A stretch of DNA of 64,000 nucleotides. Source: a virus (taxonomy: Duplodnaviria > Caudoviricetes). The stretch lies in IMG/VR virus record IMGVR_UViG_3300014043_000154, positions 1,262 through 65,261 of that record; one strand, 5' to 3'. Below, one piece after another: positions 1 through 64,000 of this stretch (its first letter is position 1; every line of letters starts with the position of its first letter). A program made the position numbers and the translations under genes. A model generated the notes under the pieces. The model searched no databases and had not been told where the DNA came from. It saw only the letters and a list, made by a program, of their open reading frames with translations.

Positions 1-72
1 CAAATCAACGGCATCGTAGGTATAATTCACCTTGCCACCGCAATGCGGACAGGGTTCCAACTCTACTTTCAT
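1..72 (-). CDS. Partial Lar-like zinc-ribbon protein (runs off left edge)
   Basis: Own translation MKVELEPCPHCGGKVNYTYDAVDL; CPxCG motif; ATGA overlap with upstream gene. Confidence 0.6.
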   Translation of the reverse strand, partial: MKVELEPCPHCGGKVNYTYDAVDL

Positions 73-656
73 TCCGTATCCCCCTCCGGCCTGTAAGGCT
101 CTATCACCGGCATCCACGCTACGACTTCGGATTTATGGCCGCTCACATTAATCCATCGTCCTGTGTCCGTATGCCATTTCCCATCCCTCAGATGGGCGCT
201 GACCTCCACGATCCGCGTACCGTCATCGCAGAGAATTGTGGCAAAGCACCGATCCGAAGTCATTTTAATTCCAAGGCTTTTCAGGATCCCCGCATCATGC
301 ATTTCCGGAAGATCTGTCGGGTCCTTAATCAGGTCGTGCCACTGACTTGTATGGCTCTCCTTCGGCGGGACGGTCTCCCATGTTGCGATCTCCTCCGACA
401 GACCCTTGACAAATTCATAGATTTTGGAATCGCCGTCATCGGACCTCCCCCAGCCGGGAGAATATGACAGCTCCAGATCTGCCAAGTACATCATCAACTT
501 ATTTTTGTCGACCGATTCCCCGAGCGATTCCGGTAACATACTCTCAACCATGCATATAGCATCTGTCCAACCCTGTGCGTAATCCGTATAGCTGTCAGCA
601 TTACCCGGCACTCTATAGGGATGCATTTCAGCGACCTTTTCAATAATCTGTTTCAT
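69..656 (-). CDS. Hypothetical phage protein (DUF551-like C-terminal 'VVAWMP')
   Basis: ORF in the minus-strand operon with 4-nt overlaps. Confidence 0.6.
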   Translation of the reverse strand: MKQIIEKVAEMHPYRVPGNADSYTDYAQGWTDAICMVESMLPESLGESVDKNKLMMYLADLELSYSPGWGRSDDGDSKIYEFVKGLSEEIATWETVPPKESHTSQWHDLIKDPTDLPEMHDAGILKSLGIKMTSDRCFATILCDDGTRIVEVSAHLRDGKWHTDTGRWINVSGHKSEVVAWMPVIEPYRPEGDTE

Positions 657-1105
657 CGCTTCTCCTTTTGCTCCTTTCCGTCCGGCTCCTTCACATATCT
701 TTCCTTCAGGTTTTCTGCCCTCTTCTGGATGTTCCTCTTCATGGCGTCCAGTTCACGGAGCTTTCTTTCAAGGGCAGCCTCGTTCATCGACTTCCCATAC
801 ATCCGGATCATCGATGCCAGCCTCCTGCGCTTTTCGATCTTGTCCCGGAGTTTCTTGTCGGTGACGATAACCGTGTATTCCTTGCCGCAGCCCGGGCAAC
901 GGAAGAACTGCTGTATCACCGACCCTTCATATCTCCGCTCCTCAAGTTTGATCTCGTATGTACCAAAGCACCTGTCACAGACCGCTGTCTTGTATGCTTC
1001 GTCACTCATTTTTCGTTCCTCGCTTTCTTGGCCATGTTCCTTGCCCCACTCACGATCAGCGTGCATATCACATACAATACTGGGAATGGCCAGAACCACT
1101 GCCAC
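653..1105 (-). CDS. Hypothetical protein with CxxC/CPGC zinc ribbon and coiled coil
   Basis: CDRC...CPGC motifs; operon coupling. Confidence 0.6.
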   Translation of the reverse strand: MAVVLAIPSIVCDMHADREWGKEHGQESEERKMSDEAYKTAVCDRCFGTYEIKLEERRYEGSVIQQFFRCPGCGKEYTVIVTDKKLRDKIEKRRRLASMIRMYGKSMNEAALERKLRELDAMKRNIQKRAENLKERYVKEPDGKEQKEKR

Positions 1106-1233
1106 TTGACATAATCGCCGACAGAGATCTTTCCCTCGCCGTATGCGTTCGTGTGGAATATCAGCAGCACCAGGTTGCCGATAAGGAAATATACCGCCAT
1201 GACCGTGGCCCCAATTATCCTTTCACCTATCAT
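1006..1233 (-). CDS. Small membrane protein
   Basis: Two hydrophobic segments; ATGA overlap with 1230..1514. Confidence 0.55.
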   Translation of the reverse strand: MIGERIIGATVMAVYFLIGNLVLLIFHTNAYGEGKISVGDYVKWQWFWPFPVLYVICTLIVSGARNMAKKARNEK

Positions 1234-1514
1234 GTTTCTTTACCTCCTGTTATCTCATTGAGACAATCATTCCATCCGGCGTAGTAGTTCGCCGCGGCTT
1301 TGTACTTGTCGAAATCCCGAAACGTCGGCGTTGACATTTGCAACGGAAGCGGCCTTGCCGGGCATTTCGGATGCCTTTTAGACTGATCGACCGGCTTTCC
1401 AGAGGCGTAATGGCTTGTCGAAAATCTGCCGACGTTGCAGTAGGCAAGCCCCATATGGCGGACTGGGCAGGTGTCGCACCTCTCCGGCATATCGATAATG
1501 ATTACCGCTTTCAC
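1230..1514 (-). CDS. Hypothetical phage protein
   Basis: MKAVIIIDMPERC...C...GWNDCL pattern common in Firmicutes phages. Confidence 0.65.
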   Translation of the reverse strand: MKAVIIIDMPERCDTCPVRHMGLAYCNVGRFSTSHYASGKPVDQSKRHPKCPARPLPLQMSTPTFRDFDKYKAAANYYAGWNDCLNEITGGKET

Positions 1515-1789
1515 TTATCAGCCTCCATTCTATGTTTCCACCGAATCATCTTCTGTGCTTTTACTGCTTCCACCCGCTCCATATCGACCAATCCTTTCAA
1601 CTGGTCTACACAGATCATGACATCCGCGATCTCTTCCGTTAAGGCCCCTATGCATTCCATCTCTGATTTAGGGGTCGGATTCTCTCCCCTGTATTTCCGG
1701 GCAAGCTTCAGAGCTGCATGTGACAGCTCTGAGCCTTCCTCTGCCAGCATTTCGAGCATTGCCGGCCTGCCGATCAAATCAATCATCAT
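1511..1789 (-). CDS. MazG-like nucleotide pyrophosphohydrolase
   Basis: AEEGSEL...EEIADV motifs. Confidence 0.7.
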   Translation of the reverse strand: MMIDLIGRPAMLEMLAEEGSELSHAALKLARKYRGENPTPKSEMECIGALTEEIADVMICVDQLKGLVDMERVEAVKAQKMIRWKHRMEADK

Positions 1790-2007
1790 CCTGCGTCCTC
1801 GACATTCTCACAGACGACACCATCCACGGCCTTCGCGACTTCGTAGGCGTCTTTGCTATTCCTCCACGATCCCCAGTACCACAGTTCTCCTTTGTCGACC
1901 CTGGCTACCACATATCGTTCGCACGGACCTGCCGGCATATTATGCACGAACACCTTTAAGCCTCTCATATAAACCTCACTTTCCGTCTGCCATATGTGAC
2001 AGACCAT
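1786..2007 (-). CDS. Hypothetical protein
   Basis: ORF coupled within the operon. Confidence 0.55.
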   Translation of the reverse strand: MVCHIWQTESEVYMRGLKVFVHNMPAGPCERYVVARVDKGELWYWGSWRNSKDAYEVAKAVDGVVCENVEDAG

Positions 2008-2248
2008 TTTGCACTAACCATTCTTTTGACCGCTCGTAATGCTCCTTTTTGACATAACGTCCACCGCATTTGTAGATCTCAATGATCGACATGTGCACGC
2101 CGGCCCAGAACACATTCCTGTCTTCCGGATAAGGAATCCCCCATTTGCGGAACAGCTTCTTGATCCGTTTCTCATTCAGGCTGACAAGGGCTGAATTCCT
2201 CTCATTGACGAACATTGACAGCTGCTTACTCAGATCCATCCTTGCCAT
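1976..2248 (-). CDS. Hypothetical protein
   Basis: ORF with RBS (AAGGAGG); N-terminal QLSMF. Confidence 0.6.
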   Translation of the reverse strand: MARMDLSKQLSMFVNERNSALVSLNEKRIKKLFRKWGIPYPEDRNVFWAGVHMSIIEIYKCGGRYVKKEHYERSKEWLVQNGLSHMADGK

Positions 2249-2708
2249 TTATCCCTCCTTTCATCAAATCTCCGAAGTATTCTTCCATAGTGATCTGGCC
2301 TTCGACCTGATTTGATGGCGGGGCTTTCGGCTGTGCGATCTTCACAGCATCCTCCCTGTGCTGCAGTCCATACCTGACGCAGGCATAAAAATCATCGACC
2401 GTCATATCCGGCGGGACGACCATGTCGAGGGTGTGGATGTCTGCCAGGTGCATCTCTCCTTTGATCATGCACCGATGCACATATTTCTCATGTGCGTACA
2501 CCCGCCAGCTCCAAGACCTGCTCTGGTCGTCCCGCTCGATTATCTTTCCGCACTTCGGACAGACGAGCTTGTAGTTCTCGATTTCCCCGGTCTTGAGGTT
2601 GACCGTCTGTGCCATCCCCGTGACCAGGTCTATGCGTTCCTGGCATCCGTCTGCCCTCTTCCCTGGAGGGATCCATTTGTACTCGCCAGACTGTGCTTCC
2701 TTCTTCAT
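2226..2708 (-). CDS. Hypothetical protein with CPKC zinc ribbon
   Basis: CPKCG; C-terminal EGQITMEEYF. Confidence 0.6.
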   Translation of the reverse strand: MKKEAQSGEYKWIPPGKRADGCQERIDLVTGMAQTVNLKTGEIENYKLVCPKCGKIIERDDQSRSWSWRVYAHEKYVHRCMIKGEMHLADIHTLDMVVPPDMTVDDFYACVRYGLQHREDAVKIAQPKAPPSNQVEGQITMEEYFGDLMKGGINGKDGSE

Positions 2709-2836
2709 TTCTTCGTCCTCCAGTCATCGCAGGTGCCTTTGCTCATGCTGACCTTCTTTCCGGTCTTCTCACAATAGCCGCCTTTATAGGTCGGCTTGCA
2801 GTGATCGCAGTTCTTACAGATTTCCTTTTTTGCCAT
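2705..2836 (-). CDS. 43-aa Cys-rich small protein (not in ORF track)
   Basis: Own translation MAKKEICKNCDHCKPTYKGGYCEKTGKKVSMSKGTCDDWRTKK; ATGA overlap with downstream gene. Confidence 0.65.
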   Translation of the reverse strand: MAKKEICKNCDHCKPTYKGGYCEKTGKKVSMSKGTCDDWRTKK

Positions 2837-2871
2837 ATCCGAAGTTCCTCTCTATTCCGGTTTCCCAGTCC

Positions 2872-3123
2872 TCACGAATGCGTCGCCTCGAAGTTCTCAA
2901 TCGCCCACTTGTTGCCGGTCGCATTGACCTTCGTCCTCGTCCTCTCATAAGGACCGGGCGTGCGTTTCGGCATATACGGCGTGATCCGTGTGCGGACGCC
3001 GCGCTTCTCAAGCTCTTCGTCGATTTTCCGGATCTCATTCTGATGGAACGCTTTCGCTTCCTTCAGCTGGTCAACAGTGATCTCCTCTTCTTCGGGAATA
3101 ACAATCTCGATCATTTTCTTCAC
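2872..3123 (-). CDS. Hypothetical protein
   Basis: ORF with GAGG RBS; C-terminal RTRTKVNATGNKWAIENFEATH. Confidence 0.6.
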   Translation of the reverse strand: MKKMIEIVIPEEEEITVDQLKEAKAFHQNEIRKIDEELEKRGVRTRITPYMPKRTPGPYERTRTKVNATGNKWAIENFEATHS

Positions 3124-3124
3124 C

Positions 3125-4210
3125 TCAATTCGTTGATATTGCGACCGGCAGGATAACGACCTGCATATCTGTATTTTCCTCCGACAGGAACATCGGATAC
3201 TTCGGCGATGTCAGTTCGATCGTCACCAGTTCATCAGAGAAGAACTTCAGTGAATCGTATATCAGTTTCGGGTTGAAACCGATACGGATCGGCTGTTCAA
3301 CCTCGGATGACAGCTGTACGACCTCATGATAGTCGCTCGTGATGTTGACGATAGACACTTCCATCTCATGTCCGGTGATGTCGATCACAACCGGCACTTT
3401 TGATTTCTCGCTGTTGATGCACGTGTTCGCACGCAGCAATGCTTCAGAAAAATCCCTGCGGTAAAGGCTCGTGCGGATCGGGCTGTCGATGAACATCTTC
3501 TCATAGTCGAAGTACACTCCCCCGATGAGCCGTGTATGTACGATGCAGCCCTCATCCTTGAAGACTGCGGCATACTGGTCGTAAGACAGCTCGACATCCC
3601 CACGGAGCTCGAGCGCCGCCAGCTTTTCACAAGCCTGCTTCGGGACGATGATCTTCATCCCGGCAACCCCCTTGGATGGTATCGTCATCCTGGCTATCTT
3701 GTGCCCGTCGAGGGCAGCCATGGTGATTTTGTCCGCATCTCCCTGCATATAGACTCCCTGCATCTGGATCTTCTGTGCCTTGGAGTCAGCTGCAAATGCG
3801 ACGTGCGACAGCCCATACACAAGTTTGTCCGCATCGATGACCACCCTCTCATCGCCTATATCCCTTATGTCGTCATAGGCGAACTGGTTCGCCGGCACGG
3901 TCTGTATCTTGTTCTTGATCCTTCCCGCGATGATCGTAATAACGTCCTTGTCGTCGACGTCGATCCTGATGTCACCGTCCGGCAGCTTGCAGATCATGTC
4001 GAGAGCCTTGGTCGGGAGGATGAATTTCTCACCCGCTCCGGCCTCCAGTTTGACCTGTACTGAGATTTCTGTGTTCGTGGCGATCAAATACCCGTCTTTC
4101 ACCAAAGCGCCCATCAGGGCGTCAATCGTGGATGATTTCGGGATGACGCTCGCCACCTTGCGGATAGCCGCGGCAATCTCACTCTTTGTTACTACCATTG
4201 TGCTCCTCAC
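3125..4210 (-). CDS. dnaN: DNA polymerase III beta sliding clamp (phage-encoded)
   Basis: 361 aa; LIATNTEI, AALDGHKIA, YFDYEKM, IGFNPKL, VILPV match beta-clamp motifs. Confidence 0.9.
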   Translation of the reverse strand: MRSTMVVTKSEIAAAIRKVASVIPKSSTIDALMGALVKDGYLIATNTEISVQVKLEAGAGEKFILPTKALDMICKLPDGDIRIDVDDKDVITIIAGRIKNKIQTVPANQFAYDDIRDIGDERVVIDADKLVYGLSHVAFAADSKAQKIQMQGVYMQGDADKITMAALDGHKIARMTIPSKGVAGMKIIVPKQACEKLAALELRGDVELSYDQYAAVFKDEGCIVHTRLIGGVYFDYEKMFIDSPIRTSLYRRDFSEALLRANTCINSEKSKVPVVIDITGHEMEVSIVNITSDYHEVVQLSSEVEQPIRIGFNPKLIYDSLKFFSDELVTIELTSPKYPMFLSEENTDMQVVILPVAISTN

Positions 4211-4742
4211 TTTCCCGGAGGCTTATTCCGTCTAAGAACCGCAGGTAGCCTCCGCTGTAATTGACCCTGAACGGTTCCAGATCTGAACGGTCCATGTACA
4301 AGCGCCCATACAGTCTCTTCATATCCCGGAACGTCGGCCAGGGAATCCTGTAATAGTCCTTGAACTGGATGTTCGCTACGACAAAGCAGTGCGCTCCCAT
4401 CTTCATGTAGCGTTCGAAGCACTTCTCCTGCTCCGAGGTCACCGCCTGCCGTCTGAGGACTTCTGTTTCAGTATGTTTCGCATCAAAGAGGATCGTTGTT
4501 CCGTCACACAGCGTCCCCTTAAAATCAGGCTGTGCCATCTTCTCGAATCTGGAAAGGAACTGCCCGTTCCCCATCGGCCTTATTACCTTCATCGGCTCCG
4601 GGGTCTTGTCGAGGACCGCAATACCGAGATGCTCATAATACCCGCCGGCGATCTCGATCATTCTCTCGAACCAGTCCCCTTCCATCTTTGATTGGCGGCC
4701 TTGCAGCCTGTGCTTTGCATACTTAGCAGTATCCGTACTCAT
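4179..4742 (-). CDS. recU: Holliday junction resolvase RecU family
   Basis: G..FE, KTPEP, PDFKGTL, FDAKHT. Confidence 0.85.
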   Translation of the reverse strand: MSTDTAKYAKHRLQGRQSKMEGDWFERMIEIAGGYYEHLGIAVLDKTPEPMKVIRPMGNGQFLSRFEKMAQPDFKGTLCDGTTILFDAKHTETEVLRRQAVTSEQEKCFERYMKMGAHCFVVANIQFKDYYRIPWPTFRDMKRLYGRLYMDRSDLEPFRVNYSGGYLRFLDGISLRESEEHNGSNKE

Positions 4743-5019
4743 TCGCTTTCTCCATTAACTTGTTGATCGTGATGGCGCCGATCCCTCTCACCTTCTCGCC
4801 CTGGAGCCGGATGATGAACTCCATCGCGCTGTTCTTTCTGTTCGCTGTCGCATATTCGCATCCGGCGTTATAGCCTTTCTGGTATTCGATCTTCCCGGCC
4901 TCGGCGATCTGTGTGTCGATGTACGCGCACAGCTGTTCATCCGTCATACGCTTCATCTTCACAGCCCTGTCGTGAACTTCCCTTTCATTGGCTGTCCTCC
5001 TACAATTTCTCTTAGCCAT
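4723..5019 (-). CDS. Hypothetical protein
   Basis: ORF in operon; C-terminal GIGAITINKL helix-hairpin-like motif. Confidence 0.6.
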   Translation of the reverse strand: MAKRNCRRTANEREVHDRAVKMKRMTDEQLCAYIDTQIAEAGKIEYQKGYNAGCEYATANRKNSAMEFIIRLQGEKVRGIGAITINKLMEKANEYGYC

Positions 5020-6028
5020 TGTTCATACCCTCCACATTTGGTACCGGGATATTATGCTCTGCGCAGAACCATCTCAGGCACTCGTGACACATGAATCCCA
5101 TTGTCGTGTTCCTTGTCCCCCGTCCGGATCTGGCGGACAGGGTGACCATTTCTTTTTTTGGACGGTGAGCACCGCATATCATGCAGTGGTCCCACCGTTT
5201 GTCTTTAATTGCCTGTGTAGCAATGTTTTTCTTCCCGACGTATTGAGCAAGCTGTTGCGGATATTCTTCCCGGAAATCGTCCACCAGAGCCCTCACGGAC
5301 TCCTTCATGAACACCGGGGCTTTCGTCCAGTGACAGATCTCGTCTATCCACTCACTCTGAACTGCCGGCTTGCCTTTCCTGTTACCCGTCTCCGCTCCGA
5401 TAATCAGCCATTCATAAATGCTGATATCCGTAAGGGACAACCTGTCCAGTCTTTCATGGAGAGGTTCGATGCTTGCGAATATCCTTAACCTATCTGCGAT
5501 CTCCATCATAATGAGAGACCGGCTCTGCACATCCTTGTTGCTCGTGAGCGTCACCCCGTAGTAGAAGTTGTCACCATCAGGGAGGTCTAACTGCGTATAA
5601 CGGAACGGGTTCTTCGTCAGGAAAATGTAGTTGTTCATCTCGTTCCCGGTCGCTTCCACGACCTCGCTTATCACCCAGTCAGGCACCCATTTTCCGAACA
5701 GGTCTGCCAGCGCTCCGACAAAGATATTGTGTCCGCCCTTCAGTTGTTCTATCGCTTTCAGCCGATACCGGTGAAACGTCGGTTCGAATCCAAAGGGATA
5801 ATTGATGATCTCGCCGTTCGGACCATGGAACTGTTCATCGAGGACGTATATCCCGTCAACAATCCTGTACTTATCTGTGTGCGTCAGATTTTCCCGGATA
5901 TCTCCGGAGAACCTGGTGATGAGTTTCTTGGCGTAACAGTACGGGCAGTCATGCTTGCATCCTGTGATTGGGTTGAATGTGTGGTCGCACCACGGAATCT
6001 TGCTTCTGTTCATGTTCATCCTCCTCAA
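5012..6028 (-). CDS. DUF5131 / Gp37-Gp68 family radical-SAM-like protein
   Basis: SKIPWCDHTFNPITGCKHDCPYCYA (CxxxCxxC), FLTKNP, SIEPL, WLIIGAETG. Confidence 0.85.
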   Translation of the reverse strand: MRRMNMNRSKIPWCDHTFNPITGCKHDCPYCYAKKLITRFSGDIRENLTHTDKYRIVDGIYVLDEQFHGPNGEIINYPFGFEPTFHRYRLKAIEQLKGGHNIFVGALADLFGKWVPDWVISEVVEATGNEMNNYIFLTKNPFRYTQLDLPDGDNFYYGVTLTSNKDVQSRSLIMMEIADRLRIFASIEPLHERLDRLSLTDISIYEWLIIGAETGNRKGKPAVQSEWIDEICHWTKAPVFMKESVRALVDDFREEYPQQLAQYVGKKNIATQAIKDKRWDHCMICGAHRPKKEMVTLSARSGRGTRNTTMGFMCHECLRWFCAEHNIPVPNVEGMNNG

Positions 6029-8178
6029 CCTGCAGCTGATTCACTTAAATCGACATCCGGCTCCACATCCATAAAATCTGCTTCCAGAACATCCACAAGG
6101 AGTTTTCCTGCAAGCACTCCGTGCCAGATCTTGTTACCGTTTTTCCGAAGTTCCTTGAATTCCTCTTCACGGAGCACCGCGCTTTTGGACTGCAGTTCGA
6201 TGTCCTTCTTGCTCAGCCGTTTCTTTATCGCTTTCTGCCACTCCCTGATGAACGACACCGCTTCCTTAAAATCTGCGTTCTGCCGGTCTCCGGTTGTCCT
6301 TTTCTGCCTTGTTGCTCCGCCAGGCTCAATTTCAAGGGTGTAATATGGGATGTCGGGAGCATCGGCCTTGCGAAGGAAAACGATGAAGGATTCCCTTCTC
6401 TCGATTCTCGAGAAATAAATGTCTGACCGATGCAGGCAGTGTTCCAGAGCGATTCCCTCTTCAATGATGTCCTTTATCCCATCAGGGCATACGATGCAGT
6501 ACGTTTCATTCCGGTATTCATACTTCGCCTTGATCTCAGTGCAGATCTCATTGACATTCGGGAACTTTGACAAAATCTCGAGTTCACGTTTTGCCAGTGC
6601 CGCGCCGCCGGAGATCTTGACCATTTCATCATGCGCAGCCCTCAGATTTTTCGGTCTGTACACGTACTCGCTCTTTACGTTCCGCTTCATGTAGGCCGCC
6701 ATGGCCAGATAATCGCTCCATGTGCTGACCATCTCCGTGTAACTCCTGTCATAATGCTCGTCTTCCATCTGGCGCTTCATGAAATTGACGATCTGCTCAT
6801 AACTCATGCGGTCATCGATAAAACTGAATGTGTCTTCCTTGAAGGAATATTTAATCAGGAATTTAATGACAGCCTGATTGGATGACTCGCCTCGCTTGAA
6901 GAAGATCCTCATCCAGTGGTATTCATCCACGTCACCGTTCGTGCTCTTCAGCAGCTCAAAGTCTTCCTTCGTGATGCCAAGCCTCTTCCATGGCGTGCCG
7001 TGGTCTTCCGCAAATCCTCCGATATGATTTGCAAGATTCGTCATTCCCATCTTTGCCAAAAACTCGAGTTCGGGCATGGACTCATACCGATGCAGGTAAT
7101 TCAATGGTGAGAATCCCCTGACTCCGATCATCCTGTCTACGGCACTGTACTGGTACTTTGTCCCTGCCACGAGATCGGGTATGAATGTTACCGGATAAAT
7201 CTTTGTGTTTACCGGTGATGTATGGTACCATCCGTCACCATACTGTGACTTGTTCCAAGATCCTCCGTAGTTGTATCTCCAATAACAGATCTCGTGACCG
7301 TTCCGAATAATCCTTCGTTTCTTCTCAAACACTGATATCTTGAGTTCTTCATCAAACTTCGTGACCGAATCAATTGCGTACAGCCGCTCGACGAAGCCAC
7401 CGTAAGGATGCCTCTGGAACAGGATTGCGTGATTGTCCCTTCCGACAACGACATCGTATCGATTGCCATTCGCCTTATAATCGCTCCTCCTGACGTTGCA
7501 CTCGGTTCCACATTCCGGGCAAATGGTCTTCTTGTCCTTGACATCACCCTTCAGGATCGTGACTTCATTACCGCAGTGTGAGCATGTACCCTTCGTGTGT
7601 TTGTTCTTACGGAAAGGGATGATCGTCATGTAGTGAATGGGTTCGAACTCCTTCGCTAACCAATCGCGGAATCCAGCAGGTTCCGGCGGTATCTTATCCA
7701 TCTCTTCTTGGATTACCCGGTTCTTTCTTTCTTCACTTTCAAAATACTTCTTGCTCTGAAGGATGCTCTCTGCATCAGAGAACATGCACATTTCATCTGC
7801 AACATATTCGAGACGCGGCCAATACTTGAGGACGAATGTCCTGATTACCTTCCTCATCTCGTCGGAGATCTTCACCGGAAGATTCGTGTAGGAGCCTTTC
7901 TTTTTTGCAAAATTAACGCCGCTATAGGAATAGACGCTCGCCATCTTGTAGCACCAGTGTGCTTCGTTCTTAACGGCTAGTGTTGATCCTTCCGGGAAAT
8001 ATGTGGCGTACTCATTCTGGCTCAGGCAGAAGCGAACGGCAGGTTTCGTGTTCGAAACATCGACCACCAGCGTCTCCTGCTTCTTCCCCTTTGCCGGCAG
8101 GACCATTGCACTTATCATGCATTCATTCTTGCTTGCGGGAGCGAGCCATGCGATCTGCTCTATCTCTTTCCTTCTCAT
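6025..8178 (-). CDS. PcfJ domain-containing protein
   Basis: DYL.MA, PKNLRAAHD, EEGIALEHC, FLRK..PD.PYYTLEI. Confidence 0.85.
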   Translation of the reverse strand: MRRKEIEQIAWLAPASKNECMISAMVLPAKGKKQETLVVDVSNTKPAVRFCLSQNEYATYFPEGSTLAVKNEAHWCYKMASVYSYSGVNFAKKKGSYTNLPVKISDEMRKVIRTFVLKYWPRLEYVADEMCMFSDAESILQSKKYFESEERKNRVIQEEMDKIPPEPAGFRDWLAKEFEPIHYMTIIPFRKNKHTKGTCSHCGNEVTILKGDVKDKKTICPECGTECNVRRSDYKANGNRYDVVVGRDNHAILFQRHPYGGFVERLYAIDSVTKFDEELKISVFEKKRRIIRNGHEICYWRYNYGGSWNKSQYGDGWYHTSPVNTKIYPVTFIPDLVAGTKYQYSAVDRMIGVRGFSPLNYLHRYESMPELEFLAKMGMTNLANHIGGFAEDHGTPWKRLGITKEDFELLKSTNGDVDEYHWMRIFFKRGESSNQAVIKFLIKYSFKEDTFSFIDDRMSYEQIVNFMKRQMEDEHYDRSYTEMVSTWSDYLAMAAYMKRNVKSEYVYRPKNLRAAHDEMVKISGGAALAKRELEILSKFPNVNEICTEIKAKYEYRNETYCIVCPDGIKDIIEEGIALEHCLHRSDIYFSRIERRESFIVFLRKADAPDIPYYTLEIEPGGATRQKRTTGDRQNADFKEAVSFIREWQKAIKKRLSKKDIELQSKSAVLREEEFKELRKNGNKIWHGVLAGKLLVDVLEADFMDVEPDVDLSESAAG

Positions 8179-8723
8179 TTGGCTCCCTCCTTTATGTGGT
8201 ATGTGGTGTATGGTCTATACTTGACCCCGTCGATCTTGAACATCGATATACGTACAATCTTTCTGCTGTCCTCTTCCTCTTTCAGAAGAGCTATGATATC
8301 GCCCTTTCTCCCGGAAGCTCCCGGATGCTTGCCTCTTACGATCTTCATTCCGAAGAATCCCTCGGCCGATGAAGCATGCTCACGCTTCACATAGCCGTTC
8401 TCCTTCATCATCGGGTTCTTGATCATGTAGTCGCACGCAGCTATCACGAATTCCTCTTTTGAGAGTTCCTTTGCAAGCAGCATTCTCGTGCAGGAGATCT
8501 TCGTATCGTCACCGGATTCATTGATATCACCGTCAGCTATGACCTGGTAATAGACCGACTTATCCCAATTTGGGTAGTATGAGAGACAGTCAAGAGGATC
8601 TTCAGCGCAGTGCAGGCCGTTCTTAAAACAGTTGGCTTCCTCTTCTGTGTTCCAGTCGTCCAGCTTGAATTTGTACCCCTTGCATGTGAGATCTGGATTG
8701 AATCCTTTGTAAGCAATAAGCAT
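8175..8723 (-). CDS. Conserved phage protein (AYKGFNPDLTCKGY family)
   Basis: YKGF..DLTC.GY.F and GLHCAE.PLDCLSYY motifs. Confidence 0.7.
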   Translation of the reverse strand: MLIAYKGFNPDLTCKGYKFKLDDWNTEEEANCFKNGLHCAEDPLDCLSYYPNWDKSVYYQVIADGDINESGDDTKISCTRMLLAKELSKEEFVIAACDYMIKNPMMKENGYVKREHASSAEGFFGMKIVRGKHPGASGRKGDIIALLKEEEDSRKIVRISMFKIDGVKYRPYTTYHIKEGAK

Positions 8724-10252
8724 CAGAACCCACCTCCCATGAAGTCGAACAGGCTCATCTGTCCTTCGAACTCGTCTTTCTTCTTCGGCTTTGGCTTCTG
8801 CTCCTTCTTTTCTTCCTGCCCCTTCGGTTTCTTGGCCTTCATGTACTCCGCCTTTGTAATACTCTCAGCGTCTTTGAGCGCATCTTCCGTCGGCATCGGA
8901 GTTCCCTTCTCGACCATCCAGTACAGGTCACCTGACTTGTAATACAGGTCCTTCTTTGCAACGGCCGGCTTGTCCGGTTTCGGCATTTTGAGAACCTTGC
9001 TGTCCTTCTTCGGCTTTTCTGCTTTTTCTTCGGCTTTCGGCTTTGCTGCCTTCGGCTTATCCGCTTTGGGCTTCTCCTTCTTGTCTTCCTTAAGGTTGTC
9101 CGTCATGTAATAGTCGCGCGCCCACCCGATGAGCATCTCGGATGTGACAGGTACCGAGATCGGTTCCTCCCTGTTCCTTGCTTTCTCCCTCTGTTCCGCC
9201 GTCGGATTCGTCAGCTTCATGGCCTGGTTCGTGCAGTACATCATGTAATGCCCGAAGGTCTTTTCCTCTTTGAGGACAGCCGTGTCAAGTGCAGGATCTT
9301 TCTTGCACTCTTCTATCAGAGCCGAGAACAATAACTCATACTGCTGTTTCACGGCATCCGGTGCTCCCGGAGCAACGATCCCGATGTACTTGTTCTTTTC
9401 GTCTAAGAGACGATCTTCTCCTTTCGCATATGTCTTATCCATATCAATCTCTCCTACATAAAATGTGAATGTTGCTGTCTTCTTTTTCGGCTCCAGCATC
9501 TTCAGCACATCTTTGATGGCCTCAATCTTCCGAAGGGAATTCCATTTCTCTGCGAAGAACATCGTTGTGAACCACAACTCCTGTCCTTCCCTCTCGATCG
9601 GGCGGAGGACGCTCGGTCCTGTGCATGGATTCGTCAACGTATTGCCGACGCATACATATCCCGGAGCACCAAGGAGGCTCATCTGCACATAGCACATAAG
9701 TGCTGCTACTTCATCGATGTCCTGTGCCACGAAGACCGCTTCCGTCTGGTAGTTGATGCCATGCCTCCTCAGTTCATTGATACCCGCTATCAGCGTTGCC
9801 CCCGCTCCGCATGCCGGATCCGAAATACTTATGTACGGCCTGTTGCGCATCTTTTCGATATCACCGTCTATGGTGATCTTCGCCATTGCGACGCAGACAT
9901 CGTACGGGGTGAAGAACTGTCCGTGCCAATGGGAGCCAAGATCGAGGTTCATATAAATCTTTCCGAGGAAGTCCTGGTCGGGATTAACCTCAAGAGCCAT
10001 GGTCACTACACCGAGCAGCTTGGCAGGAATGTCAACGCCCCCAAGCCTTTCAATACACCGGGAATACTCTTTTTCTCTTCTCTCGAAGTGATCCGGGTTA
10101 CGGTCGGTGGCGTTACTGATCGCGCACGCCCACGCCTTCATCAGGTCCGCCCAGACCTGCCACCTCTGGCGGCTGTAGCAAAGCTTCTGGAACAGGTCGA
10201 GGAACTCCTTCTCCGTCCCCATCAATTGCTTTTCTGCTGCTGTCCGTTTCAT
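8723..10252 (-). CDS. N6-methylase-like domain fused in frame to a PcfK-like domain
   Basis: GQFFTP, DPACGAGA, AQDID, GNTL; C-terminal half PcfK-like ending EGQMSLFDF; internal RBS+ATG at 9442. Confidence 0.75.
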   Translation of the reverse strand: MKRTAAEKQLMGTEKEFLDLFQKLCYSRQRWQVWADLMKAWACAISNATDRNPDHFERREKEYSRCIERLGGVDIPAKLLGVVTMALEVNPDQDFLGKIYMNLDLGSHWHGQFFTPYDVCVAMAKITIDGDIEKMRNRPYISISDPACGAGATLIAGINELRRHGINYQTEAVFVAQDIDEVAALMCYVQMSLLGAPGYVCVGNTLTNPCTGPSVLRPIEREGQELWFTTMFFAEKWNSLRKIEAIKDVLKMLEPKKKTATFTFYVGEIDMDKTYAKGEDRLLDEKNKYIGIVAPGAPDAVKQQYELLFSALIEECKKDPALDTAVLKEEKTFGHYMMYCTNQAMKLTNPTAEQREKARNREEPISVPVTSEMLIGWARDYYMTDNLKEDKKEKPKADKPKAAKPKAEEKAEKPKKDSKVLKMPKPDKPAVAKKDLYYKSGDLYWMVEKGTPMPTEDALKDAESITKAEYMKAKKPKGQEEKKEQKPKPKKKDEFEGQMSLFDFMGGGF

Positions 10253-10754
10253 GTGCTATCCTTTCCTGGCACCTTTGCTTGAATCTGAGCAGCGCCGCAG
10301 GGGTGCCAGCTTCCTGACGTTTCCTCTCGGCCAGCGCGTCATATAGCCGGAGGAAATGCGCACGCTCCGTCGCGATATTCGTTGACAGGCAGATGTCCCG
10401 GAACCCTACCCCCTGGACGGCCTGCCGCGTCAGTTCATCCATGGCGGCAAGCGCGGCCTCTTCCTGATAGTATCCGTACCTGCGGACCATCTTCCTGACG
10501 TCTTGCCATGCATCGCCGGCCGGCTTGATAGGTGCAGAAGTAAATTCCGCACATTTCTGCCGAAGTTCGGCGATGCTCGGCGGATAGATTGATTGAGAGA
10601 TGATCTCAAGCAGTGCCATCTGGCAGATCTGATAATCCAGATCGGCTAAAGACTTGTACCAGAGGTTGATCTCGAACTTGCCCGGCATGATCTGCTTGCC
10701 CGGCCATGCGCTCTTGATCGCCGCCCTGATGAATTCGAACTCATCACTGGTCAT
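10113..10754 (-). CDS. Replicative helicase loader/inhibitor (G39P-like)
   Basis: LWY..L.DL, YPPSIAELR, AW..V...VRRYG; directly after the initiator; the last ~45 codons overlap the next gene and may be spurious. Confidence 0.65.
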   Translation of the reverse strand: MTSDEFEFIRAAIKSAWPGKQIMPGKFEINLWYKSLADLDYQICQMALLEIISQSIYPPSIAELRQKCAEFTSAPIKPAGDAWQDVRKMVRRYGYYQEEAALAAMDELTRQAVQGVGFRDICLSTNIATERAHFLRLYDALAERKRQEAGTPAALLRFKQRCQERIAHETDSSRKAIDGDGEGVPRPVPEALLQPPEVAGLGGPDEGVGVRDQ

Positions 10755-11541
10755 CGGTGTACCACCCCTTGGTCGCTTCCATGTACTCTGCCGTTGTCTG
10801 ATATCGATTCGTCTGTGTCCGACCTGTTTGCGGTCTAGCGCGATTCTGCTCTCTGGACAGCCAGTTCGTAATAAATCTCTTTACTCCAGAACGCGTCTTC
10901 CTGTTCTTCGGGTTAGAATCACACCATCCAACCATATTCCTAAGTTCCTGCTCAACATCCACTGCGGGATATAGCTCTTTGAGGCGTGATAGATAGATGA
11001 CATCAACATGGAATTCTCCCTGTCCCACTTTCAGCGGAATGCTTATAAATATATCTACTGTAGGTTCAGCAGATTCTACTGAACCGGAAGAAGATGTTTT
11101 ATTACCCTTACCTAAACTATCCTTACCTGTATTTACCTTACCTAAACTATCCTTACCTATACTGGGTATACCATCGGTTGTCACTCGGTTGTCACTTGGT
11201 AGACAACTGGTAGACAACTGGTTGTCACCGAGGATTTCAACGACCAGCTCATGATAAGCACCTGCTCTGTAACGATCGCTGCGAATATAGTTGTTCGTAT
11301 TCCAGTCCGTGATATAAACTGCAAGGTCATGATTGAGTATCTTAACGTATCCCTTATGGACCAAGATTCTCAGATCATCCTCGGTTGCACTGATGGCTCT
11401 CATCACCATCAGTGCTTCCACTACTCCGTCATCATCGGCATTTACTCCAAGATGGAAGTAAAGATTCTGTGACGATGCAGGCATTTGGATGAAACGGCCG
11501 GAACTGACAACGCTCTTTGCAAACATTCTTCGTTCTGCCAT
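10744..11541 (-). CDS. Phage replication initiator (replisome organizer type)
   Basis: MAERRMFAK...LYFHL..ADDDG.V N-terminus; internal iterons; C-terminal RFITNWL. Confidence 0.85.
   Translation of the reverse strand: MAERRMFAKSVVSSGRFIQMPASSQNLYFHLGVNADDDGVVEALMVMRAISATEDDLRILVHKGYVKILNHDLAVYITDWNTNNYIRSDRYRAGAYHELVVEILGDNQLSTSCLPSDNRVTTDGIPSIGKDSLGKVNTGKDSLGKGNKTSSSGSVESAEPTVDIFISIPLKVGQGEFHVDVIYLSRLKELYPAVDVEQELRNMVGWCDSNPKNRKTRSGVKRFITNWLSREQNRARPQTGRTQTNRYQTTAEYMEATKGWYTDDQ
11106..11229. repeat. Iteron-type repeats, likely replication origin
   Basis: CCTTACCT x4 at 15-bp period (11106, 11121, 11136, 11151); five consecutive 11-bp units CGGTTGTCACT x2, TGGTAGACAAC x2, TGGTTGTCACC (11175-11229). 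Confidence 0.75.
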
Positions 11542-11552
11542 ATGTTTTCTCC

Positions 11553-14500
11553 TCAATCGTAGATAATCTTACTGCCCTCTTCCGCACTCTTGACGACCGT
11601 GAGGCTCTGCGAGAAGCGGGCTTTCATGGCCGGGTCGTGCGTGATGGCAATGATGCTGATACGCGGGTTCCTCTTCCTGATGGCCTCCATCGAATCGACA
11701 TAAGCCTGTGTGCCGTCCTCATCCAAGAACGGCGGCTCGTCGACGCCGAGGAACCCGATCTGGACACCCGAAGCCTCCATCTTGACTTCCGCGAGAGAGA
11801 GGTTGACTGCCAAAGAAGCTTTGACCTTCTCGCCTCCCGACTTGGATGTGTACGGGAGAGCTGTCTTGCCATACTCCTCGATGATGATGTCGAGCGTCGC
11901 TTTTTCGCCGTCGCGCCCCTTGACCGTCTTCTCCATCACGAAATCGACGCCCATCGTCCCTCCTGTCATGGCTCCGAGGATCCCGTTCGCCTTATCCCGG
12001 ATGTAAGGGATGATGTTCCGAATGATCTGGTGGGGGACCCCGTCCTGGCTGAATGCCGTCTTAAGGACTTCATACTTGGCCGCAAGGTCTGCAGCTTCAT
12101 CGATCCCCTTCCTGAGGCCTGCGATCTCTTCCCTCATGACCTTGATATCCTCGATCCTCTGCGTGGCAGCTCCCATCCGCATCCTGAGCGCGTCACCATT
12201 GCCCCGGAGGCTCTCTAAGTTCTTCTCCATTTCAGAAAGCATGACCCGTGAAGCATCCGGATCCTTCTCTGCAAGCAGAAGATCCAGCCTTTTTGACTCA
12301 GCTTCCAGTCTAGCCATCTCGGCACGCTTTGCTTCAAGGGATTCGTTGATCGTATTGGCGGCCACAAGGTCGGCCTCGTTCTTCGCACGCAGGGCAGGGA
12401 TGTCCTTTGCACACATTTTCGATGCTGCGCATTTCACGCAGACAAGCTTTGCCTCTTTCGTTCTTTTAACGGATTCAGCGAGCCTACTCACCGTTTCTGT
12501 GAGTTCTGAGCGTTCATATGCGCGTTTCTCGCGGATTTTCTGCTTTTCGTCGAGGGATTTTATCTTCTCGGCCACAGAAGCCATCAGCGAGGCAATCTGG
12601 ACGTTCTGTGAGGCAATCTGCGATGCCCGTTCCCTTGCCGGCGCGAGGCGTTTTACCTTTTCCTCGAGGTCAGGGATGTCCTCCGGAGAGAACCCGGTCG
12701 CTTTGATGCGGTCATTATATTCTTCGTTCAGCTGCTCCAGCGCAATCGCACATTTGGATTTAGAAGCTTCCTGATCCTTGATCTCCTGCTCGATGGCGGG
12801 GATGCCTGCGACATCTTCTTTCGCCTGAGACAGGAAGCGGCACCGGGCGTTCGCCGCATCGATGCATCCGGACCTTTCCATGAAGTCTTTCTGCCTGTTT
12901 GCCCCGGAAAGCTTCTGCCGCAGGAGTTCGATCCTGTTATCCGCCAATGAAATGAGCTTCGATACGTTCTTCGACCTGTGCTCCATTTCGTTCACCAAAG
13001 AGTAATAGTCGCCCTGCCTCTTCCGGGCTGCGGCAAGTTCGGCCTCGGCCGCTTCAAGCTCCCTGACCTTCCGTGCTACGTCTTCCGCATCGGCGGCTTC
13101 ACGTTCCATACGTTCGACATCAGCATTTGCCCGGTCAATCTCCGATGATGCGCTGGCGATCTCATTGTCCAGCGCGCCGATCTCGATACGCACATCCGCA
13201 AGTCTTTCATTAGCGGATTCATGTCTGGCGACATCCTGGGAAAGTTCCGCGATCGTGGCCATTGCCCTGTCATACGATTCCGCCTCGGCCTCGATCACGT
13301 CCGCATTGGCAAGCACTTCATTCCGTTTATCGATGGCCGCAGACAGGTCAAACGCCTTGACGGATTCACTGCAGATTTCATCGAACAGCGCTGATACCTT
13401 ACCTGTTATGTCGTCCAGCTTCGCTTTCAGGCTGTCCGCCTCATCAATATCCTTCCGCAGTTTTGTGATCTGCGCCGTAGTGCCTGAGATTTTGCCCTCA
13501 AGATCATTGATATTTCTTTCCAGCTCTGCGAGCTCGCTCTCCGGATCCCCTTTGTTTGCGATCTGCTGTTCCTTGACCTGTACGGCAGTCTTGCCGGAAG
13601 CGTAATCCCTTTTGGCCGCCGCCAGAAGGTCTCTGGCGCTCTTTTCCATCACCCCGTAGATCGAAAGGCCGAGCAGGTTCGAGAGGATCGCGATACGTTC
13701 ATCTTTCCGCGCTTCGAGGAAAAGCCCGTACTGGTCCTGCATGATGAGCGCGCATGTCTTGAACGTCATGTAATCCATTCCGAGGACATGTTCGATCTCT
13801 TTCTGCGTGTCCGCGCCTTTCTCAGAGGACATGTTCACCCATTCCCCGCCGGCATCCAGACGGGAGAGATTAACTGTTCCCTTACCGCTCTTCTGGCGGG
13901 TCCGCGTTACGCGGAACATGTGCTCGCCGATGGAGAAGGTGAATTCGATAAATCCGCTCCGGGCATCCGGCGCAGCTCTCAGCCACGCTTTAACATCGCC
14001 CTCTCTCGTCTTCTCGAACAGACAGTCCATCGGGGCATCGAAGAACAGGCTTGATTTGCCCGCTCCATTCACTCCATTGACTGACAGGAAGCTGATGTCT
14101 GTATAATCGAATTCCGCTTCCTTGTAGGCACGATAGTTCTTGACGGCGATCTTTACCGGCTTGAACTCGCCCTGGTACTCGTTCGCCTCGATCTGCTTCA
14201 GCGCCTCTCCGATGATGGGGGCTGCAAGATCTGCGACAGCTCCTGCATCCTTCACGCATTTCTCATCGAGCCACTTCTTGAGATTCTCATAAGGGTCTGA
14301 TTCCTCGTTCATGAGCCCGCGGTTCTGTACTTCTACCGTCTGCTCCGATTCGATATTCGCCACATAGAAGGCTCCCATCTCCATCAGGTCTGCTTGCAGG
14401 ACCGGGATGTTCAGCGCACGTTTCTGTGCATCATCGCATGTATACCGGAGGCGTACGATCTTTCCACCAAGAAGCTCTTTGTATCCCATTCCTACCATCA

Positions 14501-15383
14501 TGAACTGTCCATCCATGAGATAAGATGCAACATCATCAGGCTCCCAATTGAGCGTCTGGAACTGATTGTGCGGCGTAATAAAGAACTTAGACTCCCCCTC
14601 AGTGTCGTGGATCCAGAATCCCCTGACCTGTCCTTCATCATTGAAATTCAGAGCGTTGATTGCTCCAGCGTAGTAAACTCCGTCAAGGCCTTCCACTTTT
14701 TGCGGTCTGTGAACGTGTCCAAGAAGCGCATAATCGAACGCTGTTGCATTGAGGACTTCTCTCGGAAGCACAGGCTCAAAATTGGCATAGCAGCTTGTCT
14801 GGCCGGATTCGATGTTGCATCCTGGTACGGTGTAGTGCGCCATGAGGATGTTCTTCTCCCCGTTGCACTGTGCCCGAAGTCCGGAGACGATTGCTCCGAT
14901 TTGCTCTGTCCAGACCTGGTTCTCTTCATCTGCAGACAGCCCCGGGAACTTAGCCCGGAATTCCTGTTTGTCGAATCCCGGAACGACTGCGAAGTCTGCG
15001 ATCCTTGTTGCTATCACGCGCGGTTCTGTCACGACGATGACTCTGCGGTTCCCCTCCAGCATCTTCTCAAGCACACGGAACTGTCCGGCTCCGTCGTGGT
15101 TCGGTGTGCCCCTCATGACGATGACCAGCTTTGCCGTCTCAGCAAGCTCTGTGATGATCCTCGTTGCGGTCAGCATCTCATCGGAGTAGCGGACAGGTCC
15201 TACCTGCTCCTGATGGAAGATGTCGCCGGAGACACATACGATATCAGGATGCTGTGCTTTCGCAGTCTCGACCATGAATTCAAGACACTTTACAGTGGTC
15301 TTGTATCTAAGATTCATGCCGTCTTTATCGGCGGGACCTTTGAAGGGTCCCAGGTGCCAATCAGCAGTTTGCAATAATTTCAT
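11553..15383 (-). CDS. Single-chain SbcD(Mre11)-SbcC(Rad50) nuclease-ATPase fusion
   Basis: N-terminal TADWHLG, SGDIFH, GTPNHD, LGHVH phosphoesterase motifs; then GVNGAGKSS Walker A, coiled coil, KSGGEK signature, GVDEP Walker B, ITHD. Confidence 0.9.
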   Translation of the reverse strand: MKLLQTADWHLGPFKGPADKDGMNLRYKTTVKCLEFMVETAKAQHPDIVCVSGDIFHQEQVGPVRYSDEMLTATRIITELAETAKLVIVMRGTPNHDGAGQFRVLEKMLEGNRRVIVVTEPRVIATRIADFAVVPGFDKQEFRAKFPGLSADEENQVWTEQIGAIVSGLRAQCNGEKNILMAHYTVPGCNIESGQTSCYANFEPVLPREVLNATAFDYALLGHVHRPQKVEGLDGVYYAGAINALNFNDEGQVRGFWIHDTEGESKFFITPHNQFQTLNWEPDDVASYLMDGQFMMVGMGYKELLGGKIVRLRYTCDDAQKRALNIPVLQADLMEMGAFYVANIESEQTVEVQNRGLMNEESDPYENLKKWLDEKCVKDAGAVADLAAPIIGEALKQIEANEYQGEFKPVKIAVKNYRAYKEAEFDYTDISFLSVNGVNGAGKSSLFFDAPMDCLFEKTREGDVKAWLRAAPDARSGFIEFTFSIGEHMFRVTRTRQKSGKGTVNLSRLDAGGEWVNMSSEKGADTQKEIEHVLGMDYMTFKTCALIMQDQYGLFLEARKDERIAILSNLLGLSIYGVMEKSARDLLAAAKRDYASGKTAVQVKEQQIANKGDPESELAELERNINDLEGKISGTTAQITKLRKDIDEADSLKAKLDDITGKVSALFDEICSESVKAFDLSAAIDKRNEVLANADVIEAEAESYDRAMATIAELSQDVARHESANERLADVRIEIGALDNEIASASSEIDRANADVERMEREAADAEDVARKVRELEAAEAELAAARKRQGDYYSLVNEMEHRSKNVSKLISLADNRIELLRQKLSGANRQKDFMERSGCIDAANARCRFLSQAKEDVAGIPAIEQEIKDQEASKSKCAIALEQLNEEYNDRIKATGFSPEDIPDLEEKVKRLAPARERASQIASQNVQIASLMASVAEKIKSLDEKQKIREKRAYERSELTETVSRLAESVKRTKEAKLVCVKCAASKMCAKDIPALRAKNEADLVAANTINESLEAKRAEMARLEAESKRLDLLLAEKDPDASRVMLSEMEKNLESLRGNGDALRMRMGAATQRIEDIKVMREEIAGLRKGIDEAADLAAKYEVLKTAFSQDGVPHQIIRNIIPYIRDKANGILGAMTGGTMGVDFVMEKTVKGRDGEKATLDIIIEEYGKTALPYTSKSGGEKVKASLAVNLSLAEVKMEASGVQIGFLGVDEPPFLDEDGTQAYVDSMEAIRKRNPRISIIAITHDPAMKARFSQSLTVVKSAEEGSKIIYD

Positions 15384-15816
15384 GATTTTCCCTCGCTTTC
15401 TCACAAAGTTTCTTGAACTGGGGGAGAAGGAGCTTGTACTGGTCATCAGTCAGCCCGATGAAATCAAGTCCGTCTCCATCTCCTATGTCTGTCTCTCCTG
15501 CAATAATGATGTTGCCGAGGATCGGGCAGCCGTGGATGTCTGTCTGGTACAACCAGCAGCCAACAAGGTTGACTCTCTGCTGGTTGGCATAACCATCCTC
15601 ATCCACGAGCATATTCGGTCTGCATCTTCCGTTCTGCGGATATTCCGGATAAGCTCCAAGGCCTGTATAAAGTCTTACAGGCATTACGTGCTCGACCATT
15701 CTGCATCCATTTCCGATCATCCCGGTAAGGGCATCATGTCTTGTCTTCCAGTCTCCGGACGGATAATCCTCTGTCCGGAGTTCATTGTCTGTCGTGATAA
15801 CGATCACTTTGTTCAT
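15361..15816 (-). CDS. DUF3846-like protein
   Basis: MLVDEDG...NL.GC.LY....HG.PI.GNIII. Confidence 0.65.
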   Translation of the reverse strand: MNKVIVITTDNELRTEDYPSGDWKTRHDALTGMIGNGCRMVEHVMPVRLYTGLGAYPEYPQNGRCRPNMLVDEDGYANQQRVNLVGCWLYQTDIHGCPILGNIIIAGETDIGDGDGLDFIGLTDDQYKLLLPQFKKLCEKARENHEIIANC

Positions 15817-17024
15817 CTGTTCCCCCTCGCTTTCTTCTGGCAGTCCATGCAAAGCGCACGTTTGAACACTCTCATGGAGAAATCATTAACATTCTTGTTG
15901 ATTGCAGCCCCACAGTCAGCGCATACATAACCGGAGGCTGTCTGCGTGTTCTGACGTCTCTGCGGAGCTGACGTGACCGCTCTCTGCGGCGCCGGCTGTA
16001 CGGGTGCGGCCTGTACAGGAGCAGGTTCTGGCTCAGGCATATACTGTGTCGGCTCCGGCTGCTGATAGTCTTCTGCATCATCCTGCTCGCGATCGCTTGC
16101 GAATGCGGGATTGTTGAGATCGTCTGCATCGAAAGAGGATGCTTCCGTATCGAAATTGATACGCTGTACAGGTACCTGCGTGATGCCGAACATATTCGTA
16201 ACACTGCCGGCGGCCTGGGCGAGCATTGCCTGTCTCACGATTGGGTCAGAGTAATCCGGCGAGAATACGACAGAGGGAACAGCAAAATTCTTTTTCAGCT
16301 CATCGAGCGTGTACGTCCCCTTGGTGCCGAGCAGTGCGCGGATGACACGCATCTTCGCCCCAGTCATTGCCTTTTCTGCCCATGTCTTGCGGAGGAGTGC
16401 CATGTTCACCATGACCGACCTCTCGACATATCGCGGTCTGTCTGCCTCGTCGATGATGTACTTCTTTACAGGGTAATTGTTCTTATTGAGCTTGACATTG
16501 CCGTTCTTGTCACGGACATCTTCCCAATGCCCCGCGAAGATCTCGGCGGCGGCATTGGCCTGTCTCCAGTCTTCGATGCCTTTCTCGGCTTTATCTGCAA
16601 ACTCGATCTTATACTTCTCCTCTTCATCGAGCAGGCATATCTCTTTCTGGTCTGATTCTGTCCGGGCTGTACCATCCGCCTTGCGGATCGCGCCCTGTGC
16701 ATGCGCGCGGTACGTGTGCTTGTCAACACGCTCACCATATGTTTCTTTGGGATTGAACTGGATGCCGGCAGCCATGGCCATCTTGTTGAGGAGCGGCTTT
16801 GAAAGTGCGTACACATCAGTGTATACGTCCTTGCCGTTCGGTCCCGTGACCTTGGTCTGCCCAACCTTGAAGATATCACCGCTCGTCTCGGATGTATCGA
16901 CCGGAACGACTTCGACGTGATACTTGTAGAATGGATTGAGCTGGGCTTCGGATGCCGCAGGCAACAGCAGATTGCAGTCACCGTACTGCTCCATCAGTGA
17001 TTTCAATGCTTCAGAGTAACTCAT
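15813..17024 (-). CDS. Hypothetical protein, candidate recombinase/SSAP, C-terminal zinc finger
   Basis: Position next to SbcDC; Pro/Gln/acidic linker; CADC...CMDC. Confidence 0.55.
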   Translation of the reverse strand: MSYSEALKSLMEQYGDCNLLLPAASEAQLNPFYKYHVEVVPVDTSETSGDIFKVGQTKVTGPNGKDVYTDVYALSKPLLNKMAMAAGIQFNPKETYGERVDKHTYRAHAQGAIRKADGTARTESDQKEICLLDEEEKYKIEFADKAEKGIEDWRQANAAAEIFAGHWEDVRDKNGNVKLNKNNYPVKKYIIDEADRPRYVERSVMVNMALLRKTWAEKAMTGAKMRVIRALLGTKGTYTLDELKKNFAVPSVVFSPDYSDPIVRQAMLAQAAGSVTNMFGITQVPVQRINFDTEASSFDADDLNNPAFASDREQDDAEDYQQPEPTQYMPEPEPAPVQAAPVQPAPQRAVTSAPQRRQNTQTASGYVCADCGAAINKNVNDFSMRVFKRALCMDCQKKARGNR

Positions 17025-17104
17025 ATTTGCTCTCCTTGATTTTTATTTTCCGCCCGGCTATAATAAGAGTGTGGGCGTTGCTGTCCATAAGTGCTTGCCT
17101 CCGA

Positions 17105-17389
17105 TTAGGAACGGGATCTCGAGTGTCCGTCATACGCTCGGTTCCCACTGTGATTCCGGTCGGAGGCCTTTTTTATTGTCTGGAAGACATATCTGAGTGC
17201 GTTATCAGCCAGGATATATGCTCCTGCTCCGACAATCGCAGCCACCATGACTTCGCCTCCTACTGCTTCATATCCGCGCTCGATATATGCCAGCTTAGAG
17301 AGGATTCCGTATACTCCAATGAAAGCAGTTACGGAAATCCCCATCTTGATGGACGCGAGCACAAGAGCAGTCATCAATCGTCTTTTCAT
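17105..17389 (-). CDS. Small membrane protein
   Basis: Two TM segments; AVGGE motif. Confidence 0.6.
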   Translation of the reverse strand: MKRRLMTALVLASIKMGISVTAFIGVYGILSKLAYIERGYEAVGGEVMVAAIVGAGAYILADNALRYVFQTIKKASDRNHSGNRAYDGHSRSRS

Positions 17390-17400
17390 CTCATCTCCTT

Positions 17401-17562
17401 TCAGATCGCCATCCGGAACTGGCCATCGTCTTCAATCTCGTAAAGCAGCTTGATGATCTTCTCTGCTTCCTCGTGCTCACGTTCACGCTCTTCTTCGCAG
17501 TCACATCTCTCTCCCGGATCGAGATGCGCACCGCAGATCTCGCAAACGTTGTAGTATGCCAA
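17401..17562 (-). CDS. 53-aa zinc-binding protein (TTG start; not in ORF track)
   Basis: Own translation MAYYNVCEICGAHLDPGERCDCEEERE...; GAGGAGGTGA RBS. Confidence 0.7.
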   Translation of the reverse strand: MAYYNVCEICGAHLDPGERCDCEEEREREHEEAEKIIKLLYEIEDDGQFRMAI

Positions 17563-17574
17563 AAACTCACCTCC

Positions 17575-17784
17575 TCATAACATGTAACGAGCATTGAATG
17601 CGCTCTTTGGGACTTTACCTTTCGGGTAATCATCATAAATCCGTCCTTCGCTGATGAGCTCATTCCTTGTGGTGCGAATCATCTTGTACGCTTTGTCTTT
17701 GCAGACCCCGAAAATATTCATCACATCATCCGCTGTGTAATACGATCTGTCATTAACGGACGCCTTTCTGATAACACCGCGCAT
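17575..17784 (-). CDS. xis: Excisionase (ICEBs1 Xis-like winged HTH)
   Basis: YYTADDVMNIFGV.KDKAYKMIR...GKVPK pattern. Confidence 0.7.
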   Translation of the reverse strand: MRGVIRKASVNDRSYYTADDVMNIFGVCKDKAYKMIRTTRNELISEGRIYDDYPKGKVPKSAFNARYML

Positions 17785-17786
17785 CC

Positions 17787-18275
17787 TTACACTCCTTTCT
17801 TTCCTTTCTGCTTCTCCACGAAGACTTTAAGTTCTGCGGAAATCTGCTCGATCTCTGTCAGCGTGTCGATAATCTTCTGCATGTCATCCATCTCCGAATC
17901 ATCAACGACACCGTCAGCCGATATGTCCAGCAGGAGCTCCTTCGCTGTGTTCACCTTGCGGAACGTCGCAAGAGCCTTGACGCTTATGCGGTCGATGTTC
18001 GCTCCCTCGACCCTCGGAAGACCGGTGCCGAGCGGACACATCGTAGCGCAGTAAGTGTTCTTCAGTTCCGGAGCATTGTATACGTCAGCCATCTGAGCGA
18101 CCTCGTCCGGGTTCGGCATAGCCGTTCCGAGTTCGATCTTCATCAGCTTGGAACGCTCGATAAGAACCTCATCGGCTGCTCCTTCCCTGCTGAACAAACG
18201 CTCATTGTATTTTGCCGCCTCGAATCGGGCGTTGTAGAAGACGTTTCCAGCCGCCTTCGGTGCTATTCTCCCCAT
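17787..18275 (-). CDS. HTH regulator (CII-like)
   Basis: SREGAADEV.IERSKL.KIELG HTH; second gene of the lytic operon. Confidence 0.65.
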   Translation of the reverse strand: MGRIAPKAAGNVFYNARFEAAKYNERLFSREGAADEVLIERSKLMKIELGTAMPNPDEVAQMADVYNAPELKNTYCATMCPLGTGLPRVEGANIDRISVKALATFRKVNTAKELLLDISADGVVDDSEMDDMQKIIDTLTEIEQISAELKVFVEKQKGKKGV

Positions 18276-18302
18276 TTTTGTGTTCCTCCGCTTGGGATAT
18301 AA

Positions 18303-18503
18303 TTAGTTATAAGATATGGTTAATCCCAGATGTTTGCTTATCTTCTGGGCAATCTCAGGGGCGTTAATCCGCCCGTTAAGCACGCCGGAAACATACGAGC
18401 GATGGACTCCGATTGCTTTTGCCAGATCTGTTACACTCATGTTTTCCTGACGGAGCATGGCTATTTTCGCCTCCACGCACCATTCCGGAAGCTTACGTTT
18501 CAT
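18303..18503 (-). CDS. Cro-like HTH repressor
   Basis: MSVTDLAKAIGVHRSYVSGVLNG; GGAGG RBS. Confidence 0.85.
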   Translation of the reverse strand: MKRKLPEWCVEAKIAMLRQENMSVTDLAKAIGVHRSYVSGVLNGRINAPEIAQKISKHLGLTISYN

Positions 18504-18520
18504 ATAGGTACCTCCTTTCA

Positions 18521-18550
18521 TTCGACAAATGTATTTACATTTGTTATAAT
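18521..18550 (+). promoter_or_regulatory. Rightward (lysogenic) promoter overlapped by a 20-bp palindromic operator
   Basis: TTCGAC-N18-TATAAT with TG extension; ACAAATGTA-TT-TACATTTGT at 18525-18544. Confidence 0.7.
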
Positions 18551-18662
18551 AAGTAGGAATCCAGACAGATAGAGCCATGCCAGTGATTCCTCTGTGATGG
18601 ATTCCAAGCGGTTGCAGCCGCTTTTCCGTGTTTGTTTTTGTTCCTTTGTGTTTACAGTTTTA

Positions 18663-18691
18663 ATATTAGTTCAACTTCCTCGAACTGTCAA
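18663..18691 (-). promoter_or_regulatory. Leftward (lytic) promoter
   Basis: TTGACA-N17-TAATAT on minus strand. Confidence 0.8.
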
Positions 18692-18716
18692 TGCTTAAGT
18701 TTTAGATTCTAAAACT
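18668..18716. promoter_or_regulatory. Two 19-bp AGTT-N11-AACT operators
   Basis: AGTTCAACTTCCTCGAACT (18668-18686) and AGTTTTAGATTCTAAAACT (18698-18716). Confidence 0.65.
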
Positions 18717-18752
18717 TTTTTGTGGTTATGGGGAGCTGGACCGGGAGTCTTT

Positions 18753-19298
18753 ATGCTTGGAGAGAGAATTAAACAATGTAGAGAGATGAATGGCATGCAG
18801 GCTCAGCAGTTAGCCAAGATGATGAATGTTACAAAATCAACAATCAGCAGTTGGGAATCAGGAAATACTTCTCCTAAACCATCTCAGATCAAAGAGCTGT
18901 CAGACATACTGCACGTTCCGACAGACTACTTATTGGAGGCGGGGGTTTTCGGGCATTGGGAGGAAGTCAAAGACCATCGGGTGTTCATCCTGCGTCAGAT
19001 ATCCTCTGTGATGAGAGAGATGTCTTATGACATACTTGAAGGAATTGACGAGCTGACTTATATCAGGATTCTTAATGCCTTCAATGTGAAGATAACCACA
19101 CATGATGACGGTATCGGCATTTCCGTTGACAGCTTATTTCCAACCTATTCAGATTCCGTTATCAATCCGGTCAGACAGGAAGATGATGACTGGCTTTCAC
19201 TCATCCACAGCCTCGGAGCAGACGGGCAAAGGCAGTTGAAGGGATACATCGACTGCCTCATCCAGATTCAGAGCAGTGAGCTTAAACAGGCAAAATAA
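18753..19298 (+). CDS. XRE-family repressor (CI-like)
   Basis: LGERIKQCRE...QQLAKMMNVTKSTISSWESG..PK. Confidence 0.85.
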   Translation: MLGERIKQCREMNGMQAQQLAKMMNVTKSTISSWESGNTSPKPSQIKELSDILHVPTDYLLEAGVFGHWEEVKDHRVFILRQISSVMREMSYDILEGIDELTYIRILNAFNVKITTHDDGIGISVDSLFPTYSDSVINPVRQEDDDWLSLIHSLGADGQRQLKGYIDCLIQIQSSELKQAK

Positions 19299-19339
19299 TC
19301 TCCTTCGAGTGGTACCGAAGGGAGAAGGAGAAGAAAACT

Positions 19340-19882
19340 ATGGCAATAATTGGAGAACGTCTCAGGGAGCTTCGCACAGAACAAGGCCTTACGCAGACCG
19401 ACCTCGCGTCAAAGGTGGGCGTTACGACAACCATCATTTCAAACATCGAGAGGGGATACTCCGGTGCCAAGTCCTCGATCATAGACAGCCTTGCGGAATA
19501 CTTCAATGTTCCGACTGACTATCTTCTCGGCAGGACATCTGTGCGCTTCAAGAGCAGCCGAAAGTCTACCGTTTTCTCTGAACGTCTGAAGAGGCTCATG
19601 AACACCAACCATATCAGTGCTGATGATCTGGCGGAGGCCGCAGGCACATCAAATGACGAACTGCAATCCATTCTATCTGGGGACACACAGCCGGGAATCG
19701 CCACCATGGCGAAGATCTCTACCGCGATAGGTACGACGGTCGATTACCTGATCGGCGCGACGGAGTACGACTCATCCATAGCGTGTGAAGACGAGCAAGA
19801 CATTGTTAATGATTACCGACGCATGACGAAGACACAGCGCCGGCTCTTCATGGCGGAGCTGGAGAAGATCATGCATCGGTGA
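19340..19882 (+). CDS. Second XRE regulator with two tandem HTH domains
   Basis: IGERLRELRTEQGLTQTDLA... and FSERLKRLMNTNHISADDLA... Confidence 0.85.
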   Translation: MAIIGERLRELRTEQGLTQTDLASKVGVTTTIISNIERGYSGAKSSIIDSLAEYFNVPTDYLLGRTSVRFKSSRKSTVFSERLKRLMNTNHISADDLAEAAGTSNDELQSILSGDTQPGIATMAKISTAIGTTVDYLIGATEYDSSIACEDEQDIVNDYRRMTKTQRRLFMAELEKIMHR

Positions 19883-19898
19883 AAAGGAGGAAATCATT

Positions 19899-20735
19899 AT
19901 GCAAAGAAGAAAAGCACTTATGACACTTGCAGCTATCATGACGGCTGCTTCGCTCACGGCCTGTGGGTCAGGAGTCAAGGAAGGCATCAAAGACGGTATG
20001 AATGCCGCCACTTCCCAGGCGGAAGAAGTAAAGGATGCCACAGAGTCCGTACAAGATTCTGTTGTACAGGAGGAATCTGTACAAGAATCTGTTGTACAAG
20101 AAGCCGATTCAGTTGAGGAAGAAGTTAAGGAGACCGGCCCGAACGATCTCCCGGATGACAATCCTCTGAAAGGTATCGCGGATCCGGAGGAGATGCGTGT
20201 GGTTTATGACGAGATAAATGATCTGATGAACGACATGTATCTGAATAGTGATATGGCAACCGAGACGGACGGCGAGAAAGTCAGGGCAGCCGAAGATGCA
20301 CTCATCAACCAGGTGGCAGAGGCTCACGGCCTGACATATGATGACGTCAGTAATATCTACACCTATGGCGGTATCGGTTCTCTTTATAACTACGATAAAG
20401 ATTCTATCAAGATCACGCACGGGGATTTTGTAGAGGCAACCATTAACGGTACAACACTGGTGGTCAAAGCGAAGATCGAGCCGAGCTTCTCGAACAAGGC
20501 CACCGTCGACCAGAATTACTACAACGTATGTGATATTATCCGCGACCAGAACGCCGGTGTCTTCCACGAGATACAGTATTGGGCTGTTGCAGATATGACG
20601 AGCGGGGAGGAGTCGAAGGTCATCTCTTTCACCGTTCCGAAGGATATGATAGATCTCATAGCCTCGCAGGACTTTGCTGACAACACATTGGGAGATTATG
20701 TGGAGGATCTTTGGATTCACCCATCGTTGCAATAA
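19899..20735 (+). CDS. Lipoprotein (candidate superinfection exclusion)
   Basis: Signal peptide with lipobox LTAC; acidic linker with 30-nt repeat at 20043-20102. Confidence 0.75.
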   Translation: MQRRKALMTLAAIMTAASLTACGSGVKEGIKDGMNAATSQAEEVKDATESVQDSVVQEESVQESVVQEADSVEEEVKETGPNDLPDDNPLKGIADPEEMRVVYDEINDLMNDMYLNSDMATETDGEKVRAAEDALINQVAEAHGLTYDDVSNIYTYGGIGSLYNYDKDSIKITHGDFVEATINGTTLVVKAKIEPSFSNKATVDQNYYNVCDIIRDQNAGVFHEIQYWAVADMTSGEESKVISFTVPKDMIDLIASQDFADNTLGDYVEDLWIHPSLQ

Positions 20736-20737
20736 AA

Positions 20738-21865
20738 ATGCCAGAATATAAATATAAGACAAAATCCGGCAAACAGTTGTGGTACTGCAGCTTCTGTTAT
20801 GTCGACTGGATGGGGGTGCGAAAACGAAAAGTGAAGCGCGGATTCCTCACGAAGAGGGAAGCGCATGAATATGAGGTAATGTTCAAGGATAGGAGGGCTA
20901 AAGACCCCACTATCCTTTTCAGTTCGCTCCTGGTTAATTATTATGAAGATTGTGATACAAGGCTGAAACCAACGACGATGGAGACCAAGAAGGACATCGT
21001 TGAATCAAAGATCCTCCCTTTCTTCGGGAATACGAGGATCTGCGACATCGATGTCGCTATGGTGCGCCGGTGGCAAAATGAACTTATCAATTACCGGAGT
21101 AAGAGCGGGAAGCCGTACTCCCAGACCTATCTGAAGACAATCAATAACCAGCTGTCGGCGATCATGAACTACGCCTGCAGGTTCTACGGTCTTCCGCAGA
21201 ATCCTATCCACATTACGGGCAGCATCGGAAAAAGCCATGCGGATGAAAAGCCGTTCTGGACGCATGACGAATACCGGCACTTCCGACAATTCGAGAAGAA
21301 GCCGTCATACCTGCTCGCCTTCGATATTCTTTTTTATGGAGGCATCCGGGAAGGGGAACTCCTGGCCATCGTGCCGGAGGACTTCGACAGGAAGAACATG
21401 ACACTGCGCATCGACGAGAACTTCGCGGTTGTCAAGGATACGGAATACATCCTCACGCCGAAGACATCCAAGAGCATGAGGACGATCACGCTCCCGAAGT
21501 CCGTGTTTGACGCTGCGATTTCCTACATCGACAAGCTGCAGATCCGGGACGGTGAGAGAATCTTCTACTTCAAGAAGTCCGGCCTCATAACGGAGTTCCA
21601 CAGGTGCTCAGATCGGGCAGGGCTGCCGCGCATCAGGATCCACGACCTGCGCGGGTCCCATGCTTCTCTCCTCAGCGAACTTGGCACTCCTGTTAAGTCA
21701 GTCAGTGACCGCCTTGGCCATGAATCCACATCGACAACCATGCGGACATATACACATCAATACCCGCAGAGAGAGAAGGAATTGGCTGACAGACTGGACG
21801 GAATAATAGCGGATGCCGACGCAAAAAAAGAAGCCCCCGAAGGGGCTGACGATACCGATATTTGA
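20738..21865 (+). CDS. int: Tyrosine integrase (Tn916/ICEBs1-like arm-binding N-terminus)
   Basis: GIREGELL, PKT, HDLRGSHAS, RLGH, TYTH catalytic set. Confidence 0.95.
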   Translation: MPEYKYKTKSGKQLWYCSFCYVDWMGVRKRKVKRGFLTKREAHEYEVMFKDRRAKDPTILFSSLLVNYYEDCDTRLKPTTMETKKDIVESKILPFFGNTRICDIDVAMVRRWQNELINYRSKSGKPYSQTYLKTINNQLSAIMNYACRFYGLPQNPIHITGSIGKSHADEKPFWTHDEYRHFRQFEKKPSYLLAFDILFYGGIREGELLAIVPEDFDRKNMTLRIDENFAVVKDTEYILTPKTSKSMRTITLPKSVFDAAISYIDKLQIRDGERIFYFKKSGLITEFHRCSDRAGLPRIRIHDLRGSHASLLSELGTPVKSVSDRLGHESTSTTMRTYTHQYPQREKELADRLDGIIADADAKKEAPEGADDTDI

Positions 21866-21870
21866 GTTTT

Positions 21871-22121
21871 GTGTATCACGCGTGTATCACGGGCAAAAAA
21901 AGAATCCCGGAAGCCCGCATAAAATCAGGGTTTTCCGGGATTTGCGCACTATTCAAGTTCTACAGTTGGTAGATGCTTTTTCGTTACAACATGTGTTTTT
22001 TAATCCGTTTTCATGTGCGTTTTTCCATTTTCGCATGCTCTGAAATCTTGGCTTGCCGACCTTTTGTGTATCACAAGTGTATCACTGAGATATTAGCGGA
22101 AATTGTAGAAAAATGTATCAC
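21871..22121. other. attP: integrase arm sites flanking a core
   Basis: GTGTATCAC at 21871, 21882, 22066, 22077; ATGTATCAC at 22113; core 21949-21966 reads ACT GTA GAA CTT GAA TAG (TVELE*) on minus. Confidence 0.8.
21891..21942 (-). terminator. Intrinsic terminator inside attP
   Basis: AATCCCGGAA/TTCCGGGATT stem followed by a T-run on minus, just downstream of the TVELE* stop. Confidence 0.7.
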
Positions 22122-22339
22122 GGAGCATCCGGGACGTATTCCAGAATGTCCGAAGGCTGGCATCCGAGAGCGGAGCACAGCTTGTCGAGAGTTTTGAAAT
22201 CGATCCTGCCTGCCTTCTCATTATAGAGCATGGAGATCGTACTCCTGCTCAGCCCTGTCCTCTCAGACAGCTCCTGTATTCTTATCCTCTGTTCCCCCAT
22301 CACTCGGGAAAGTGTTACCCTAATCATTCCATATCTCAT
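22118..22339 (-). CDS. Cro/C1-type HTH (HTH_26/YozG-like)
   Basis: IQELSERTGLSRSTISMLY...IDFKTLDKLC.AL.CQPSDI. Confidence 0.85.
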   Translation of the reverse strand: MRYGMIRVTLSRVMGEQRIRIQELSERTGLSRSTISMLYNEKAGRIDFKTLDKLCSALGCQPSDILEYVPDAP

Positions 22340-22366
22340 TTCTGCCCTCGTGACCTCCGGGGCGGG
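22339..22366. repeat. 28-bp direct repeat, copy 1
   Basis: TTTCTGCCCTCGTGACCTCCGGGGCGGG; 2 mismatches to copy 2. Confidence 0.85.
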
Positions 22367-22372
22367 TTTTTG

Positions 22373-22660
22373 TCATTTTTTCAGTTCCGCAGTCTGATTG
22401 TAATATCCCAAATCACCAGTAAAATTAAAGCGCTTCATTTCCTGCTTTATCACCTCTGGATCGGTTACAAAAAAAGGACAGCCAGTAAGTTCAATTCGAT
22501 AGTGTCCACTCGTTGTAGTAATTCCTTTTTTGTGGCACCCGACGTGTGCAAAATAGATAGTATGCCCCACTATGCAGATGCTTTCCGGGTCAATGTTTCG
22601 ATAAAGTTTTGCGCGTTCCTGTTTGGTTTCTGCGTCAATCCACGTTCTGAGGATGTTCAT
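22373..22660 (-). CDS. Hypothetical protein between the two repeats
   Basis: MNILRTW...; AAAGGA RBS. Confidence 0.6.
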   Translation of the reverse strand: MNILRTWIDAETKQERAKLYRNIDPESICIVGHTIYFAHVGCHKKGITTTSGHYRIELTGCPFFVTDPEVIKQEMKRFNFTGDLGYYNQTAELKK

Positions 22661-22669
22661 CGTTATTCC

Positions 22670-22697
22670 TTTCTGCCTTCGTAACCTCCGGGGCGGG
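22670..22697. repeat. 28-bp direct repeat, copy 2
   Basis: TTTCTGCCTTCGTAACCTCCGGGGCGGG. Confidence 0.85.
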
Positions 22698-22703
22698 ATG
22701 CAT

Positions 22704-22775
22704 TCACTTCCAGTTGACACGCCGGTTAGTTCTGCAGTACAGGCACTTCGTTCGGTCTGTTTCGATGCGAATCAT
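22704..22775 (-). CDS. 23-aa peptide (not in ORF track)
   Basis: MIRIETDRTKCLYCRTNRRVNWK; AAAGGAGGG RBS. Confidence 0.5.
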   Translation of the reverse strand: MIRIETDRTKCLYCRTNRRVNWK

Positions 22776-22787
22776 GATGCCCTCCTT

Positions 22788-22934
22788 TCATTTGCTCAGC
22801 AGATCTATCAGCTTGTCCTGCAATTCAATGATTCTTTCATATACGAATGCCGGAACCTTCTCATTCCGTGCTTTGTACTCGGCTACTATATTCTTTCCAA
22901 ATTCAAGTGCTGTCAGTATTTCTTCCTTGCTCAT
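22788..22934 (-). CDS. 48-aa protein (not in ORF track)
   Basis: MSKEEILTALEFGKNIVAEYKARNEKVPAFVYERIIELQDKLIDLLSK; GGAGG RBS. Confidence 0.7.
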   Translation of the reverse strand: MSKEEILTALEFGKNIVAEYKARNEKVPAFVYERIIELQDKLIDLLSK

Positions 22935-22977
22935 TTTGGTTTCCTCCGTCATGTTGCTGTCTCTGTGCTATGTCTAC

Positions 22978-23077
22978 ATATTAAGTCATTTTAACCTACA
23001 TGTCAATTAATTTGAATGAAATTTCATTCAAAAATTTATCAAGAAAGTATTGACACTCGCTGTCCATATGGTAATAT
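22978..23077. promoter_or_regulatory. Divergent promoters with central 22-bp perfect palindrome
   Basis: Minus TTGACA-N17-TAATAT (23006-22978); plus TTGACA-N16-TAATAT with TG extension (23050-23077); TTTGAATGAAATTTCATTCAAA at 23011-23032. Confidence 0.8.
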
Positions 23078-23149
23078 ACACACAACGAAACAAGAACAGC
23101 CGTTCGGGAGACGGACCGAACAGCCACACAAAAATAGGAGGAAAGCACA

Positions 23150-24070
23150 ATGGCAGCAACAATCAAAACCCAGAACTTCGGAGTCGAAATCGAGATGAAC
23201 AACATGAGCAGATCCAGAGCACAGAAGATCGTAGCAGATGCGCTCGGAAGCACACAGACAGGTTACAGTTCTTCATATGATAACCACTACGTCATCGATG
23301 CGAAAGGCCGCCAGTGGAAATGCGAATCCGACAGCTCCATCAAAGTCATCGGCCGCGGCACCTGCGAACTCGTAACTCCGATTCTTCAGTACGAAGACAT
23401 TGAGACACTTCAGAAGGTAATCAGAGCCCTCAGAGCTGACGGGGCAAAGACAGACAGCAGCTGCGGAATCCACATCCATGTGGACGGCGCGAACCACACA
23501 CCGAAGAGCCTCCGCACAATGCTCAAGTTCTTCGTTGGACGGCAGGATCTCATCTATGACGCACTCGACAACAACAGCAGATCTTCCAGCTGGTGTCTGA
23601 AGATGCCCCAGAGCCTCCTCACAGCCATGAACAACGAGAGAGATCTTTCCAAAGGAAGGCTCGAAGAGATCTGGTACAGCCCGGCGAACACTTCAAGGTG
23701 TGGCAAGTACCATGGCGGAATCGACCACAGGCACTACAACGAGACACGTTACCACGGCATGAACCTCCACGCATTCTTCACCAAGGGAACGGTGGAATTC
23801 AGACTTTTCAATAGCACGCTCCATGCCGGCAAGGTAAAGGCATACATCCAGTTTTGTCTCGCACTCAGCGCATGGGCAATCTCAGCACAGGACAGCCGCG
23901 TAACCTTCCGCTCCATGGACGGATACACGGCGGAAAAGAAAGTCAACCTCATGTACCATGTTCTGACGAACAGGCTCGGTCTCTACGGTGATGAGTTCGC
24001 AACCTGCAGGCTCCACATGATGACAATCATCAAGAAGAACGCCGGCATCAACCAGAGACGCGCAGCGTAA
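23150..24070 (+). CDS. Amidoligase family protein (COOH-NH2 ligase type 2)
   Basis: FGVEIEM, DSSI, ELVTPIL, CGIHIHV, RYHGMN, GTVEFRLFNSTL. Confidence 0.9.
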   Translation: MAATIKTQNFGVEIEMNNMSRSRAQKIVADALGSTQTGYSSSYDNHYVIDAKGRQWKCESDSSIKVIGRGTCELVTPILQYEDIETLQKVIRALRADGAKTDSSCGIHIHVDGANHTPKSLRTMLKFFVGRQDLIYDALDNNSRSSSWCLKMPQSLLTAMNNERDLSKGRLEEIWYSPANTSRCGKYHGGIDHRHYNETRYHGMNLHAFFTKGTVEFRLFNSTLHAGKVKAYIQFCLALSAWAISAQDSRVTFRSMDGYTAEKKVNLMYHVLTNRLGLYGDEFATCRLHMMTIIKKNAGINQRRAA

Positions 24071-24120
24071 TTATAATAAAAAGGCTGACCTATCGGCCTG
24101 ATACGGGGGAAAGGAATAAA

Positions 24121-24570
24121 ATGAAAGCATATGTTGCATATGGATCAAATCTGAATCTTAATCAGATGTATAGACGATGCCCGGATTCAGAACTCTGGAG
24201 AACCGGCTATATAGATGGATATGAATTGAACTTTAAGAAAATGCCGTTCGGGCGAGCTGCATTCGCAACGATAGATAAAAAGAAGGGGGCAAGGGTTCCG
24301 GTCGGTGTCTTCCGTATATCAAAACGCGACGAGAAGATGCTGGACATCTACGAGGGGTTCCCCACGCATTATATGAAAAAGACCGTCACCGTGCACCTGG
24401 ATGGGGGAGGTACTGTAGAAGCAATGGTATACATCATGAACGCATCAGCGGTTCCGGGGCGGCCAAGCCGAAGTTATCTTTGCACTATAGTCACCGGATA
24501 CGAGGACTGCGGTCTCGATTTTGACACTCTTGAAGGCGCACTGACAAGATGCCCTGTAAAATATGAGTAA
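24121..24570 (+). CDS. Gamma-glutamylcyclotransferase family protein
   Basis: YVAYGSNLN..QM..RCP, LDIYEGFP..Y. Confidence 0.9.
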   Translation: MKAYVAYGSNLNLNQMYRRCPDSELWRTGYIDGYELNFKKMPFGRAAFATIDKKKGARVPVGVFRISKRDEKMLDIYEGFPTHYMKKTVTVHLDGGGTVEAMVYIMNASAVPGRPSRSYLCTIVTGYEDCGLDFDTLEGALTRCPVKYE

Positions 24571-24581
24571 AGGTAACACGC

Positions 24582-24608
24582 AAAAAGGAGGGGTGACCCT
24601 CCTTTTTT
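24582..24608. terminator. Bidirectional intrinsic terminator
   Basis: AAAAAGGAGGG-GTGA-CCCTCCTTTTTT between convergent genes. Confidence 0.85.
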
Positions 24609-24633
24609 CCGTCTCATCCGTTGCAGCGGACTT

Positions 24634-24888
24634 TCAAACTGATTCCTTTGCCTTCTCATCCACAGGACTTTTCCGACATTCATTCGGAACCCGAACCATC
24701 AGATCGCCGGGCTGACAATCAAGAGCTTCGCAGATCTTGTCTAGATGTTCAAGGGATACCTTGTCAACAAGCTCGTGGTACAGTTCTCCAATAGTATTCG
24801 GGCGGATACCGGTCGCAGTCGCAAGTTCCTTCTGAGTCATGCGCAGTTCACCAAGTTTTCGAGACAGTAAAATCTTTATCATTGCCAT
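24634..24888 (-). CDS. Cro/C1-type HTH (paralog of 22118..22339)
   Basis: TQKELATATGIRPNTIGELY...LDKICEALDCQPGDL. Confidence 0.85.
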   Translation of the reverse strand: MAMIKILLSRKLGELRMTQKELATATGIRPNTIGELYHELVDKVSLEHLDKICEALDCQPGDLMVRVPNECRKSPVDEKAKESV

Positions 24889-24969
24889 TGCTCCTTCCGT
24901 TATTTTATAACACGGATAAGTAAGACATGGCGCAAAATGATATTTAATAACAAACTGTTGATAATTATG

Positions 24970-24983
24970 AATGATATATCATT
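24970..24983. promoter_or_regulatory. Palindromic operator AATGATATATCATT
   Basis: Perfect 14-bp palindrome sharing AATGA-N4-TCATT with 23015-23028. Confidence 0.65.
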
Positions 24984-24991
24984 TATCCCAT

Positions 24992-25025
24992 AAAAAAAGA
25001 GGCCCCCTGGTAAAGGAGCCTCTTT
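24992..25025 (-). terminator. Terminator after endolysin
   Basis: AAGAGGC...GCCTCTT stem with T7 run on minus. Confidence 0.75.
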
Positions 25026-25048
25026 GTCCTGAAAATGAGTTACTAATG

Positions 25049-27298
25049 TTATCCTCCGATCAGCTTGACCATCTGCGCATACGTGATCTTCTTCGTGCCG
25101 AGGCACTTCGTAAGGCCGTCTCCGTAATGTCCCGGCATCTCTACACCGTCCGGATCCTTTCCGATGAGCATAGCGATGATCTCCACAGCAGTGACCATAT
25201 ACTGTGTCTCGCCATACTCGACGTAGTGGCCGGCCATAACCGCATCCGTCTTCGGTCCCCTGTCGCCGTCTTCCTTGAGGTTCGCGTGATAGTCCATGTT
25301 CGCAGCACGCTGGATGACGCGGATGCACTGCTCCCTGGTCTCTGTACCGAAGATGCCGTCGACCGCGATACGGTGTCCGGTGAAATTGATCGAATGCTGC
25401 TGGCCGGCACGGATGAGCTCCATCGTCTTGTCCGGTTCGGGCATCGTATAGACTGCGCCCACCTCACGGCCATCGGTCCATTCGTTCCGCTTGACCTTGA
25501 ACGGCTGGGACGCATCTTTCCATCTCCATGTATCTCCTGCATCGTATTTCGTGCAGATCCCCGTCTTCGGATCGTATGAGACCTGCCAGTACGAATGATT
25601 GAAGGAGCCGTTCTTGTACATGACGACGACAGCATTCCCGGTGACCTTCTCCGGATCCGCAGCTTTCACCCATCCCATATCGAGAAGGGCTTTCTCGAGG
25701 TTGCTTCCTGCCCAGCCGCCATGAGGCTGATGTTTGATACCGTGCCTGTAAAGAGCGAGGGAAATAAGCCTGTCGCAGGAGATGGTATTGTCAGCACAGG
25801 GCGGGTATACATGGGAATTTCCATACGCCCAGCCTTCTTTCTTGGCTTCCGCAACGATCTGCCCCATGGTCTTTGTGAGATCTTCCGGAGTGAAATCCTC
25901 GTCGGAATTTGCTCCGGCCATCTCCTCGAGCCTCTTCTCGATCCGGTCAAGCGTCTCGATATCGGCGATACCGGTGACCTTCAGGCCTTCGTACTGCTGG
26001 AACAGGCGCACCTGCTCCTCGGTATTCGTTCCGAAGTCGCCGTCCTTTTTAAGGTGTGCCTCATACCACTTGCCCGCGGCATTCTGACGGACGGAGTAAT
26101 AGCCGAGCGTGTCAAGGTCGGTCTGCAGCTTGAGTACGGCCTTACCGTTGGAGCCTTTCTTCAGTGTCTCCCTGGTCTTGCCGGCCAGCTGCTCCATGTA
26201 CTTCTTGACCTCGGATTTATACTTTTCCCATGTCCAGTTTGTACCCTTGCCTGCGTCCCTCTTGTGGGGCGACGGGCAGTTCTTCGTGGTGATATCACCG
26301 TGGCGGAGCAGCCTGTCGATCGACAGTCCATAGACCGTCAGGAATGCGGCCGCAAGCTTGGCGCTGGTGACCTGCGTCGCTTCCGTGAAATACCACGTCT
26401 CGTTATCATTGTTCTTACCGGATGCCGTATAGGTCGCGCACTCCACACCGACAGTGTTGTGGTTCCTTGCCGTTGCGTGGATGTAGGAAAATCCGCTCGA
26501 CGCTCCGACGTGCCAGAGCTTGTCTGTCGCAAGCGCTGCCTGATAGCATTTGCCGTCCTTGCTGATGTAGTAATGACCGCCGTACCCTCCGCCGTAAAGG
26601 TCGGGGTTCTCGCCATTGACGCCGAGATAATGCTCCGCGAAATACTCGTGCGTGTTGGCGTTGTGCGCAGGCACCTGCCCGCGGTTCTGCGCGATCCGGT
26701 CGATCAGGTTGACGCCAAGGGCGGCCAGAGCCTCCCTGACGGTTGTATATTTCTTAGCCACAGATGATCCTCCTTTGTCTCTTTCCGTGAGTTTCCACAT
26801 CTTCACGATGTCCATGACTGACTTTGAGTAATCCGGATCCGTGCAGTATCCGCGGGAACGGACAGTCTCGATCAGTGTCTCCGGATCCTTGATTGTCAGG
26901 ACATCCCTGTATTTGTACTTGCCACCCACTGAGTAACGGGCATCCCGCATGAACTGCAGATAGTCGCACAGGCAGTCGAGATAGTTCTGCGGGCTGTCGG
27001 GACTGCGGTCATACACGCGGAACACATCAGGGATCTGTTTCTTGACGCCGTTGTACCACTCTGGCGTAACCTTGCTGTGCGTGTGGCCGCCCCAGTACTC
27101 GGATTTCCATGTATCGCTGAGCAGTTCCTTCTTCACGCCGACGACATTGCAGATCGATTCTTTCGACAGATCTGTCGTGCCGTACCCGGTCTCCTGCGCC
27201 GTCTGTGCTGTCAGGATCTCCGGGAGATATCCTCCGATGATCTGACAGGCCTTCACCGCGAGTGGCCATATCATGTCTATCCATTCTTTCTGTGTCAT
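25049..27298 (-). CDS. Multi-domain endolysin (GH73 glucosaminidase + amidase_2 + PG-binding + NlpC/P60-like)
   Basis: AQTAQETGYG/YCTDPDY; HY...HVG...GVE...HGD..KNCP; LKKGSNG...DGDFG; SCDRLIS...H. Confidence 0.85.
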   Translation of the reverse strand: MTQKEWIDMIWPLAVKACQIIGGYLPEILTAQTAQETGYGTTDLSKESICNVVGVKKELLSDTWKSEYWGGHTHSKVTPEWYNGVKKQIPDVFRVYDRSPDSPQNYLDCLCDYLQFMRDARYSVGGKYKYRDVLTIKDPETLIETVRSRGYCTDPDYSKSVMDIVKMWKLTERDKGGSSVAKKYTTVREALAALGVNLIDRIAQNRGQVPAHNANTHEYFAEHYLGVNGENPDLYGGGYGGHYYISKDGKCYQAALATDKLWHVGASSGFSYIHATARNHNTVGVECATYTASGKNNDNETWYFTEATQVTSAKLAAAFLTVYGLSIDRLLRHGDITTKNCPSPHKRDAGKGTNWTWEKYKSEVKKYMEQLAGKTRETLKKGSNGKAVLKLQTDLDTLGYYSVRQNAAGKWYEAHLKKDGDFGTNTEEQVRLFQQYEGLKVTGIADIETLDRIEKRLEEMAGANSDEDFTPEDLTKTMGQIVAEAKKEGWAYGNSHVYPPCADNTISCDRLISLALYRHGIKHQPHGGWAGSNLEKALLDMGWVKAADPEKVTGNAVVVMYKNGSFNHSYWQVSYDPKTGICTKYDAGDTWRWKDASQPFKVKRNEWTDGREVGAVYTMPEPDKTMELIRAGQQHSINFTGHRIAVDGIFGTETREQCIRVIQRAANMDYHANLKEDGDRGPKTDAVMAGHYVEYGETQYMVTAVEIIAMLIGKDPDGVEMPGHYGDGLTKCLGTKKITYAQMVKLIGG

Positions 27299-27312
27299 AT
27301 TTCCTCCAAAGT

Positions 27313-27356
27313 AAAAAAGGGAGCCTTCCGGCTCCCTCGATCCCCCGCAGGGGGAT
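27313..27356 (-). terminator. Terminator plus GCA-loop hairpin between holin and endolysin
   Basis: GGGAGCC-GGAA-GGCTCCC-TTTTTT on minus; ATCCCCC-GCA-GGGGGAT at 27340-27356. Confidence 0.65.
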
Positions 27357-27360
27357 TCAA

Positions 27361-27735
27361 TTATTCATCTTCATCTGTATCATCTTCAAGGCATGCAGAA
27401 TCATTGATCTTGCCATCATCGAGCAGGTCTTTAACTTCTCCGAACCAGATATCTACGATCTTCATAAGTGCCTCGTCCGTGATAAAGAACTGCATCCATC
27501 CGGGTAAGAGGCCGCGCGCCTTGCTCACAACGTATTTGAGCTTTTTCCGGCCTTCTCCGGAGATATAGATGCGCTCTGCCTTGAGCATGTACTGATACGC
27601 CTGGGCGCGGATCCCGTCAAGTCCCCTCATCTTCGCATTCTGATATCCGATGTAGACCGTCACACAGATAAGCATGATCAGGAGTACGACAAGGATCGGT
27701 GCCGGCACCGATAAAATAGCTGTCCAGATGTCCAT
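27361..27735 (-). CDS. Holin (LL-H-like)
   Basis: Single N-terminal TM, G..KLKYV motif, directly upstream of lysin. Confidence 0.7.
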   Translation of the reverse strand: MDIWTAILSVPAPILVVLLIMLICVTVYIGYQNAKMRGLDGIRAQAYQYMLKAERIYISGEGRKKLKYVVSKARGLLPGWMQFFITDEALMKIVDIWFGEVKDLLDDGKINDSACLEDDTDEDE

Positions 27736-27744
27736 GGATCCCTC

Positions 27745-28131
27745 CTATTTATTGTTGAGAAACTTGATAATGTCCGTCTCGGCCTGCCTGAGGCTGGCCG
27801 TGTCGTTGCCATCGATCGCATGCCTTAGAAGGGCGTGCGTACCGAGAAGTATCACCTTCATCTCCTCCTGTACGGAATTGATCTGTTCAAAATCCCTGTT
27901 AGCCTTGCGCTCGAGCTCCTTGAGGCGGTTCTCGTGATCTTCCAACTTGGCGTTCTGCTCCACTTCGGGGCGCCTGAAGATCCCGACCGCACGGGCTACC
28001 CAGACAACGGCAGCTCCAATGATGCCGATTCCGCCGCATACAGCGAGAATGATTTGGATGATATCGTTAACTGAATACAATGTCTGCAATGGTTTTCCTC
28101 CGCTGTTGTCAATTAAAAAAGAGATGCGCAA
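27745..28131 (-). CDS. Lysis-cassette membrane protein
   Basis: N-terminal TM plus coiled coil. Confidence 0.6.
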   Translation of the reverse strand: MRISFLIDNSGGKPLQTLYSVNDIIQIILAVCGGIGIIGAAVVWVARAVGIFRRPEVEQNAKLEDHENRLKELERKANRDFEQINSVQEEMKVILLGTHALLRHAIDGNDTASLRQAETDIIKFLNNK

Positions 28132-28191
28132 AGCATCTCCGAAGGTTCATCCCGCGATCGATTCATATAATCCTCCATTAAAAAAGGAGCC

Positions 28192-28440
28192 TCACGGCTC
28201 CACGAGCTCACCGAATGCCTCAGTGATAATTTCTTTGATTTTCTGCATGTCGGCCTTGATCTGCTCGGCACTCTCGGAAGACATCCTGTCATCTTTGAGC
28301 ATGGCAATCGTCCAGGCCTGACGAGTTATCATCCTCGACATTTGGGCAATGCACTCTGCCTGCTTTGCTGTCAGATCGTCATAATAAGACAGAAGTTCAA
28401 GCAGTTCGCCGTTCGTTTTATCCATAAGTGCTCCTTCCAT
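28192..28440 (-). CDS. Hypothetical coiled-coil protein
   Basis: ORF coupled to upstream gene. Confidence 0.55.
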   Translation of the reverse strand: MEGALMDKTNGELLELLSYYDDLTAKQAECIAQMSRMITRQAWTIAMLKDDRMSSESAEQIKADMQKIKEIITEAFGELVEP

Positions 28441-28856
28441 TAAAATATCCGATACCGAGGCTTCTCTTCACTGAAGAACCAGTATCGGACATAATCATCA
28501 AGTATTATAGCGACTCCTCCCAAGAGGAACCAAAGCGCCGTGAATTGCGGGCATATCTGGCCAAGTATATTGAATGGGAGATTGCTATAATCCCACACAT
28601 TAAGACCGAGATAAACATTCAGCACAATACCGCTTAAAAATTCGATCCACGTAATCGTGATACAGCATACGAGCATCTGCGTTGCGAGCGGAAGTTCCCA
28701 AGGGAAAAATTCGTTCAGAAGTCCGCAGAGGATGAACGCAATCCCCCCGACGAAGAACATGCTCCAATGAGACCGTCCGCGAAAGATATGCTCCAACATG
28801 CAGTACACAATCCCACCGACGCACAAAAGGAACACATATTTCAGCAGAGCTTTCAT
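28440..28856 (-). CDS. Membrane protein of the 'putative ABC transporter permease' family
   Basis: GRSHWSM..GG, IEFLSG, WDYS.LPFN..GQICP.F. Confidence 0.8.
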   Translation of the reverse strand: MKALLKYVFLLCVGGIVYCMLEHIFRGRSHWSMFFVGGIAFILCGLLNEFFPWELPLATQMLVCCITITWIEFLSGIVLNVYLGLNVWDYSNLPFNILGQICPQFTALWFLLGGVAIILDDYVRYWFFSEEKPRYRIF

Positions 28857-29539
28857 CCGACAGCCTCCTGATACAGGACCTTCAGAACGTCGCTCTGGTA
28901 CTGCTCCGGGATGGTATCACCATACGTTATAGCCGAGATTGTCGACGCCTTGCGGAGCGCCTTTATCCACTGGAATGCTGAGTTCGTGTACGTCGTGTGG
29001 AACGTCTTGAAAGCCATCGCCGCATTGATAATCAGCACGGCATCTGTAGCTGAATAAAAGCGGCACGGCTCCCCGTCAGAATGATACTCTACCTGCTCCA
29101 TTCCGGCTGCGAGCTGTGCCTGTTTGCCGAAAAGGTTCAGCTGATCTTCATCGGTCATCGAGAAATGTTTCACAGAACCGTCAGATAATGTGACGTCCAC
29201 GCCGGCGAAGATTGTCTCATTGCAGATCTGAGAGATCTCGGAGCGTTTTGCCGCACGCACAGATTCAATCTGCAGATAGTCTGCATTGATTCCCTCTTCT
29301 TTATCGGAAAGCTGTGAGAACCAGAACGCGATATCGTTCCTTATCTCTCTTTCTGCTACGCTTGCTGCTGTGACAATCGCAAATATCTCATCAGCTTCGT
29401 ATATCGTAACCTCAGCCCCCTCAGAATCAGTCATCACCCCTTCTGTCTGATTCTGGCGTATCCAGATCTGGGCTGTTCCGTCGGCCTGCACCATGTAAAG
29501 AAGGTCATCGAGCGGAGCCCCGCTGTTAACTTTATGCAT
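28853..29539 (-). CDS. DUF4376-like tail-associated protein
   Basis: HFS.TDEDQLNL, YHSDGEPCRFYS, HTTY.N. Confidence 0.65.
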   Translation of the reverse strand: MHKVNSGAPLDDLLYMVQADGTAQIWIRQNQTEGVMTDSEGAEVTIYEADEIFAIVTAASVAEREIRNDIAFWFSQLSDKEEGINADYLQIESVRAAKRSEISQICNETIFAGVDVTLSDGSVKHFSMTDEDQLNLFGKQAQLAAGMEQVEYHSDGEPCRFYSATDAVLIINAAMAFKTFHTTYTNSAFQWIKALRKASTISAITYGDTIPEQYQSDVLKVLYQEAVG

Positions 29540-30884
29540 AAGCTATCCTCCATAACTTATAATAATTTTTTTGTTGATATCCTTTACCCTTCTCGTAGTC
29601 GCTGACTATCTTTCGTGCTATCTTTACCAGACCATCGACATACCTCCGTCGGATCTGGTAACTGTTCGAACTCTTAAAACTGCCGTACTGCGCCGCCACG
29701 CCTCTGGCCAGCTTTATTGATACCTGCTCCCCTTTCCGGACTTTGCGGCTGAGCCTGTTCAGTTTCCTGCGGGCACGGAGAAAAATGCTGTCACGGATCG
29801 TGACCCATATCTTTTTATGCCGCTTCCTTGCCCCCGGGTACTGCTTCTCGCTCACAGCGCCTCCATGGAAGACAACGCCCATGAAATCAAGGTCCCTTCC
29901 CCTCCTCTTTCCATGCTTATCAAGATATGATGATCGGAATACGGACCAGTTGTCTTTGACCTTGACGCCGAGCTTCTCCCGGCAGTAATCAATGATCATC
30001 CGCACAGCTGTGTGGATGTCCTTCTTGTTAGGCCCATAGATGAGAATGTCATCCATGTATATCAGGATATGGGAGAAGAGGCGGACACGCTTTGTCTTTC
30101 CTCTTCTGGTCGATACCTTCGCAAGCCGCTCCGAGGCATAGTGGTAAAGGGTTGACAGGTAGTAATTACATAAATCCTTGCTTGCGGGAGAACCTATCAA
30201 AATTCCGGATTCAGCAGGGAACTTTGCATCCGGATCCGGGAATTCTTCATAAATCCCAACGATGGTGTGGATGAGGTACAGCATGTCAGCGTTCTTATGG
30301 ATATCCCTGTCGAGCATCGCAAGGAGCTTGTCATGGGGTATGGATGGATAGCATTTCGTGATATCCATCTTAGCCCCGAACTTTGTTCCTTCAACATCCC
30401 CTGACAGCCATTTCTTGACCGCCTTTATGCCGTAGCTCTGTCCCTTTCCCTTGATCGATGCGACCTGATACTCTCCGACCTTGGCCGTAAAGAGCGGGTC
30501 GGCAGCATACCGGAAAAGATTCTCGTAGATCTTCAGCATGGCGCATTCAATCCCCAGCGTACGCATCTTCCGCGAACCGCAGTCATTGATCGGCTCGTAC
30601 CGGATCACCTTCTGACCGACCAGGTTCTCCATAATGTGTTCCCGGACACGGCGCCTTGCGATGGCGTCTGATATCTCAAACGCCATCAGCTGCGCAGTTT
30701 CTTCGAGAAACGGGTCTCTTGGTTTCATATGTTCCTTCAAAAATCGGTTTGATTTCCCTGAAAACTTATGGAATATCCTTCTGGACCATGCTTTTCCGCA
30801 CTTGTTGCTGTCCATAAAATCCAGTATAGAGTCGACGATGAATCCAATATCGCGAATATTCACTTCCTTACAGTGTGTCTTCAT
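29532..30884 (-). CDS. DGR reverse transcriptase
   Basis: KMDITKCYPSI, GILIGSPASKDLCNYYL, YMDD, DFMG; adjacent TR/VR pair. Confidence 0.95.
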   Translation of the reverse strand: MKTHCKEVNIRDIGFIVDSILDFMDSNKCGKAWSRRIFHKFSGKSNRFLKEHMKPRDPFLEETAQLMAFEISDAIARRRVREHIMENLVGQKVIRYEPINDCGSRKMRTLGIECAMLKIYENLFRYAADPLFTAKVGEYQVASIKGKGQSYGIKAVKKWLSGDVEGTKFGAKMDITKCYPSIPHDKLLAMLDRDIHKNADMLYLIHTIVGIYEEFPDPDAKFPAESGILIGSPASKDLCNYYLSTLYHYASERLAKVSTRRGKTKRVRLFSHILIYMDDILIYGPNKKDIHTAVRMIIDYCREKLGVKVKDNWSVFRSSYLDKHGKRRGRDLDFMGVVFHGGAVSEKQYPGARKRHKKIWVTIRDSIFLRARRKLNRLSRKVRKGEQVSIKLARGVAAQYGSFKSSNSYQIRRRYVDGLVKIARKIVSDYEKGKGYQQKNYYKLWRIAYA

Positions 30885-31066
30885 AGATCCACCTTTCTTT
30901 CTGTATTCAAGGCCGTTCGGTTTTACTACTAGGTCCCACCCATGCCCACTACCGTCATGGGGCCGGCTTCCGGTTGCCCTTCGGCCAGTGCTGGTTCAGC
31001 AATTTTAAGCTCTGCTAAAGCCCATTCGGGGTGGAGTCAAGCCCCACGAAACATGACGCTCTGATA
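30885..31066 (-). ncRNA. DGR spacer RNA between TR and RT
   Basis: Non-coding, GC-rich, hairpin-containing; position equivalent to the Bordetella sp region. Confidence 0.55.
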
Positions 31067-31174
31067 CAGAAATACGGGCGGCATAGTTCCAGTTCGCGTT
31101 CGACAGAGCGTTGTTCACGTTGACATAGAAGCGCCCCGCGTTAGCCCCGTTGTTCAGGTTGCCGCCGACAAGGA
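31067..31174 (-). repeat. DGR template repeat (TR)
   Basis: 108 bp with 10 AAC codons; differs from VR only at adenines. Confidence 0.97.
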
Positions 31175-31233
31175 ACAGCCCGTCGCGTCATGAGTCCTTA
31201 TTGGGAGATACCGATTTTTAGTTCTTCAAAATT

Positions 31234-31286
31234 GTCCGCTTCGCGGGACTTGGAGGGGGAAAACCCCCTCTGCCGTCTGCGCGGCA
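31234..31286 (-). other. Hairpins downstream of VR/IMH
   Basis: CCGC-GAA-GCGG (31246-31236), GAGGGGG-TTTT-CCCCCTC (31270-31253), TGCCG-N6-CGGCA (31286-31271). Confidence 0.75.
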
Positions 31287-31294
31287 TTCACCCC

Positions 31295-32875
31295 CTAAGC
31301 GGCGGCTGCGCCGCACGCTCCCAGAGCAGAAAGACGGGCGGCAAAGGCCCAGTACGCGCCCGACAGAGCGTTGGCCACGGCGACATAGAAGCGCCCCGCG
31401 GAAGCCCCGTGGGACAGGGGGCCGCCGACAAGGACTTCTCTGACGCCATTCGTGGTTTCCGTGTTGTTGTTCATGCCATATGTATTGTCTGCATATCCCG
31501 TAGTCGAGGTAGCGTCCCTTTCGATCGGGAAGCGAACGAACGGATGATTTGCGTCATATCCCATTACCGAGATATAGCCGTTGTTGCCACCAATACCTGA
31601 TACCGTGTATGCGACTTCTGAGTAGTCCGCCGTAGGTGCGCTGGTCTTGATGTTCGCAGTATCGTAGGTGACATACATCTTACCAATTCCGGCCGTGATC
31701 TTATAGACAACATTAGACAGGACGATGTACTGTCCCCATGCGCACTCCACGCCGAAGAGCTTATACGGGTATTCTCCAGATGAGTTGCTTGCCGGCGATC
31801 CGCAGGACCCGAGAACGCCATCCGTCGCTCCGCTCCTCCACGGCATAGCGGAAATATAACACGCGGTAGTTGTGTTAAAAGTCTCTCCGCCAGTATCAAT
31901 GTAAATAGCGCTATTTCCGTTCCCAAGATCGGTGATCTGAGTGATCGGCTTACGGTCGACGATGTTATGCATATATGCATAGTTACGGTCAAGTTTCGTC
32001 GCGTCATCCGGAAGACCAACCGATACAATAGACCCGACTTTGAACTTGGCAGCCTGTGCATTCGTAACGATAACTCTTGACACCCCTGTCTCGCCTGCGG
32101 CCAGAGTGTGCTGCATGCTGTAAGAAGTACATCCCTTCATAATCGACTGGGTATCCCTTGTTGCAAAGGTCACAAGGAAGATCATGTTGAGGAACTCGTA
32201 CTCCTGTACCGTCTCCATCGCATACTGAGATCCTTTTGCAGCGGCTGTGGTTATATTGACATTATGCGACATATGATGCGCTATGTCTGCTCCGGATACG
32301 GACATCGGAACACCATTGTTGAGCGACGCGCCATAGCAGGCAATCGGGATGAAGTCTCGGACCGTTCCGTTCGGCTTGATCGCCGGTCCCACGGGCGCAT
32401 ATCCCGTCTTCCTCGACAGGCACAGGTCGATCTCTTCACCATTCGTGAAATCATACTTGAAGTACAGGGTCGGGAAGAGCATGTATGTATCTCTTGTTTC
32501 CCGGCTGAACTCCGCATCCGTATCAAAGTAATCGACGCAGAACTCTCCGGAGGAGTTCACATGGCCATTAACGATCATCCCATAGAAATATGTATCGAAG
32601 TCGTTCCGGGCAGCCGACTGGTCTGTCGACGGATACGCCACAAGGTTAGCTGCATTCTTTGTGCGGGTACCCGCAGAGAGGTTGGATGTGGCCCATGACG
32701 GCCAGCTTGCCCCGAATTCCAGATTCGCATAACGGCTCGCGCGTGTACGGAAGTAGTTTGCCGCGATCCGGGTCTTTGCAAGCTCATCCTGCCCGGATAC
32801 GACATTCAGGATATCCTGGACATAGGACAGGATAAGGTCCTGCCGCTCCCGCGAAGCTAAATAAATATCTGACAT
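31295..32875 (-). CDS. DGR target protein, putative receptor-binding protein with C-terminal CLec-type variable domain
   Basis: VR in last ~45 codons; VLVGG...GAS AGRFY...S.A...FAARLS pattern; located in tail-tip cluster. Confidence 0.9.
   Translation of the reverse strand: MSDIYLASRERQDLILSYVQDILNVVSGQDELAKTRIAANYFRTRASRYANLEFGASWPSWATSNLSAGTRTKNAANLVAYPSTDQSAARNDFDTYFYGMIVNGHVNSSGEFCVDYFDTDAEFSRETRDTYMLFPTLYFKYDFTNGEEIDLCLSRKTGYAPVGPAIKPNGTVRDFIPIACYGASLNNGVPMSVSGADIAHHMSHNVNITTAAAKGSQYAMETVQEYEFLNMIFLVTFATRDTQSIMKGCTSYSMQHTLAAGETGVSRVIVTNAQAAKFKVGSIVSVGLPDDATKLDRNYAYMHNIVDRKPITQITDLGNGNSAIYIDTGGETFNTTTACYISAMPWRSGATDGVLGSCGSPASNSSGEYPYKLFGVECAWGQYIVLSNVVYKITAGIGKMYVTYDTANIKTSAPTADYSEVAYTVSGIGGNNGYISVMGYDANHPFVRFPIERDATSTTGYADNTYGMNNNTETTNGVREVLVGGPLSHGASAGRFYVAVANALSGAYWAFAARLSALGACGAAAA
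31327..31434 (-). repeat. DGR variable repeat (VR)
   Basis: 18 substitutions vs TR, all at TR adenines. Confidence 0.97.
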
Positions 32876-32957
32876 AACGTCCTCCTTAGTTTAATACATT
32901 TGTTATCTCACGCTCCAAAATGTTAAAGAATAACACTCAGTCTGTTATTTATGACCA

Positions 32958-33467
32958 TCATGTCATCTGTTTTGCCAAGACATCACCGTTCGCGATCTGG
33001 ATGGTATACGCTGCCCCAGTGACGGAATCGATGATATGCGGCTGTGCCTGCACCGATGTGTACGGCTGCCAATAGTTGGCATTTGACAGCGCAGTGCCGG
33101 CAGGAACGTCATCCCTCGATATATACGAGACCTGCGTGGTCTCGTCATAGACCACGCTCAGGCGGTCATATGCTTTGGTCGGATCGTGCACCCCTTCGAG
33201 GGACGGGCTCACTTTGACCGTTACGGTATTCGCCATATTTTTTGTACTTACCTCCAGAACTCCATCATTGACAGCGAGGCGGACCCTGTCTGAGGCTGTG
33301 ATGCACAGCACTCCCTCAGTGGTCATGACGGCCTCTAGTTTCGCCTTCCTTGCTATTTCGAGTACCTCGCCGGTTAAATATATCCTGATGCCTCCGGGGA
33401 GAGTTAAATGGCCATACAGGCCATTTCCGACAACCCCCGCATAAGAGCCTCCTACCATTTCAAGCAT
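32958..33467 (-). CDS. Tail/baseplate accessory protein
   Basis: YDRLSVV...SYISR..VPAG..L.N..YW motif seen in tail proteins. Confidence 0.6.
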   Translation of the reverse strand: MLEMVGGSYAGVVGNGLYGHLTLPGGIRIYLTGEVLEIARKAKLEAVMTTEGVLCITASDRVRLAVNDGVLEVSTKNMANTVTVKVSPSLEGVHDPTKAYDRLSVVYDETTQVSYISRDDVPAGTALSNANYWQPYTSVQAQPHIIDSVTGAAYTIQIANGDVLAKQMT

Positions 33468-33733
33468 TCGATCTCGACCTCCCCGGCAGCGCCATCGCCC
33501 CCGAGGACATAGACTGTATCGACAGATGTGTACTTACAGTCATCTGTCCGGCAGGTATGCACGCGCCACATATCCTCTCCTATGCGCATCATGTCTTCCT
33601 GATCCTCCTCTTCCCCGAATGATACATAGATATCCGAGCCGGTAAAGTTCAGAATCAGGAATTCGCATCCCTTCACATCAAACTGAAAAACCGTTGTCTG
33701 TTCAGCTTCAACTGTATCACGAATCATTTTCAT
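33452..33733 (-). CDS. Hypothetical tail-region protein
   Basis: ORF coupled in tail operon. Confidence 0.55.
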   Translation of the reverse strand: MKMIRDTVEAEQTTVFQFDVKGCEFLILNFTGSDIYVSFGEEEDQEDMMRIGEDMWRVHTCRTDDCKYTSVDTVYVLGGDGAAGEVEIECLKW

Positions 33734-34364
33734 TGACCGTCACCTCCTTCATATATACTTCTCCGTTTCTTACTGACAGCCTGTACCGCAGACCGGTCAC
33801 TTCGTCTGTCACGACCGTGACCGTTGCTAACGCATCGGTGTTGGCCTGTATCTGGTTCATAGAACCCGATATGGATGATGCAATATTCCGTGCAGCATTA
33901 GCCGCCGCCTCTGCTGTTGCCGTTGCTCTTTCAGCAGCCTCCTTAGCCGCAACAGCCTCGGCTGACGACGCTGCCAAGGCGGCGAGAAGCGGCGAGATCT
34001 CAGAATCGGAAAGATCTGCGTTCTCGTTGAACGGAGTCTCCTCAACGTTCATGTAGAACAAGGCTGTGCCGAGGTCATTTGTACCGAATTTGACACGCAC
34101 CTTACAGATCGCAAGTCCTTCGACCGCTGTCATCTGCTGAGTTGTCTTAAAACGGACAAAGGCTCCGCCGTTCTGGACGGAGCCTGTCGCGTTTGTGACA
34201 TGCCTATCGGCTTTTTTTACTTCCAGAAGATAGGTGAGCGATTCCGATGTGGTCAGGTCTCCCATGTCGATCTTGACATCGATGTCCCGGCCAACATCGT
34301 ACTGGCTCACGTTGATTGTTGGCGGGATTCCACCCGGAACAATGCTGACATCAATTCTTGACAT
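33717..34364 (-). CDS. BppU-like upper baseplate protein
   Basis: PPTINVSQYDVGR, KKADRH, QMTAVEG N-terminus then helical stalk. Confidence 0.75.
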   Translation of the reverse strand: MSRIDVSIVPGGIPPTINVSQYDVGRDIDVKIDMGDLTTSESLTYLLEVKKADRHVTNATGSVQNGGAFVRFKTTQQMTAVEGLAICKVRVKFGTNDLGTALFYMNVEETPFNENADLSDSEISPLLAALAASSAEAVAAKEAAERATATAEAAANAARNIASSISGSMNQIQANTDALATVTVVTDEVTGLRYRLSVRNGEVYMKEVTVNENDS

Positions 34365-34551
34365 TCAATTCCTCCTGCTTCTGATTCGACTGATTGACAG
34401 AGGAAAGATTCTGCCGTGTTGCTTCCAACTCGGCTACTTCTGAGAGAATAGATTTGAGGATATATCTCATTTCAGTAGGCGTCACTGCCTCCTGCGCAAG
34501 AAAACTGTTCACAGTCCCTCCAATTAAGTTTTTCACCATATCCATGTGCAT
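34351..34551 (-). CDS. Hypothetical protein
   Basis: ORF with AAGGAGG RBS. Confidence 0.6.
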   Translation of the reverse strand: MHMDMVKNLIGGTVNSFLAQEAVTPTEMRYILKSILSEVAELEATRQNLSSVNQSNQKQEELNVKN

Positions 34552-34563
34552 ATTAACCCCTCC

Positions 34564-37500
34564 TTATGAAACTAGATCTGTCAGGATTCCATCAGTAAAA
34601 TACAATTTAAGTTCGTTGTCATTTCGCCCCTTGACCGTAAAATTCCCCGAATAACCATTTCTGGCATGCAGTTGGGATGCTGTAAAGGGGACGGAGAAAT
34701 TCGCCCTGTTTATCTCAAAGGTGTATGGATATACCAAGTTATCAAAATCACTGTAACGATAGAACCCTAACTCAAGAGGACGTCCATCTTGTGATGCAAG
34801 CTGCAACTGTTGGGCTGTCAACTTAAAGTTTGCATGGTCGTAGTACGAATTCAGCGTGTCGGGATCTATATAATCAATGTACTCAATATCCATTCGGACC
34901 AAATTGCTATTACCTTTTTTATACAAAATCCCATCCATACTGTACTGCATTTGATATGCTCCATATTCATTATTATGGATGAGCTTCAATCCATCTTTGT
35001 CAAATGACCCAACCTCATTACCTGACTGATCATAAAGAGCAATAGAACCGTATGTGTTGTCTGCACCTCCCACTTTCAGAGTTCCCGTCTTGATGTATGA
35101 GGCGTTAATGTACAGCTGATTACCTTCCTGATAGATTCCTTTGATAGCCCCATCGTTTGTCAAAAGCTTAAATATCTGCTCCTGGGTCATTGAAGCTGCG
35201 TCCATATACACCGGCATCACCTGCTCGTCGAGAAGCACGTTCGTTTCCGAGTACATCCTCACACGGAAGTGAGATACGTTCCAGTCGATGTTGAACCGAT
35301 TTGAAGTGCTGTTAGTATCTGTCAGCTTCGTGCTTGGCGTGTAAGAAGCGCCCTTGGCCTGCCCTTTGATATACATGAAGACCGTAGCAGATCGGTCCGC
35401 TACGGCTTTTGCTCTGTCATCATAAACATCTGTCCACGATGTTCCGTTGGTCGATGTGGCTATTACCCATGCAGCCGCACTGTAAGTCACGCGAGCGGTA
35501 TTCTCGCCCTGTCTGCTATATGCGGTGTACCGGATCGTGCCGTTATTGAAATTTCCATCATAAGACCGTTTGAAGTTGGGAGCGTAGTATGGAACCATGA
35601 AGTATGTCATACCGTCATCTCCCTTAATCTTGCTCCAGGAGTATTGCGCATAAGACGTACTGTCTGCAGCCGTAGTGTCTACATAAGTACCGATATAGCT
35701 CTTGCCTTCGCTGACAGTTGTGGAGAAACCTGTTCTTCCGTCAGCTGATGTCGCATAAGCTATATGGAGATAGTAAGTAGTTCCATCTACACCATCCCTG
35801 CCGCGAATTCCGTCGGCACCGTCTGTCCCCTGGAACTTGCTCCAAGTGTACGCTGACGGGTCATTACTGTCTGCCTGCGTATAATCGACATATGTTCCGA
35901 TATATGCCGACGGTGTTTCCGTCATCTGCGAAGATGAAGTCGGGTTTGCGACCGATGAGTATTTGATGTGGAAATACGGAGTCCGGCCATCATCGCCCTT
36001 CATCTTGCTCCATGCATAATCCTGATAATTAGTGCTGTCGGCCTGATTCGTATCAGACCTTACGCCGATATAGACCGCGCCATCAAAATAGGTCGTCGAA
36101 AAGTTCTGCTGGCCGTTTGCCGATGTCGCATAAGCGAAATGGACGTACGCAGAAGAACCATCGGTTCCGTTTGTACCGTTTATGCCGTTCGTCCCGTCCT
36201 CCCCGATCCACTTCGTCCATGTGTAGGAAGATGCTGTCGTAGGATCAGCGGAATTCGTATCCACACATATTCCGATGTACTCGGAAGGAGTCTCCGTCAT
36301 CTGGGCATTCGTCGGATTCGCGACTGCAGAGTATTTGATGTGAACATAGTTCGATGTCCCATCCCTGCCATCGACACCGTCTACGCCATTCGTGCCATTC
36401 GTGCCATTGACGCCCTGCCTTGCCACGGAGTACGCAGTTGTGCTCGTACCATCGCTGTAATTCACAATGGTCCTTGTCCAGAGATAATTGCCTCCGGCTA
36501 CAGACGGGATGGATGACTGCCACGTCCCGGTCGGCCTTGTCGTCGCACTCGTCCCTTCCTGATAGCGGACAGTAGTCGATGTGATCGTTACCGATGTGCC
36601 ATCCTCCCCCTTGATGAGGGACCATGTATAATCAGAATAGTTCATGCTGTCCGCCTGATTAGTGTCGGAAAGCACACCCATGTAAAGAGCACCGTCGAAC
36701 GGGGTAACACTGAAATCCGCACTTCCGTCAGAAGATGTGGAGTAAGCGAAGTGGACATACGCTGATGTTCCATTAGCACCCGCAGGTCCGCGGATCTGGC
36801 CAACATTTGTCCATGCGTTCGAGGCCCACACATAAAGATCCCCAGATACGATATACGCATCGCCCGTGGATCCTGTTGGATGAGCTGTCTGCAGCTGTGA
36901 AAGGTTGTCATAGCTTCCAAGGATGGTGACGGATGTACCGTCAGCACCATCTCTGCCATCAGCTCCTTTGATCAATGACCAGGCATAATCAGAATAGTTG
37001 GTAGAATCTGTGATGTTGGCATCTGTAAGGACTCCAAGGTATGTCGCTCCGGTGAACGGCGATGTTGAGAAGTTCTGCTGGCCGTTGGCTGACGTAGCAT
37101 ATGCGAAATGCACATACGAACTGGTTCCATCGACACCGTTCGTTCCATTCGTTCCGGGAATGCCGTCTTCACCGTCCTCACCCTTGAACTTTGACCATGT
37201 ATAAGAATTCGCTGTGGACGGATCCGCAACGTTATTGTCGACGCAGATACCAATATACTCATCTGGTGATTCAGTCATGTCGATATCGGCAGGATTCGCT
37301 ACTGGTGAATATTTGATATGGATATAGTTCGATGTGCCGTCCCTGCCATCCACACCATTAACGCCATTCGTGCCGTTCGTCCCGTCAATTCCCTGCCTTG
37401 AGATTGCATAGGAAGTCGTACTGTGCCCGTCGCTGTAATTCACGATTGTCCGTGTCCACAGGTAACGTCCATTGGCAGCAACAGGAGTGCTGCTCCACGA

Positions 37501-40056
37501 GCCAGAAGGCACTGTCGTATTGCTGTCGCTCGCCTGGTACCTTACCGTCGTGGATGTGATCGTAACGGATGTCCCATCCGATCCTTTAATCAGTGACCAT
37601 GTATAGTCCGAATAAACCATTGAATCAGCCACAGTATTATCGGACCTTACGCCGATATACGTTGCACCGTTGAACGGCGTCACGCTGAAGTCGCTCCGGC
37701 CATCTGCGGAAGTCGCATAGGCAAAGTGGACATAGGCAGATGACCCATCCGTGCCATCTCTGCCATTGATACCGTCAGCACCATCTTCACCGATCCATTT
37801 GGACCATATATAGGATGATGCGGTCGCCGGATCTGCAGCGTTGTTATCCACACAGATGCCGATGTAATCCGATGGGGTTTCCGTCAGGTCAGCGTCCGTC
37901 GGGTCTGATACATCGGAGTATTTGATATGGACAAAATTGGATGTTCCATCCCTTCCGTTTGCACCGTTGATACCATTCGTACCGTTCGTGCCATCCAAGC
38001 CCTGACGCGAGACCGAATAAGATGTCGTAGTCGTATTGTCACTGTAATTGACGATCGTCCTCGTCCAGAGATACCTGCCATTTGCACTGACGACCGAGTT
38101 GCTCCATGTTCCAGACGGAACGGTAGTGTTGCTGTCACTCGCCTGATACATGATCGACGTGGACTTGACAGTCACAGATGTGCCGGCTATTCCGTCTTCA
38201 CCGTCGGCACCCTGCAAGCCCTGAAGGCCTGTGATTCCCTGCTTTGCCTTGACAAGGTTCATCTGCACGGAAGCAGTTTTTCCCCTGTATGCCGCAGTAA
38301 AGAGCACATATCCGGAATCTGCGGTAAGGGACTCGACCGTATACCTGTGTGTCACGGAGTTATAGGAACCGGTCGTATTGCTGTTGCTGATCGTAATTAC
38401 GGCAAGGTCTGTCACATCCCTTGCTCCATACATGACGAACACATCCGTCTCGCATTCACCGATGGAAGCATAAACACCATCAGGGTCAGTGGGAATGGCC
38501 TGGTAAGTATTGGAAAGAGAGACCACGACTGAGCATGCGGATTCCACAATGTAATCCCCCAGCTGTGTAGGCGTCCCGTCATCATCAACGTAGGCCGCCG
38601 ACGACAGATGGAAGTCACCGGTATCAAGGTTCCAGTAATTCCGGCCAAGCCTGTCCGATATAAGTCCGAAGATGCCAGCGCCGGCATTGATTCCAATCGC
38701 CGTGACCGCCGTAGTCCAGTTCCAGTCGGAGTCATCGTAAAGCCTCTCTTTTGCAATCTCGATTCCCTGTGTTCCGATGGCCAGAGCACCGTAAGTGTTC
38801 GATTCCGGATCCGTATCCTCGAACAGGATCGACCGGACATCCTGTCTCTGGGCGATGGACTTCTGATACCTCAGCTGTGTCTCCATGCCGTTAAGTATGC
38901 CCTTGACGTACTCCGCCATCACAGTCCCATCATCCCGGAACGAGCCGGATACGCGGTGCATAAAACTTGACGAAGTCTTGAACATGTCATACCCGCTCGT
39001 CCCAAGAGTGACATTCACGACCTTTTTCGTGATGCAGTCATATCCTATATGTACCGCTCTCGCCTCGGTCGTGATATCGAGCAATGCGTGGCGTACATGC
39101 ACCGTGTCGCCGAGACCGATATCCTCAAGTTCCTGATAGTCCTTGTATTCTTCAGTCCGGCTGAGTGCAATGAGGTCGACTTTTAATGTGACTTCCGGCT
39201 TATCCGCGCCATTGAGGAACATCGCCTCGGCCTGTGCCTGCAGTGCAGTGTCGAGCTCCGCCTGCGAGGTGCATACGATCTCGTTCGCATCGCCAGTCGC
39301 GTCTTCGGCCATTCGCACATTATCAAATGTCACTTCCCTGTAATAAACGATCTCGTAGCGATTGATGAGCGGCGAATCTACCCATGGGGTATTCCCGCTG
39401 ATCTTATGGCCATTAAATGAAAGGGGGACAATCCTTGTGGCAACATTGGACATGTCGAGCGTGTATGTAAGCCCCCGGATATTCTTTTTGTATCGGACTT
39501 CCACGCCTCGGTCAGAACCTACCCGGCTGTTGATGATCACGCGGTTGTTGTCGTACAGTATCTCCCCTCCCCACCTTCCAATGAAGGTAGGTGCAGCATC
39601 CCCGTTTATGGCATCCATAAGGTTCCGTCTTACGAAATAAGCCGTGGCGGCCGACGTTATGTCGGATATCCCGGAATAGGCAGATCCGTTCATCATAAGG
39701 TTGAGCGCCTGCTGTCCGGTACATCCTAAAACCCTTGTATCCATGAGAAAGCAGTCGTTCGCAGAATCAAAAAAAATGGGGACGGCAGTAGCCGTTACCC
39801 CGTTGTCACTCTTGTTGTATACGCGGATCCGGAAACGCTGTCTTTCCCCCATGAAGGTATCGGCAACGATCACAGCCTCCCTGTCGATATGTTTCCACCT
39901 TCCGTCCTCATCAAGAGGGTGTTTGATCGACAAGGTCCACGACCCGTTGAGGTCCGCGTTAAGCACACATTCAGAGGGAATCAGACTGGCATCACCATTC
40001 CATTCATATGCGCGATTCCCCACATCGTATATCTGTATCATTGCATTATCCTCCAT
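34564..40056 (-). CDS. Tail spike/Tal (endopeptidase-like N-terminus) with collagen-linked repeated modules
   Basis: N-terminal siphophage Tal motifs (LNGSWTL.I.HP, GGEILYDN, GDTVHV); Gly-X-Y linkers and repeated YVHFAY/HIKYS/YLWTRT domains. Confidence 0.9.
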   Translation of the reverse strand: MEDNAMIQIYDVGNRAYEWNGDASLIPSECVLNADLNGSWTLSIKHPLDEDGRWKHIDREAVIVADTFMGERQRFRIRVYNKSDNGVTATAVPIFFDSANDCFLMDTRVLGCTGQQALNLMMNGSAYSGISDITSAATAYFVRRNLMDAINGDAAPTFIGRWGGEILYDNNRVIINSRVGSDRGVEVRYKKNIRGLTYTLDMSNVATRIVPLSFNGHKISGNTPWVDSPLINRYEIVYYREVTFDNVRMAEDATGDANEIVCTSQAELDTALQAQAEAMFLNGADKPEVTLKVDLIALSRTEEYKDYQELEDIGLGDTVHVRHALLDITTEARAVHIGYDCITKKVVNVTLGTSGYDMFKTSSSFMHRVSGSFRDDGTVMAEYVKGILNGMETQLRYQKSIAQRQDVRSILFEDTDPESNTYGALAIGTQGIEIAKERLYDDSDWNWTTAVTAIGINAGAGIFGLISDRLGRNYWNLDTGDFHLSSAAYVDDDGTPTQLGDYIVESACSVVVSLSNTYQAIPTDPDGVYASIGECETDVFVMYGARDVTDLAVITISNSNTTGSYNSVTHRYTVESLTADSGYVLFTAAYRGKTASVQMNLVKAKQGITGLQGLQGADGEDGIAGTSVTVKSTSIMYQASDSNTTVPSGTWSNSVVSANGRYLWTRTIVNYSDNTTTTSYSVSRQGLDGTNGTNGINGANGRDGTSNFVHIKYSDVSDPTDADLTETPSDYIGICVDNNAADPATASSYIWSKWIGEDGADGINGRDGTDGSSAYVHFAYATSADGRSDFSVTPFNGATYIGVRSDNTVADSMVYSDYTWSLIKGSDGTSVTITSTTVRYQASDSNTTVPSGSWSSTPVAANGRYLWTRTIVNYSDGHSTTSYAISRQGIDGTNGTNGVNGVDGRDGTSNYIHIKYSPVANPADIDMTESPDEYIGICVDNNVADPSTANSYTWSKFKGEDGEDGIPGTNGTNGVDGTSSYVHFAYATSANGQQNFSTSPFTGATYLGVLTDANITDSTNYSDYAWSLIKGADGRDGADGTSVTILGSYDNLSQLQTAHPTGSTGDAYIVSGDLYVWASNAWTNVGQIRGPAGANGTSAYVHFAYSTSSDGSADFSVTPFDGALYMGVLSDTNQADSMNYSDYTWSLIKGEDGTSVTITSTTVRYQEGTSATTRPTGTWQSSIPSVAGGNYLWTRTIVNYSDGTSTTAYSVARQGVNGTNGTNGVDGVDGRDGTSNYVHIKYSAVANPTNAQMTETPSEYIGICVDTNSADPTTASSYTWTKWIGEDGTNGINGTNGTDGSSAYVHFAYATSANGQQNFSTTYFDGAVYIGVRSDTNQADSTNYQDYAWSKMKGDDGRTPYFHIKYSSVANPTSSSQMTETPSAYIGTYVDYTQADSNDPSAYTWSKFQGTDGADGIRGRDGVDGTTYYLHIAYATSADGRTGFSTTVSEGKSYIGTYVDTTAADSTSYAQYSWSKIKGDDGMTYFMVPYYAPNFKRSYDGNFNNGTIRYTAYSRQGENTARVTYSAAAWVIATSTNGTSWTDVYDDRAKAVADRSATVFMYIKGQAKGASYTPSTKLTDTNSTSNRFNIDWNVSHFRVRMYSETNVLLDEQVMPVYMDAASMTQEQIFKLLTNDGAIKGIYQEGNQLYINASYIKTGTLKVGGADNTYGSIALYDQSGNEVGSFDKDGLKLIHNNEYGAYQMQYSMDGILYKKGNSNLVRMDIEYIDYIDPDTLNSYYDHANFKLTAQQLQLASQDGRPLELGFYRYSDFDNLVYPYTFEINRANFSVPFTASQLHARNGYSGNFTVKGRNDNELKLYFTDGILTDLVS
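35620..38250 (-). repeat. Intragenic repeated modules of the tail protein
   Basis: Order A-B-C-A-B-C-D-C-A-B-C-B'-C' read from the translation; boundaries approximate. Confidence 0.8.
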
Positions 40057-40748
40057 CTCGGTATGACTGTAAGCGTAAATCCGCTGGTGATTGCAACATC
40101 GTTCTCACCAGCACGCAGCCACATCTCTTCGTAGTCTCCTGAGACGCTTGTGTTCATCATAGTTCCATCTGTCCGGTAGGCGATCATCAGCTCGGTATCT
40201 ATCGTAATGTTCTGGCCAACATTCGCCTCCATGACATAATCGTTTACCATCAGCTCACATACTCCCTCGCCGACGATCTTGTAAACAGGCTTGCAGTAAT
40301 CATAATGATTGACCACGGTCCTTGACGTAAATGTCGTCTCCTGGAATCCATCAACAAGATAAATGCCAGGCCATAACGTAAATATGCAGGTGAAATCACC
40401 CACTACATCCTCGTCGCGGACAATGTTCAATATCTCGACCTTCTTGACCCGGTAGATACGCTCAGAAGAATCCGTGAAGGAGATCCGGTCTGATTTTTTG
40501 AGCCATTTGATGAGACTTGACAAAGTCTTCTCATAGTTCTCCGTCTTATCACAAATGAATTCGAACTCCAACGTGATCTTCCAGTCCGGGTACGTTCCGG
40601 TATGGACCGTCAAAGTACCTTCGCGGCCGGGAATCTTTTCGTGTGACACCTCCTCACCGGGCATATCGAAGACAGGGAATGCTGTCATGAAAAGGCCTCT
40701 GTCCAGTGACGATCCGTCACCGTTATACAAAGCATATTTCGTTACCAT
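40038..40748 (-). CDS. Distal tail protein (Dit)
   Basis: IPGREG, F.DSSERIY.V, C.P..KI.G.G, IDTE; follows the TMP. Confidence 0.85.
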   Translation of the reverse strand: MVTKYALYNGDGSSLDRGLFMTAFPVFDMPGEEVSHEKIPGREGTLTVHTGTYPDWKITLEFEFICDKTENYEKTLSSLIKWLKKSDRISFTDSSERIYRVKKVEILNIVRDEDVVGDFTCIFTLWPGIYLVDGFQETTFTSRTVVNHYDYCKPVYKIVGEGVCELMVNDYVMEANVGQNITIDTELMIAYRTDGTMMNTSVSGDYEEMWLRAGENDVAITSGFTLTVIPRWRIMQ

Positions 40749-40751
40749 GAC

Positions 40752-43700
40752 TTAGATCCTCCCTTTCGCCCAGTCATCAGCCTGCTGCTGAGCATTCAGT
40801 TCCTTAATTGTCGTCTGTGTGGCTTTCTTATACAGCGGTTCGCCATCGACGTTGATCGTCTGGTAGAGCGTTATCGGCTGATCAACATCTTCGGTATCAT
40901 CCATATCCGTTCTCGGTATCTCGAGCGCCCTGTAACCAGCGGCGGTCTCCTGTTTCAGAGTAATGCCGGCGGTCTGGGCCGATACTGTTGCTGTCATGTG
41001 GTCAGACAGTTTGGCCATCTGCTTATCGACATCATCCAGCATATCAGGCATAGCATCTTCCATACCAAGCGTGACCCCCGGAGGGATATATTTTCCGACT
41101 TCCTGTCTCATTTTCCTAGATGGAGAATAGATTCCAAGCGCCGCCTGAGCTCCATCCACGATACCACTGAAGAATCCCCATATCTGATCCTGGAACCATC
41201 CAATCATGCCATTGATGCCATCCCAAAGTCCCATGACTATGTTATAGCCAATATCTGCCATCTGCCAAGGCAGCTCGGCAAGAGTATCTACAATAGCGCA
41301 ATATATATCCCAAGCAGCGGTCGAGGCTTCTCGAATCATATTCGACCCCCACTCTACAAGATTATCGAAAGTCTCTGTGAGGAAGCTCCATACATTGCCC
41401 GGGAGTTCTTTGAAGAAATCACCGATAGTATCAACGACGTCTGATGCGGTCTCTCGAGCACTATTTATTGTGTCGGATCCCCACTGTTTAAATTTATCAA
41501 ACGTTTCTGTGAGGAAGCTCCAGACATTGCCCGGAAGTTCTTGGAAGAACTCGCAGATAGCCTCGATGATCTCGGATGCCGCCTCACGCGCACTCTCGAG
41601 CGTTTCGCTTCCCCACTGTACGAAATTCTGATATGTAGTGGTCAGGAAGTCCCAGATTTTTCCGGGTAATTCCTGGAAGAACTCGCATATTGCATCTATT
41701 ATTTCGCCCGCAGCTTCACGGGCACTTTCGAGCATGTTACTGCCCCATTCTACGAATTTGTCCCAGGTCTCAACGAGGAAGTCCCAAATTTTGCCGGGCA
41801 ATTCGCGGAAGAAGTCGCATATTGCCTCGATCATGAGCGGGACGTTCTCGGCTATCCATGCTCCGATGTCTGCGCCCCATTGTATCAGCGTGCCAATGGC
41901 GAAGCCTATCGCATAGCCTATCTTGTAAGGCAGTTCGCTGAAGAATGTGACGATAGATTCTATGATGAGCGGGACGTTCTCTGTTATCCACGCACCTGCA
42001 GATGCGGACCATGTTCCGAGCTGTGTGATGATGCCGTTGAAGAATCCTAAGACCTTTCCGGGCAGTTCAGAGAGCCACTGGCCAGCTGCGGTGAAGACCG
42101 ACGTGATTGCCGGCCATGCCGTACCTGTCCACCATTGCGGGAGCGTTTCCGTGAAGAACGTCTTCACTGCATCCCAGTTACATATTACCGCTATGATCGC
42201 GGCGATTGCGGCGGCGATCGCTATAAGCGGACCTACGCCGATGGCGGCAACAACTCCTCCGAGCCCGGTGATAATGGTCGTTCCGAGAGAGGCGATTCCT
42301 GTGGCCGCCGCCGTAACAGCTCCCGAAAGGCCGGAACCGATGGACGCCAACAAGCCTCCGGAACCGAACAGGCCTCCGATCTTGGCGACGATTGCGCCGA
42401 TCTTCGGGAACTCCAGAGCAAGGACTTCCGTAAGCGTTCCCGCCCCTCCAGCCCACAGCTGATATGCCTCGTTCGCTTTTGTCGCAAACGATATCGTGTT
42501 GCCGACCAGTCCGCTCATGCCCTTCGTGATGGACGAGAACGTGCCTGTAATGGTCTTCAGCGCCTTAAAGGCTACGAATGCTTCAACGACCTTTGCGACG
42601 GCTGCTCCGAGCTTTCTTGCGGTCTCAGGATCCATCTGGCCAAATGCTTCGAAGATCTTCTTAACCGCTTCGTATGCACCCTCAAGAAGAGGTCCGATTG
42701 TCTTGGATACCTCGCCGAATATGCCGTCGAGGAATGCTCCGAATGCGGGATACTCCTCGCTTATTCCGTCGATGATTCCCTGTATGATCTTCCGGCCAGT
42801 GTCCATGATGTCGGGAATATGCTCTATGAGAGCCTGCGCCAGCTGACCGATGATTGATGCTGCTGATGATGCGATTGACGGCGCGTTATCTATCAGGGAC
42901 TGCGCGAAGTTGTTCAGTATCTCTTCGCCCTTCGCTATGATGTCAGGCATGTTCTGGTCAAGTCCCGCGAGGAACTGTGCCAGGAGCTCTACCGCAACTG
43001 TCCATATATCAGCTGTCACGCTGATGAGGCCTTCTATCAGAGCCGTACATAACTCAGCGCCGGCTGTTCCGAACGACTCTTTGTTATCGAGTATAGCCTC
43101 CGCCATGGCGTGAATCGTATCCGTTGCTGTAGTGATGATGGTCGGAGCGAAATCCAGCGCCATCCGCGCTATATCAGCAAGTGCGTGTCCGAATGCCGTT
43201 CCAAGACCTTTTAGACCGTTCTCGGACAGTTCCGCATTCATGTCGTTGACAATGCCAATCACCTTCTGCGCAACTTCTTTAGCAGGTTCTTCAAGGCCTT
43301 CATAAAATGTGATTCCAAGGCCTTCCACGGAAGATTTCAGGATTGTGATCGCACCTTGCAGGTTGTCGATCATCGTCTCTGCCATGCGCTCTGCAGCTCC
43401 ATCGCAGCTCCCGATGCTGTCTTTCAGCTGAGTTACATCCTCATCCGTTGCATTGACGACCGCAAGAAGACCGGACATACCATACTGACCAGCTAATGCG
43501 GATGCATAGCTTGCCTTCTGTGCATCGGTCAATCCAGAGAAACTCGTCCTCAACTGACTAATGATGTCATCGAGGCTCTTCATCGAACCGTCTTCGTTTT
43601 GTATCTGAAGACCAAGTTTTTCAATGGCCTCCTGAGACTGCTTGGTCGGCTTTACAAGCCGTGTAAAAACATTTCGGAGTGCTGTACCTGCCTGACTACC

Positions 43701-44366
43701 TTTGATGCCTGAGTTAGCCATAAGTCCGATGGCAAGTGAGCAGTCCTCAATATTGAATCCCATCGCCCCCGCGACAGGGGCAACATATTTGAATGTCTCA
43801 CCCATGAGTGAGACGTTTGTGTTTGCTGATGCAGAGGTCTGTGCCAAGACATCTGCAAAGTGACCGGAATCTTTGGCCTCCAGACCGAAAGCGGTGAGCG
43901 CATCCGTTACGATATCAGATGTTCTACCGAGGTCTTCACCGGAAGCTGCCGCGAGGTTCATGACGCCGGCAAGACCGTCGTACATCTCCTGTGCATCCCA
44001 TCCAGCCATGGCCATGTAGGAAAGGGCTTCGGAAGATTCCGTTGCGGAGAACTTCGTTTTCGCGCCCATCTCCTTAGCCTTTTCCGTAAGTCCATCAAGG
44101 CCGTTGACGACTTCTCCAGCGTCATTGATCAGGGTCTGGGCGGATGCGCTTGATATGGATTCCACTTTGGACATTCCTGCCTCGAAATCCATGCCGACTT
44201 TCATAGCATATCCGCCGATTGCAGTGACCGCACCGGCTGCGGCTGTCAGGATGTTCTTCGTGACGGCAACGGCTCCGGCTCCGATTCCTTTTATCTTGTT
44301 AATGCCCGACTGATAGCCCGATGTGTCGAGCTTTGTATCGAACTTTAGAGTGCCGTCGTAGCTCAA
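40752..44366 (-). CDS. Tape measure protein
   Basis: DFEAGMSKV, MAMAGW, GIKGSQAGTALR core; 40-aa FF.ELPG..W.FL repeats around 41300-41960. Confidence 0.95.
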   Translation of the reverse strand: MSYDGTLKFDTKLDTSGYQSGINKIKGIGAGAVAVTKNILTAAAGAVTAIGGYAMKVGMDFEAGMSKVESISSASAQTLINDAGEVVNGLDGLTEKAKEMGAKTKFSATESSEALSYMAMAGWDAQEMYDGLAGVMNLAAASGEDLGRTSDIVTDALTAFGLEAKDSGHFADVLAQTSASANTNVSLMGETFKYVAPVAGAMGFNIEDCSLAIGLMANSGIKGSQAGTALRNVFTRLVKPTKQSQEAIEKLGLQIQNEDGSMKSLDDIISQLRTSFSGLTDAQKASYASALAGQYGMSGLLAVVNATDEDVTQLKDSIGSCDGAAERMAETMIDNLQGAITILKSSVEGLGITFYEGLEEPAKEVAQKVIGIVNDMNAELSENGLKGLGTAFGHALADIARMALDFAPTIITTATDTIHAMAEAILDNKESFGTAGAELCTALIEGLISVTADIWTVAVELLAQFLAGLDQNMPDIIAKGEEILNNFAQSLIDNAPSIASSAASIIGQLAQALIEHIPDIMDTGRKIIQGIIDGISEEYPAFGAFLDGIFGEVSKTIGPLLEGAYEAVKKIFEAFGQMDPETARKLGAAVAKVVEAFVAFKALKTITGTFSSITKGMSGLVGNTISFATKANEAYQLWAGGAGTLTEVLALEFPKIGAIVAKIGGLFGSGGLLASIGSGLSGAVTAAATGIASLGTTIITGLGGVVAAIGVGPLIAIAAAIAAIIAVICNWDAVKTFFTETLPQWWTGTAWPAITSVFTAAGQWLSELPGKVLGFFNGIITQLGTWSASAGAWITENVPLIIESIVTFFSELPYKIGYAIGFAIGTLIQWGADIGAWIAENVPLMIEAICDFFRELPGKIWDFLVETWDKFVEWGSNMLESAREAAGEIIDAICEFFQELPGKIWDFLTTTYQNFVQWGSETLESAREAASEIIEAICEFFQELPGNVWSFLTETFDKFKQWGSDTINSARETASDVVDTIGDFFKELPGNVWSFLTETFDNLVEWGSNMIREASTAAWDIYCAIVDTLAELPWQMADIGYNIVMGLWDGINGMIGWFQDQIWGFFSGIVDGAQAALGIYSPSRKMRQEVGKYIPPGVTLGMEDAMPDMLDDVDKQMAKLSDHMTATVSAQTAGITLKQETAAGYRALEIPRTDMDDTEDVDQPITLYQTINVDGEPLYKKATQTTIKELNAQQQADDWAKGRI

Positions 44367-44382
44367 TACACACCTCCTGATG

Positions 44383-44568
44383 TCATCGGCTCAACGGCTC
44401 TACTTGACCTCCTTTTGTCTGGTTACCTTTCGTTATCTTGATTTCGAATATCTTCTTACAGTGCCTCGCCTTGCATCTGACGAAAATCCCTTTGCACTCG
44501 GCGGAACTGTTGTAAGTGACATTCGTTGTGTGCCCGCAGTAGGGGCAGATCACTTTCTTTTCCATCAT
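44383..44568 (-). CDS. Small zinc-ribbon protein (Com-like)
   Basis: CPYCG...C...RCKARHCKKIFEI. Confidence 0.7.
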   Translation of the reverse strand: MMEKKVICPYCGHTTNVTYNSSAECKGIFVRCKARHCKKIFEIKITKGNQTKGGQVEPLSR

Positions 44569-45194
44569 CCGCCTCTCTTCAAGCTTTCAACCGCAGACAC
44601 ATCCCCGTTCTGGAGGGCTGCGATAAGTTCCTTCTCTTTCTTGCTCTCTGTGATGTTCTTGCCGTCAGGCAGCCTATACAGATTCTTCATCCGCTGATAG
44701 TAGGCCTTCTGCTCCTTGCTCATGTTCTTAGTGATCTTGATTGCCCTGCAGTGCATGACATCCACAAACAGGCTGTCACGGAGCGAGATGAACAAAGCCC
44801 GGAATTTCCACCAATGCAGGTGCTCGATATCCTGAAGATCTATACCGTACTGAGTCAGGAAAGCCGAATAGATTAGGTTCGCATCATACTCATAATCGTA
44901 GATGCGCTTTTCACGCCCTGACCCACCGGATGAACGTTCTTTCTCTTCTTCCGGCTCTCCACAGCGGTAAAACCAGAGGAACTGATCAACCGCTTCCTTT
45001 ATGTTCCAAAACGGGACATTATCTCCATAGAAGTTAAAGAGCGCCTGAGCAGCCTTGTCTTCCTTGGACAACTCTGCATCTTGCAAGAGCATCTCCGTAA
45101 TCATCATCGAGCGGAAGTCTGCATTGATCTCGACCTCATCGCCATCAATGGTCACACTGTACGGCAGAGCATCGATGATGATATTGCTGTTCAT
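44565..45194 (-). CDS. Gp15-family tail assembly chaperone
   Basis: INADFR, YD...DA.LIYSAF..QYGIDL, LHWWKFRALF. Confidence 0.85.
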   Translation of the reverse strand: MNSNIIIDALPYSVTIDGDEVEINADFRSMMITEMLLQDAELSKEDKAAQALFNFYGDNVPFWNIKEAVDQFLWFYRCGEPEEEKERSSGGSGREKRIYDYEYDANLIYSAFLTQYGIDLQDIEHLHWWKFRALFISLRDSLFVDVMHCRAIKITKNMSKEQKAYYQRMKNLYRLPDGKNITESKKEKELIAALQNGDVSAVESLKRGG

Positions 45195-45652
45195 GAGCTG
45201 CCTTTCTTATCGGGGAACTGTCTCTTCTTTTTCGCCTCTGCCCTTCTCTGGGCACGGTTGCCTGCGTTGTACCGATTATTGAATTCCGACATCTTATCCG
45301 TAAGAGCCTCTTTCTGAGCGTTCGCCAGCTCCACGATAGAGCCCCAGGCCTTGATGCGCTTCATGAGGCTCTTCGTCTTGAACGCCTGTGCCGCGGTTCC
45401 TTCTCCGAACAGATCATCAAACCTGCGGTCGATTTCCTCTACAAGAGCCCTTGTGCGTTCTGAATCGGAACCTGCAGGTGCGTTGAAACTCTGCAGTGCA
45501 TATCCCGCCTCCTGTAACTTATCGAGAAAGTCAGGATCGGATGCATCAATCTCAAGCGTTACATCACCGACTTTGAGTTCCCCCGTGATATCACTGGAGA
45601 GAGTACCGATACCTTCTGAAAAAATATTGTTATCAAGTGCGTTGCTATCCAT
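45191..45652 (-). CDS. Tail assembly chaperone
   Basis: FDDLFGEGTA..F, NRAQRRA; between tail tube gene and gp15. Confidence 0.7.
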   Translation of the reverse strand: MDSNALDNNIFSEGIGTLSSDITGELKVGDVTLEIDASDPDFLDKLQEAGYALQSFNAPAGSDSERTRALVEEIDRRFDDLFGEGTAAQAFKTKSLMKRIKAWGSIVELANAQKEALTDKMSEFNNRYNAGNRAQRRAEAKKKRQFPDKKGSS

Positions 45653-45667
45653 TTATGCTCCTCCTTC

Positions 45668-46168
45668 TTAAGGCGTTGCCGTGAATGTATTTGCCGATAT
45701 GTCGAAAGTGCCCTCGACAAAATCTCCCTGCTGGTGCAGGGTTCCTTTGACCTGCATTTCGGAATCATCCGGTGAATACTCCGTGACTTCTGCCGATACG
45801 CGGAATTTCCGCGCGGGATAACTCGTCTGTGTCGGAGTATCCCACAGATCAACAACAACATAATCGAAACACGCTGCATCTCCCGTCAGCTGATTGCGGC
45901 CTACTTCATAGAGCTGCTTGACCGGGGTCTGGGACGGAATATGGTCTGCTGTGAAGTCCCAGGATGCATTGTAGGAAGATACGCGGGTTGTCTTTGCCTT
46001 CTGATGGACGTACTGTTTCTCCTTGGTCTCAACACCTGTCGATCCGTTGATCTCGGTAAAGCCAAGGCCCATCAGGTTATAAGTCTGCTGTGCAGCTCCA
46101 ACTGCATCAGCGCCAAGATAGTTGCCTACAAGATGCCGCTGTACGACATTCTCACTTGCATTCGGCAT
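45668..46168 (-). CDS. Major tail (tube) protein
   Basis: Position; LMG.GFT.I, YVHQK, G.FD...TF. Confidence 0.75.
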   Translation of the reverse strand: MPNASENVVQRHLVGNYLGADAVGAAQQTYNLMGLGFTEINGSTGVETKEKQYVHQKAKTTRVSSYNASWDFTADHIPSQTPVKQLYEVGRNQLTGDAACFDYVVVDLWDTPTQTSYPARKFRVSAEVTEYSPDDSEMQVKGTLHQQGDFVEGTFDISANTFTATP

Positions 46169-46171
46169 GAT

Positions 46172-46606
46172 TTACCTCCTGTGATATACAAGCTGCAGCT
46201 GGATGGAATACCGTGCAGTCTTGCCATTCGTGCTCTCCAGATGACCGGGGAGCGTAACATATAGATGCTGTGCCGTCATCCCTTCCGGGAGGACCGGCAG
46301 ATTATGTGCTGCATCCTGATCCTCGATCCAGTCGGACAGCTGGTCATAGAACGCTGCGTTCTGCAGGTTGATCGCTGTCTCCTGGTCGAAGATCTCATTG
46401 GATGAAAGCGTGAAATTGAATTGTCTAACAGTGCTCCTGTCGAGGTAGCGCTTACGTACGCGGGTACTTGGAACATAGCTGAATGCGTATGCAAACACCC
46501 GCTCCGGAAGCGTATCAACAGAAAAAGTCCCATCCTCATTAAGAATGGGACAATTCTTGAAGAACTCTACCACACTGTTCATGATAGCTGATGATGCATC
46601 AGACAT
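46172..46606 (-). CDS. Tail terminator / 'minor capsid' protein
   Basis: LPE, F.DWIE.Q...NLP.L, ARYSIQ.QL.Y. Confidence 0.7.
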   Translation of the reverse strand: MSDASSAIMNSVVEFFKNCPILNEDGTFSVDTLPERVFAYAFSYVPSTRVRKRYLDRSTVRQFNFTLSSNEIFDQETAINLQNAAFYDQLSDWIEDQDAAHNLPVLPEGMTAQHLYVTLPGHLESTNGKTARYSIQLQLVYHRR

Positions 46607-47000
46607 TTGAGCCTCCTGACGCTGTTCTTCTAGCGCCTTCACATATCGTGTTCAGGTTTGCGGCCTTCATCCTTTCGAACCAGTATGAACCGCGGTTCGC
46701 GTCATAGGAACGTGTCCTTGCAGTGTGGTAATACTGCTTGTTCGAATATAGGGCAAGGTAGTTGACCTCACCGGATCCTATCTCTGTTCCGAGAATACCG
46801 CTCTGAATCATGAATCCTGTTTTTATCGGCATGAGCGGAGCATCAAGACGAAGGACTTCGGAATCAACGAACTTCTGTGCCCTGCTCATCCGACCATTGA
46901 TCTCAGATTTGAAATTCGGATTGAACTCGAGAGTCACATGACCCTCGTCATCAAGCGACAGTTTGCCTCTCGGTACATCGATCTGCTGTGGTCCTGCCAT
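46599..47000 (-). CDS. Minor capsid / neck protein
   Basis: AQKF.DSEVLR...P.KTG, Y..KQYY, GS.WFERMK. Confidence 0.75.
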   Translation of the reverse strand: MAGPQQIDVPRGKLSLDDEGHVTLEFNPNFKSEINGRMSRAQKFVDSEVLRLDAPLMPIKTGFMIQSGILGTEIGSGEVNYLALYSNKQYYHTARTRSYDANRGSYWFERMKAANLNTICEGARRTASGGSNV

Positions 47001-47410
47001 CAGACACCTCCTATCCTCATGTGTGCGACAAATTCGGATCCCCTCGTCGTGTCATCCTGCCAGTTCGTGATCAGGCAGTGCTCCAGCGGCGATTTGCGGA
47101 CCTCTGTTACATCAGAGAGTGAATCCCCTTTGAGGATCACGTCATCCTTCTGGATCGTCCAGTGGCCTTCTACAGAGGCACTGTACTGTTCCTGAGGGAG
47201 ATAAGATTCCATCGCAGGAGAACCGTTAACCGTAGCTGTCAGCGGAATGCGTATGACATACGCATCTTCTGTCTGTTCCTCTGTCCCGCCAGTCCGGGAG
47301 AATCTGTGGACAAAACAGACTCCACGGATCACCGTTGGGCGGAATATATGTCCCCTGGACGCTTTATCGACAACCTTGTTGAAGATCGTGATGTCAGCAT
47401 TTGTAATCAT
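47000..47410 (-). CDS. Head closure-type protein
   Basis: MITNADITIFN, WT.Q.DD.I.KG. Confidence 0.7.
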   Translation of the reverse strand: MITNADITIFNKVVDKASRGHIFRPTVIRGVCFVHRFSRTGGTEEQTEDAYVIRIPLTATVNGSPAMESYLPQEQYSASVEGHWTIQKDDVILKGDSLSDVTEVRKSPLEHCLITNWQDDTTRGSEFVAHMRIGGV

Positions 47411-47841
47411 GTTGTCACCTCATCCCATTTATGTGACCAGCCCTTGAACATCAGGCCGGTATGGGCGAGATACTCGCCGATGACTTTGTCTGTTTCAGCA
47501 TCACAGGCCTCTGACGCTTCCATTTCATCTCCGATATCAGTGCCTCCATATGAGACGCTGTAACCATCGTTCGATTCGGATTTGAGAGCTCCATTCTTTG
47601 TTGCGGCCGCTCTCGCTTGTTTTCTCTTATCGTACTCATACATGACTTCAGCTGCGCAGCACACGGCATCGAACACAGCATCCGGAAGGACGGATGCCGA
47701 AAGCTTACCGGTCCTCCCGAATGTCAGATATTCGACCCTCATGCTGGCTTTACGCGACCATTCCGGCCAGGACGCCTCAGGAATGGATGATCCGAAGTAA
47801 CTTCCTGTATAGTACGCATAGTCAGCATAAGGTTTATCCAT
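47407..47841 (-). CDS. Head-tail connector protein
   Basis: YADYAYY...Y.G, AVCCAAE, SESNDGYSVSY, YL..TGL. Confidence 0.8.
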   Translation of the reverse strand: MDKPYADYAYYTGSYFGSSIPEASWPEWSRKASMRVEYLTFGRTGKLSASVLPDAVFDAVCCAAEVMYEYDKRKQARAAATKNGALKSESNDGYSVSYGGTDIGDEMEASEACDAETDKVIGEYLAHTGLMFKGWSHKWDEVTT

Positions 47842-47845
47842 GGCA

Positions 47846-48898
47846 TCAGCCCAGAGACTTGATCATTCCGATCGGAATCATCTTATGCGGATAGAAAGAA
47901 GTACCATTGCCATTCTTCACCAGCTCCCAGTTGGAACCCGTTGCGAGTTCCGCATCCGTCGGAGACGCGGTTGCCTGAGAATTCATCGTATATGAAATAC
48001 CTCTCGGCGCCCACATCTTACGCTGACGAGTGTACAGCAGATCTTCGCCACCATTTGTACTCGGATCACGGTCAACTTCGGACGGAACTTTCGCTCCGCA
48101 ATTGCAAAACTCGATAGCACCGCGGCCAAGTACATACGTGGTATAGACAGGAGATGATCCGGAATTATCAACCGGAACACCATCATCAACCATGACAAGG
48201 CGACCATTGACATATGCGAGCGTCGTATCTCTCTGGATGCCATCAGCATCTGTATACTTCGCATAGGCGAGAATCTTGATATTCTCAAGATTCGTTGCAA
48301 CTACGGAGTGCATGATTGCCAGAGAGAATGCGGCTTTTTTGTCACCACAGGCATGCTGCATGCCCGTATTCAGAGATGTGGCATCGAGATAGCCGACCTT
48401 TCCTTCACTGTTCGTGATTCCCGTAGCATCATAGATATGATTGTTTACGAAATCGGCATTGCCGGTTCCAGACATTGCGAAAATTCCAGAGAAGATATTG
48501 ATAAGTGTATCCTGATCAATATCATCCCAGTATTCATGGACCTGATTACCAGCCTGGGCCAGGAAGTCCTGACCACCGGTGATGTCGAATGAGAAATCTC
48601 TCTCCGACCATGCCTTGGCGCGGCCGACAACGATTTTGCCCTGCATGTAAGTATCCATGTTTGATGCCGGGATGTTGGTCTGTCCGTCATAGTTGACCGG
48701 AGCACCGCCGATACGTCCGCTGATCGGGGTCTTGATGTAGTTGCCGCCGACCTGATCTCTCAGAACATTAGCAAACTCCGGATGCTGAACAATAGCTCCC
48801 GATTTGAGGAGCATGTTCATGCGGGTGTTCGGAATTGTTTCCATATACTTCTGGAATACTTCGTCATTCCAGAATTTCTTATCGAATAAACCAGGCAT
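47846..48898 (-). CDS. Major capsid protein
   Basis: 350 aa after scaffold; YDGQTNI, RAKAW...DF, GG.D.LYTR.R. Confidence 0.9.
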   Translation of the reverse strand: MPGLFDKKFWNDEVFQKYMETIPNTRMNMLLKSGAIVQHPEFANVLRDQVGGNYIKTPISGRIGGAPVNYDGQTNIPASNMDTYMQGKIVVGRAKAWSERDFSFDITGGQDFLAQAGNQVHEYWDDIDQDTLINIFSGIFAMSGTGNADFVNNHIYDATGITNSEGKVGYLDATSLNTGMQHACGDKKAAFSLAIMHSVVATNLENIKILAYAKYTDADGIQRDTTLAYVNGRLVMVDDGVPVDNSGSSPVYTTYVLGRGAIEFCNCGAKVPSEVDRDPSTNGGEDLLYTRQRKMWAPRGISYTMNSQATASPTDAELATGSNWELVKNGNGTSFYPHKMIPIGMIKSLG

Positions 48899-48933
48899 AG
48901 TTTATCGTCCTCCTTAAAAGTATTTGTGGAGCA

Positions 48934-49650
48934 TCATTTATTCCCGTTGAGGAGTGCTCCTACGTCAGTATCGGGATGTGCGTTCTTGTACGCCATCGCC
49001 TCTGCAAGTGTCATTCCCTTGCTCTTCGGCGCGGGATTTGTCGGTGAACTCATCGGATTCATCTGGGAGAAGAACGGGAGCGGATTCTGAGCCGGAGCAG
49101 GTTTCGGTTCCGTCTTCGATTCCGGATCAGCAGCCTTGAAGGCGTCAGCGTACGTCTTGCGGAATCCCTTCATGAGATCGTCAGCACCTACAAGAGCACC
49201 GTCCTTGACGGTAAGACTCTGTTCAGCCGACAGCAGGTCACGTATTCCCTTCTTGGCCAGAGATGATGTGAACTCCGTTCCGGACAGATACTGGTCAATA
49301 AGGTGATCTCTCTCCTGCGCTGTCAGTTTTGCATTGAGAGCCTTTGTCTCGGTCTCATATTTCTGCTTCCAGTCTGCAGCTTCCTTCTTGACCGTCTCGA
49401 TTGTTACTCCATCTTTCTCAAAGCTTTCCAGTTTGACGTTCGCCTCTTTGAGCTGTGTATCAAGCCCGTCTGCGCGGGTCTTCTCGCGGTTGAACTTCTC
49501 CTGGCTGACATAGCCTCCGGCCTTCAGATCTACAACGTTGATTGTCTTGTCTGCCGTAAGGGCAGCAATGAACTCATCAGCTGTCATAGTCTTCGGCGCT
49601 TCGCCTTCTTTCGTTTCTCCCCACAGTTTCTTCAGAAATTCGTAAGCCAT
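48934..49650 (-). CDS. Scaffolding protein (GP20-like)
   Basis: GGYVS.EKF, coiled coil, DGALVG.DD. Confidence 0.8.
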   Translation of the reverse strand: MAYEFLKKLWGETKEGEAPKTMTADEFIAALTADKTINVVDLKAGGYVSQEKFNREKTRADGLDTQLKEANVKLESFEKDGVTIETVKKEAADWKQKYETETKALNAKLTAQERDHLIDQYLSGTEFTSSLAKKGIRDLLSAEQSLTVKDGALVGADDLMKGFRKTYADAFKAADPESKTEPKPAPAQNPLPFFSQMNPMSSPTNPAPKSKGMTLAEAMAYKNAHPDTDVGALLNGNK

Positions 49651-49771
49651 AATGTATCTCTCCTTATTCGCTAGATTTAGTTTAAACGACGGTCAACTCC
49701 GTCACGGCTATCTGGACTTGAACACCGTCCAGCCGGCGCCTGGCAGTTTAAACGTCTTACCCGGGACGTAT

Positions 49772-49802
49772 AAAAAGAGGGCTGCAGACAGCCCCCCTCT
49801 TT
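49772..49802 (-). terminator. Intrinsic terminator upstream of the scaffold leader
   Basis: AGAGGG..GGCTG-TCTG-CAGCCCTCT-TTTT on minus. Confidence 0.65.
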
Positions 49803-49924
49803 CGCGAGAATTTATAAAGCATGAATTGTAGGCACAGGAATGAATTACCCATTTCCTATCGTTTGTTAACATTTACTACTGCCACTCTAACCCTCGTGGC
49901 GGGGAGATAGCAGGATCACCTCCT

Positions 49925-49972
49925 TCAGCTGTTGTCTGTCGGACCTCTGAGCAGTGTTCGTTTGCTCCGCAC
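49925..49972 (-). CDS. 15-aa leader peptide (GTG start)
   Basis: MRSKRTLLRGPTDNS; preceded by AAGGAGGAGGTGA. Confidence 0.5.
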   Translation of the reverse strand: MRSKRTLLRGPTDNS

Positions 49973-50062
49973 CTTACTCACCTCCTCCTTTCTTTTATTC
50001 CTTCCGTAGGTCAAATAAGAGCAATGGCAGGGACTTTTATGTCCTTACCTGCTGGAAAGTTC

Positions 50063-50347
50063 TTATCTGTTCCTCCTGAAAAGCGTCTGGAACAGTTTCT
50101 TTGATATCACGGTTATCTCTCCGGACGGAAGATGTATTACATAGTCGCCGCATCGACCCTTAATGCGTCCACGATCCGTATACAGCGTAAAGCCGTAGAT
50201 GTAATTTGCACCGTCATTGATCCGGCTGTCGATGAAGATCTTCTCATCATTGACAGCCTTTGCGAACCAATATGGCCCGTCACGGTCATCATACGCAGAA
50301 GTGAACTCGAAAGCATCTACGACGAATGAGTTGCTTCGAAAGTCCAC
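50063..50347 (-). CDS. Small protein of the 'GDY(V/I)I' type
   Basis: VVDAFEF, CGDYVI..PSGE....K.LF. Confidence 0.6.
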   Translation of the reverse strand: MDFRSNSFVVDAFEFTSAYDDRDGPYWFAKAVNDEKIFIDSRINDGANYIYGFTLYTDRGRIKGRCGDYVIHLPSGEITVISKKLFQTLFRRNR

Positions 50348-50359
50348 GGCAAGTCCTCC

Positions 50360-50638
50360 TTAATTCGCCGGCGAAACGTGGATGCACTTGTTCTCCCATT
50401 TCTTATAGGCGTCAAGGTAGGCTTCCCGTTTATCTCCGTTGTACGTGATCTCGTAATACATGCCATCAGAAACGGTCGTGCTGAGCAGCGCCTTATGATT
50501 CTGAAGCGTCTTACAGTACCAGACGACAAATACATCGTCGGTCGTGATTGAACCGTTCTTGTCGGTCTTGTCCGCCCTGGAATTGAAATATTCAACTACC
50601 TGTTCCTTGCAGAACTGGATATACTCTTTGCTTCCCAT
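50360..50638 (-). CDS. DUF6275-like protein
   Basis: VFVVWYCKTLQNHKALLST...DGMYYEITYNGDK.E.YLDAYKKWEN. Confidence 0.75.
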   Translation of the reverse strand: MGSKEYIQFCKEQVVEYFNSRADKTDKNGSITTDDVFVVWYCKTLQNHKALLSTTVSDGMYYEITYNGDKREAYLDAYKKWENKCIHVSPAN

Positions 50639-50649
50639 AAATTTCCTCC

Positions 50650-50862
50650 TTATCCGACTGTGAAGGCCGTCACATCACGCATGTTGTAGCCGGCAATCCA
50701 CTGTTCATTCTTGATGATGATGAGATAGATTCCGCTGTCCTTTGCGAGGACTTCGTAATCATCCCAGAACTTCTGCGGGATAATGTCGATTTTGCCATCC
50801 CGGAAGAATACTCTGATCTTCTGTTTCTTCTGTTTCTTCTGTTTCTTCTTTACCTTTGCCAT
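50650..50862 (-). CDS. Small basic protein
   Basis: KKKQKKQKKQK N-terminus; GGAGG RBS. Confidence 0.6.
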   Translation of the reverse strand: MAKVKKKQKKQKKQKIRVFFRDGKIDIIPQKFWDDYEVLAKDSGIYLIIIKNEQWIAGYNMRDVTAFTVG

Positions 50863-50874
50863 GGTTACCTCCTG

Positions 50875-51393
50875 TTATTCAACAACTTCCCAATCGGTTG
50901 CAAGCATATCGGCCTGCGAAGCGAGCCAACCCATCTGCACACCGGATGTTCCGACGAAAGCGAATGCAGCGTTGCCGATCGCGTCATGCTGGACATTGAT
51001 GCAGTCCCCTTCTGCGTTTTTGTAGGATATGCAGGTGGCAAGTTCGACGAACTGATTCTTGCCGTTCCATCCCCTGCGCCGGATCCGCTTGCCATAACGC
51101 TTCGCCATATTGATGGCGTCACCAAAGGACAGCCCTTCCTGCTTGCCGCCAAGAAGAGGAGTGTTGCCTTCATCGGCATACATCCAGTCATCGGCAAGGA
51201 TGTTGCGAAGCGTATATTCCACACGCTGTGTGTCACGGATGTCAAGCACGGGCTCTCCTGTGTCTGACTCTTCGGGACGGCAATGCATTCGGATGGTCTC
51301 CCGCTTTTCGTCCCAAGTCCAATAGCCTGCCCATGTCGGACGCTTGATCTTGCATCCCTGTTTCATTGCTACAAACGCTACATCGAATTTCAT
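50875..51393 (-). CDS. Tandem DUF2829 (Tad2-like) protein
   Basis: Two repeats: F..A....K.G.KI.R..W...I.A.DW and FGDAI...K.I.R.GWNGKNQF...GWLASQADMLA.DW. Confidence 0.8.
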   Translation of the reverse strand: MKFDVAFVAMKQGCKIKRPTWAGYWTWDEKRETIRMHCRPEESDTGEPVLDIRDTQRVEYTLRNILADDWMYADEGNTPLLGGKQEGLSFGDAINMAKRYGKRIRRRGWNGKNQFVELATCISYKNAEGDCINVQHDAIGNAAFAFVGTSGVQMGWLASQADMLATDWEVVE

Positions 51394-51443
51394 ACATGTC
51401 TCCTTTCGTTGCATGAAAAAAGCACCGGTCTCCCGATGCCAAG

Positions 51444-52643
51444 TTACCTTAATGCTCTTCTGTTAGCCCATACTGCTCTTTGAGAAAGTGACCTGCCGAA
51501 TCCGGGAACCCTGACTCGGTCATTCTCGGCATCTCTGCCTGTCTGTCTCAGGAAGTCCTTCAGCTTCGCTTCCTTCTCCTTCAGCTTCACGGATTCTGAT
51601 TCAAATCCATTTCTCAGCGTCTCGATTGTCTCGTCATCTTCTGCCTCATCAATGGCGGCATCAATGCCTGACAGGGTACGCTTTGATTCCCGTATAGATC
51701 TCTCCATTTTTCTCTGGAGCTGTGAAGCTTCATAATCGTGGTACTCATCTCCGTCATATTCTACCGTATGGTCCGCATATTCAGACAGCTTTTCAGCTGA
51801 GTATGCCCTCTCCGAAATACCTGGCCAGAACGGGTAAAAGGTATGCCGGCAGTTCACTCCGCACAACCCTCCCGCATCGCCATAGCCTGTGGATTCTTCG
51901 AAATTCGGATAATCAGCTGTCGCGCCCTCGATTTTGAAGACCTGTCCCTGCCATTCGGCGTGGGATGGTCTTGCTCCCGGATGAGCGGAAGTCTCATAAT
52001 ACTCGGCGTCCAGTTCCGCAGCGTTCATTTCCGTTATGCGTCCTGCTGTCTGATTTAGGCTTGTCAGGACGTTCCGACGTATTGCAACATCTAATTTATC
52101 GTTACGGCTTGGAAATGCGACTGTAGCACCCTCTCGTCCTGCTTTCTTGACTGCCTGATAAATAGCCTCGGCAGGTGAAAAAGCACCGGAAGAAACTTTC
52201 ATGAATGCCTCGTTAGAACATTCAAGATAGAGCTGTCCACCTGTTTCACCCATTGTGAGAGTGAGATTGTGGATATTACCTGCTGTCCTGTCAACCATTG
52301 CTTCTAAGATCTGTCTCATCTGCGGTGACAGATTCATTTGGACTTCGATTCCGTTCCTGATGAGGGGAGCGACATTGCTCTGGATGTTTATGCTCATAGC
52401 CTCACCGAATATCCTCCTGATTTCTGCATCCGACTTTCCCGCCTGCTCCGCAACTCTGCGGAGGATATTGTCCTGTAAAGATCCAAGGTGCTGCAACTGC
52501 CTGTATTGTATGGCGGCAGTATCTGTCAGTTCACCGGTCTTCACTATACGGCGGGCTATATCCTGGATAATACTCTCTTCAAGATCATCATAGAGCCTGA
52601 CGAGGTATTCTGATGCACTCGCAAGATATTCGGGAGTAAGCAT
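51444..52643 (-). CDS. Phage minor capsid protein (SPP1 gp7/A118 gp4-like)
   Basis: MLTPEYL, SAHPGARPSH..WQG, GL.G.NCRH.F.PF, Q.QR..ER.IR. Confidence 0.9.
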   Translation of the reverse strand: MLTPEYLASASEYLVRLYDDLEESIIQDIARRIVKTGELTDTAAIQYRQLQHLGSLQDNILRRVAEQAGKSDAEIRRIFGEAMSINIQSNVAPLIRNGIEVQMNLSPQMRQILEAMVDRTAGNIHNLTLTMGETGGQLYLECSNEAFMKVSSGAFSPAEAIYQAVKKAGREGATVAFPSRNDKLDVAIRRNVLTSLNQTAGRITEMNAAELDAEYYETSAHPGARPSHAEWQGQVFKIEGATADYPNFEESTGYGDAGGLCGVNCRHTFYPFWPGISERAYSAEKLSEYADHTVEYDGDEYHDYEASQLQRKMERSIRESKRTLSGIDAAIDEAEDDETIETLRNGFESESVKLKEKEAKLKDFLRQTGRDAENDRVRVPGFGRSLSQRAVWANRRALR

Positions 52644-52653
52644 TACCTACCCC

Positions 52654-54117
52654 CTATTCTTTCGGAAAAAGAGAATCCGCATCAGGAAGCGGTGCAGGCA
52701 TCATTTCCTTTGCTTCTTCCTCTGAGCAGCCGAAGTACCATGCAAGGAACAGCTCCGGCTTGAGTTTGTTCGCCATGACCATCGACCAACGCCTCTGGTA
52801 TTCAACGTCTGTATCTTCAAGAACTCCATCTCCGAATGTTATTGTTGTTTCGACATTTCCTGCAGGGCAGATATTGTAAAGGACAGCTATCTCCTGTATA
52901 GCCATGGAGAGTTGCTGAAGGCCGTTGTTCCACTCATCCTGCATGAGTGATACGGTATTGAAAGAACGCTGTTTGGACATCTTGATTTCCGTTGCGGTCT
53001 TCTCGATCTCCTGTGCATGGCTCAGGGTGCCGTATGCAAGGCCGCACAGCCACTCGATCTTATACAGATGCTCATTGAGTCCATTGAACTGCGACTGATC
53101 ACGGATCTGCGGAAGGTATGGCTCGAACATTGTCTTTGACTCGTGCATCCCGCTGTGATACAGGCGGAAGAGGCGTTCCCTTCCAGCCGGAAGCATTGGT
53201 CTTCCGGTTCTGTCCTCGTCGAACAGTGTCTCATCTGCGTCGACAGCAGCCTCCGTCGCTTCGTACTCCCAGAGCACACGGCCGTACTGTTCGTCAGCGG
53301 CCTGTATCTGTTCCTCTGCAAGTGAAAAAACACTGACGCCGAGCGGCGATTCAACATCCACCGTGTTCGGCATCGGCACCTTGATGTACGTAAAGAGCGG
53401 AACCTTCATGTTGCTCATCTCGACTTCCGGCTGTAAGGCCGACCACTCTTCCACATCTGTCAGCGGGATCTCCCTTTGGAGGAGCGTATCCAGCTCTATC
53501 CGGTCCAGACCACTGATCGACGGGTTCCGCGCCACATAGGCTTTGTTCCTTACTCTGTATTTCGTTCCTTTCAGCTCGTGGATCTCGAGCCTGGTGTAAA
53601 CATCCTCGCCGACCGTTTTGTACTGGACAAAAACGGCGGAGATGACATTGCCGTTACTGTCAAAGGATATCGGGTAGAACTTGTCTGCCTGCACCCATTC
53701 AACCCCAACTTTCGTCGGCATTCCGCTCTCATCCGGAACAGAAGGAAATGCCTTGGCCACGATTCCTCCTAAGGCACAATAGATAGACACATGCCGGAAC
53801 TTCTCCTTCAGCGCTTTCTTCATCTGCTCATCAACGAAGGTTGCCATCGCGGATCCGGACGATTCCATATGGAATTCCGTGAGGATCAGTCTTGCGAACT
53901 CCGCTGATATAGCTGCCGGGAGATTGAGGGTCTTAACATCTTTCTCCCCGCCTTTCCATAACGGCTCATCTTTATACATAGACAGCCAGAGCTCAATGCC
54001 GTTCTTCATGAGCTCTGACTCAGCGATTCTTACGCCAAGTTCTCTCTCGACACTGGCTCTTGGGAGCATCGATCTTACCCTCCTCTTAATCCAGTTCCAC
54101 ATCTCTGGGATATTCAC
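52654..54117 (-). CDS. Portal protein (A118/SPP1-like)
   Basis: LNLPA.I..EFARL, PLGVSVF, KTATEI, follows TerL. Confidence 0.9.
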   Translation of the reverse strand: MNIPEMWNWIKRRVRSMLPRASVERELGVRIAESELMKNGIELWLSMYKDEPLWKGGEKDVKTLNLPAAISAEFARLILTEFHMESSGSAMATFVDEQMKKALKEKFRHVSIYCALGGIVAKAFPSVPDESGMPTKVGVEWVQADKFYPISFDSNGNVISAVFVQYKTVGEDVYTRLEIHELKGTKYRVRNKAYVARNPSISGLDRIELDTLLQREIPLTDVEEWSALQPEVEMSNMKVPLFTYIKVPMPNTVDVESPLGVSVFSLAEEQIQAADEQYGRVLWEYEATEAAVDADETLFDEDRTGRPMLPAGRERLFRLYHSGMHESKTMFEPYLPQIRDQSQFNGLNEHLYKIEWLCGLAYGTLSHAQEIEKTATEIKMSKQRSFNTVSLMQDEWNNGLQQLSMAIQEIAVLYNICPAGNVETTITFGDGVLEDTDVEYQRRWSMVMANKLKPELFLAWYFGCSEEEAKEMMPAPLPDADSLFPKE

Positions 54118-54142
54118 GGTTTCCTCCGTCAGTTGCCAATTG

Positions 54143-55540
54143 TTACCTGTGTGTCTTACGCTTGATCATCCTCTCAATGAACCGCTCAAATGTGTATTCA
54201 AAAGCATCCATCGAATCAATGTCCGATGTTCCGTTATCGAGACGGATGTTCTGCGTTGGTTGCTGCGGGTCCCAGATCGCAGTACCAATCGCCCCCATGA
54301 GCGACCTGCAATCAGGCTCCACATAATAAAATCGCTCCTGCGCATACATGGCGGTCAGAGCGAATATTCTATCGTTTATGTATGTCTTGAGGGCATCTTC
54401 CACCCTCAGATTGATGCCGGCCTCGGCGAGTGCGTTCCTCATTCCTCGGATAAGGACCTGTTCTTCCGAATCGGCATATACTACTGTTACAAATCCGAAT
54501 ATCCTCTGGACATCACGGACGAACCTCAGAAAGAACTGATTGAATTCGTTCGGTCCTACGTCCGCAATACGCATCCCGGTATCTTCATCGTTACCGCCCT
54601 CAAGGTATCTCCGGCTCCTGAGAGCTATCATCTTCTCATAATTCCGTGTCAGGCCTGTTGCCACGAAGGCATGTCCAGATCCGTTCCCGCCGAAGTCAAC
54701 ACCTATGATGACCTTGACAATCTCCATCGACCTTGCCTGCTGTGCCGTAATGCTGTGCGGTTTTATCTGCCCGGCAGGAAGGGAAAATTCAGCAGCCATC
54801 TTCGGATATATGAGACCTTCAGCAATACATCTCTGGCCGAGAATGTCTCGGTTGTACCATATCGTCCCAGGCTCATACTGAGAGATAAACTCTTTACGTG
54901 ACTCTTCTGATATGTTGATGTTGTCGAAGATCGTGAACTGCTTGTAGTTGACGCCGCCGAGCATCTCTCCCTTTGCAGCCCTCTCAACATACTTGTCGAT
55001 GTACTCTGTGTAGATAGGTGAATTAGGATGATCTGGGTTCAGATCCCAAAAGAACTTCCTCCGATGGGATGCGAGTGTTCGGTTGAATGCCTCCTTGATG
55101 GTGTTGTCGTGATGCAGGTTAATCTCTGTCGCAATCCACATAGCCGGCGAAGATCCACGGAAGGACTTGAAACTGTCGGCCTTGCCACCGCCGCAGAAGA
55201 TGACTATCTTCTGCTCATAATGCGTGTCAGGTCCGCTGATGATAAGCGCCTCATTTCCTTTGTACTTTCCCCAATGACACTGATTGTGGAATATATGCTC
55301 CAGACCGAATCCGTTACAATCACCGATGTTCAGCTTCGCGATAGCTCCGGTACTCCCTGTTGCCAGGAATATTTTGTCTGGATGATCCTTCAGTTCGTAG
55401 GCGAACGCTTTCACGTTGTCCACCGTCTTACCGGCTCTGACTGCTCCCTCTGCGATATTGTAGGTGTTATCCTTGCACGCCCTGATATACTCGATGTGCT
55501 TCCGAGAGAAATTGAAGTCAATCGTCTTCCGACGCTTCAC
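54143..55540 (-). CDS. terL: Terminase large subunit (PBSX-type)
   Basis: EGAVRAGKT Walker A, DLNPDHP, GVDFG, D.MDA.EY; GTG start with GGAGGG RBS. Confidence 0.92.
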   Translation of the reverse strand: MKRRKTIDFNFSRKHIEYIRACKDNTYNIAEGAVRAGKTVDNVKAFAYELKDHPDKIFLATGSTGAIAKLNIGDCNGFGLEHIFHNQCHWGKYKGNEALIISGPDTHYEQKIVIFCGGGKADSFKSFRGSSPAMWIATEINLHHDNTIKEAFNRTLASHRRKFFWDLNPDHPNSPIYTEYIDKYVERAAKGEMLGGVNYKQFTIFDNINISEESRKEFISQYEPGTIWYNRDILGQRCIAEGLIYPKMAAEFSLPAGQIKPHSITAQQARSMEIVKVIIGVDFGGNGSGHAFVATGLTRNYEKMIALRSRRYLEGGNDEDTGMRIADVGPNEFNQFFLRFVRDVQRIFGFVTVVYADSEEQVLIRGMRNALAEAGINLRVEDALKTYINDRIFALTAMYAQERFYYVEPDCRSLMGAIGTAIWDPQQPTQNIRLDNGTSDIDSMDAFEYTFERFIERMIKRKTHR

Positions 55541-56612
55541 TTCCCTCCGCGTCTGCCGACACCGGAGAGTCCTGTGCGTTGTCCGCATCGTCCTCACCTC
55601 CATATATCAGTGCATCGATTTCCGACGCATCTTCGATTTCCAGATCTGTGCCGAGAAGTTTATTCGTCTGAGCATCGACCTGCTCGATGCGTGCGTCAAG
55701 GAGTTCAAGTTCAAGTTTGTCTTTTTCACGCACATGAGCAATCCGACTAACCTTGGAATCAAGTAGTTCAACTTCTCTCTTACTCTTTTCTTCCATGTTG
55801 CGAATTTGGCTAACACGAGCATCAAGAAGTTCAAGTTCAAGCTGTCGTTTCCTGTCTCTATGGCAAGCACTCTCCCTCGACTCTCTCAGATCTTCAAGCT
55901 GTTTGAGGTCAGCTGATATCTGTTTCTGGATGGATGTTAACTCCCTGTCCAAACGTGCGATAAGGTCAATCGTTGCCTCAGTCCTTGTATCCTTCTCCCC
56001 TTCCTCTCCAGGAAGTGCCACGCCGGCTGCCACAGCGATTTCCTTCACCCGTTTGTATTCCTGCTTCTCCTTCTCTCCTTCTTCTCCCTTTGCGAATACT
56101 CTTTCCTTCCGAATCTGGTTGATAGATGAGATATAGAGCGGGTCCTTCTTTTTCTCTTCGATGGCGGCCATGACACGCCTCTCACGAATCGTGAGCACCT
56201 GTATCTCCATGATGAGACGGTCTTCCGTATCGAAGTCAGACATATTCTCAAGGAGTTCCTTATCCTCATCTCCGAGGAAGTTGAAGAACACGGCTCGATA
56301 TGCCCCATGCTTGACGGCTTTTTGATTACGAGGAGCAGATGATTTATTCCCGACAGCGTTCTTGTTACCCTTCGGCGCCCCTCTCTTCTTTTTCCGAGCG
56401 TTCGTTTTCTTGCTCGCCTTTTTGGCTGGTTTCTTATCAGGCTTCTTTTTTTCCGAACGTTCGGATTTATCTGCGTCCCACTTCTGGGTTGACTTCCAGC
56501 GTCGGACAGTGCCCGCGGGGACTCCAAGTTCCTCAGCAATATCTTTGAGCAGCTTCCCGTCATGATACATCTGCTCAGCTTTTATGCTGTCTGGACTTCT
56601 TGCCCTTGGCAT
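55518..56612 (-). CDS. terS: Terminase small subunit (N-terminal HTH) with 21-aa repeats
   Basis: LKDIAEELGV..GTVRRWKS..KW, GAP.GNKNA.G, KHG. Confidence 0.85.
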   Translation of the reverse strand: MPRARSPDSIKAEQMYHDGKLLKDIAEELGVPAGTVRRWKSTQKWDADKSERSEKKKPDKKPAKKASKKTNARKKKRGAPKGNKNAVGNKSSAPRNQKAVKHGAYRAVFFNFLGDEDKELLENMSDFDTEDRLIMEIQVLTIRERRVMAAIEEKKKDPLYISSINQIRKERVFAKGEEGEKEKQEYKRVKEIAVAAGVALPGEEGEKDTRTEATIDLIARLDRELTSIQKQISADLKQLEDLRESRESACHRDRKRQLELELLDARVSQIRNMEEKSKREVELLDSKVSRIAHVREKDKLELELLDARIEQVDAQTNKLLGTDLEIEDASEIDALIYGGEDDADNAQDSPVSADAEGSEASEDD

Positions 56613-56653
56613 TGTCCGTCTCCCTCCTTTGTGTGTTTTGGCAGGACAGCAGA

Positions 56654-56685
56654 AAGGAAGACGGTTTGGGGATTCCGTCTTCCTT
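56654..56685. terminator. 11-bp inverted repeat between the ParB gene and terS
   Basis: AAGGAAGACGG-N10-CCGTCTTCCTT. Confidence 0.5.
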
Positions 56686-56758
56686 GGTGTGTTCTACTAT
56701 CCCTATAACATATTCGCTCTGAATTATCTGACATCATACGATTATGGCAGGTCGTTTA

Positions 56759-57277
56759 TTACATCTTTGTCAGAAATTCAGCTTTTGAATATTCATTCTT
56801 GCCGCTCGCCATCATCTTCAAGAAATCATCCTTTGAGAAATCCGACAGGCGGAATATCTCTTCCGGCTTCATGCCGAGCTGTTTGCCGATCTCATCAACC
56901 GATTTTCCCTCATCCATCAGCTCTTTCACGATCTTCTTCATCGGTTCGAGCAAGTGCGTACCTCTCGCCCTGTTGTGCGTGACGGTTCCGTATATGTCCT
57001 CGGAGTGTTCCTTATGTGCAACAATCACGATAGGAACCATACCACCGAGCATGCGCATCATATCTGGTTCACCGGCAACTGTCCACCGGTGGAATCCATC
57101 AATGATTGTCCTGTCAGGCCTGCACACGATCGGGAGCGTCCACCCATTCGTCAGGATGGACTGTTTGAGGAGCTTGAGGTTCTCTTTAGAGACCACATTC
57201 GGGTTATAATCATTCGGTTTCACGGTTTCCCTGGGCACCCACTGCAGCGTCGCGAGAGGAGCTCTCAGATCATTCAT
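56759..57277 (-). CDS. IbrB-like ParB/Srx-domain protein
   Basis: PNDYNPN, GWTLPIV, IIDGFHR, TVTHNRARG.H. Confidence 0.85.
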   Translation of the reverse strand: MNDLRAPLATLQWVPRETVKPNDYNPNVVSKENLKLLKQSILTNGWTLPIVCRPDRTIIDGFHRWTVAGEPDMMRMLGGMVPIVIVAHKEHSEDIYGTVTHNRARGTHLLEPMKKIVKELMDEGKSVDEIGKQLGMKPEEIFRLSDFSKDDFLKMMASGKNEYSKAEFLTKM

Positions 57278-58416
57278 GGCCGTTTCGCCTCCTTTCGTTT
57301 AGCTTCCTGTATATATTTGCCATATATACGTGTGTAGAGTGCCCGGTATGTCCTCAGCTTCGGGTCACCGGACATCAGTCCTTCATAAATCATCTTATAG
57401 TCAGCATTGGTTGCCACCTTTGAGACGTTCATGAAGAACCTCTGGTATCTTGATGCAACATACCTGTGATGTTCGTTCGGGAAATATCTTTCAGGGTTCT
57501 TGAATACCTCTATGAGTTCCGCTTTGTAATCACGGTCGCTCTCGGTTTCAAGCCTCCTGCGCTTTCTCGAAGTACGGCCGAACATCTCACTGTCCCAATA
57601 GAGGGCTGCGAGATATGCGTTCGGCTCCCTGCGTATGACACGTTCCATGAGGTCAGGATAATACTCGTTCATCTTGACCAGGCTCCTTGCCGTATCCACA
57701 GAGAAGAACTGCGATACTCGGAGCTGCTGTTTGCTGGATCCTGACTGCCACAGATACAGGTATATATCCGGGATGTTCACATGGTTCTCATAGAGGAACT
57801 TCCAGACATCCCCGTTCGTCCAGTCATAGATCGGGAACACGGCGTGCTTGTTCGTCATTGTCCGTCCCGCTCTAAGCATCGATGCGATATTGGTCAATCT
57901 CTGAATCGATTCTGCGGCCCGTACACCCGTTATTGTGATGCCGGACGTACAGATACGAGGCAGGAAATCCTGATATGCATCAATCCTCGGATTCAGTTTC
58001 GGATGTGTCCGTATTGCGAATGGGGGAGGCTGTCTCACCCAAACATCTTTCTTCGTGCTGTCCCAACAGATGAACGTCTCATCGTTGGTCAGGGAATTGA
58101 AGCAGTTGAAGTGCTTGACTTCCACGCAAAACCATTCAAACGCCGCGCCCACCATGAGGAACTTCTTCCGCCAGTTGCGAACCGTTTGTTCTATACACGG
58201 GAATATCGCCTCCTCATCAATGAACTGGACTGTTAATTGCTTCGGGTTGATCTCGCCTCTCTGGATGAGCTGCATGGTTATCTCCGCCATGCACAATGTA
58301 TCTTTCCCTCCGGAGAAGCTCATAAAGACGGGCAGGCCGTTATTGAAGACGTTCTTTATGCGGATCTCAGCCGCCTTCACGACATCAATGCTCGCCTTGC
58401 ATCTCTTTATAGCCAA
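57274..58416 (-). CDS. IbrA-like PAPS-reductase-family (PP-loop) protein
   Basis: SFSGGKD, DEEAIFP, TGVRAAES..R, PIYDW...DVW, LRVSQ. Confidence 0.85.
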   Translation of the reverse strand: MAIKRCKASIDVVKAAEIRIKNVFNNGLPVFMSFSGGKDTLCMAEITMQLIQRGEINPKQLTVQFIDEEAIFPCIEQTVRNWRKKFLMVGAAFEWFCVEVKHFNCFNSLTNDETFICWDSTKKDVWVRQPPPFAIRTHPKLNPRIDAYQDFLPRICTSGITITGVRAAESIQRLTNIASMLRAGRTMTNKHAVFPIYDWTNGDVWKFLYENHVNIPDIYLYLWQSGSSKQQLRVSQFFSVDTARSLVKMNEYYPDLMERVIRREPNAYLAALYWDSEMFGRTSRKRRRLETESDRDYKAELIEVFKNPERYFPNEHHRYVASRYQRFFMNVSKVATNADYKMIYEGLMSGDPKLRTYRALYTRIYGKYIQEAKRKEAKRP

Positions 58417-59036
58417 ATGCGTTCACCGCACTTCGGGCAGATAACAAAACGTCCGGTCTCCGCTCTCTCCGGATCGTCCGCAGGAGCAGTCCCCTGCGCT
58501 TCCGTGTTCTGTGCCGGTGCGGGCTGTGCGACAGGCTGCGGAGAGGCGGTTTCCCTTTCTTCCTCGCGGCGTGTCTGTTCCCTGATGGTATCGATCTCCG
58601 ACTGATCAAGAGTGCCATAATTGGAGATCTGTTCGGTCAGCTCATCGGCGTCCGCGAACATCTGTCTCAGGATGTCCTCATCATATCCAGGAATATCGAG
58701 GTCACCCTGCAGTTCGGATAAAAATTCGTTCAGAGTGTCCATGTTTTCTATCCCCAGATTGAATATCTTGTTGTCGGCGATCATCAGTTTCTTTTTCTGT
58801 GCGCTCGTCAGATCATCATATTTATATACCCTCGCTTCCTCGATACCGAGGCGCATGAGGGTCAGATACAATCCGTTCCCCGCGAGTATCTCATTGTTCT
58901 CATCCACGACGATGGGGCGGATCTGGCCGAACATCCTGATTGATTTCTCAAATTCTTTCAGCTGTTGGTCTGTGTGTATGCGGACATTGCGCTCAGGCGC
59001 TTTGAGGTCCGCGACTTTCATTACTAATTCCTGCAT
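58407..59036 (-). CDS. ParB N-terminal domain protein with C-terminal zinc ribbon
   Basis: N.R.H...Q....SI..FGQ.RPIVVDE...ILAGNG, IADNK, CPKCG. Confidence 0.85.
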   Translation of the reverse strand: MQELVMKVADLKAPERNVRIHTDQQLKEFEKSIRMFGQIRPIVVDENNEILAGNGLYLTLMRLGIEEARVYKYDDLTSAQKKKLMIADNKIFNLGIENMDTLNEFLSELQGDLDIPGYDEDILRQMFADADELTEQISNYGTLDQSEIDTIREQTRREEERETASPQPVAQPAPAQNTEAQGTAPADDPERAETGRFVICPKCGERIWL

Positions 59037-59079
59037 TATTCCTCCGATCTGGAGGAGCAATGGGACCGCCTGCAAGCGG

Positions 59080-59838
59080 TCATTCAATTCCGAGCGTTCG
59101 CTTTGCGTTCTCAGCGAGTTCACTGTCTATGGCTGCGATTTCTTCCCATCCGTTACCATGCGTCCACTGCCTTGCCGGCCATGGATGCGTTCCGCACAGA
59201 TATCCGTTATGCCATCCATAGATGGGCGGCATGTCCAGTCCATGGTAATGGATATATGCGAGGATGGCTTCATGTGGCCATTCGGACAGGGGGCTGTATC
59301 TGGTCACTCCCTCGTTCGCATTGGTATAGATATTCGTCCCCCGGCCTACAAAGTTCCCGTCTGCCTTTCGCCTGCCGAGCAGGATCATATCAAGGCTGTG
59401 CGCCTTATAATACTTCGCCTGGGCGCGGTGCTGAACGATATGGAACCACTGGGCTGCCTTCTGGCTCGTATCCGGGAAAAGCATTCCCATGTGCTTTTTC
59501 AGCCATTCGAGGTCCTGTCCCGTATTGATGATCTCACATCCTTCAGGGGCGTTCTCCCTTACCCATGAATCAAAGGCGGGGTATTCAAGGTTCGTTACGG
59601 CGATCATGCTCTCATGGATTCCGGCTTTCTCACAGATGTCCCCGAGGACGATGCTGTCCTTGCCTGCGCTCCACGCATATGCGGCATGCTTATCCCCCAC
59701 GGTAGCCTTGATTTCTTCAATCGTCTGGCCGACGAGCTCATCCAGCTCAGGACGGGTGACATATTCCTCGATATGCACCATGGCTTCAAGCCAGCTCAGG
59801 TTGTCGATGTTCTGTTTCCTTCCGAGGACTTTCTTCAT
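59080..59838 (-). CDS. Second PAPS-reductase-family (PP-loop) protein
   Basis: AWSAGKDS, LGRRKADG, SPLSEW.HE.ILAYI. Confidence 0.8.
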   Translation of the reverse strand: MKKVLGRKQNIDNLSWLEAMVHIEEYVTRPELDELVGQTIEEIKATVGDKHAAYAWSAGKDSIVLGDICEKAGIHESMIAVTNLEYPAFDSWVRENAPEGCEIINTGQDLEWLKKHMGMLFPDTSQKAAQWFHIVQHRAQAKYYKAHSLDMILLGRRKADGNFVGRGTNIYTNANEGVTRYSPLSEWPHEAILAYIHYHGLDMPPIYGWHNGYLCGTHPWPARQWTHGNGWEEIAAIDSELAENAKRTLGIE

Positions 59839-61244
59839 GCACTCACCTCCTGCCTGACCTTTGAAGCAGCTACCGCAATGATCCCGGAGATGAGCACTGT
59901 ATAAAGCGCAGCGCACGATTTCAGCACGGACAGGTTATTGATCGTCGCATATGCGAAAACAGGAAGTCCGGTCAAAAGAGAGACGCTGACACCTGCTACG
60001 ATTGCGCCTGCCCTCAGTTTCTTGCCGAGCAGTGTCATGACCGTCGGCAGGAGCGTGGTCGCTCTCAATGTTCCGTAGACAAGAAACATCTTCGTGACCG
60101 TCAGTCCAGGAATATTGGCGATTAATATGCCTACGACCAGCAGGCCGACCATGACACCCTTTGAGAACCGCATTTTTCCTGCATCATCTAACTTGCCGGT
60201 AACTTGCCAGTCTGTCGTAAGGGATGCCGCGGCACACAGATTACTGTCCACTGTCGAGAGCAATCCGCTCATCAGCATGAAGATGAACGGTACGACCACC
60301 CATGCCGGGAACAGATGCTGAATCAGTTCCAGATTGACCGTCCCTGTGTCCTGTGCTGTAAATCCCGAACCTGCAGCTATGAATCCGAGTATTCCCATAC
60401 TGAGCGGAACCAATCCGAACAGGAAGGCACCGAGCGCAAACGCACGCCCTATCTTCTTCTCGTCAATACTGAACGCCCTCTGCCAGAAGCACTGGTCTCC
60501 GAACGGACCGGAAACGAGCCCTATCGCAGTGGGAAGTCCAAATCCTATCAGAACCTCGATTCCCTTCCCGCTGAACAGACTGGCGTACTCACCAGATGCG
60601 CCTGTGAAGCCTCTCGTCATGTTTTCGATGCCGTGCGGGTTTCCCAATGCCCACGGGACAAAAACGGCGCATGCGGCCAATATGAGGACCATCTGAACGA
60701 CGTCCGTCATGACCGATGCGCGTATCCCTGAGAACTGCGAGTATGAATATGCGATGACCGCCAGCAGAACCGTGACAAGGGTAAAGTCAAGGCCTGTCGT
60801 TACGCTGAGTATCTTGCCCCCTGCAAGGAGCTGGACAGCGGTCGACAGGATCGTGAGGCCTGCGAGCTGGACACCGTAGACCTTACGTACGCCTTCGCTC
60901 CGGTATTCGTGCCCCATGAATCCCGAGAGCGTGATGCCGTCCGGCATCCTCTTACGGATGCGTTCCGCGAAGGGTATGAAGAACAGCAGGCATAAAACAT
61001 TCGGTACGAGGAACCAGAACAGGCCGGGCACACCATTGATATAGGCCTTTTCCGCAGAAGTGAAGAGCGCCGGCGCCCAGATCCATGTCGCTGCAATCGA
61101 CATGGCGGATGCCACAGCCCCCATCTTCCTGTTGCCGACATAGAAGTCATCGGCACCGTTCCCCTTCCGTGCAAAGAGTAATGTTGCGGCCATCATGACC
61201 GCGAAGTACACAAACAGCAGTATCAGTCCATTAAATCCATTCAT
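59835..61244 (-). CDS. Sodium:solute symporter family transporter
   Basis: DFYVGNR, SIAATWIWA, G.RASVMTD..Q, SGLLST.DS; about 13 TM segments. Confidence 0.88.
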   Translation of the reverse strand: MNGFNGLILLFVYFAVMMAATLLFARKGNGADDFYVGNRKMGAVASAMSIAATWIWAPALFTSAEKAYINGVPGLFWFLVPNVLCLLFFIPFAERIRKRMPDGITLSGFMGHEYRSEGVRKVYGVQLAGLTILSTAVQLLAGGKILSVTTGLDFTLVTVLLAVIAYSYSQFSGIRASVMTDVVQMVLILAACAVFVPWALGNPHGIENMTRGFTGASGEYASLFSGKGIEVLIGFGLPTAIGLVSGPFGDQCFWQRAFSIDEKKIGRAFALGAFLFGLVPLSMGILGFIAAGSGFTAQDTGTVNLELIQHLFPAWVVVPFIFMLMSGLLSTVDSNLCAAASLTTDWQVTGKLDDAGKMRFSKGVMVGLLVVGILIANIPGLTVTKMFLVYGTLRATTLLPTVMTLLGKKLRAGAIVAGVSVSLLTGLPVFAYATINNLSVLKSCAALYTVLISGIIAVAASKVRQEVSA

Positions 61245-61322
61245 TGATATTCTCCTTTTTTGATTTTCGAAGAAACACCCGGCCGTTGTGAATCCTGCCT
61301 CCTTCCCACGGTATGAATGGAA

Positions 61323-61386
61323 AAGCCCCCGGGGGATACCCAGGGGCTTCATGGCAATGACGTGATTTTGCTTTTTTAGCATATCA
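61323..61386 (-). promoter_or_regulatory. Extended -10 promoter and leader hairpin of the symporter operon
   Basis: TGATATGCT (61386-61378); AAGCCCC/GGGGCTT hairpin at 61323-61349. Confidence 0.5.
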
Positions 61387-61470
61387 CAATCCGTGAATTA
61401 AAGAAAGACTAAAATCGCATTTTCCGCGAACTGTTCTTACATACCGTATATTTTCAACAAATATCACCTC

Positions 61471-62097
61471 TTATGTTGTGAATTTCAGCCCATCTACCCC
61501 AAAAATCAGGGATGCAAGACTCTCCTCTGCAACGGCAAGGTCCGAATAGAGTGTGGGGAGGGTGACCCCCAGTTTTGCCGCGGCTTCCGACATCTTGAGC
61601 TTCGTGACATTCAGGTAAACGATCTGCACTGCGCGGTACCTTCTTTTCTCGCGATCGCCATGGGCGTAGCAGAAGGACTTATACACCTCTATCATCCTGT
61701 CCACATGGGCCAGTATGACCGCGGTCTTTTCAGATGACTGCCTGATCGCATCAACGACACAACGGTCGTCACCCTTCATCAGCATGAGGATGTCAAGTTC
61801 TTCAGACGCACGCTTTGCGACCTCACGATTCCAGACAGCCTCCTCGCATCCCTTTTTGAGCATTCGGTAATTGCGCAGGAGAAGCTTTGTATTCCGCAGA
61901 CGCCTGTCCTTGAACGCCTTCGTCTTATCCGCATACGCATACTCCATCTCACGAACCGTCTCCGCCGCGGTCTCGAAAGCCGTCTTACGGATAAGTGCAC
62001 CCAGCTCTTCCTCGGTCATAACGATAAAACGGTTATGCAACTCGTCATCCGGTAAAGCCGTCGTGACTTCCGCCTTATTCTCCGGCATTACTCTCAC
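61471..62097 (-). CDS. Late-gene transcriptional activator (RinA/ArpU-like, sigma70-r4 HTH)
   Basis: NTKLLLRNYR, C-terminal HTH SEAAAKLGV...TLYSD; end of early operon. Confidence 0.7.
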   Translation of the reverse strand: MRVMPENKAEVTTALPDDELHNRFIVMTEEELGALIRKTAFETAAETVREMEYAYADKTKAFKDRRLRNTKLLLRNYRMLKKGCEEAVWNREVAKRASEELDILMLMKGDDRCVVDAIRQSSEKTAVILAHVDRMIEVYKSFCYAHGDREKRRYRAVQIVYLNVTKLKMSEAAAKLGVTLPTLYSDLAVAEESLASLIFGVDGLKFTT

Positions 62098-62482
62098 CTC
62101 CCTTGATGATGCTGGCGATCTCTGCCTTCATTGCATTGAATTCATCTGCGCTGACCTTCGGCCCGAAAGCTGCTCTTGCCGCGTCCAGTGCCTCCATAGC
62201 ACCGCACACTTCGCAGATCTGCGTCTTATTATCCTTTCTGGATATGCACCCTACCCGGATATACTTCTCATTACAAACAGGGCATATCTTGATCTCGTTC
62301 TTCGCCATAGCTTCGTCCATTACCTCCGGAAAATCGAAAATGCTGACCTGTCCTGGCAGTTGCTTCCTGCGGTGCACGACTTCTGTGCCTGTCTCTTTCG
62401 CCCAGCATTCCGGCCCATATCCGCGCTTCCGGCTTTCCGGATCCGTAAGCTTACGCCCACAGCGCCTGCATTTTACATCCAT
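62075..62482 (-). CDS. DUF6011-like zinc finger plus second CxxC domain
   Basis: CRRCGRKLTDPESR.RGYGPEC; GQVSIFDF; CPVC...CEVC. Confidence 0.75.
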   Translation of the reverse strand: MDVKCRRCGRKLTDPESRKRGYGPECWAKETGTEVVHRRKQLPGQVSIFDFPEVMDEAMAKNEIKICPVCNEKYIRVGCISRKDNKTQICEVCGAMEALDAARAAFGPKVSADEFNAMKAEIASIIKGGESNAGE

Positions 62483-62485
62483 TAG

Positions 62486-62692
62486 TTACCTGTATTCCTT
62501 TCCCGTGTGCCTGTCCCGGAAGGTGATGCGTCCTACGATCTCGAGCCCGACAAGGCTGGCAGCCTGCTTGAAGATATACATCAGTGAAGTGATGTCATTT
62601 TTCACGTTCTGCTCTTTTTCCCACTCTTTCCTTGAGATATTTGCCATTGCACCGCCTACCGTAGGATCGTTATATCCTTCTCCGTTCTTCAT
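62486..62692 (-). CDS. Conserved small phage protein
   Basis: KN.EGY.DPT...A, GLEIVGRI. Confidence 0.7.
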   Translation of the reverse strand: MKNGEGYNDPTVGGAMANISRKEWEKEQNVKNDITSLMYIFKQAASLVGLEIVGRITFRDRHTGKEYR

Positions 62693-62702
62693 CTTGTGCC
62701 TC

Positions 62703-63263
62703 CTAATACCTTTCGCTGTAGTTGACCTGTACTATGCGGTATGCTTTTTCGTCACCGACGTGGAACGAAGTCCCATCCTTGCAGTATATGTTCCACCCTT
62801 TCAGCGTTCCAGACCACTCAAAGCGGAACAGGTGCCTTTCCTCAATGACAAAACGTCCGTACTTATCACGTTTCGGATAATCAAAGCCAAATGAATTTCC
62901 AGATGTCGTGAGGATCCGGTTCCCACCGTATTCCTCTATTGTGAAATACCCATCCTCTTCTGACTGCACGGCAACGAACCGCTGCTTGTTCACTGTCTTC
63001 ACATACCTGTTATTGTTGATCGTTTTCTGCTGATAGCTGAGCTCTGCGGATATCTCGCGTGAAAGAGAGCCGTCCTTTGCGACCATCACAACCATGTCCG
63101 GATCGTCAAGATCGTAGAGCGTGATGACGGGATCGTATTTCCCGATACTGAAAGCCTCCTTCACGGTCTTCCGCTCATTCCCTGCAGCTATTTGCTGGTA
63201 TTCTCCAAAAAGTAGCGCTATCATCACTGTCACAATTATGGTTATCTTCATCATTCTGGCCAT
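62703..63263 (-). CDS. Exported/membrane-anchored beta-rich protein
   Basis: N-terminal hydrophobic signal MARMMKITIIVTVMIALLF; AGGAGG RBS. Confidence 0.6.
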   Translation of the reverse strand: MARMMKITIIVTVMIALLFGEYQQIAAGNERKTVKEAFSIGKYDPVITLYDLDDPDMVVMVAKDGSLSREISAELSYQQKTINNNRYVKTVNKQRFVAVQSEEDGYFTIEEYGGNRILTTSGNSFGFDYPKRDKYGRFVIEERHLFRFEWSGTLKGWNIYCKDGTSFHVGDEKAYRIVQVNYSERY

Positions 63264-63801
63264 ATGAATTCCTCCTACAAACGGCATAGTGTCCCGCCGA
63301 GTTCTGAAGAACAACAACCTCCGGCAATAAAACCTTCGGCTTGAAACTCTGGAAGATAGCATTTGAAAGGCACTGTACGAGGCGTTCGTCATCGGTCAGG
63401 TCTTCCCTTCCCATATGCACGAATATGGCGTGCAGGACCTCATGCGTAAGCGTTTCTTCCGTCAGTGCTTCGTTCATGTCAGCGTTCAGCGTGATCTTTG
63501 CCTTGCTGTACTCGACCTGCCCGAAGTGCGTGCCGCCAATAAAAGCGTCCTCCTTGAAAACAATCGTATGCGGGATCCCCATGATCATTATCTTCGAATT
63601 ATCCGGATACCTTCTGGCCGGCACCTTCCTTACCGGTCCTGCAGGTGCGTCCGCGTTCTTCTGTGTGCCATTACCACCCCCGCCGAGCCTTGCGATCGCG
63701 CACCTGATTGCATCGGCGAGCCCCGGGTGATAGAATTCCGTCGAATCAATATACTTCTTCAAACCTTCGCTAAGTATCTTCACTACTTCCTGATCAGTCA
63801 C
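63175..63801 (-). CDS. Protein with HEXXH zinc-metallopeptidase-like domain
   Basis: ETLTHEVLHAIF; the C-terminal tail overlaps the next gene. Confidence 0.55.
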   Translation of the reverse strand: MTDQEVVKILSEGLKKYIDSTEFYHPGLADAIRCAIARLGGGGNGTQKNADAPAGPVRKVPARRYPDNSKIMIMGIPHTIVFKEDAFIGGTHFGQVEYSKAKITLNADMNEALTEETLTHEVLHAIFVHMGREDLTDDERLVQCLSNAIFQSFKPKVLLPEVVVLQNSAGHYAVCRRNSYGQNDEDNHNCDSDDSATFWRIPANSCRE

Positions 63802-63841
63802 TTCAATCTCCTTTCTTATCCACTCGTTTTTGTTCAATCCG

Positions 63842-64000
63842 TTATTCCGCAAATGGATCCGGCGCTTCTTCTATTACCCATTCATCTTCAAGTGGGTCTG
63901 GCGCCTCTTCTACAATCCAATCGTCCGCAAACGGGTCTGGTGCCTCCTGCATAATGCAGTCATCAGCGAAAGGGTCTGGAGCCGGAACCCACTGATTAGA
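63842..64000 (-). CDS. Partial gene ending in acidic 13-aa tandem repeats
   Basis: Own translation ...APDPFADDCIMQE APDPFADDWIVEE APDPLEDEWVIEE APDPFAE*. Confidence 0.7.
   Translation of the reverse strand, partial: SNQWVPAPDPFADDCIMQEAPDPFADDWIVEEAPDPLEDEWVIEEAPDPFAE

Follow-up and report, generated by a model that had tools for sequence, protein, structure and literature searches.

Diversity-generating retroelements (DGRs) are already well known as a system, and their accessory gene avd, present in approximately 74% of them, is common rather than defining. The question raised by the locus described here is how such an element works when the usual Avd helper is missing and the cassette contains a conserved, highly structured RNA of its own. 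The window analysed is a 64,000-nucleotide stretch (positions 1,262 to 65,261) of virus record IMGVR_UViG_3300014043_000154, a complete phage of approximately 65 kb (65,261 bp, rated 100% complete) whose relatives are prophages of gut Lachnospiraceae. An earlier note had proposed a complete DGR at positions 29532-32875 of this window, and every element was found where it had been placed, all on the minus strand and in the order target, VR, TR, spacer and RT.

31295-32875, minus strand: target gene, encoding a 526-aa variable protein with N-terminal helices, a TaqVP-like C-type-lectin (CLec) fold and a C-terminal VR (ORF, PHROG, AlphaFold, Foldseek and VIA)
31829-32122, minus strand: beta-barrel insertion (residues ~252-349) within the CLec fold (structural matches)
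31327-31434, minus strand: VR, codons 481-516 of the target (repeat partner of TR; hypervariable residues)
31067-31174, minus strand: TR, 108 nt with 23 A and 10 AAC codons (repeat pair, adenine pattern, TR conservation in relatives)
30885-31066, minus strand: predicted spacer RNA between TR and RT, 182 nt (RNAalifold, covariation)
29532-30884, minus strand: DGR RT, 450 aa, pI 9.9 (RVT_1, phrog_1423, bRT match)

The gaps between VR and TR and between TR and RT measure 152 and 182 nt, and this compact layout is kept in all 22 clade members with enough flank. No second TR or VR was found in the whole 65,261-bp record, and the target gene sits in the tail module, between Tal and the lysis genes. 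We assign a probability of roughly 0.9 to the reading that the element is a functional Avd-less DGR in the tail module of a complete siphovirus-type phage.

The TR/VR pair is the top direct repeat of the region, with 83% identity. All 18 mismatches fall at TR adenines (9 A>C, 5 A>G and 4 A>T), the number of adenines being 23 in TR and 5 in VR. The AAC codons are in frame, and the TR/VR changes lie exclusively at codon position 1 or 2. These counts reproduce those reported earlier in full, and the VR was likewise confirmed at the C-terminus of the target (residues 481-516 of 526). Twelve adenine-templated codons (10 AAC and 2 TAT) are diversified, for which the genetic code permits ~9e12 protein variants.

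The RT (RVT_1, E 6e-12; phrog_1423, E 3e-54) maintains an intact catalytic YMDD at residues 276-279, motif 4 as IGSPASK at 230-236 and a basic patch at ~351-385. Its only PDB sequence match was bRT (8ub7). Active-state bRT was also the best structural match of the RT model (pLDDT 90), with Z 30.1, 324 of 328 residues aligned and an rmsd of 2.9 A, while group II intron RTs scored lower (Z ~24). DGR RTs carry the motif 4 core (I/V/L)G-x3-S where other RTs have QGxxxSP, and the IGSPAS of this enzyme aligns with the bRT IGSLTS. The terminal Q of the SQ pair is a lysine (K236) in this RT and in all ~59 clusters of its ~450-aa clade. Conservation of that Q in approximately 90% of DGR RTs makes it not strictly defining (PMC3521204); published deviations comprise SP, SH, NQ, PA, AQ and VQ, with SK not among them, and bRT Q187P keeps A-mutagenesis. 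The Q-to-K change, the RNA family and the 10-mer GGGGGTGAAT downstream of VR co-occur strictly, and they are absent from the neighbouring SQ clade. The earlier assignment to the DGRs is supported by the closest structural match of the RT, by the A-specific TR/VR changes and by the CLec fold of the target.

The earlier note had further suggested that the element is active and that VR should vary at adenines over an invariant TR. This variation was sought in assemblies rather than in reads. The closest 90%-identity protein cluster of the target has 56 members, 16 of which, near-identical proteins from independent assemblies, were used in the hypervariability analysis. Columns with 4-9 residue types among the 16 proteins were confined to the 12 adenine codons of TR (residues 486, 488, 489, 492, 497, 499, 501, 502, 506, 508, 510 and 511), which represent 12 of the 13 adenine-containing TR codons. 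Because these proteins are ~98% identical outside VR and yet carry a different VR in every case, VR change in this very lineage runs ahead of ordinary divergence. TR showed zero variable sites in two groups of sister phages, and sister phages sharing an identical TR had 3-4 distinct VRs. These VRs varied at 21-23 sites, of which 21-22 were TR adenines, as compared with 5-23 variable sites in the upstream 1000 nt. The TR also shares 97% identity with that of a relative, although the two cassettes as a whole are only ~75% identical. These results demonstrate that the DGR is active in nature and places many different VRs on otherwise near-identical genomes, and the 98%-identical population suggests that activity is ongoing in this individual genome as well.

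Analysis of the region downstream of VR altered two parts of the earlier description. The elements of this region are as follows.

31327-31342, minus strand: putative IMH equivalent at the VR 3' end, with a GC run, a fixed C opposite a TR A, and TTTCTG (fixed TR/VR difference)
31297-31320, minus strand: VR-proximal GC-rich hairpin, from 6 nt past VR to the stop codon; possible hairpin or cruciform for target recognition (folding, relatives)
31253-31295, minus strand: conserved post-stop block, with the invariant 10-mer and two hairpins (alignment of relatives)
31271-31286, minus strand: covarying hairpin of the post-stop block (covariation)
31253-31270, minus strand: GAGGGGG-loop-CCCCCTC hairpin of the post-stop block (folding)
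31236-31246, minus strand: CCGC-GAA-GCGG hairpin, terminator-like (position, relatives)

The GC-rich IMH-like segment proposed to follow VR does exist; it is better read as the conserved hairpin at 31297-31320, with the putative IMH equivalent inside the repeat. A fixed A-to-C difference between TR and VR at the repeat 3' end is common to all sister lineages, and codon 515 is constant in 16 of 16 cluster members though its TR codon contains A. From this fixed difference of 1-2 nt, the IMH equivalent would comprise the last ~16 nt of the repeat. The VR-proximal hairpin folds at -16.4 kcal/mol, and 8 of 10 relatives have an equivalent with another stem sequence (-12 to -17 kcal/mol), that of the other 2 being weaker. 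Its location agrees with the published rule of a GC-rich hairpin with a GRNA loop 4-34 bp downstream of VR (Guo 2011, PMC3240598), while the loops (GCA, AGA, GAAA, CAAG and others) agree only partly. The 10-mer of the post-stop block shows no variation in any SK-clade locus that extends over this part of the sequence. The CCGC-GAA-GCGG hairpin of the earlier description is also present, followed by a short T run, and was not called by a terminator scan. It was rejected as a conserved DGR element since it lies 81 nt past VR and has equivalents in 6 of 10 relatives, being missing in the other 4.

On the other side of TR, sequence covariation supports the spacer as a structured RNA with six hairpins, a clamp that brackets TR, and pairing of the TR 3' end with the spacer. 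The predicted elements are given below.

31185-31192, minus strand: clamp helix 5' arm, upstream of TR, pairing with 31052-31059
31052-31059, minus strand: clamp helix 3' arm, in the spacer, pairing with 31185-31192
31031-31047, minus strand: spacer hairpin H2 (covariation model, as for H3 to H8)
31021-31030, minus strand: spacer hairpin H3
31005-31019, minus strand: spacer hairpin H4
30963-30988, minus strand: spacer hairpins H5/H6
30939-30961, minus strand: spacer hairpin H7
30909-30937, minus strand: spacer hairpin H8, with an invariant 17-nt loop
30898-30904, minus strand: helix H1 3' arm (ACAGAAA), pairing with the TR 3' end UUUCUGU at 31066-31072 (RNAalifold, covariation)

RNAalifold predicted 44 pairs in the spacer, 24 of them with compensatory changes. 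In this structure 94% of cells are paired, as compared with 37-50% in slid controls, and its covariation of 0.52 (~0.1 in slid controls) was reached by none of 500 shuffles. The clamp helix has 9 pairs (92% of cells paired), 6 of which show compensatory double changes. Helix H1 is 95% paired with one covarying pair (UA/CG/AU) and is otherwise mostly invariant, and it overlaps sequence that VR homology and the RT ribosome-binding region may also keep conserved. The last A of H1 (30898) precedes an invariant G (30897) and, by analogy with BPP-1, is a candidate cis-priming site. The spacer RNA had no match in Rfam, and a consensus scan called no promoter upstream of TR.

These elements suggest a mechanism, in which the RNA would begin ~20-30 nt upstream of TR, extend into the RT leader and fold into the clamp, the six spacer hairpins and a duplex formed by the 3' ends of TR and spacer. 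The duplex would offer an adenosine as cis-primer, whereby the basic, enlarged RT could begin cDNA at the A just past the GC run without Avd. The RT would misincorporate opposite template adenines and halt at the clamp, and the cDNA would replace VR by means of the GC-rich IMH-like end, the adjoining hairpin and upstream homology. The priming adenosine and the cDNA start and stop in this scheme are modelled on BPP-1. As a probable outcome, a distal tail protein would keep changing the ligand or receptor that it recognises.

Other explanations of the locus differ widely in probability. A chance or recombinational duplication unconnected with reverse transcription has nothing in its favour beyond the existence of the repeat, and its likelihood is vanishingly small: the probability that 18 random mismatches would all fall on 23 A among 108 positions is 2.4e-16, the same adenine-restricted pattern occurs in more than 40 related loci (A-specific VRs in 22 of 22 loci of the SK clade), an RT adjoins, and the VR variation among sister phages likewise refutes it. 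It is also improbable, to a far lesser degree, that the intact cassette is a relic no longer homing in this genome, with a VR pattern from an active ancestor. Ongoing activity cannot be shown from a single genome; against a relic, the RT, TR, spacer helices and VR flank have each remained intact under visible constraint, and the different VRs of the 16 near-identical proteins point the same way. Slightly less improbable, though still quite unlikely, is that the DGR is canonical and Avd-dependent, its Avd going unrecognised because the protein has diverged strongly or is supplied by the host or by another prophage. In its support, bRT needs Avd in vitro (PMC6182149, cryo-EM preprint), Avd proteins are poorly conserved (PMC5758913), and the search made here consisted of a profile search and inspection of neighbours. 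However, the PF05635 (Avd) profile gave no match in the whole 65-kb record even at E 10, and, whereas Avd is basic, the neighbouring small ORFs encode either acidic proteins (pI 4.1-5.1) or membrane proteins of the multi-pass type. The cassette itself has no room for avd because both of its gaps are too short for a gene, as they are in 22 of 22 clade members. Wu et al. searched for trans-encoded avd for Avd-less DGRs and did not find it (PMC5758913), and it would be unusual for a phage to rely on an Avd encoded by its host. DGRs without Avd have been documented, Architecture A accounting for 29% of DGRs and Lineage 3 being without avd (PMC5758913).

The alternative with the greatest weight, still a clear minority possibility, concerns the target: the DGR may be active while the variable protein binds another changing ligand (gut glycans or mucus, a reversible-attachment co-receptor or a host defence component) and does not determine host range. 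As proposed earlier, the target models as a CLec fold. The best structural match of its AlphaFold model (pLDDT 91) is TaqVP (5vf4; Foldseek E 1e-7), and VIA aligned 296 residues over residues 27-519 (Z 22.4, rmsd 4.4 A, 16% identity). Mtd matches the CLec part only (Z 8.3-8.8, 12-13% identity), no Pfam Mtd match was found in the target, and further structural matches were TvpA-like and FGE-like. Many independent beta-barrel matches (Z 6-9) are limited to residues 252-349. Binding of another ligand would agree with the neighbouring Tal, a protein of 1830 aa with collagen and BppU-like parts that is the main host-specificity candidate, and with literature on DGR targets beyond tail fibres, including head decoration and defence-linked genes. 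The target itself has no recognised virion-anchoring domain, though homologues are fused to the baseplate-anchoring BppU_N domain. The target also matches phrog_17147 (E 1e-92). These fusions, the gene position and the matches to phrog_5302 'tail protein' and to numerous BFVD models of the 'tail collar fiber' type suggest instead a probable tail-tip protein and possible tropism switching.

Comparison with known systems places this Avd-less DGR beside BPP-1 (mtd-avd-TR-brt), whose mutagenic retrohoming the earlier note had invoked; given a cassette without Avd, that mechanism holds by analogy only. In both, the diversified gene is a phage tail gene whose VR lies at the C-terminus within a CLec fold, and sequence passes from TR to VR with changes specific to adenines. 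The RTs are structurally close, a GC-rich repeat end is followed by a hairpin next to the stop codon, and a spacer RNA lies between TR and RT. The predicted duplex of the TR 3' end and spacer, ending in A-G, resembles the BPP-1 template:primer duplex (TR118-129:Sp47-56 with A56 and G57), and the clamp, like the BPP-1 cPRT Stop, joins sequences up- and downstream of TR. Unlike BPP-1, this cassette has an RT 122 aa longer with IGxxxSK rather than IGxxxSQ (the Q of bRT contacts the incoming dNTP), an IMH-like zone differing from TR by only 1-2 nt, a predicted first template base of A rather than G, six spacer hairpins lacking sequence similarity, and a TaqVP-like rather than Mtd-like target (Mtd only Z ~8.5). 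Architecture A1/Lineage 3 (Wu et al. 2017, PMC5758913) shares the order target, TR and RT, the lack of an accessory gene, a single adjacent target, few non-A substitutions and the phage association; that account describes neither an RNA model nor a motif-4 K variant. TaqVP shares its fold across nearly the whole target, with a C-terminal VR on the CLec fold, and lacks the beta-barrel insert and N-terminal helices; it is a cellular rather than a virion protein. The 'GuFi' phage DGRs of gut Firmicutes (Lachnospiraceae) share the ecological setting and host family, and in their tail-fibre-type targets the last ~100 bp vary non-synonymously within populations; surveys of this type give incidence and pN/pS without RT motif, Avd status or RNA structure (bioRxiv 10.64898/2026.01.26.701711).

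The ~210-nt RNA, with its clamp, six covarying hairpins, invariant 17-nt loop and TR-3'-end/spacer duplex with a candidate priming adenosine, would be previously undescribed. The RNA analysis by Handa et al. covers only DGRs with Avd. We tentatively propose, at slightly less than even odds, that the RT clade with IGxxxSK in Lachnospiraceae phages forms a separate DGR lineage with a distinct, Avd-independent mechanism. There, the positioning that Avd performs in BPP-1 would fall to this RNA together with an enlarged, very basic RT. The RNA model and the SK motif supply testable elements, namely the clamp, helix H1 with its A-G, the H8 loop and K236, and a compact two-component cassette of RT and RNA would be of interest for DGR-based targeted mutagenesis tools. 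With one TR, one VR and 12 diversified codons, the locus offers a complete and clean natural case of a DGR without Avd whose activity has direct support from populations, and it bears on how reverse transcription is primed and confined in Avd-less DGRs, a question dating from Wu et al. 2017.

The window covers nearly the whole of the 65,261-bp IMG/VR record, which is rated 100% complete, and a single template region (TR) and a single variable region (VR) were found in the entire record. The cassette of this diversity-generating retroelement (DGR) and the two genes behind it are arranged as follows.

31295-32875, minus strand: target gene, 526 aa (ORF call)
31327-31434, minus strand: VR, the 108-nt copy of the direct repeat at the 3' end of the target gene
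152 nt, minus strand: gap between VR and TR
31067-31174, minus strand: TR, the second 108-nt copy of the direct repeat
182 nt, minus strand: spacer between TR and reverse transcriptase (RT) gene
29532-30884, minus strand: RT gene, 450 aa (ORF call)
28853-29539, minus strand: DUF4376 protein, 228 aa, pI 4.4, overlapping the RT stop codon by 8 nt
28440-28856, minus strand: multi-pass membrane protein, 138 aa, PF06541-like, in the lysis module, next after the DUF4376 ORF

All 18 mismatches between TR and VR fall at TR adenines (9 to C, 5 to G and 4 to T) and are confined to codon positions 1 or 2, within a TR that holds 23 adenines and 10 in-frame AAC codons. The probability of adenine-only mismatches by chance is 2.4e-16. 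Re-counting of the mismatches, adenines and AAC codons showed the figures in the earlier note to be correct throughout. Related loci were retrieved by the exact TR pattern and by RT protein or alignment; a megablast search of GenBank phages returned no close DNA relative of the cassette, and a search of viral contigs with the target protein returned no related loci. In the clade of ~450-aa RTs to which the window enzyme belongs (the SK clade, described below), one arrangement recurs in all 22 members whose flanks are long enough: the VR stands 110-180 nt before a TR of 106-113 nt, and 174-195 nt separate the TR from the RT. In all 22 the mismatches are strongly A-biased.

The 450-aa ORF was identified as a reverse transcriptase by its RVT_1 match, its match to phrog_1423 (E 3e-54) and an intact YMDD. 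The RT of Bordetella phage BPP-1 (bRT) is its sole PDB sequence match, and the RT model (pLDDT 90) superposes best on bRT in the active state (Z 30.1, 324 of 328 residues, 2.9 A), followed by group II intron RTs at Z ~24. The protein is basic (pI 9.9) and carries a C-terminal patch with 15 K/R in 40 residues, the patch described for DGR RTs. Motif 4 of the window RT reads IGSPASK, whereas DGR RTs carry IGxxxSQ. Every one of the ~59 clusters in the ~450-aa clade has the lysine, even at 42% identity, and glutamine occupies the position in more distant, shorter RTs. The DiGReF survey lists SP, SH, NQ, PA, AQ and VQ as deviations in motif 4, SK being absent from the list, and a full-text literature search returned nothing relevant on an SK motif. 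In bRT the motif 4 glutamine touches the incoming dNTP, and the Q187P substitution leaves the frequency of adenine misincorporation unchanged. Two SK-clade homologues carry additional Pfam annotations: of P0156 (661 aa) and P0161 (618 aa), one has DNA polymerase III beta-clamp domains and the other Amidase_2 with SH3. These may be either true fusions or joins made by gene calling or assembly.

The window DGR differs from that of BPP-1 in that no accessory protein (Avd) was found in the window phage. A profile search of the whole record gave no PF05635 match even at E 10, no neighbouring protein had a Pfam or NCBIfam match to Avd, and the gaps of the cassette are too short to hold an avd gene. 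DGRs lacking Avd are known, with Architecture A accounting for 29% of DGRs and Lineage 3 lacking avd (PMC5758913). An RT with a fused Avd-like domain was ruled out, as the alignment places 324 of 328 bRT residues within model residues 1-425; the ~120 residues that the window RT has beyond bRT are scattered insertions plus one C-terminal helix. The two ORFs behind the RT were also considered as a new accessory factor. Among 42 SK loci the 228-aa ORF follows the RT in 41 and the 138-aa ORF in 38, a synteny that common phage ancestry explains more simply. The small proteins near the cassette are of acidic or membrane type, and the 228-aa ORF matches a tail-fibre PHROG and DUF4376; an accessory role is thus less likely for an acidic tail-fibre/DUF4376-like protein and a membrane/lysis-like one. 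The conservation of the 228-aa protein (55%) exceeds that of the RT and of the target, while genes upstream of the target show none. Because the downstream ORFs keep their synteny and the genes upstream of the target do not, the DGR and the beginning of the lysis module travel together as one block.

The 526-aa target protein has no Pfam match and matches phage families, 'tail protein' among them. Its model (pLDDT 91) resembles the Thermus aquaticus variable protein TaqVP by far the most closely (Foldseek E 1e-7; VIA Z 22.4, residues 27-519), followed by the BPP-1 variable protein Mtd (Z ~8.5); TvpA-like and FGE-like viral models match too. These matches bear out the CLec fold, for which structure prediction had been proposed as a check; the model further contains a beta-barrel insert at residues ~252-349. 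The cassette follows genes for a tape measure (PhageMin_Tail), a Dit (Sipho_tail) and a 1830-aa Tal (Prophage_tail, collagen, BppU-like_C), and precedes a holin-like gene and a 749-aa endolysin. Some target homologues carry a BppU N-terminal baseplate-anchoring domain, and Blautia, Jingyaoa and other Lachnospiraceae have RTs of the SK clade in their genomes. Given this tail-module site, the BppU-bearing homologues and the Lachnospiraceae hosts, the target is best read as a putative ligand-binding protein in the distal tail or baseplate of a temperate siphophage of Lachnospiraceae. In the terms of the earlier note, it would be a candidate 'tail-tip' protein with possible 'tropism switching'. 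The 90%-identity clusters of related targets and RTs are very large (P0014, 296 members; P0120, 556; P0139, 309; P0154, 488), which points to high abundance of the DGR-bearing phage group in public gut metagenomes.

Elsewhere in the window, a single 1297-aa ORF (11553-15446, minus strand) joins a Metallophos nuclease to AAA_23/SMC_N, an SbcD-SbcC-like pair in one polypeptide. Adjacent large ORFs at 6025-10252 (minus strand) encode PcfJ-like and PcfK-like domains, plasmid-conjugation-associated families that lie here in the phage early region; an N6 DNA methylase domain is fused to the PcfK-like one. A sodium:solute symporter family gene (59835-61382, minus strand; PF00474, E 5e-21) adjoins the packaging region.

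Evidence of activity in nature was sought among relatives of the target. The nearest 90%-identity cluster has 56 members from independent assemblies, and the window's protein was compared with 15 cluster members, all 16 sequences being of 526 aa. Among the 51 variable columns, only 486, 488, 489, 492, 497, 499, 501, 502, 506, 508, 510 and 511 hold four to nine residue types, and these 12 are exactly 12 of the 13 adenine-containing TR codons. The remaining columns show bi- or tri-allelic lineage polymorphism only, and all 16 VRs are distinct. The cluster members are 98% identical; TR and VR were compared at the nucleotide level in related phages. One relative with a ~75% identical cassette has a 97% identical TR, and between its own VR and TR there are differences at 15 A sites plus two C-to-T changes. 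Across four groups of sister phages the TR has 0-2 variable sites and the VR 18-25, 16-22 of which lie at TR adenines; in the cleanest group, just 5 sites vary in the 1000 nt upstream of the VR. This pattern is the signature of ongoing mutagenic retrohoming. The active DGR suggested in the earlier note is therefore upheld by A-site-specific VR variation with a near-invariant TR in relatives, as seen in assemblies rather than reads. Rare non-adenine changes occur beside mutated adenines: in locus L007 (2137-2244 compared with 2404-2511) two AAC codons are also altered at C, to ACT and ATT, and of the cluster members P0068 and P0073 one has L487P and the other Y497A, which needs a T-to-G change.

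The RNA was aligned for 12 distinct SK-clade members over the stretch from the 3' end of the TR to the start of the RT. The consensus has 44 pairs in 8 helices, with compensatory double changes in 24 pairs. Paired cells amount to 94%, as against 37-50% with partners slid, and the covariation score is 0.52, as against ~0.1; 0 of 500 shuffles attained the observed score. A clamp helix pairs the segment 11-18 nt upstream of the TR with spacer positions 8-15 (9 pairs, 6 covarying), exists in four sequence versions and encloses the TR as the 'cPRT Stop' duplex does in BPP-1. In helix H1, the last seven nt at the TR end pair with a heptamer of the spacer whose final A precedes an invariant G; the first template base left unpaired is then the invariant TR adenine just past the GC run. 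This geometry mirrors the BPP-1 template:primer duplex (Sp A56/G57; start three nt past the GC stretch); H1 has one covarying pair, and by analogy with BPP-1 it may serve in priming. No Rfam family matches the TR-spacer region, and a single-sequence fold of TR plus spacer is no better than shuffles (z +0.6); the structure is detectable by comparison only. The spacer motifs occur in all SK-clade loci and are largely missing from the neighbouring SQ clade (IGxxxSQ), which has the same compact layout.

The H1 geometry fits two facts from the repeat end, namely that codon 515 is invariant and that TR position 101, an adenine, is never transferred, since the VRs of all lineages have a fixed C at this site. 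Because it is never transferred, this adenine would act as an IMH/IMH* difference, IMH being the repeat-end signal known from BPP-1. The GC-rich segment that had been called IMH-like is present, but is rather a hairpin (31297-31320, -16.4 kcal/mol) that begins 6 nt past the repeat and reaches to the stop codon. An equivalent with different stem sequences is present in most relatives; the position of the hairpin fits the rule for the target-recognition hairpin of Guo 2011, whereas its loop does not fit the GRNA consensus. The CCGC-GAA-GCGG hairpin of the earlier note does exist (31236-31246), but lies 81 nt downstream of the VR and is missing in 4 of 10 relatives. A short T run comes after it, and it more likely terminates the target gene, although it went uncalled in the terminator scan. 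That scan for consensus promoters and terminators found nothing in 30850-31350, so the transcript start and the 'terminator' reading are what we infer.

Directly after the target stop codon lies a 10-mer, GGGGGTGAAT (31286-31295, minus strand), which is invariant in the equivalents in loci L007-L037 and L086-L095 even though RTs of the clade are down to 42% identical; two hairpins follow it. It is present in all SK-clade loci and is largely absent from the SQ clade; it may act as a signal at the DNA target site or as an RNA element. A suggested pairing between this 10-mer and the end of the VR was unsupported, as it rests on invariant G-U pairs. By RNAalifold, covariation across the VR 3' flank was low overall (5 of 24 pairs; covariation term ~0).

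Phage DGRs in a setting such as that of the window phage are known to be common and active. The window DGR is real, complete and naturally active, an Avd-less, CLec-targeting and phage-borne element, and its SK motif together with the covariation-supported RNA architecture makes Avd-independent retrohoming open to experiment.

Follow-up and report, generated by a model that had tools for sequence, protein, structure and literature searches.

A transporter-linked cassette of PP-loop and ParB/Srx genes at the head of the late operon in gut phages, with a possible role in marking phage DNA

Introduction

Why should a phage encode a membrane transporter, together with ATP-using enzymes and ParB-type proteins, immediately ahead of its terminase? 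The question is raised by the 65-kb IMG/VR record IMGVR_UViG_3300014043_000154, a Caudoviricetes gut phage rated complete by CheckV, of which we analysed positions 1,262-65,261 (64,000 nt, hereafter the window). Our literature search found no paper that describes this gene cassette as a unit. The original prediction, made from the letters of the window, read it as an operon with its own promoter whose products import a small molecule and install it on phage DNA or another target.

Results

Five coupled genes between a late regulator and the terminase

The cassette comprises five co-oriented genes on the minus strand (61244-56759), in the order symporter, PP1, ParB-Z, IbrA-like and IbrB-like. 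Upstream lies a candidate late-regulator gene (61471..62097, minus strand; 208 aa; phrog_1558, E 1.2e-39; C-terminal HTH) and downstream the terminase small subunit gene terS (55518..56612, minus strand; PF10668, E 3.1e-12; phrog_1889, E 2.8e-50), followed by terL and portal; these belong to the context and not to the cassette. The SSF symporter gene (59835..61244, minus strand; 469 aa; PF00474, E 4.5e-21; phrog_20720, E 6.5e-177) has an ATG start and an AAGGAGA ribosome-binding site. Its stop codon carries, in an ATGA overlap, the start of the gene for PP1, a short PP-loop ATP-pyrophosphatase of the PAPS-reductase superfamily (59080..59838, minus strand; 252 aa; PAPS_reduct, E 1.7e-8; phrog_424, E 8.7e-31). 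The gene for ParB-Z (58407..59036, minus strand; 209 aa; phrog_620, E 1.2e-49; ParB_N under the Pfam cut-off) overlaps by 10 nt that of the IbrA-like PP-loop enzyme (57274..58416, minus strand; 380 aa; TTG start; PAPS_reduct, E 3.5e-11; phrog_2302, E 9.2e-92), which is joined through a further ATGA overlap to the gene for the IbrB-like ParB/Srx protein (56759..57277, minus strand; 172 aa; phrog_2159, E 1.1e-72; ParB_N 25.6 bits against a cut-off of 26.3).

The ORF calls and overlapping junctions agree with the predicted extent, tight coupling and placement of the operon ahead of the terminase, and the proposed gene identities (a symporter, two PP-loop enzymes, two ParB/Srx proteins) hold at superfamily level. 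An inverted repeat said to close the operon is present in the ibrB-terS gap (56644..56703, minus strand; 10-bp core stem at 56684..56655; MFE fold z-score -3.3), but because its U-run is poor it is not a clear terminator.

The upstream element is a late-operon leader

The segment between the late-regulator candidate and the symporter (61245..61470, minus strand), read from its sequence and its fold, contains a weak -35/-10 pair (TTTCTT, 17 nt, TATGCT at 61383..61378), a -10-like CAAAAT box (61370..61365) and a strong intrinsic-terminator hairpin with a U-run (61350..61322). On the 3' side of the terminator follow a GGGAAGGAGG segment and then an anti-SD/SD pairing ahead of the symporter start. 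This order of elements is kept in 41 diverse loci as TTGACA, 17 nt, TAnAAT, GTAAAATTCTAA, terminator, CCGGGAAAGGAG and GCTCCTCC...GGAGG, and in most loci the gene immediately before the leader is a phrog_1558 late-regulator candidate. A promoter-consensus scan gave 5 promoter-like sites against 6.3 expected, no excess over chance. No Rfam family reaches its gathering score in the window, and 61150-61560 holds only chance-level matches; a riboswitch-controlled transporter of known type is rejected accordingly. The promoter, box and terminator are likewise found ahead of terS in a close sister phage that lacks the cassette (L340) and ahead of a ParB-methylase gene in another sister phage (L406). 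The conserved upstream element is the phage late-operon leader and not a cassette-specific promoter, and the suggestion that the cassette has a promoter of its own falls away.

A phage-specific symporter clade

Membership of the SSF family is clear (PF00474, 75.6 bits against a cut-off of 22.8, over residues 80-456 of the long ORF). The substrate-defined subfamilies among the NCBIfam equivalogs are rejected: PanF (77 of 328 bits), PutP (64 of 515) and ActP (28 of 1099). The nearest solved relatives (CHT-like, DUR3, NIS and SiaT) match at E 4e-13 or weaker. With the equivalog cut-offs missed and only remote solved relatives, the transported substrate is not readable from homology. The cassette symporter shares with characterised SSF transporters (PutP, PanF, SiaT, DUR3, CHT1, NIS) a full-length Pfam SSF match, but its matches to them are no better than about E 1e-13 to 1e-21, and it stays below every equivalog cut-off and belongs to a phage-restricted clade (237 clusters at 50% identity, E<=1e-30) with family-wide motifs of its own, SIAATWxWAP, FGDQxFWQR and GLxSTxDS. 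The last, as we read the motif, presumably corresponds to the Ser/Thr pair of the conserved SSF sodium site.

Two PP-loop enzymes outside the named families

Both PP-loop enzymes keep canonical SGGKDS-type loops. In PP1, WSxGKDS and LGRRxxDGN are invariant and no Cys is; the 'CGTH' Cys occurs in 107 of 152 sequences, with Val, Lys or other residues elsewhere. The IbrA-like enzyme combines an SFSGGKDS/T loop and a helical C-terminal domain with a clade-specific motif, C97-x4-H102-x2-C105-x11-C117, conserved in at least 96% of 164 sequences. AF2 models of PP1 (pLDDT 94.8; Foldseek neighbours CysH, TtuA, CysD and TilS) and of the IbrA-like enzyme (pLDDT 82) find only generic PP-loop neighbours; those of the cassette enzymes include CysD and the PAPS domain of FAD synthase. 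As Foldseek and HMM matches are all generic, no solved or named relative supplies a reaction.

CysH identity is rejected for PP1 by score (TIGR00434, 18 against 165 bits; NF002537, 16 against 154) and for the IbrA-like enzyme, which gives no cysH match and has no Cys at the position of the C-terminal ECGLH-type catalytic residue; that residue is not conserved in PP1 either. DndC identity is rejected (TIGR03183, 19 against 290 bits; PADLOC DndC, E 1.6e-6, residues 160-212 only), as is BrxP of BREX type 4 (PADLOC, E 0.005 for PP1 and 3.6e-4 for the IbrA-like enzyme, over short stretches); the two PADLOC models match only a motif of about 55 residues. No dndA/D/E or sspA/B/C partner is found among the cassette genes, whose other members are the SSF transporter and the ParB-type proteins. 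The proposed analogy to DndC and SspD therefore stands for the shared fold and not beyond it.

Homology to IbrA is well supported: PF01507 (PAPS_reduct), the N-terminal PP-loop domain of IbrA, is matched in 45 of 45 members, and hhalign against canonical Clostridioides difficile IbrA gives a probability of 99.5% over residues 9-282. DUF3440 (PF11922), by contrast, is matched in 0 of 45 members at E<=1, whereas canonical IbrA proteins of the same host genomes match at about 1e-86, so the label 'IbrA-like' is sound as a statement of homology but not of family membership. Neither cassette PP-loop protein qualifies as CysH, DndC, BrxP or canonical IbrA.

The ParB-type proteins

ParB-Z consists of a ParB N-terminal-type domain, an acidic linker and a C-terminal CPxCG knuckle. 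The GxxRxxA arginines of ParB are replaced by iLxGxG, leaving the arginines of CTP-binding ParB absent, and a ParB partition/CTPase identity is rejected (TIGR00180, 18.6 and 21.7 bits against 58.45). ParB-Z also matches phrog_498, the N-domain of ParB-methylase fusions (E 2.3e-31), and PADLOC MTase_II (4e-14). The IbrB-like protein carries the motifs DGfHRW and NRARGTHLLEPM and an HTH-like C-terminal segment. As a ParB/Srx protein with a DGxHR motif (TIIDGFHRW is conserved) whose gene overlaps ibrA, it qualifies as IbrB, and its family HMM recovers canonical IbrB partners at E ~1e-34.

In L406, the gene between the same late regulator and terS encodes a ParB-Z-like domain and an N6/N4 DNA methylase (N6_N4) as one fused protein. 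This bears out, in that phage, the expected association of ParB-domain genes with DNA-modification enzymes at this site, and a fusion of this kind in the same slot points to DNA as the probable target of the cassette.

Linkage in phages and prophages

Searches with the symporter led to about 230 viral and prophage loci that carry the cassette set. Among clade-1 IMG/VR loci the arrangement sym-(pp1)-parbZ-ibrA(-ibrB) is present in 74 of 80, and five of the six exceptions are cut by a contig end. A search of GTDB genomes confirmed 334 stretches encoding a relative; the set is present in about 70 of 80 prophage loci, mostly in Lachnospiraceae and Oscillospiraceae and also in C. difficile, Anaerotruncus colihominis and Treponema MAGs. 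A divergent clade (symporter ~42% identical) retains the set, in which ibrB and ibrA have changed places, and adds, after the symporter, a gene for a signal-peptide, outer-membrane-barrel-like protein. Conversely, starting from IbrA, the symporter was found in 63 of 65 evaluable viral loci. Across 401 Lachnospiraceae genomes, each of the four cassette-type IbrA genes has a symporter 0.7-1.5 kb upstream, and the ~55 canonical IbrA paralogues of these genomes score only E 1e-35 or weaker. Pairwise symporter identities track those of ibrA, ibrB and parbZ (r = 0.83-0.87, inflated by phage relatedness). Conserved linkage of the five genes had been set beforehand as a test; it is strongly supported in both directions and in two divergent clades, with PP1 optional, and lies far beyond chance.

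PP1 is absent from 17 of 80 clade-1 loci, about one fifth of cassettes, so the unit is better described as a four-gene core with an optional fifth gene. In three loci (L163, L167, L233) a class-II glutamine amidotransferase (GATase) gene lies between pp1 and parbZ. Where the SSF gene is missing (L303, L334-338, L382), a shorter SSF-related membrane protein takes its place and the transport slot is therefore kept. At least one locus retains the symporter with no cassette enzymes (L341) and another has only symporter and PP1 (L182); the transporter may thus also serve an independent function. In aquatic phages, a more remote SSF clade lies among unrelated genes. L340 keeps leader, terS, terL and portal, so packaging does not depend on the cassette. 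The interval from late regulator to terS serves as a hotspot for accessory genes in general, and adjacency alone could thus reflect a shared history as cargo.

Discussion

Our preferred reading, held with slightly less than even confidence, is that the cassette is a late accessory unit that marks phage DNA with a compound imported from outside, to anti-restriction benefit. As an accessory insert at the head of the late (packaging) operon, it is predicted to be expressed together with the terminase in lytic growth. The SSF transporter would import a small molecule from the gut lumen, and phages of Gram-negative hosts may add their own outer-membrane barrel for this import. ParB-Z and IbrB, as ParB/Srx-type DNA proteins, would bring the IbrA-like enzyme to phage DNA. 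There the enzyme may use ATP to adenylate either a DNA group or a group of the imported compound, allowing attachment of that compound or one of its derivatives. PP1, an optional second ATP-pyrophosphatase sometimes accompanied by the class-II GATase, may process the compound beforehand, for instance through amidation or some other form of activation. The phage would probably benefit through protection of its progeny DNA from host restriction. Some observations point against such a mechanism: canonical IbrA/IbrB pairs work without an importer, ParB-Z is without the arginines of CTP-binding ParB, and the GATase clue rests on three loci.

Comparison with known systems places the cassette near several of them. 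Canonical IbrA/IbrB pairs likewise set a PAPS-reductase-fold PP-loop enzyme beside a small ParB/Srx protein and are often phage-borne, near the terminase; our literature search found no mechanistic paper on them or on the cassette pair. The cassette IbrA differs in length (380 aa against 430-480 aa), in lacking DUF3440, in its Cys/His motif, where the first Cys alone has a canonical Cys aligned to it, and in its company: always ParB-Z and a transporter, and usually PP1, none of which accompanies the canonical pairs in the same genomes. DndC, which acts on DNA, is paired with the ParB-superfamily protein DndB (PMC10853773). The cassette shares with DndBC, SspD and BrxP the combination of a PAPS-reductase-fold ATP-pyrophosphatase and a ParB-superfamily protein, and the conserved Cys of its IbrA could hold a metal or cluster, as in the PP-loop/Fe-S enzyme DndC. 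To our knowledge, no importer is associated with Dnd or Ssp systems. Phage ParB-N DNA methyltransferase fusions of the phrog_498 type resemble ParB-Z in their N-terminal domain and occupy the same genomic slot in L406; ParB-Z, however, stands alone with a CPxCG tail, and its adjacent catalytic partner is a PP-loop enzyme and not a SAM methylase. In 7-deazaguanine modification, too, a ParB-like ATPase (DpdB) assists the DNA-modifying enzyme (DpdA), QueC, a PP-loop enzyme, is in some cases linked to a glutamine amidotransferase (Gat-QueC), and the precursor can be salvaged. That pathway is rejected here because no TGT/DpdA family transglycosylase (PF01702) is found in the 65-kb record, while 14 of 14 control genomes match; moreover, PP1 lacks the QueC family signal and Cys cluster, and the cassette-associated GATase is of class II and present in three loci only.

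Other explanations deserve consideration. The transporter may be independent cargo, a nutrient-uptake auxiliary gene that shares hotspot and history with an IbrA/IbrB-type module needing no import. The symporter alone in L341, canonical pairs without importers, the unrelated neighbours of the aquatic-phage clade and the other cargo held by the slot in L406 all agree with this. We nevertheless think it unlikely, since symporter and PP1 are translationally coupled, the converse linkage is nearly complete, and the linkage survives a change of gene order and a change of host envelope with an added outer-membrane gene; an absent SSF gene is replaced by another transporter and not lost, and late-operon expression would be odd for a host-fitness gene. 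Rather unlikely, in our judgement, is action on a small molecule or nucleotide instead of DNA, in which PP1 and IbrA would convert the import to a cofactor, nucleotide analogue or signal that aids the phage, for instance in supplying replication or weakening a host defence, with the ParB/Srx proteins as NTP-using enzymes or regulators. ParB/Srx domains can indeed be NTPases instead of DNA clamps, the PAPS-reductase fold includes small-molecule adenylyltransferases (FAD synthase and CysD above), PP1 with a class-II GATase resembles small-molecule amidoligases, and symporter with PP1 alone occurs. Yet it is the ParB-Z domain that occurs in fusions with DNA methylases, the tail of IbrB resembles an HTH, the terminase-adjacent position is typical of DNA-modification genes, and the most 'metabolic' member, PP1, is the dispensable one.

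A regulatory or packaging-accessory role, suggested by homology to IbrA/IbrB and by placement between late regulator and terS, seems improbable: L340 packages without the cassette, and a dedicated importer, an outer-membrane channel and two ATP-pyrophosphatases fit poorly with pure regulation. The usual annotation of such PP-loop genes as sulfur-assimilation auxiliary metabolic genes (phage cysH) rests on Pfam PAPS_reduct matches and on a literature that labels phrog_424/2302 genes as sulfur metabolism (Kieft et al., bioRxiv 10.1101/2021.01.05.425418; PMC11318856; PMC12323421). For this cassette we consider it very improbable, given the canonical ATP-pyrophosphatase loop kept in both proteins, the unconserved CysH catalytic Cys, the low cysH scores and partners that are ParB-type DNA proteins. 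The transporter argues in the same direction, as we know of no sulfate carriers in the SSF family.

It is tempting to extend the preferred reading, DNA marking with an imported compound, to a new phage DNA hypermodification, in which a gut metabolite scavenged from the environment would be attached to progeny DNA just before packaging by an IbrA-type enzyme, guided by ParB/Srx proteins and acting through ATP-dependent adenylation, with an outer-membrane channel added in diderm hosts. We offer this fuller version tentatively, as possible rather than probable. If this is true, the widespread IbrA/IbrB family would gain a first biochemical function, and the label 'phage cysH' would prove wrong for many auxiliary metabolic genes in gut viromes.

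Conserved linkage of a symporter with PP-loop and ParB genes

The phage record, of which the window takes in bases 1262-65261, spans 65,261 bp, is 100% complete according to CheckV and encodes a minus-strand cassette of five genes: an SSF symporter (61244..59835; 469 aa; PF00474, E 4.5e-21; phrog_20720, E 6.5e-177), the short PP-loop protein PP1 (59838..59080; 252 aa; PAPS_reduct, E 1.7e-8; phrog_424), the ParB-N-type protein ParB-Z with a CPxCG motif at its end (59036..58407; 209 aa; phrog_620, E 1.2e-49; phrog_498, E 2.3e-31), an IbrA-like PP-loop protein (58416..57274; 380 aa; phrog_2302, E 9.2e-92) and an IbrB-like ParB/Srx protein (57277..56759; 172 aa; phrog_2159, E 1.1e-72). The ORFs agree exactly with the limits of the original prediction (56759-61244), and the tight coupling it described is clear: ATGA overlaps join the symporter to pp1 and ibrA to ibrB, and parbZ and ibrA overlap by 10 nt. 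The parbZ gene has its own GGAGG site 41 nt past the pp1 stop. The gene upstream of the cassette (phrog_1558) encodes 208 aa with an HTH at the C-terminus, and terS, terL and the portal gene follow directly downstream. Elsewhere in this genome, the replication module encodes a 1297-aa protein (11553-15446, minus strand) that joins SbcD-like (phrog_100) and SbcC-like (phrog_77) parts in one chain.

The predicted linkage of these genes was recovered from both ends of the cassette. A symporter query returned 143 relatives from IMG/VR; among the best 80 (55-97% identical), parbZ and ibrA follow downstream in the same order at 74 loci, nearly all of which also contain ibrB. A contig end truncates five of the six exceptions, and PP1 is missing in 17 of these best 80 loci. 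Terminase type differs from locus to locus. An IbrA-alignment query yielded 76 new loci, with a symporter in 63 of the 65 that have enough upstream sequence. When one genome per species was scanned in GTDB, 334 stretches encoding a symporter relative were confirmed, the best 80 of which are prophages of Lachnospiraceae and Oscillospiraceae; hosts in this set also include Anaerotruncus colihominis DSM 17241, Agathobaculum, Flavonifractor, Acetatifactor, two Treponema MAGs and a Clostridioides difficile chromosome. The commonest order is late regulator, symporter, pp1, parbZ, ibrA, ibrB, terS, terL. Matches to IbrA were bimodal across 401 sampled Lachnospiraceae genomes: four carry the cassette type (E below 1e-190), each with a co-oriented phage-type symporter lying 0.7-1.5 kb upstream, and about 55 carry a paralogue at E 1e-35 or weaker.

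Symporter identities, computed pair by pair, correlate with those of ibrA, ibrB and parbZ (r = 0.83-0.87) almost as closely as the enzymes correlate among themselves (0.86-0.91); shared phage ancestry contributes to these correlations. Exceptional loci have the symporter alone ahead of terS (L341), only the symporter and pp1 (L182), or a decayed cassette (L254). Neither INPHARED phages nor E. coli genomes gave a megablast match to the cassette, and a protein search found symporter, PP1 and IbrA together in only one fecal metagenomic record. Our literature searches found no paper linking a phage symporter with PAPS-reductase and ParB genes and no description of the symporter-coupled set as a unit. 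This is a genuine and strongly conserved feature that is still uncharacterised.

A late-operon leader precedes the cassette

The 226-nt region 5' of the symporter contains a set of elements conserved in 41 diverse loci. In order, these are a TTGACA box, a 17-nt spacer and TAnAAT; a few bases on, another box of the -10 type, GTAAAATTCTAA; a GC-rich hairpin and its U-run; a CCGGGAAAGGAG segment; and an anti-Shine-Dalgarno sequence, GCTCCTCC, able to pair with the symporter GGAGG. The leader of our phage (61245-61470, minus strand) has a degenerate -35, the box CAAAAT at 61370..61365 and the terminator hairpin at 61350..61322. This arrangement had been read as the cassette's own promoter. A cassette-less sister phage (L340, IMGVR_UViG_3300012007_000130), with a regulator 74% identical and terL and portal matches at E 1e-214 or better, has the same promoter, box and terminator behind its regulator gene, followed directly by terS, whose ribosome site matches the ibrB-terS junction of our phage. 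The "own promoter" is therefore the phage late promoter with a leader terminator, and we rejected the promoter, box and terminator as a cassette-specific element because they belong to the late operon. Since the L340 leader runs straight into terS, the cassette is an accessory insertion, dispensable for packaging. Promoter, second -10-like box (TAAAAT) and terminator are found in both sister leaders (L340:3678-4025, and L406:641-800 in a sister with a ParB-methylase fusion).

With its intrinsic terminator no more than about 60 nt from the start, the late-operon leader has a layout from which we infer, by analogy, a resemblance to lambdoid late-gene antitermination of the Q type (pR'/tR'), and the conserved 208-aa HTH protein may be the late regulator or antiterminator. 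A riboswitch was also considered and rejected, as an Rfam search of the leader matched no family. Because the MAFFT leader alignment does not bring the hairpins into register, RNAalifold recovered no consensus pairs from it. Hairpins of the CTCCTCC...GGAGG type, pairing anti-Shine-Dalgarno with Shine-Dalgarno, precede both the symporter (61251-61285) and ParB-Z (59040-59062) on the minus strand; the former is conserved in many loci, along with the upstream CCGGGAAAGGAG segment. It is possible that this segment competes for the anti-Shine-Dalgarno sequence, which may place the membrane protein under translational control. At the other end of the cassette, the inverted repeat proposed to close the operon is real behind ibrB (z = -3.3), but it has no good U-run.

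Relationship to IbrA/IbrB and the PP-loop enzymes

Canonical IbrA (PAPS_reduct plus DUF3440, about 1e-86) and an adjacent IbrB are encoded at other sites in the cassette's host genomes, C. difficile among them (L332:3108-4966; other such loci are L328, L329, L330, L331 and L333), where the transporter, PP1 and ParB-Z are absent from the pairs. These cassette-independent pairs were seen in about 55 of the 401 sampled Lachnospiraceae genomes, in C. difficile and in Anaerotruncus. Cassette IbrA is homologous to the canonical protein over residues 9-282 (hhalign probability 99.5%, 25% identity), but DUF3440 was detected by Pfam in none of 45 members; by sequence, it is a sister clade of canonical IbrA and not a member. 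The cassette represents a new form of the IbrA/IbrB-type PP-loop/ParB module, one coupled to an importer. We found no mechanistic work on IbrA/IbrB in the literature.

Both PP-loop proteins retain canonical ATP-pyrophosphatase loops (WSxGKDS in PP1, SFSGGKDS/T in the IbrA-like protein). Neither reaches the curated cut-offs for CysH, CysD, DndC or BrxP. The CGTH of PP1 recalls the CysH active site, but only 107 of 152 sequences have its cysteine, and PP1 has no invariant cysteine at all. The IbrA-like proteins share a clade-specific motif, C97-x4-H102-x2-C105-x11-C117, kept in at least 96% of sequences, which suggests a metal or cluster site. AF2 models (pLDDT 94.8 for PP1, 82 for the IbrA-like protein) retrieved only generic PP-loop neighbours from the PDB, namely NcsA, TtuA, the FAD synthase PAPS domain, CysH, CysD, TilS, LarE and GMP synthase, and profile searches against PDB sequences gave nothing better than E 5e-4. 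In three prophage cassettes, a gene for a class-II glutamine amidotransferase (N-terminal Cys, MCGI start; GATase_6/7) separates pp1 from parbZ (L163:10154-10753, L167:10179-10772, L233:10149-10766), a hint that PP1 might perform ATP-dependent amidation.

The transporter and its variants

Clustered at 50% identity, the symporter clade comprises 237 clusters at E 1e-30 or better. It is equally far from PanF, PutP, CHT-like proteins, DUR3, NIS and SiaT, so the substrate is not readable from homology. We tentatively match its invariant GLxSTxDS to the paired Ser/Thr of the sodium site in SSF proteins. More distant relatives offered no substrate clue: the P0252 clade (29% identical) belongs to aquatic phages with neighbours unrelated to the cassette, and no viral locus was found for the distant relative P0235. 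The aquatic-phage SSF clade (L248:8575-9257, L241-L249) adjoins IscU- and IscA-like genes, a metallophosphoesterase and a conserved 229-aa protein.

A divergent clade, reached through a 50%-cluster representative, has a symporter about 42% identical and keeps all the genes, with ibrB before ibrA. Between symporter and pp1 it adds a gene of about 200 aa with a signal peptide, a beta-barrel-like sequence and no Pfam family (L083:8723-9409, L084:4707-5312 and about 70 others in L082-L160). Its protein-atlas neighbours, a lead only, are outer-membrane-barrel families, mostly of Bacteroidota; the product is probably an outer-membrane channel in phages of Bacteroidota. A true uptake route in two-membrane hosts would need an added outer-membrane component of this kind. 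In P0138 (762 aa, locus L082) the barrel-like part is fused to the symporter; this tail led us to reject P0138 as a symporter-PP1 fusion. PP1 fusions were likewise discarded as Rosetta stones, the "longer" relatives being eight rare proteins, some of them SSF+PAPS_reduct read-throughs in which the stop was probably lost at the ATGA junction.

Of the two loci that lack an SSF gene among the 65 evaluable from the IbrA side, one (L303:3631-4626) encodes a multi-pass membrane protein of 331 aa that belongs to no Pfam family and is translationally coupled to pp1. Proteins of 331-333 aa occupy the symporter's place in six more loci (L382:2453-3454, L334-L338) and form several virus-only clusters in the atlas. 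They share the SIAATW motif (hhalign probability 79%, atlas score 0.92). Being remote, shortened SSF relatives, they were rejected as an independent substrate clue, and their presence indicates that the transport slot was refilled, not lost.

A possible role in DNA modification

ParB-Z lacks the arginines of CTP-binding ParB, and its domain is the N-terminal domain of phage ParB-DNA-methylase fusions. In a sister phage, the cassette's slot, with the late regulator on one side and terS on the other, is taken by one such fusion with an N6_N4 DNA methylase (L406:787-2235; PF01555, E 1.6e-26). It upholds the expectation that ParB-domain genes here accompany DNA modification, and is our best evidence that the cassette's target is DNA. 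This slot is where accessory genes directed at DNA are swapped in and out. A 7-deazaguanine pathway was considered and rejected, as no TGT/DpdA was found in the phage.

The best fit to the evidence, which we favour tentatively as quite possible if short of probable, is a late-expressed module whose transporter would import a small molecule. IbrA would carry out an ATP-dependent adenylation and would be targeted to DNA by ParB-Z and IbrB, and the imported molecule, or a derivative made by PP1, would be attached to progeny DNA ahead of packaging, with protection from restriction as the probable benefit. The transporter may instead be independent cargo at a common hotspot, as the lone symporter of L341 might suggest; with linkage kept from both sides and the transport slot refilled by SSF relatives, we consider this unlikely. 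Enzyme action on a small molecule or nucleotide, and not on DNA, would accord with an importer and a possible amidation by PP1, and seems to us quite unlikely beside the methylase fusion that L406 has at this position.

A role in regulation or as an accessory to packaging, implied by the IbrAB name, would suit a position next to terS; it is decidedly improbable for an insertion that L340 does without. Least credible of all is a sulfur-assimilation cysH, the usual annotation: the CGTH motif recalls it, but the cysteine is not conserved and the CysH cut-off is not reached. Such genes have received a sulfur or host-metabolism label in published work (Kieft et al., bioRxiv 10.1101/2021.01.05.425418; PMC12323421; PMC11318856). 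Clostridium clostridioforme LM41 phi14, in which phrog_424 and phrog_2302 genes lie two ORFs apart (PMC11318856), apparently carries the cassette.

The IbrA/IbrB-type PP-loop/ParB pair is among the commonest unexplained phage gene pairs, and studies of gut viromes regularly class it under sulfur metabolism. The importer-coupled version provides a handle on this chemistry: the substrate must cross a dedicated transporter and is thus findable by uptake or metabolomics experiments. Cassette prophages reside in cultivable gut anaerobes, including A. colihominis DSM 17241, Agathobaculum desmolans ATCC 43058, Acetatifactor muris DSM 23669 and a C. difficile genome. If the DNA proves to be modified with a scavenged compound, this would constitute a new route of phage counter-defence, tie phage fitness to gut metabolites, and correct a widespread annotation error.
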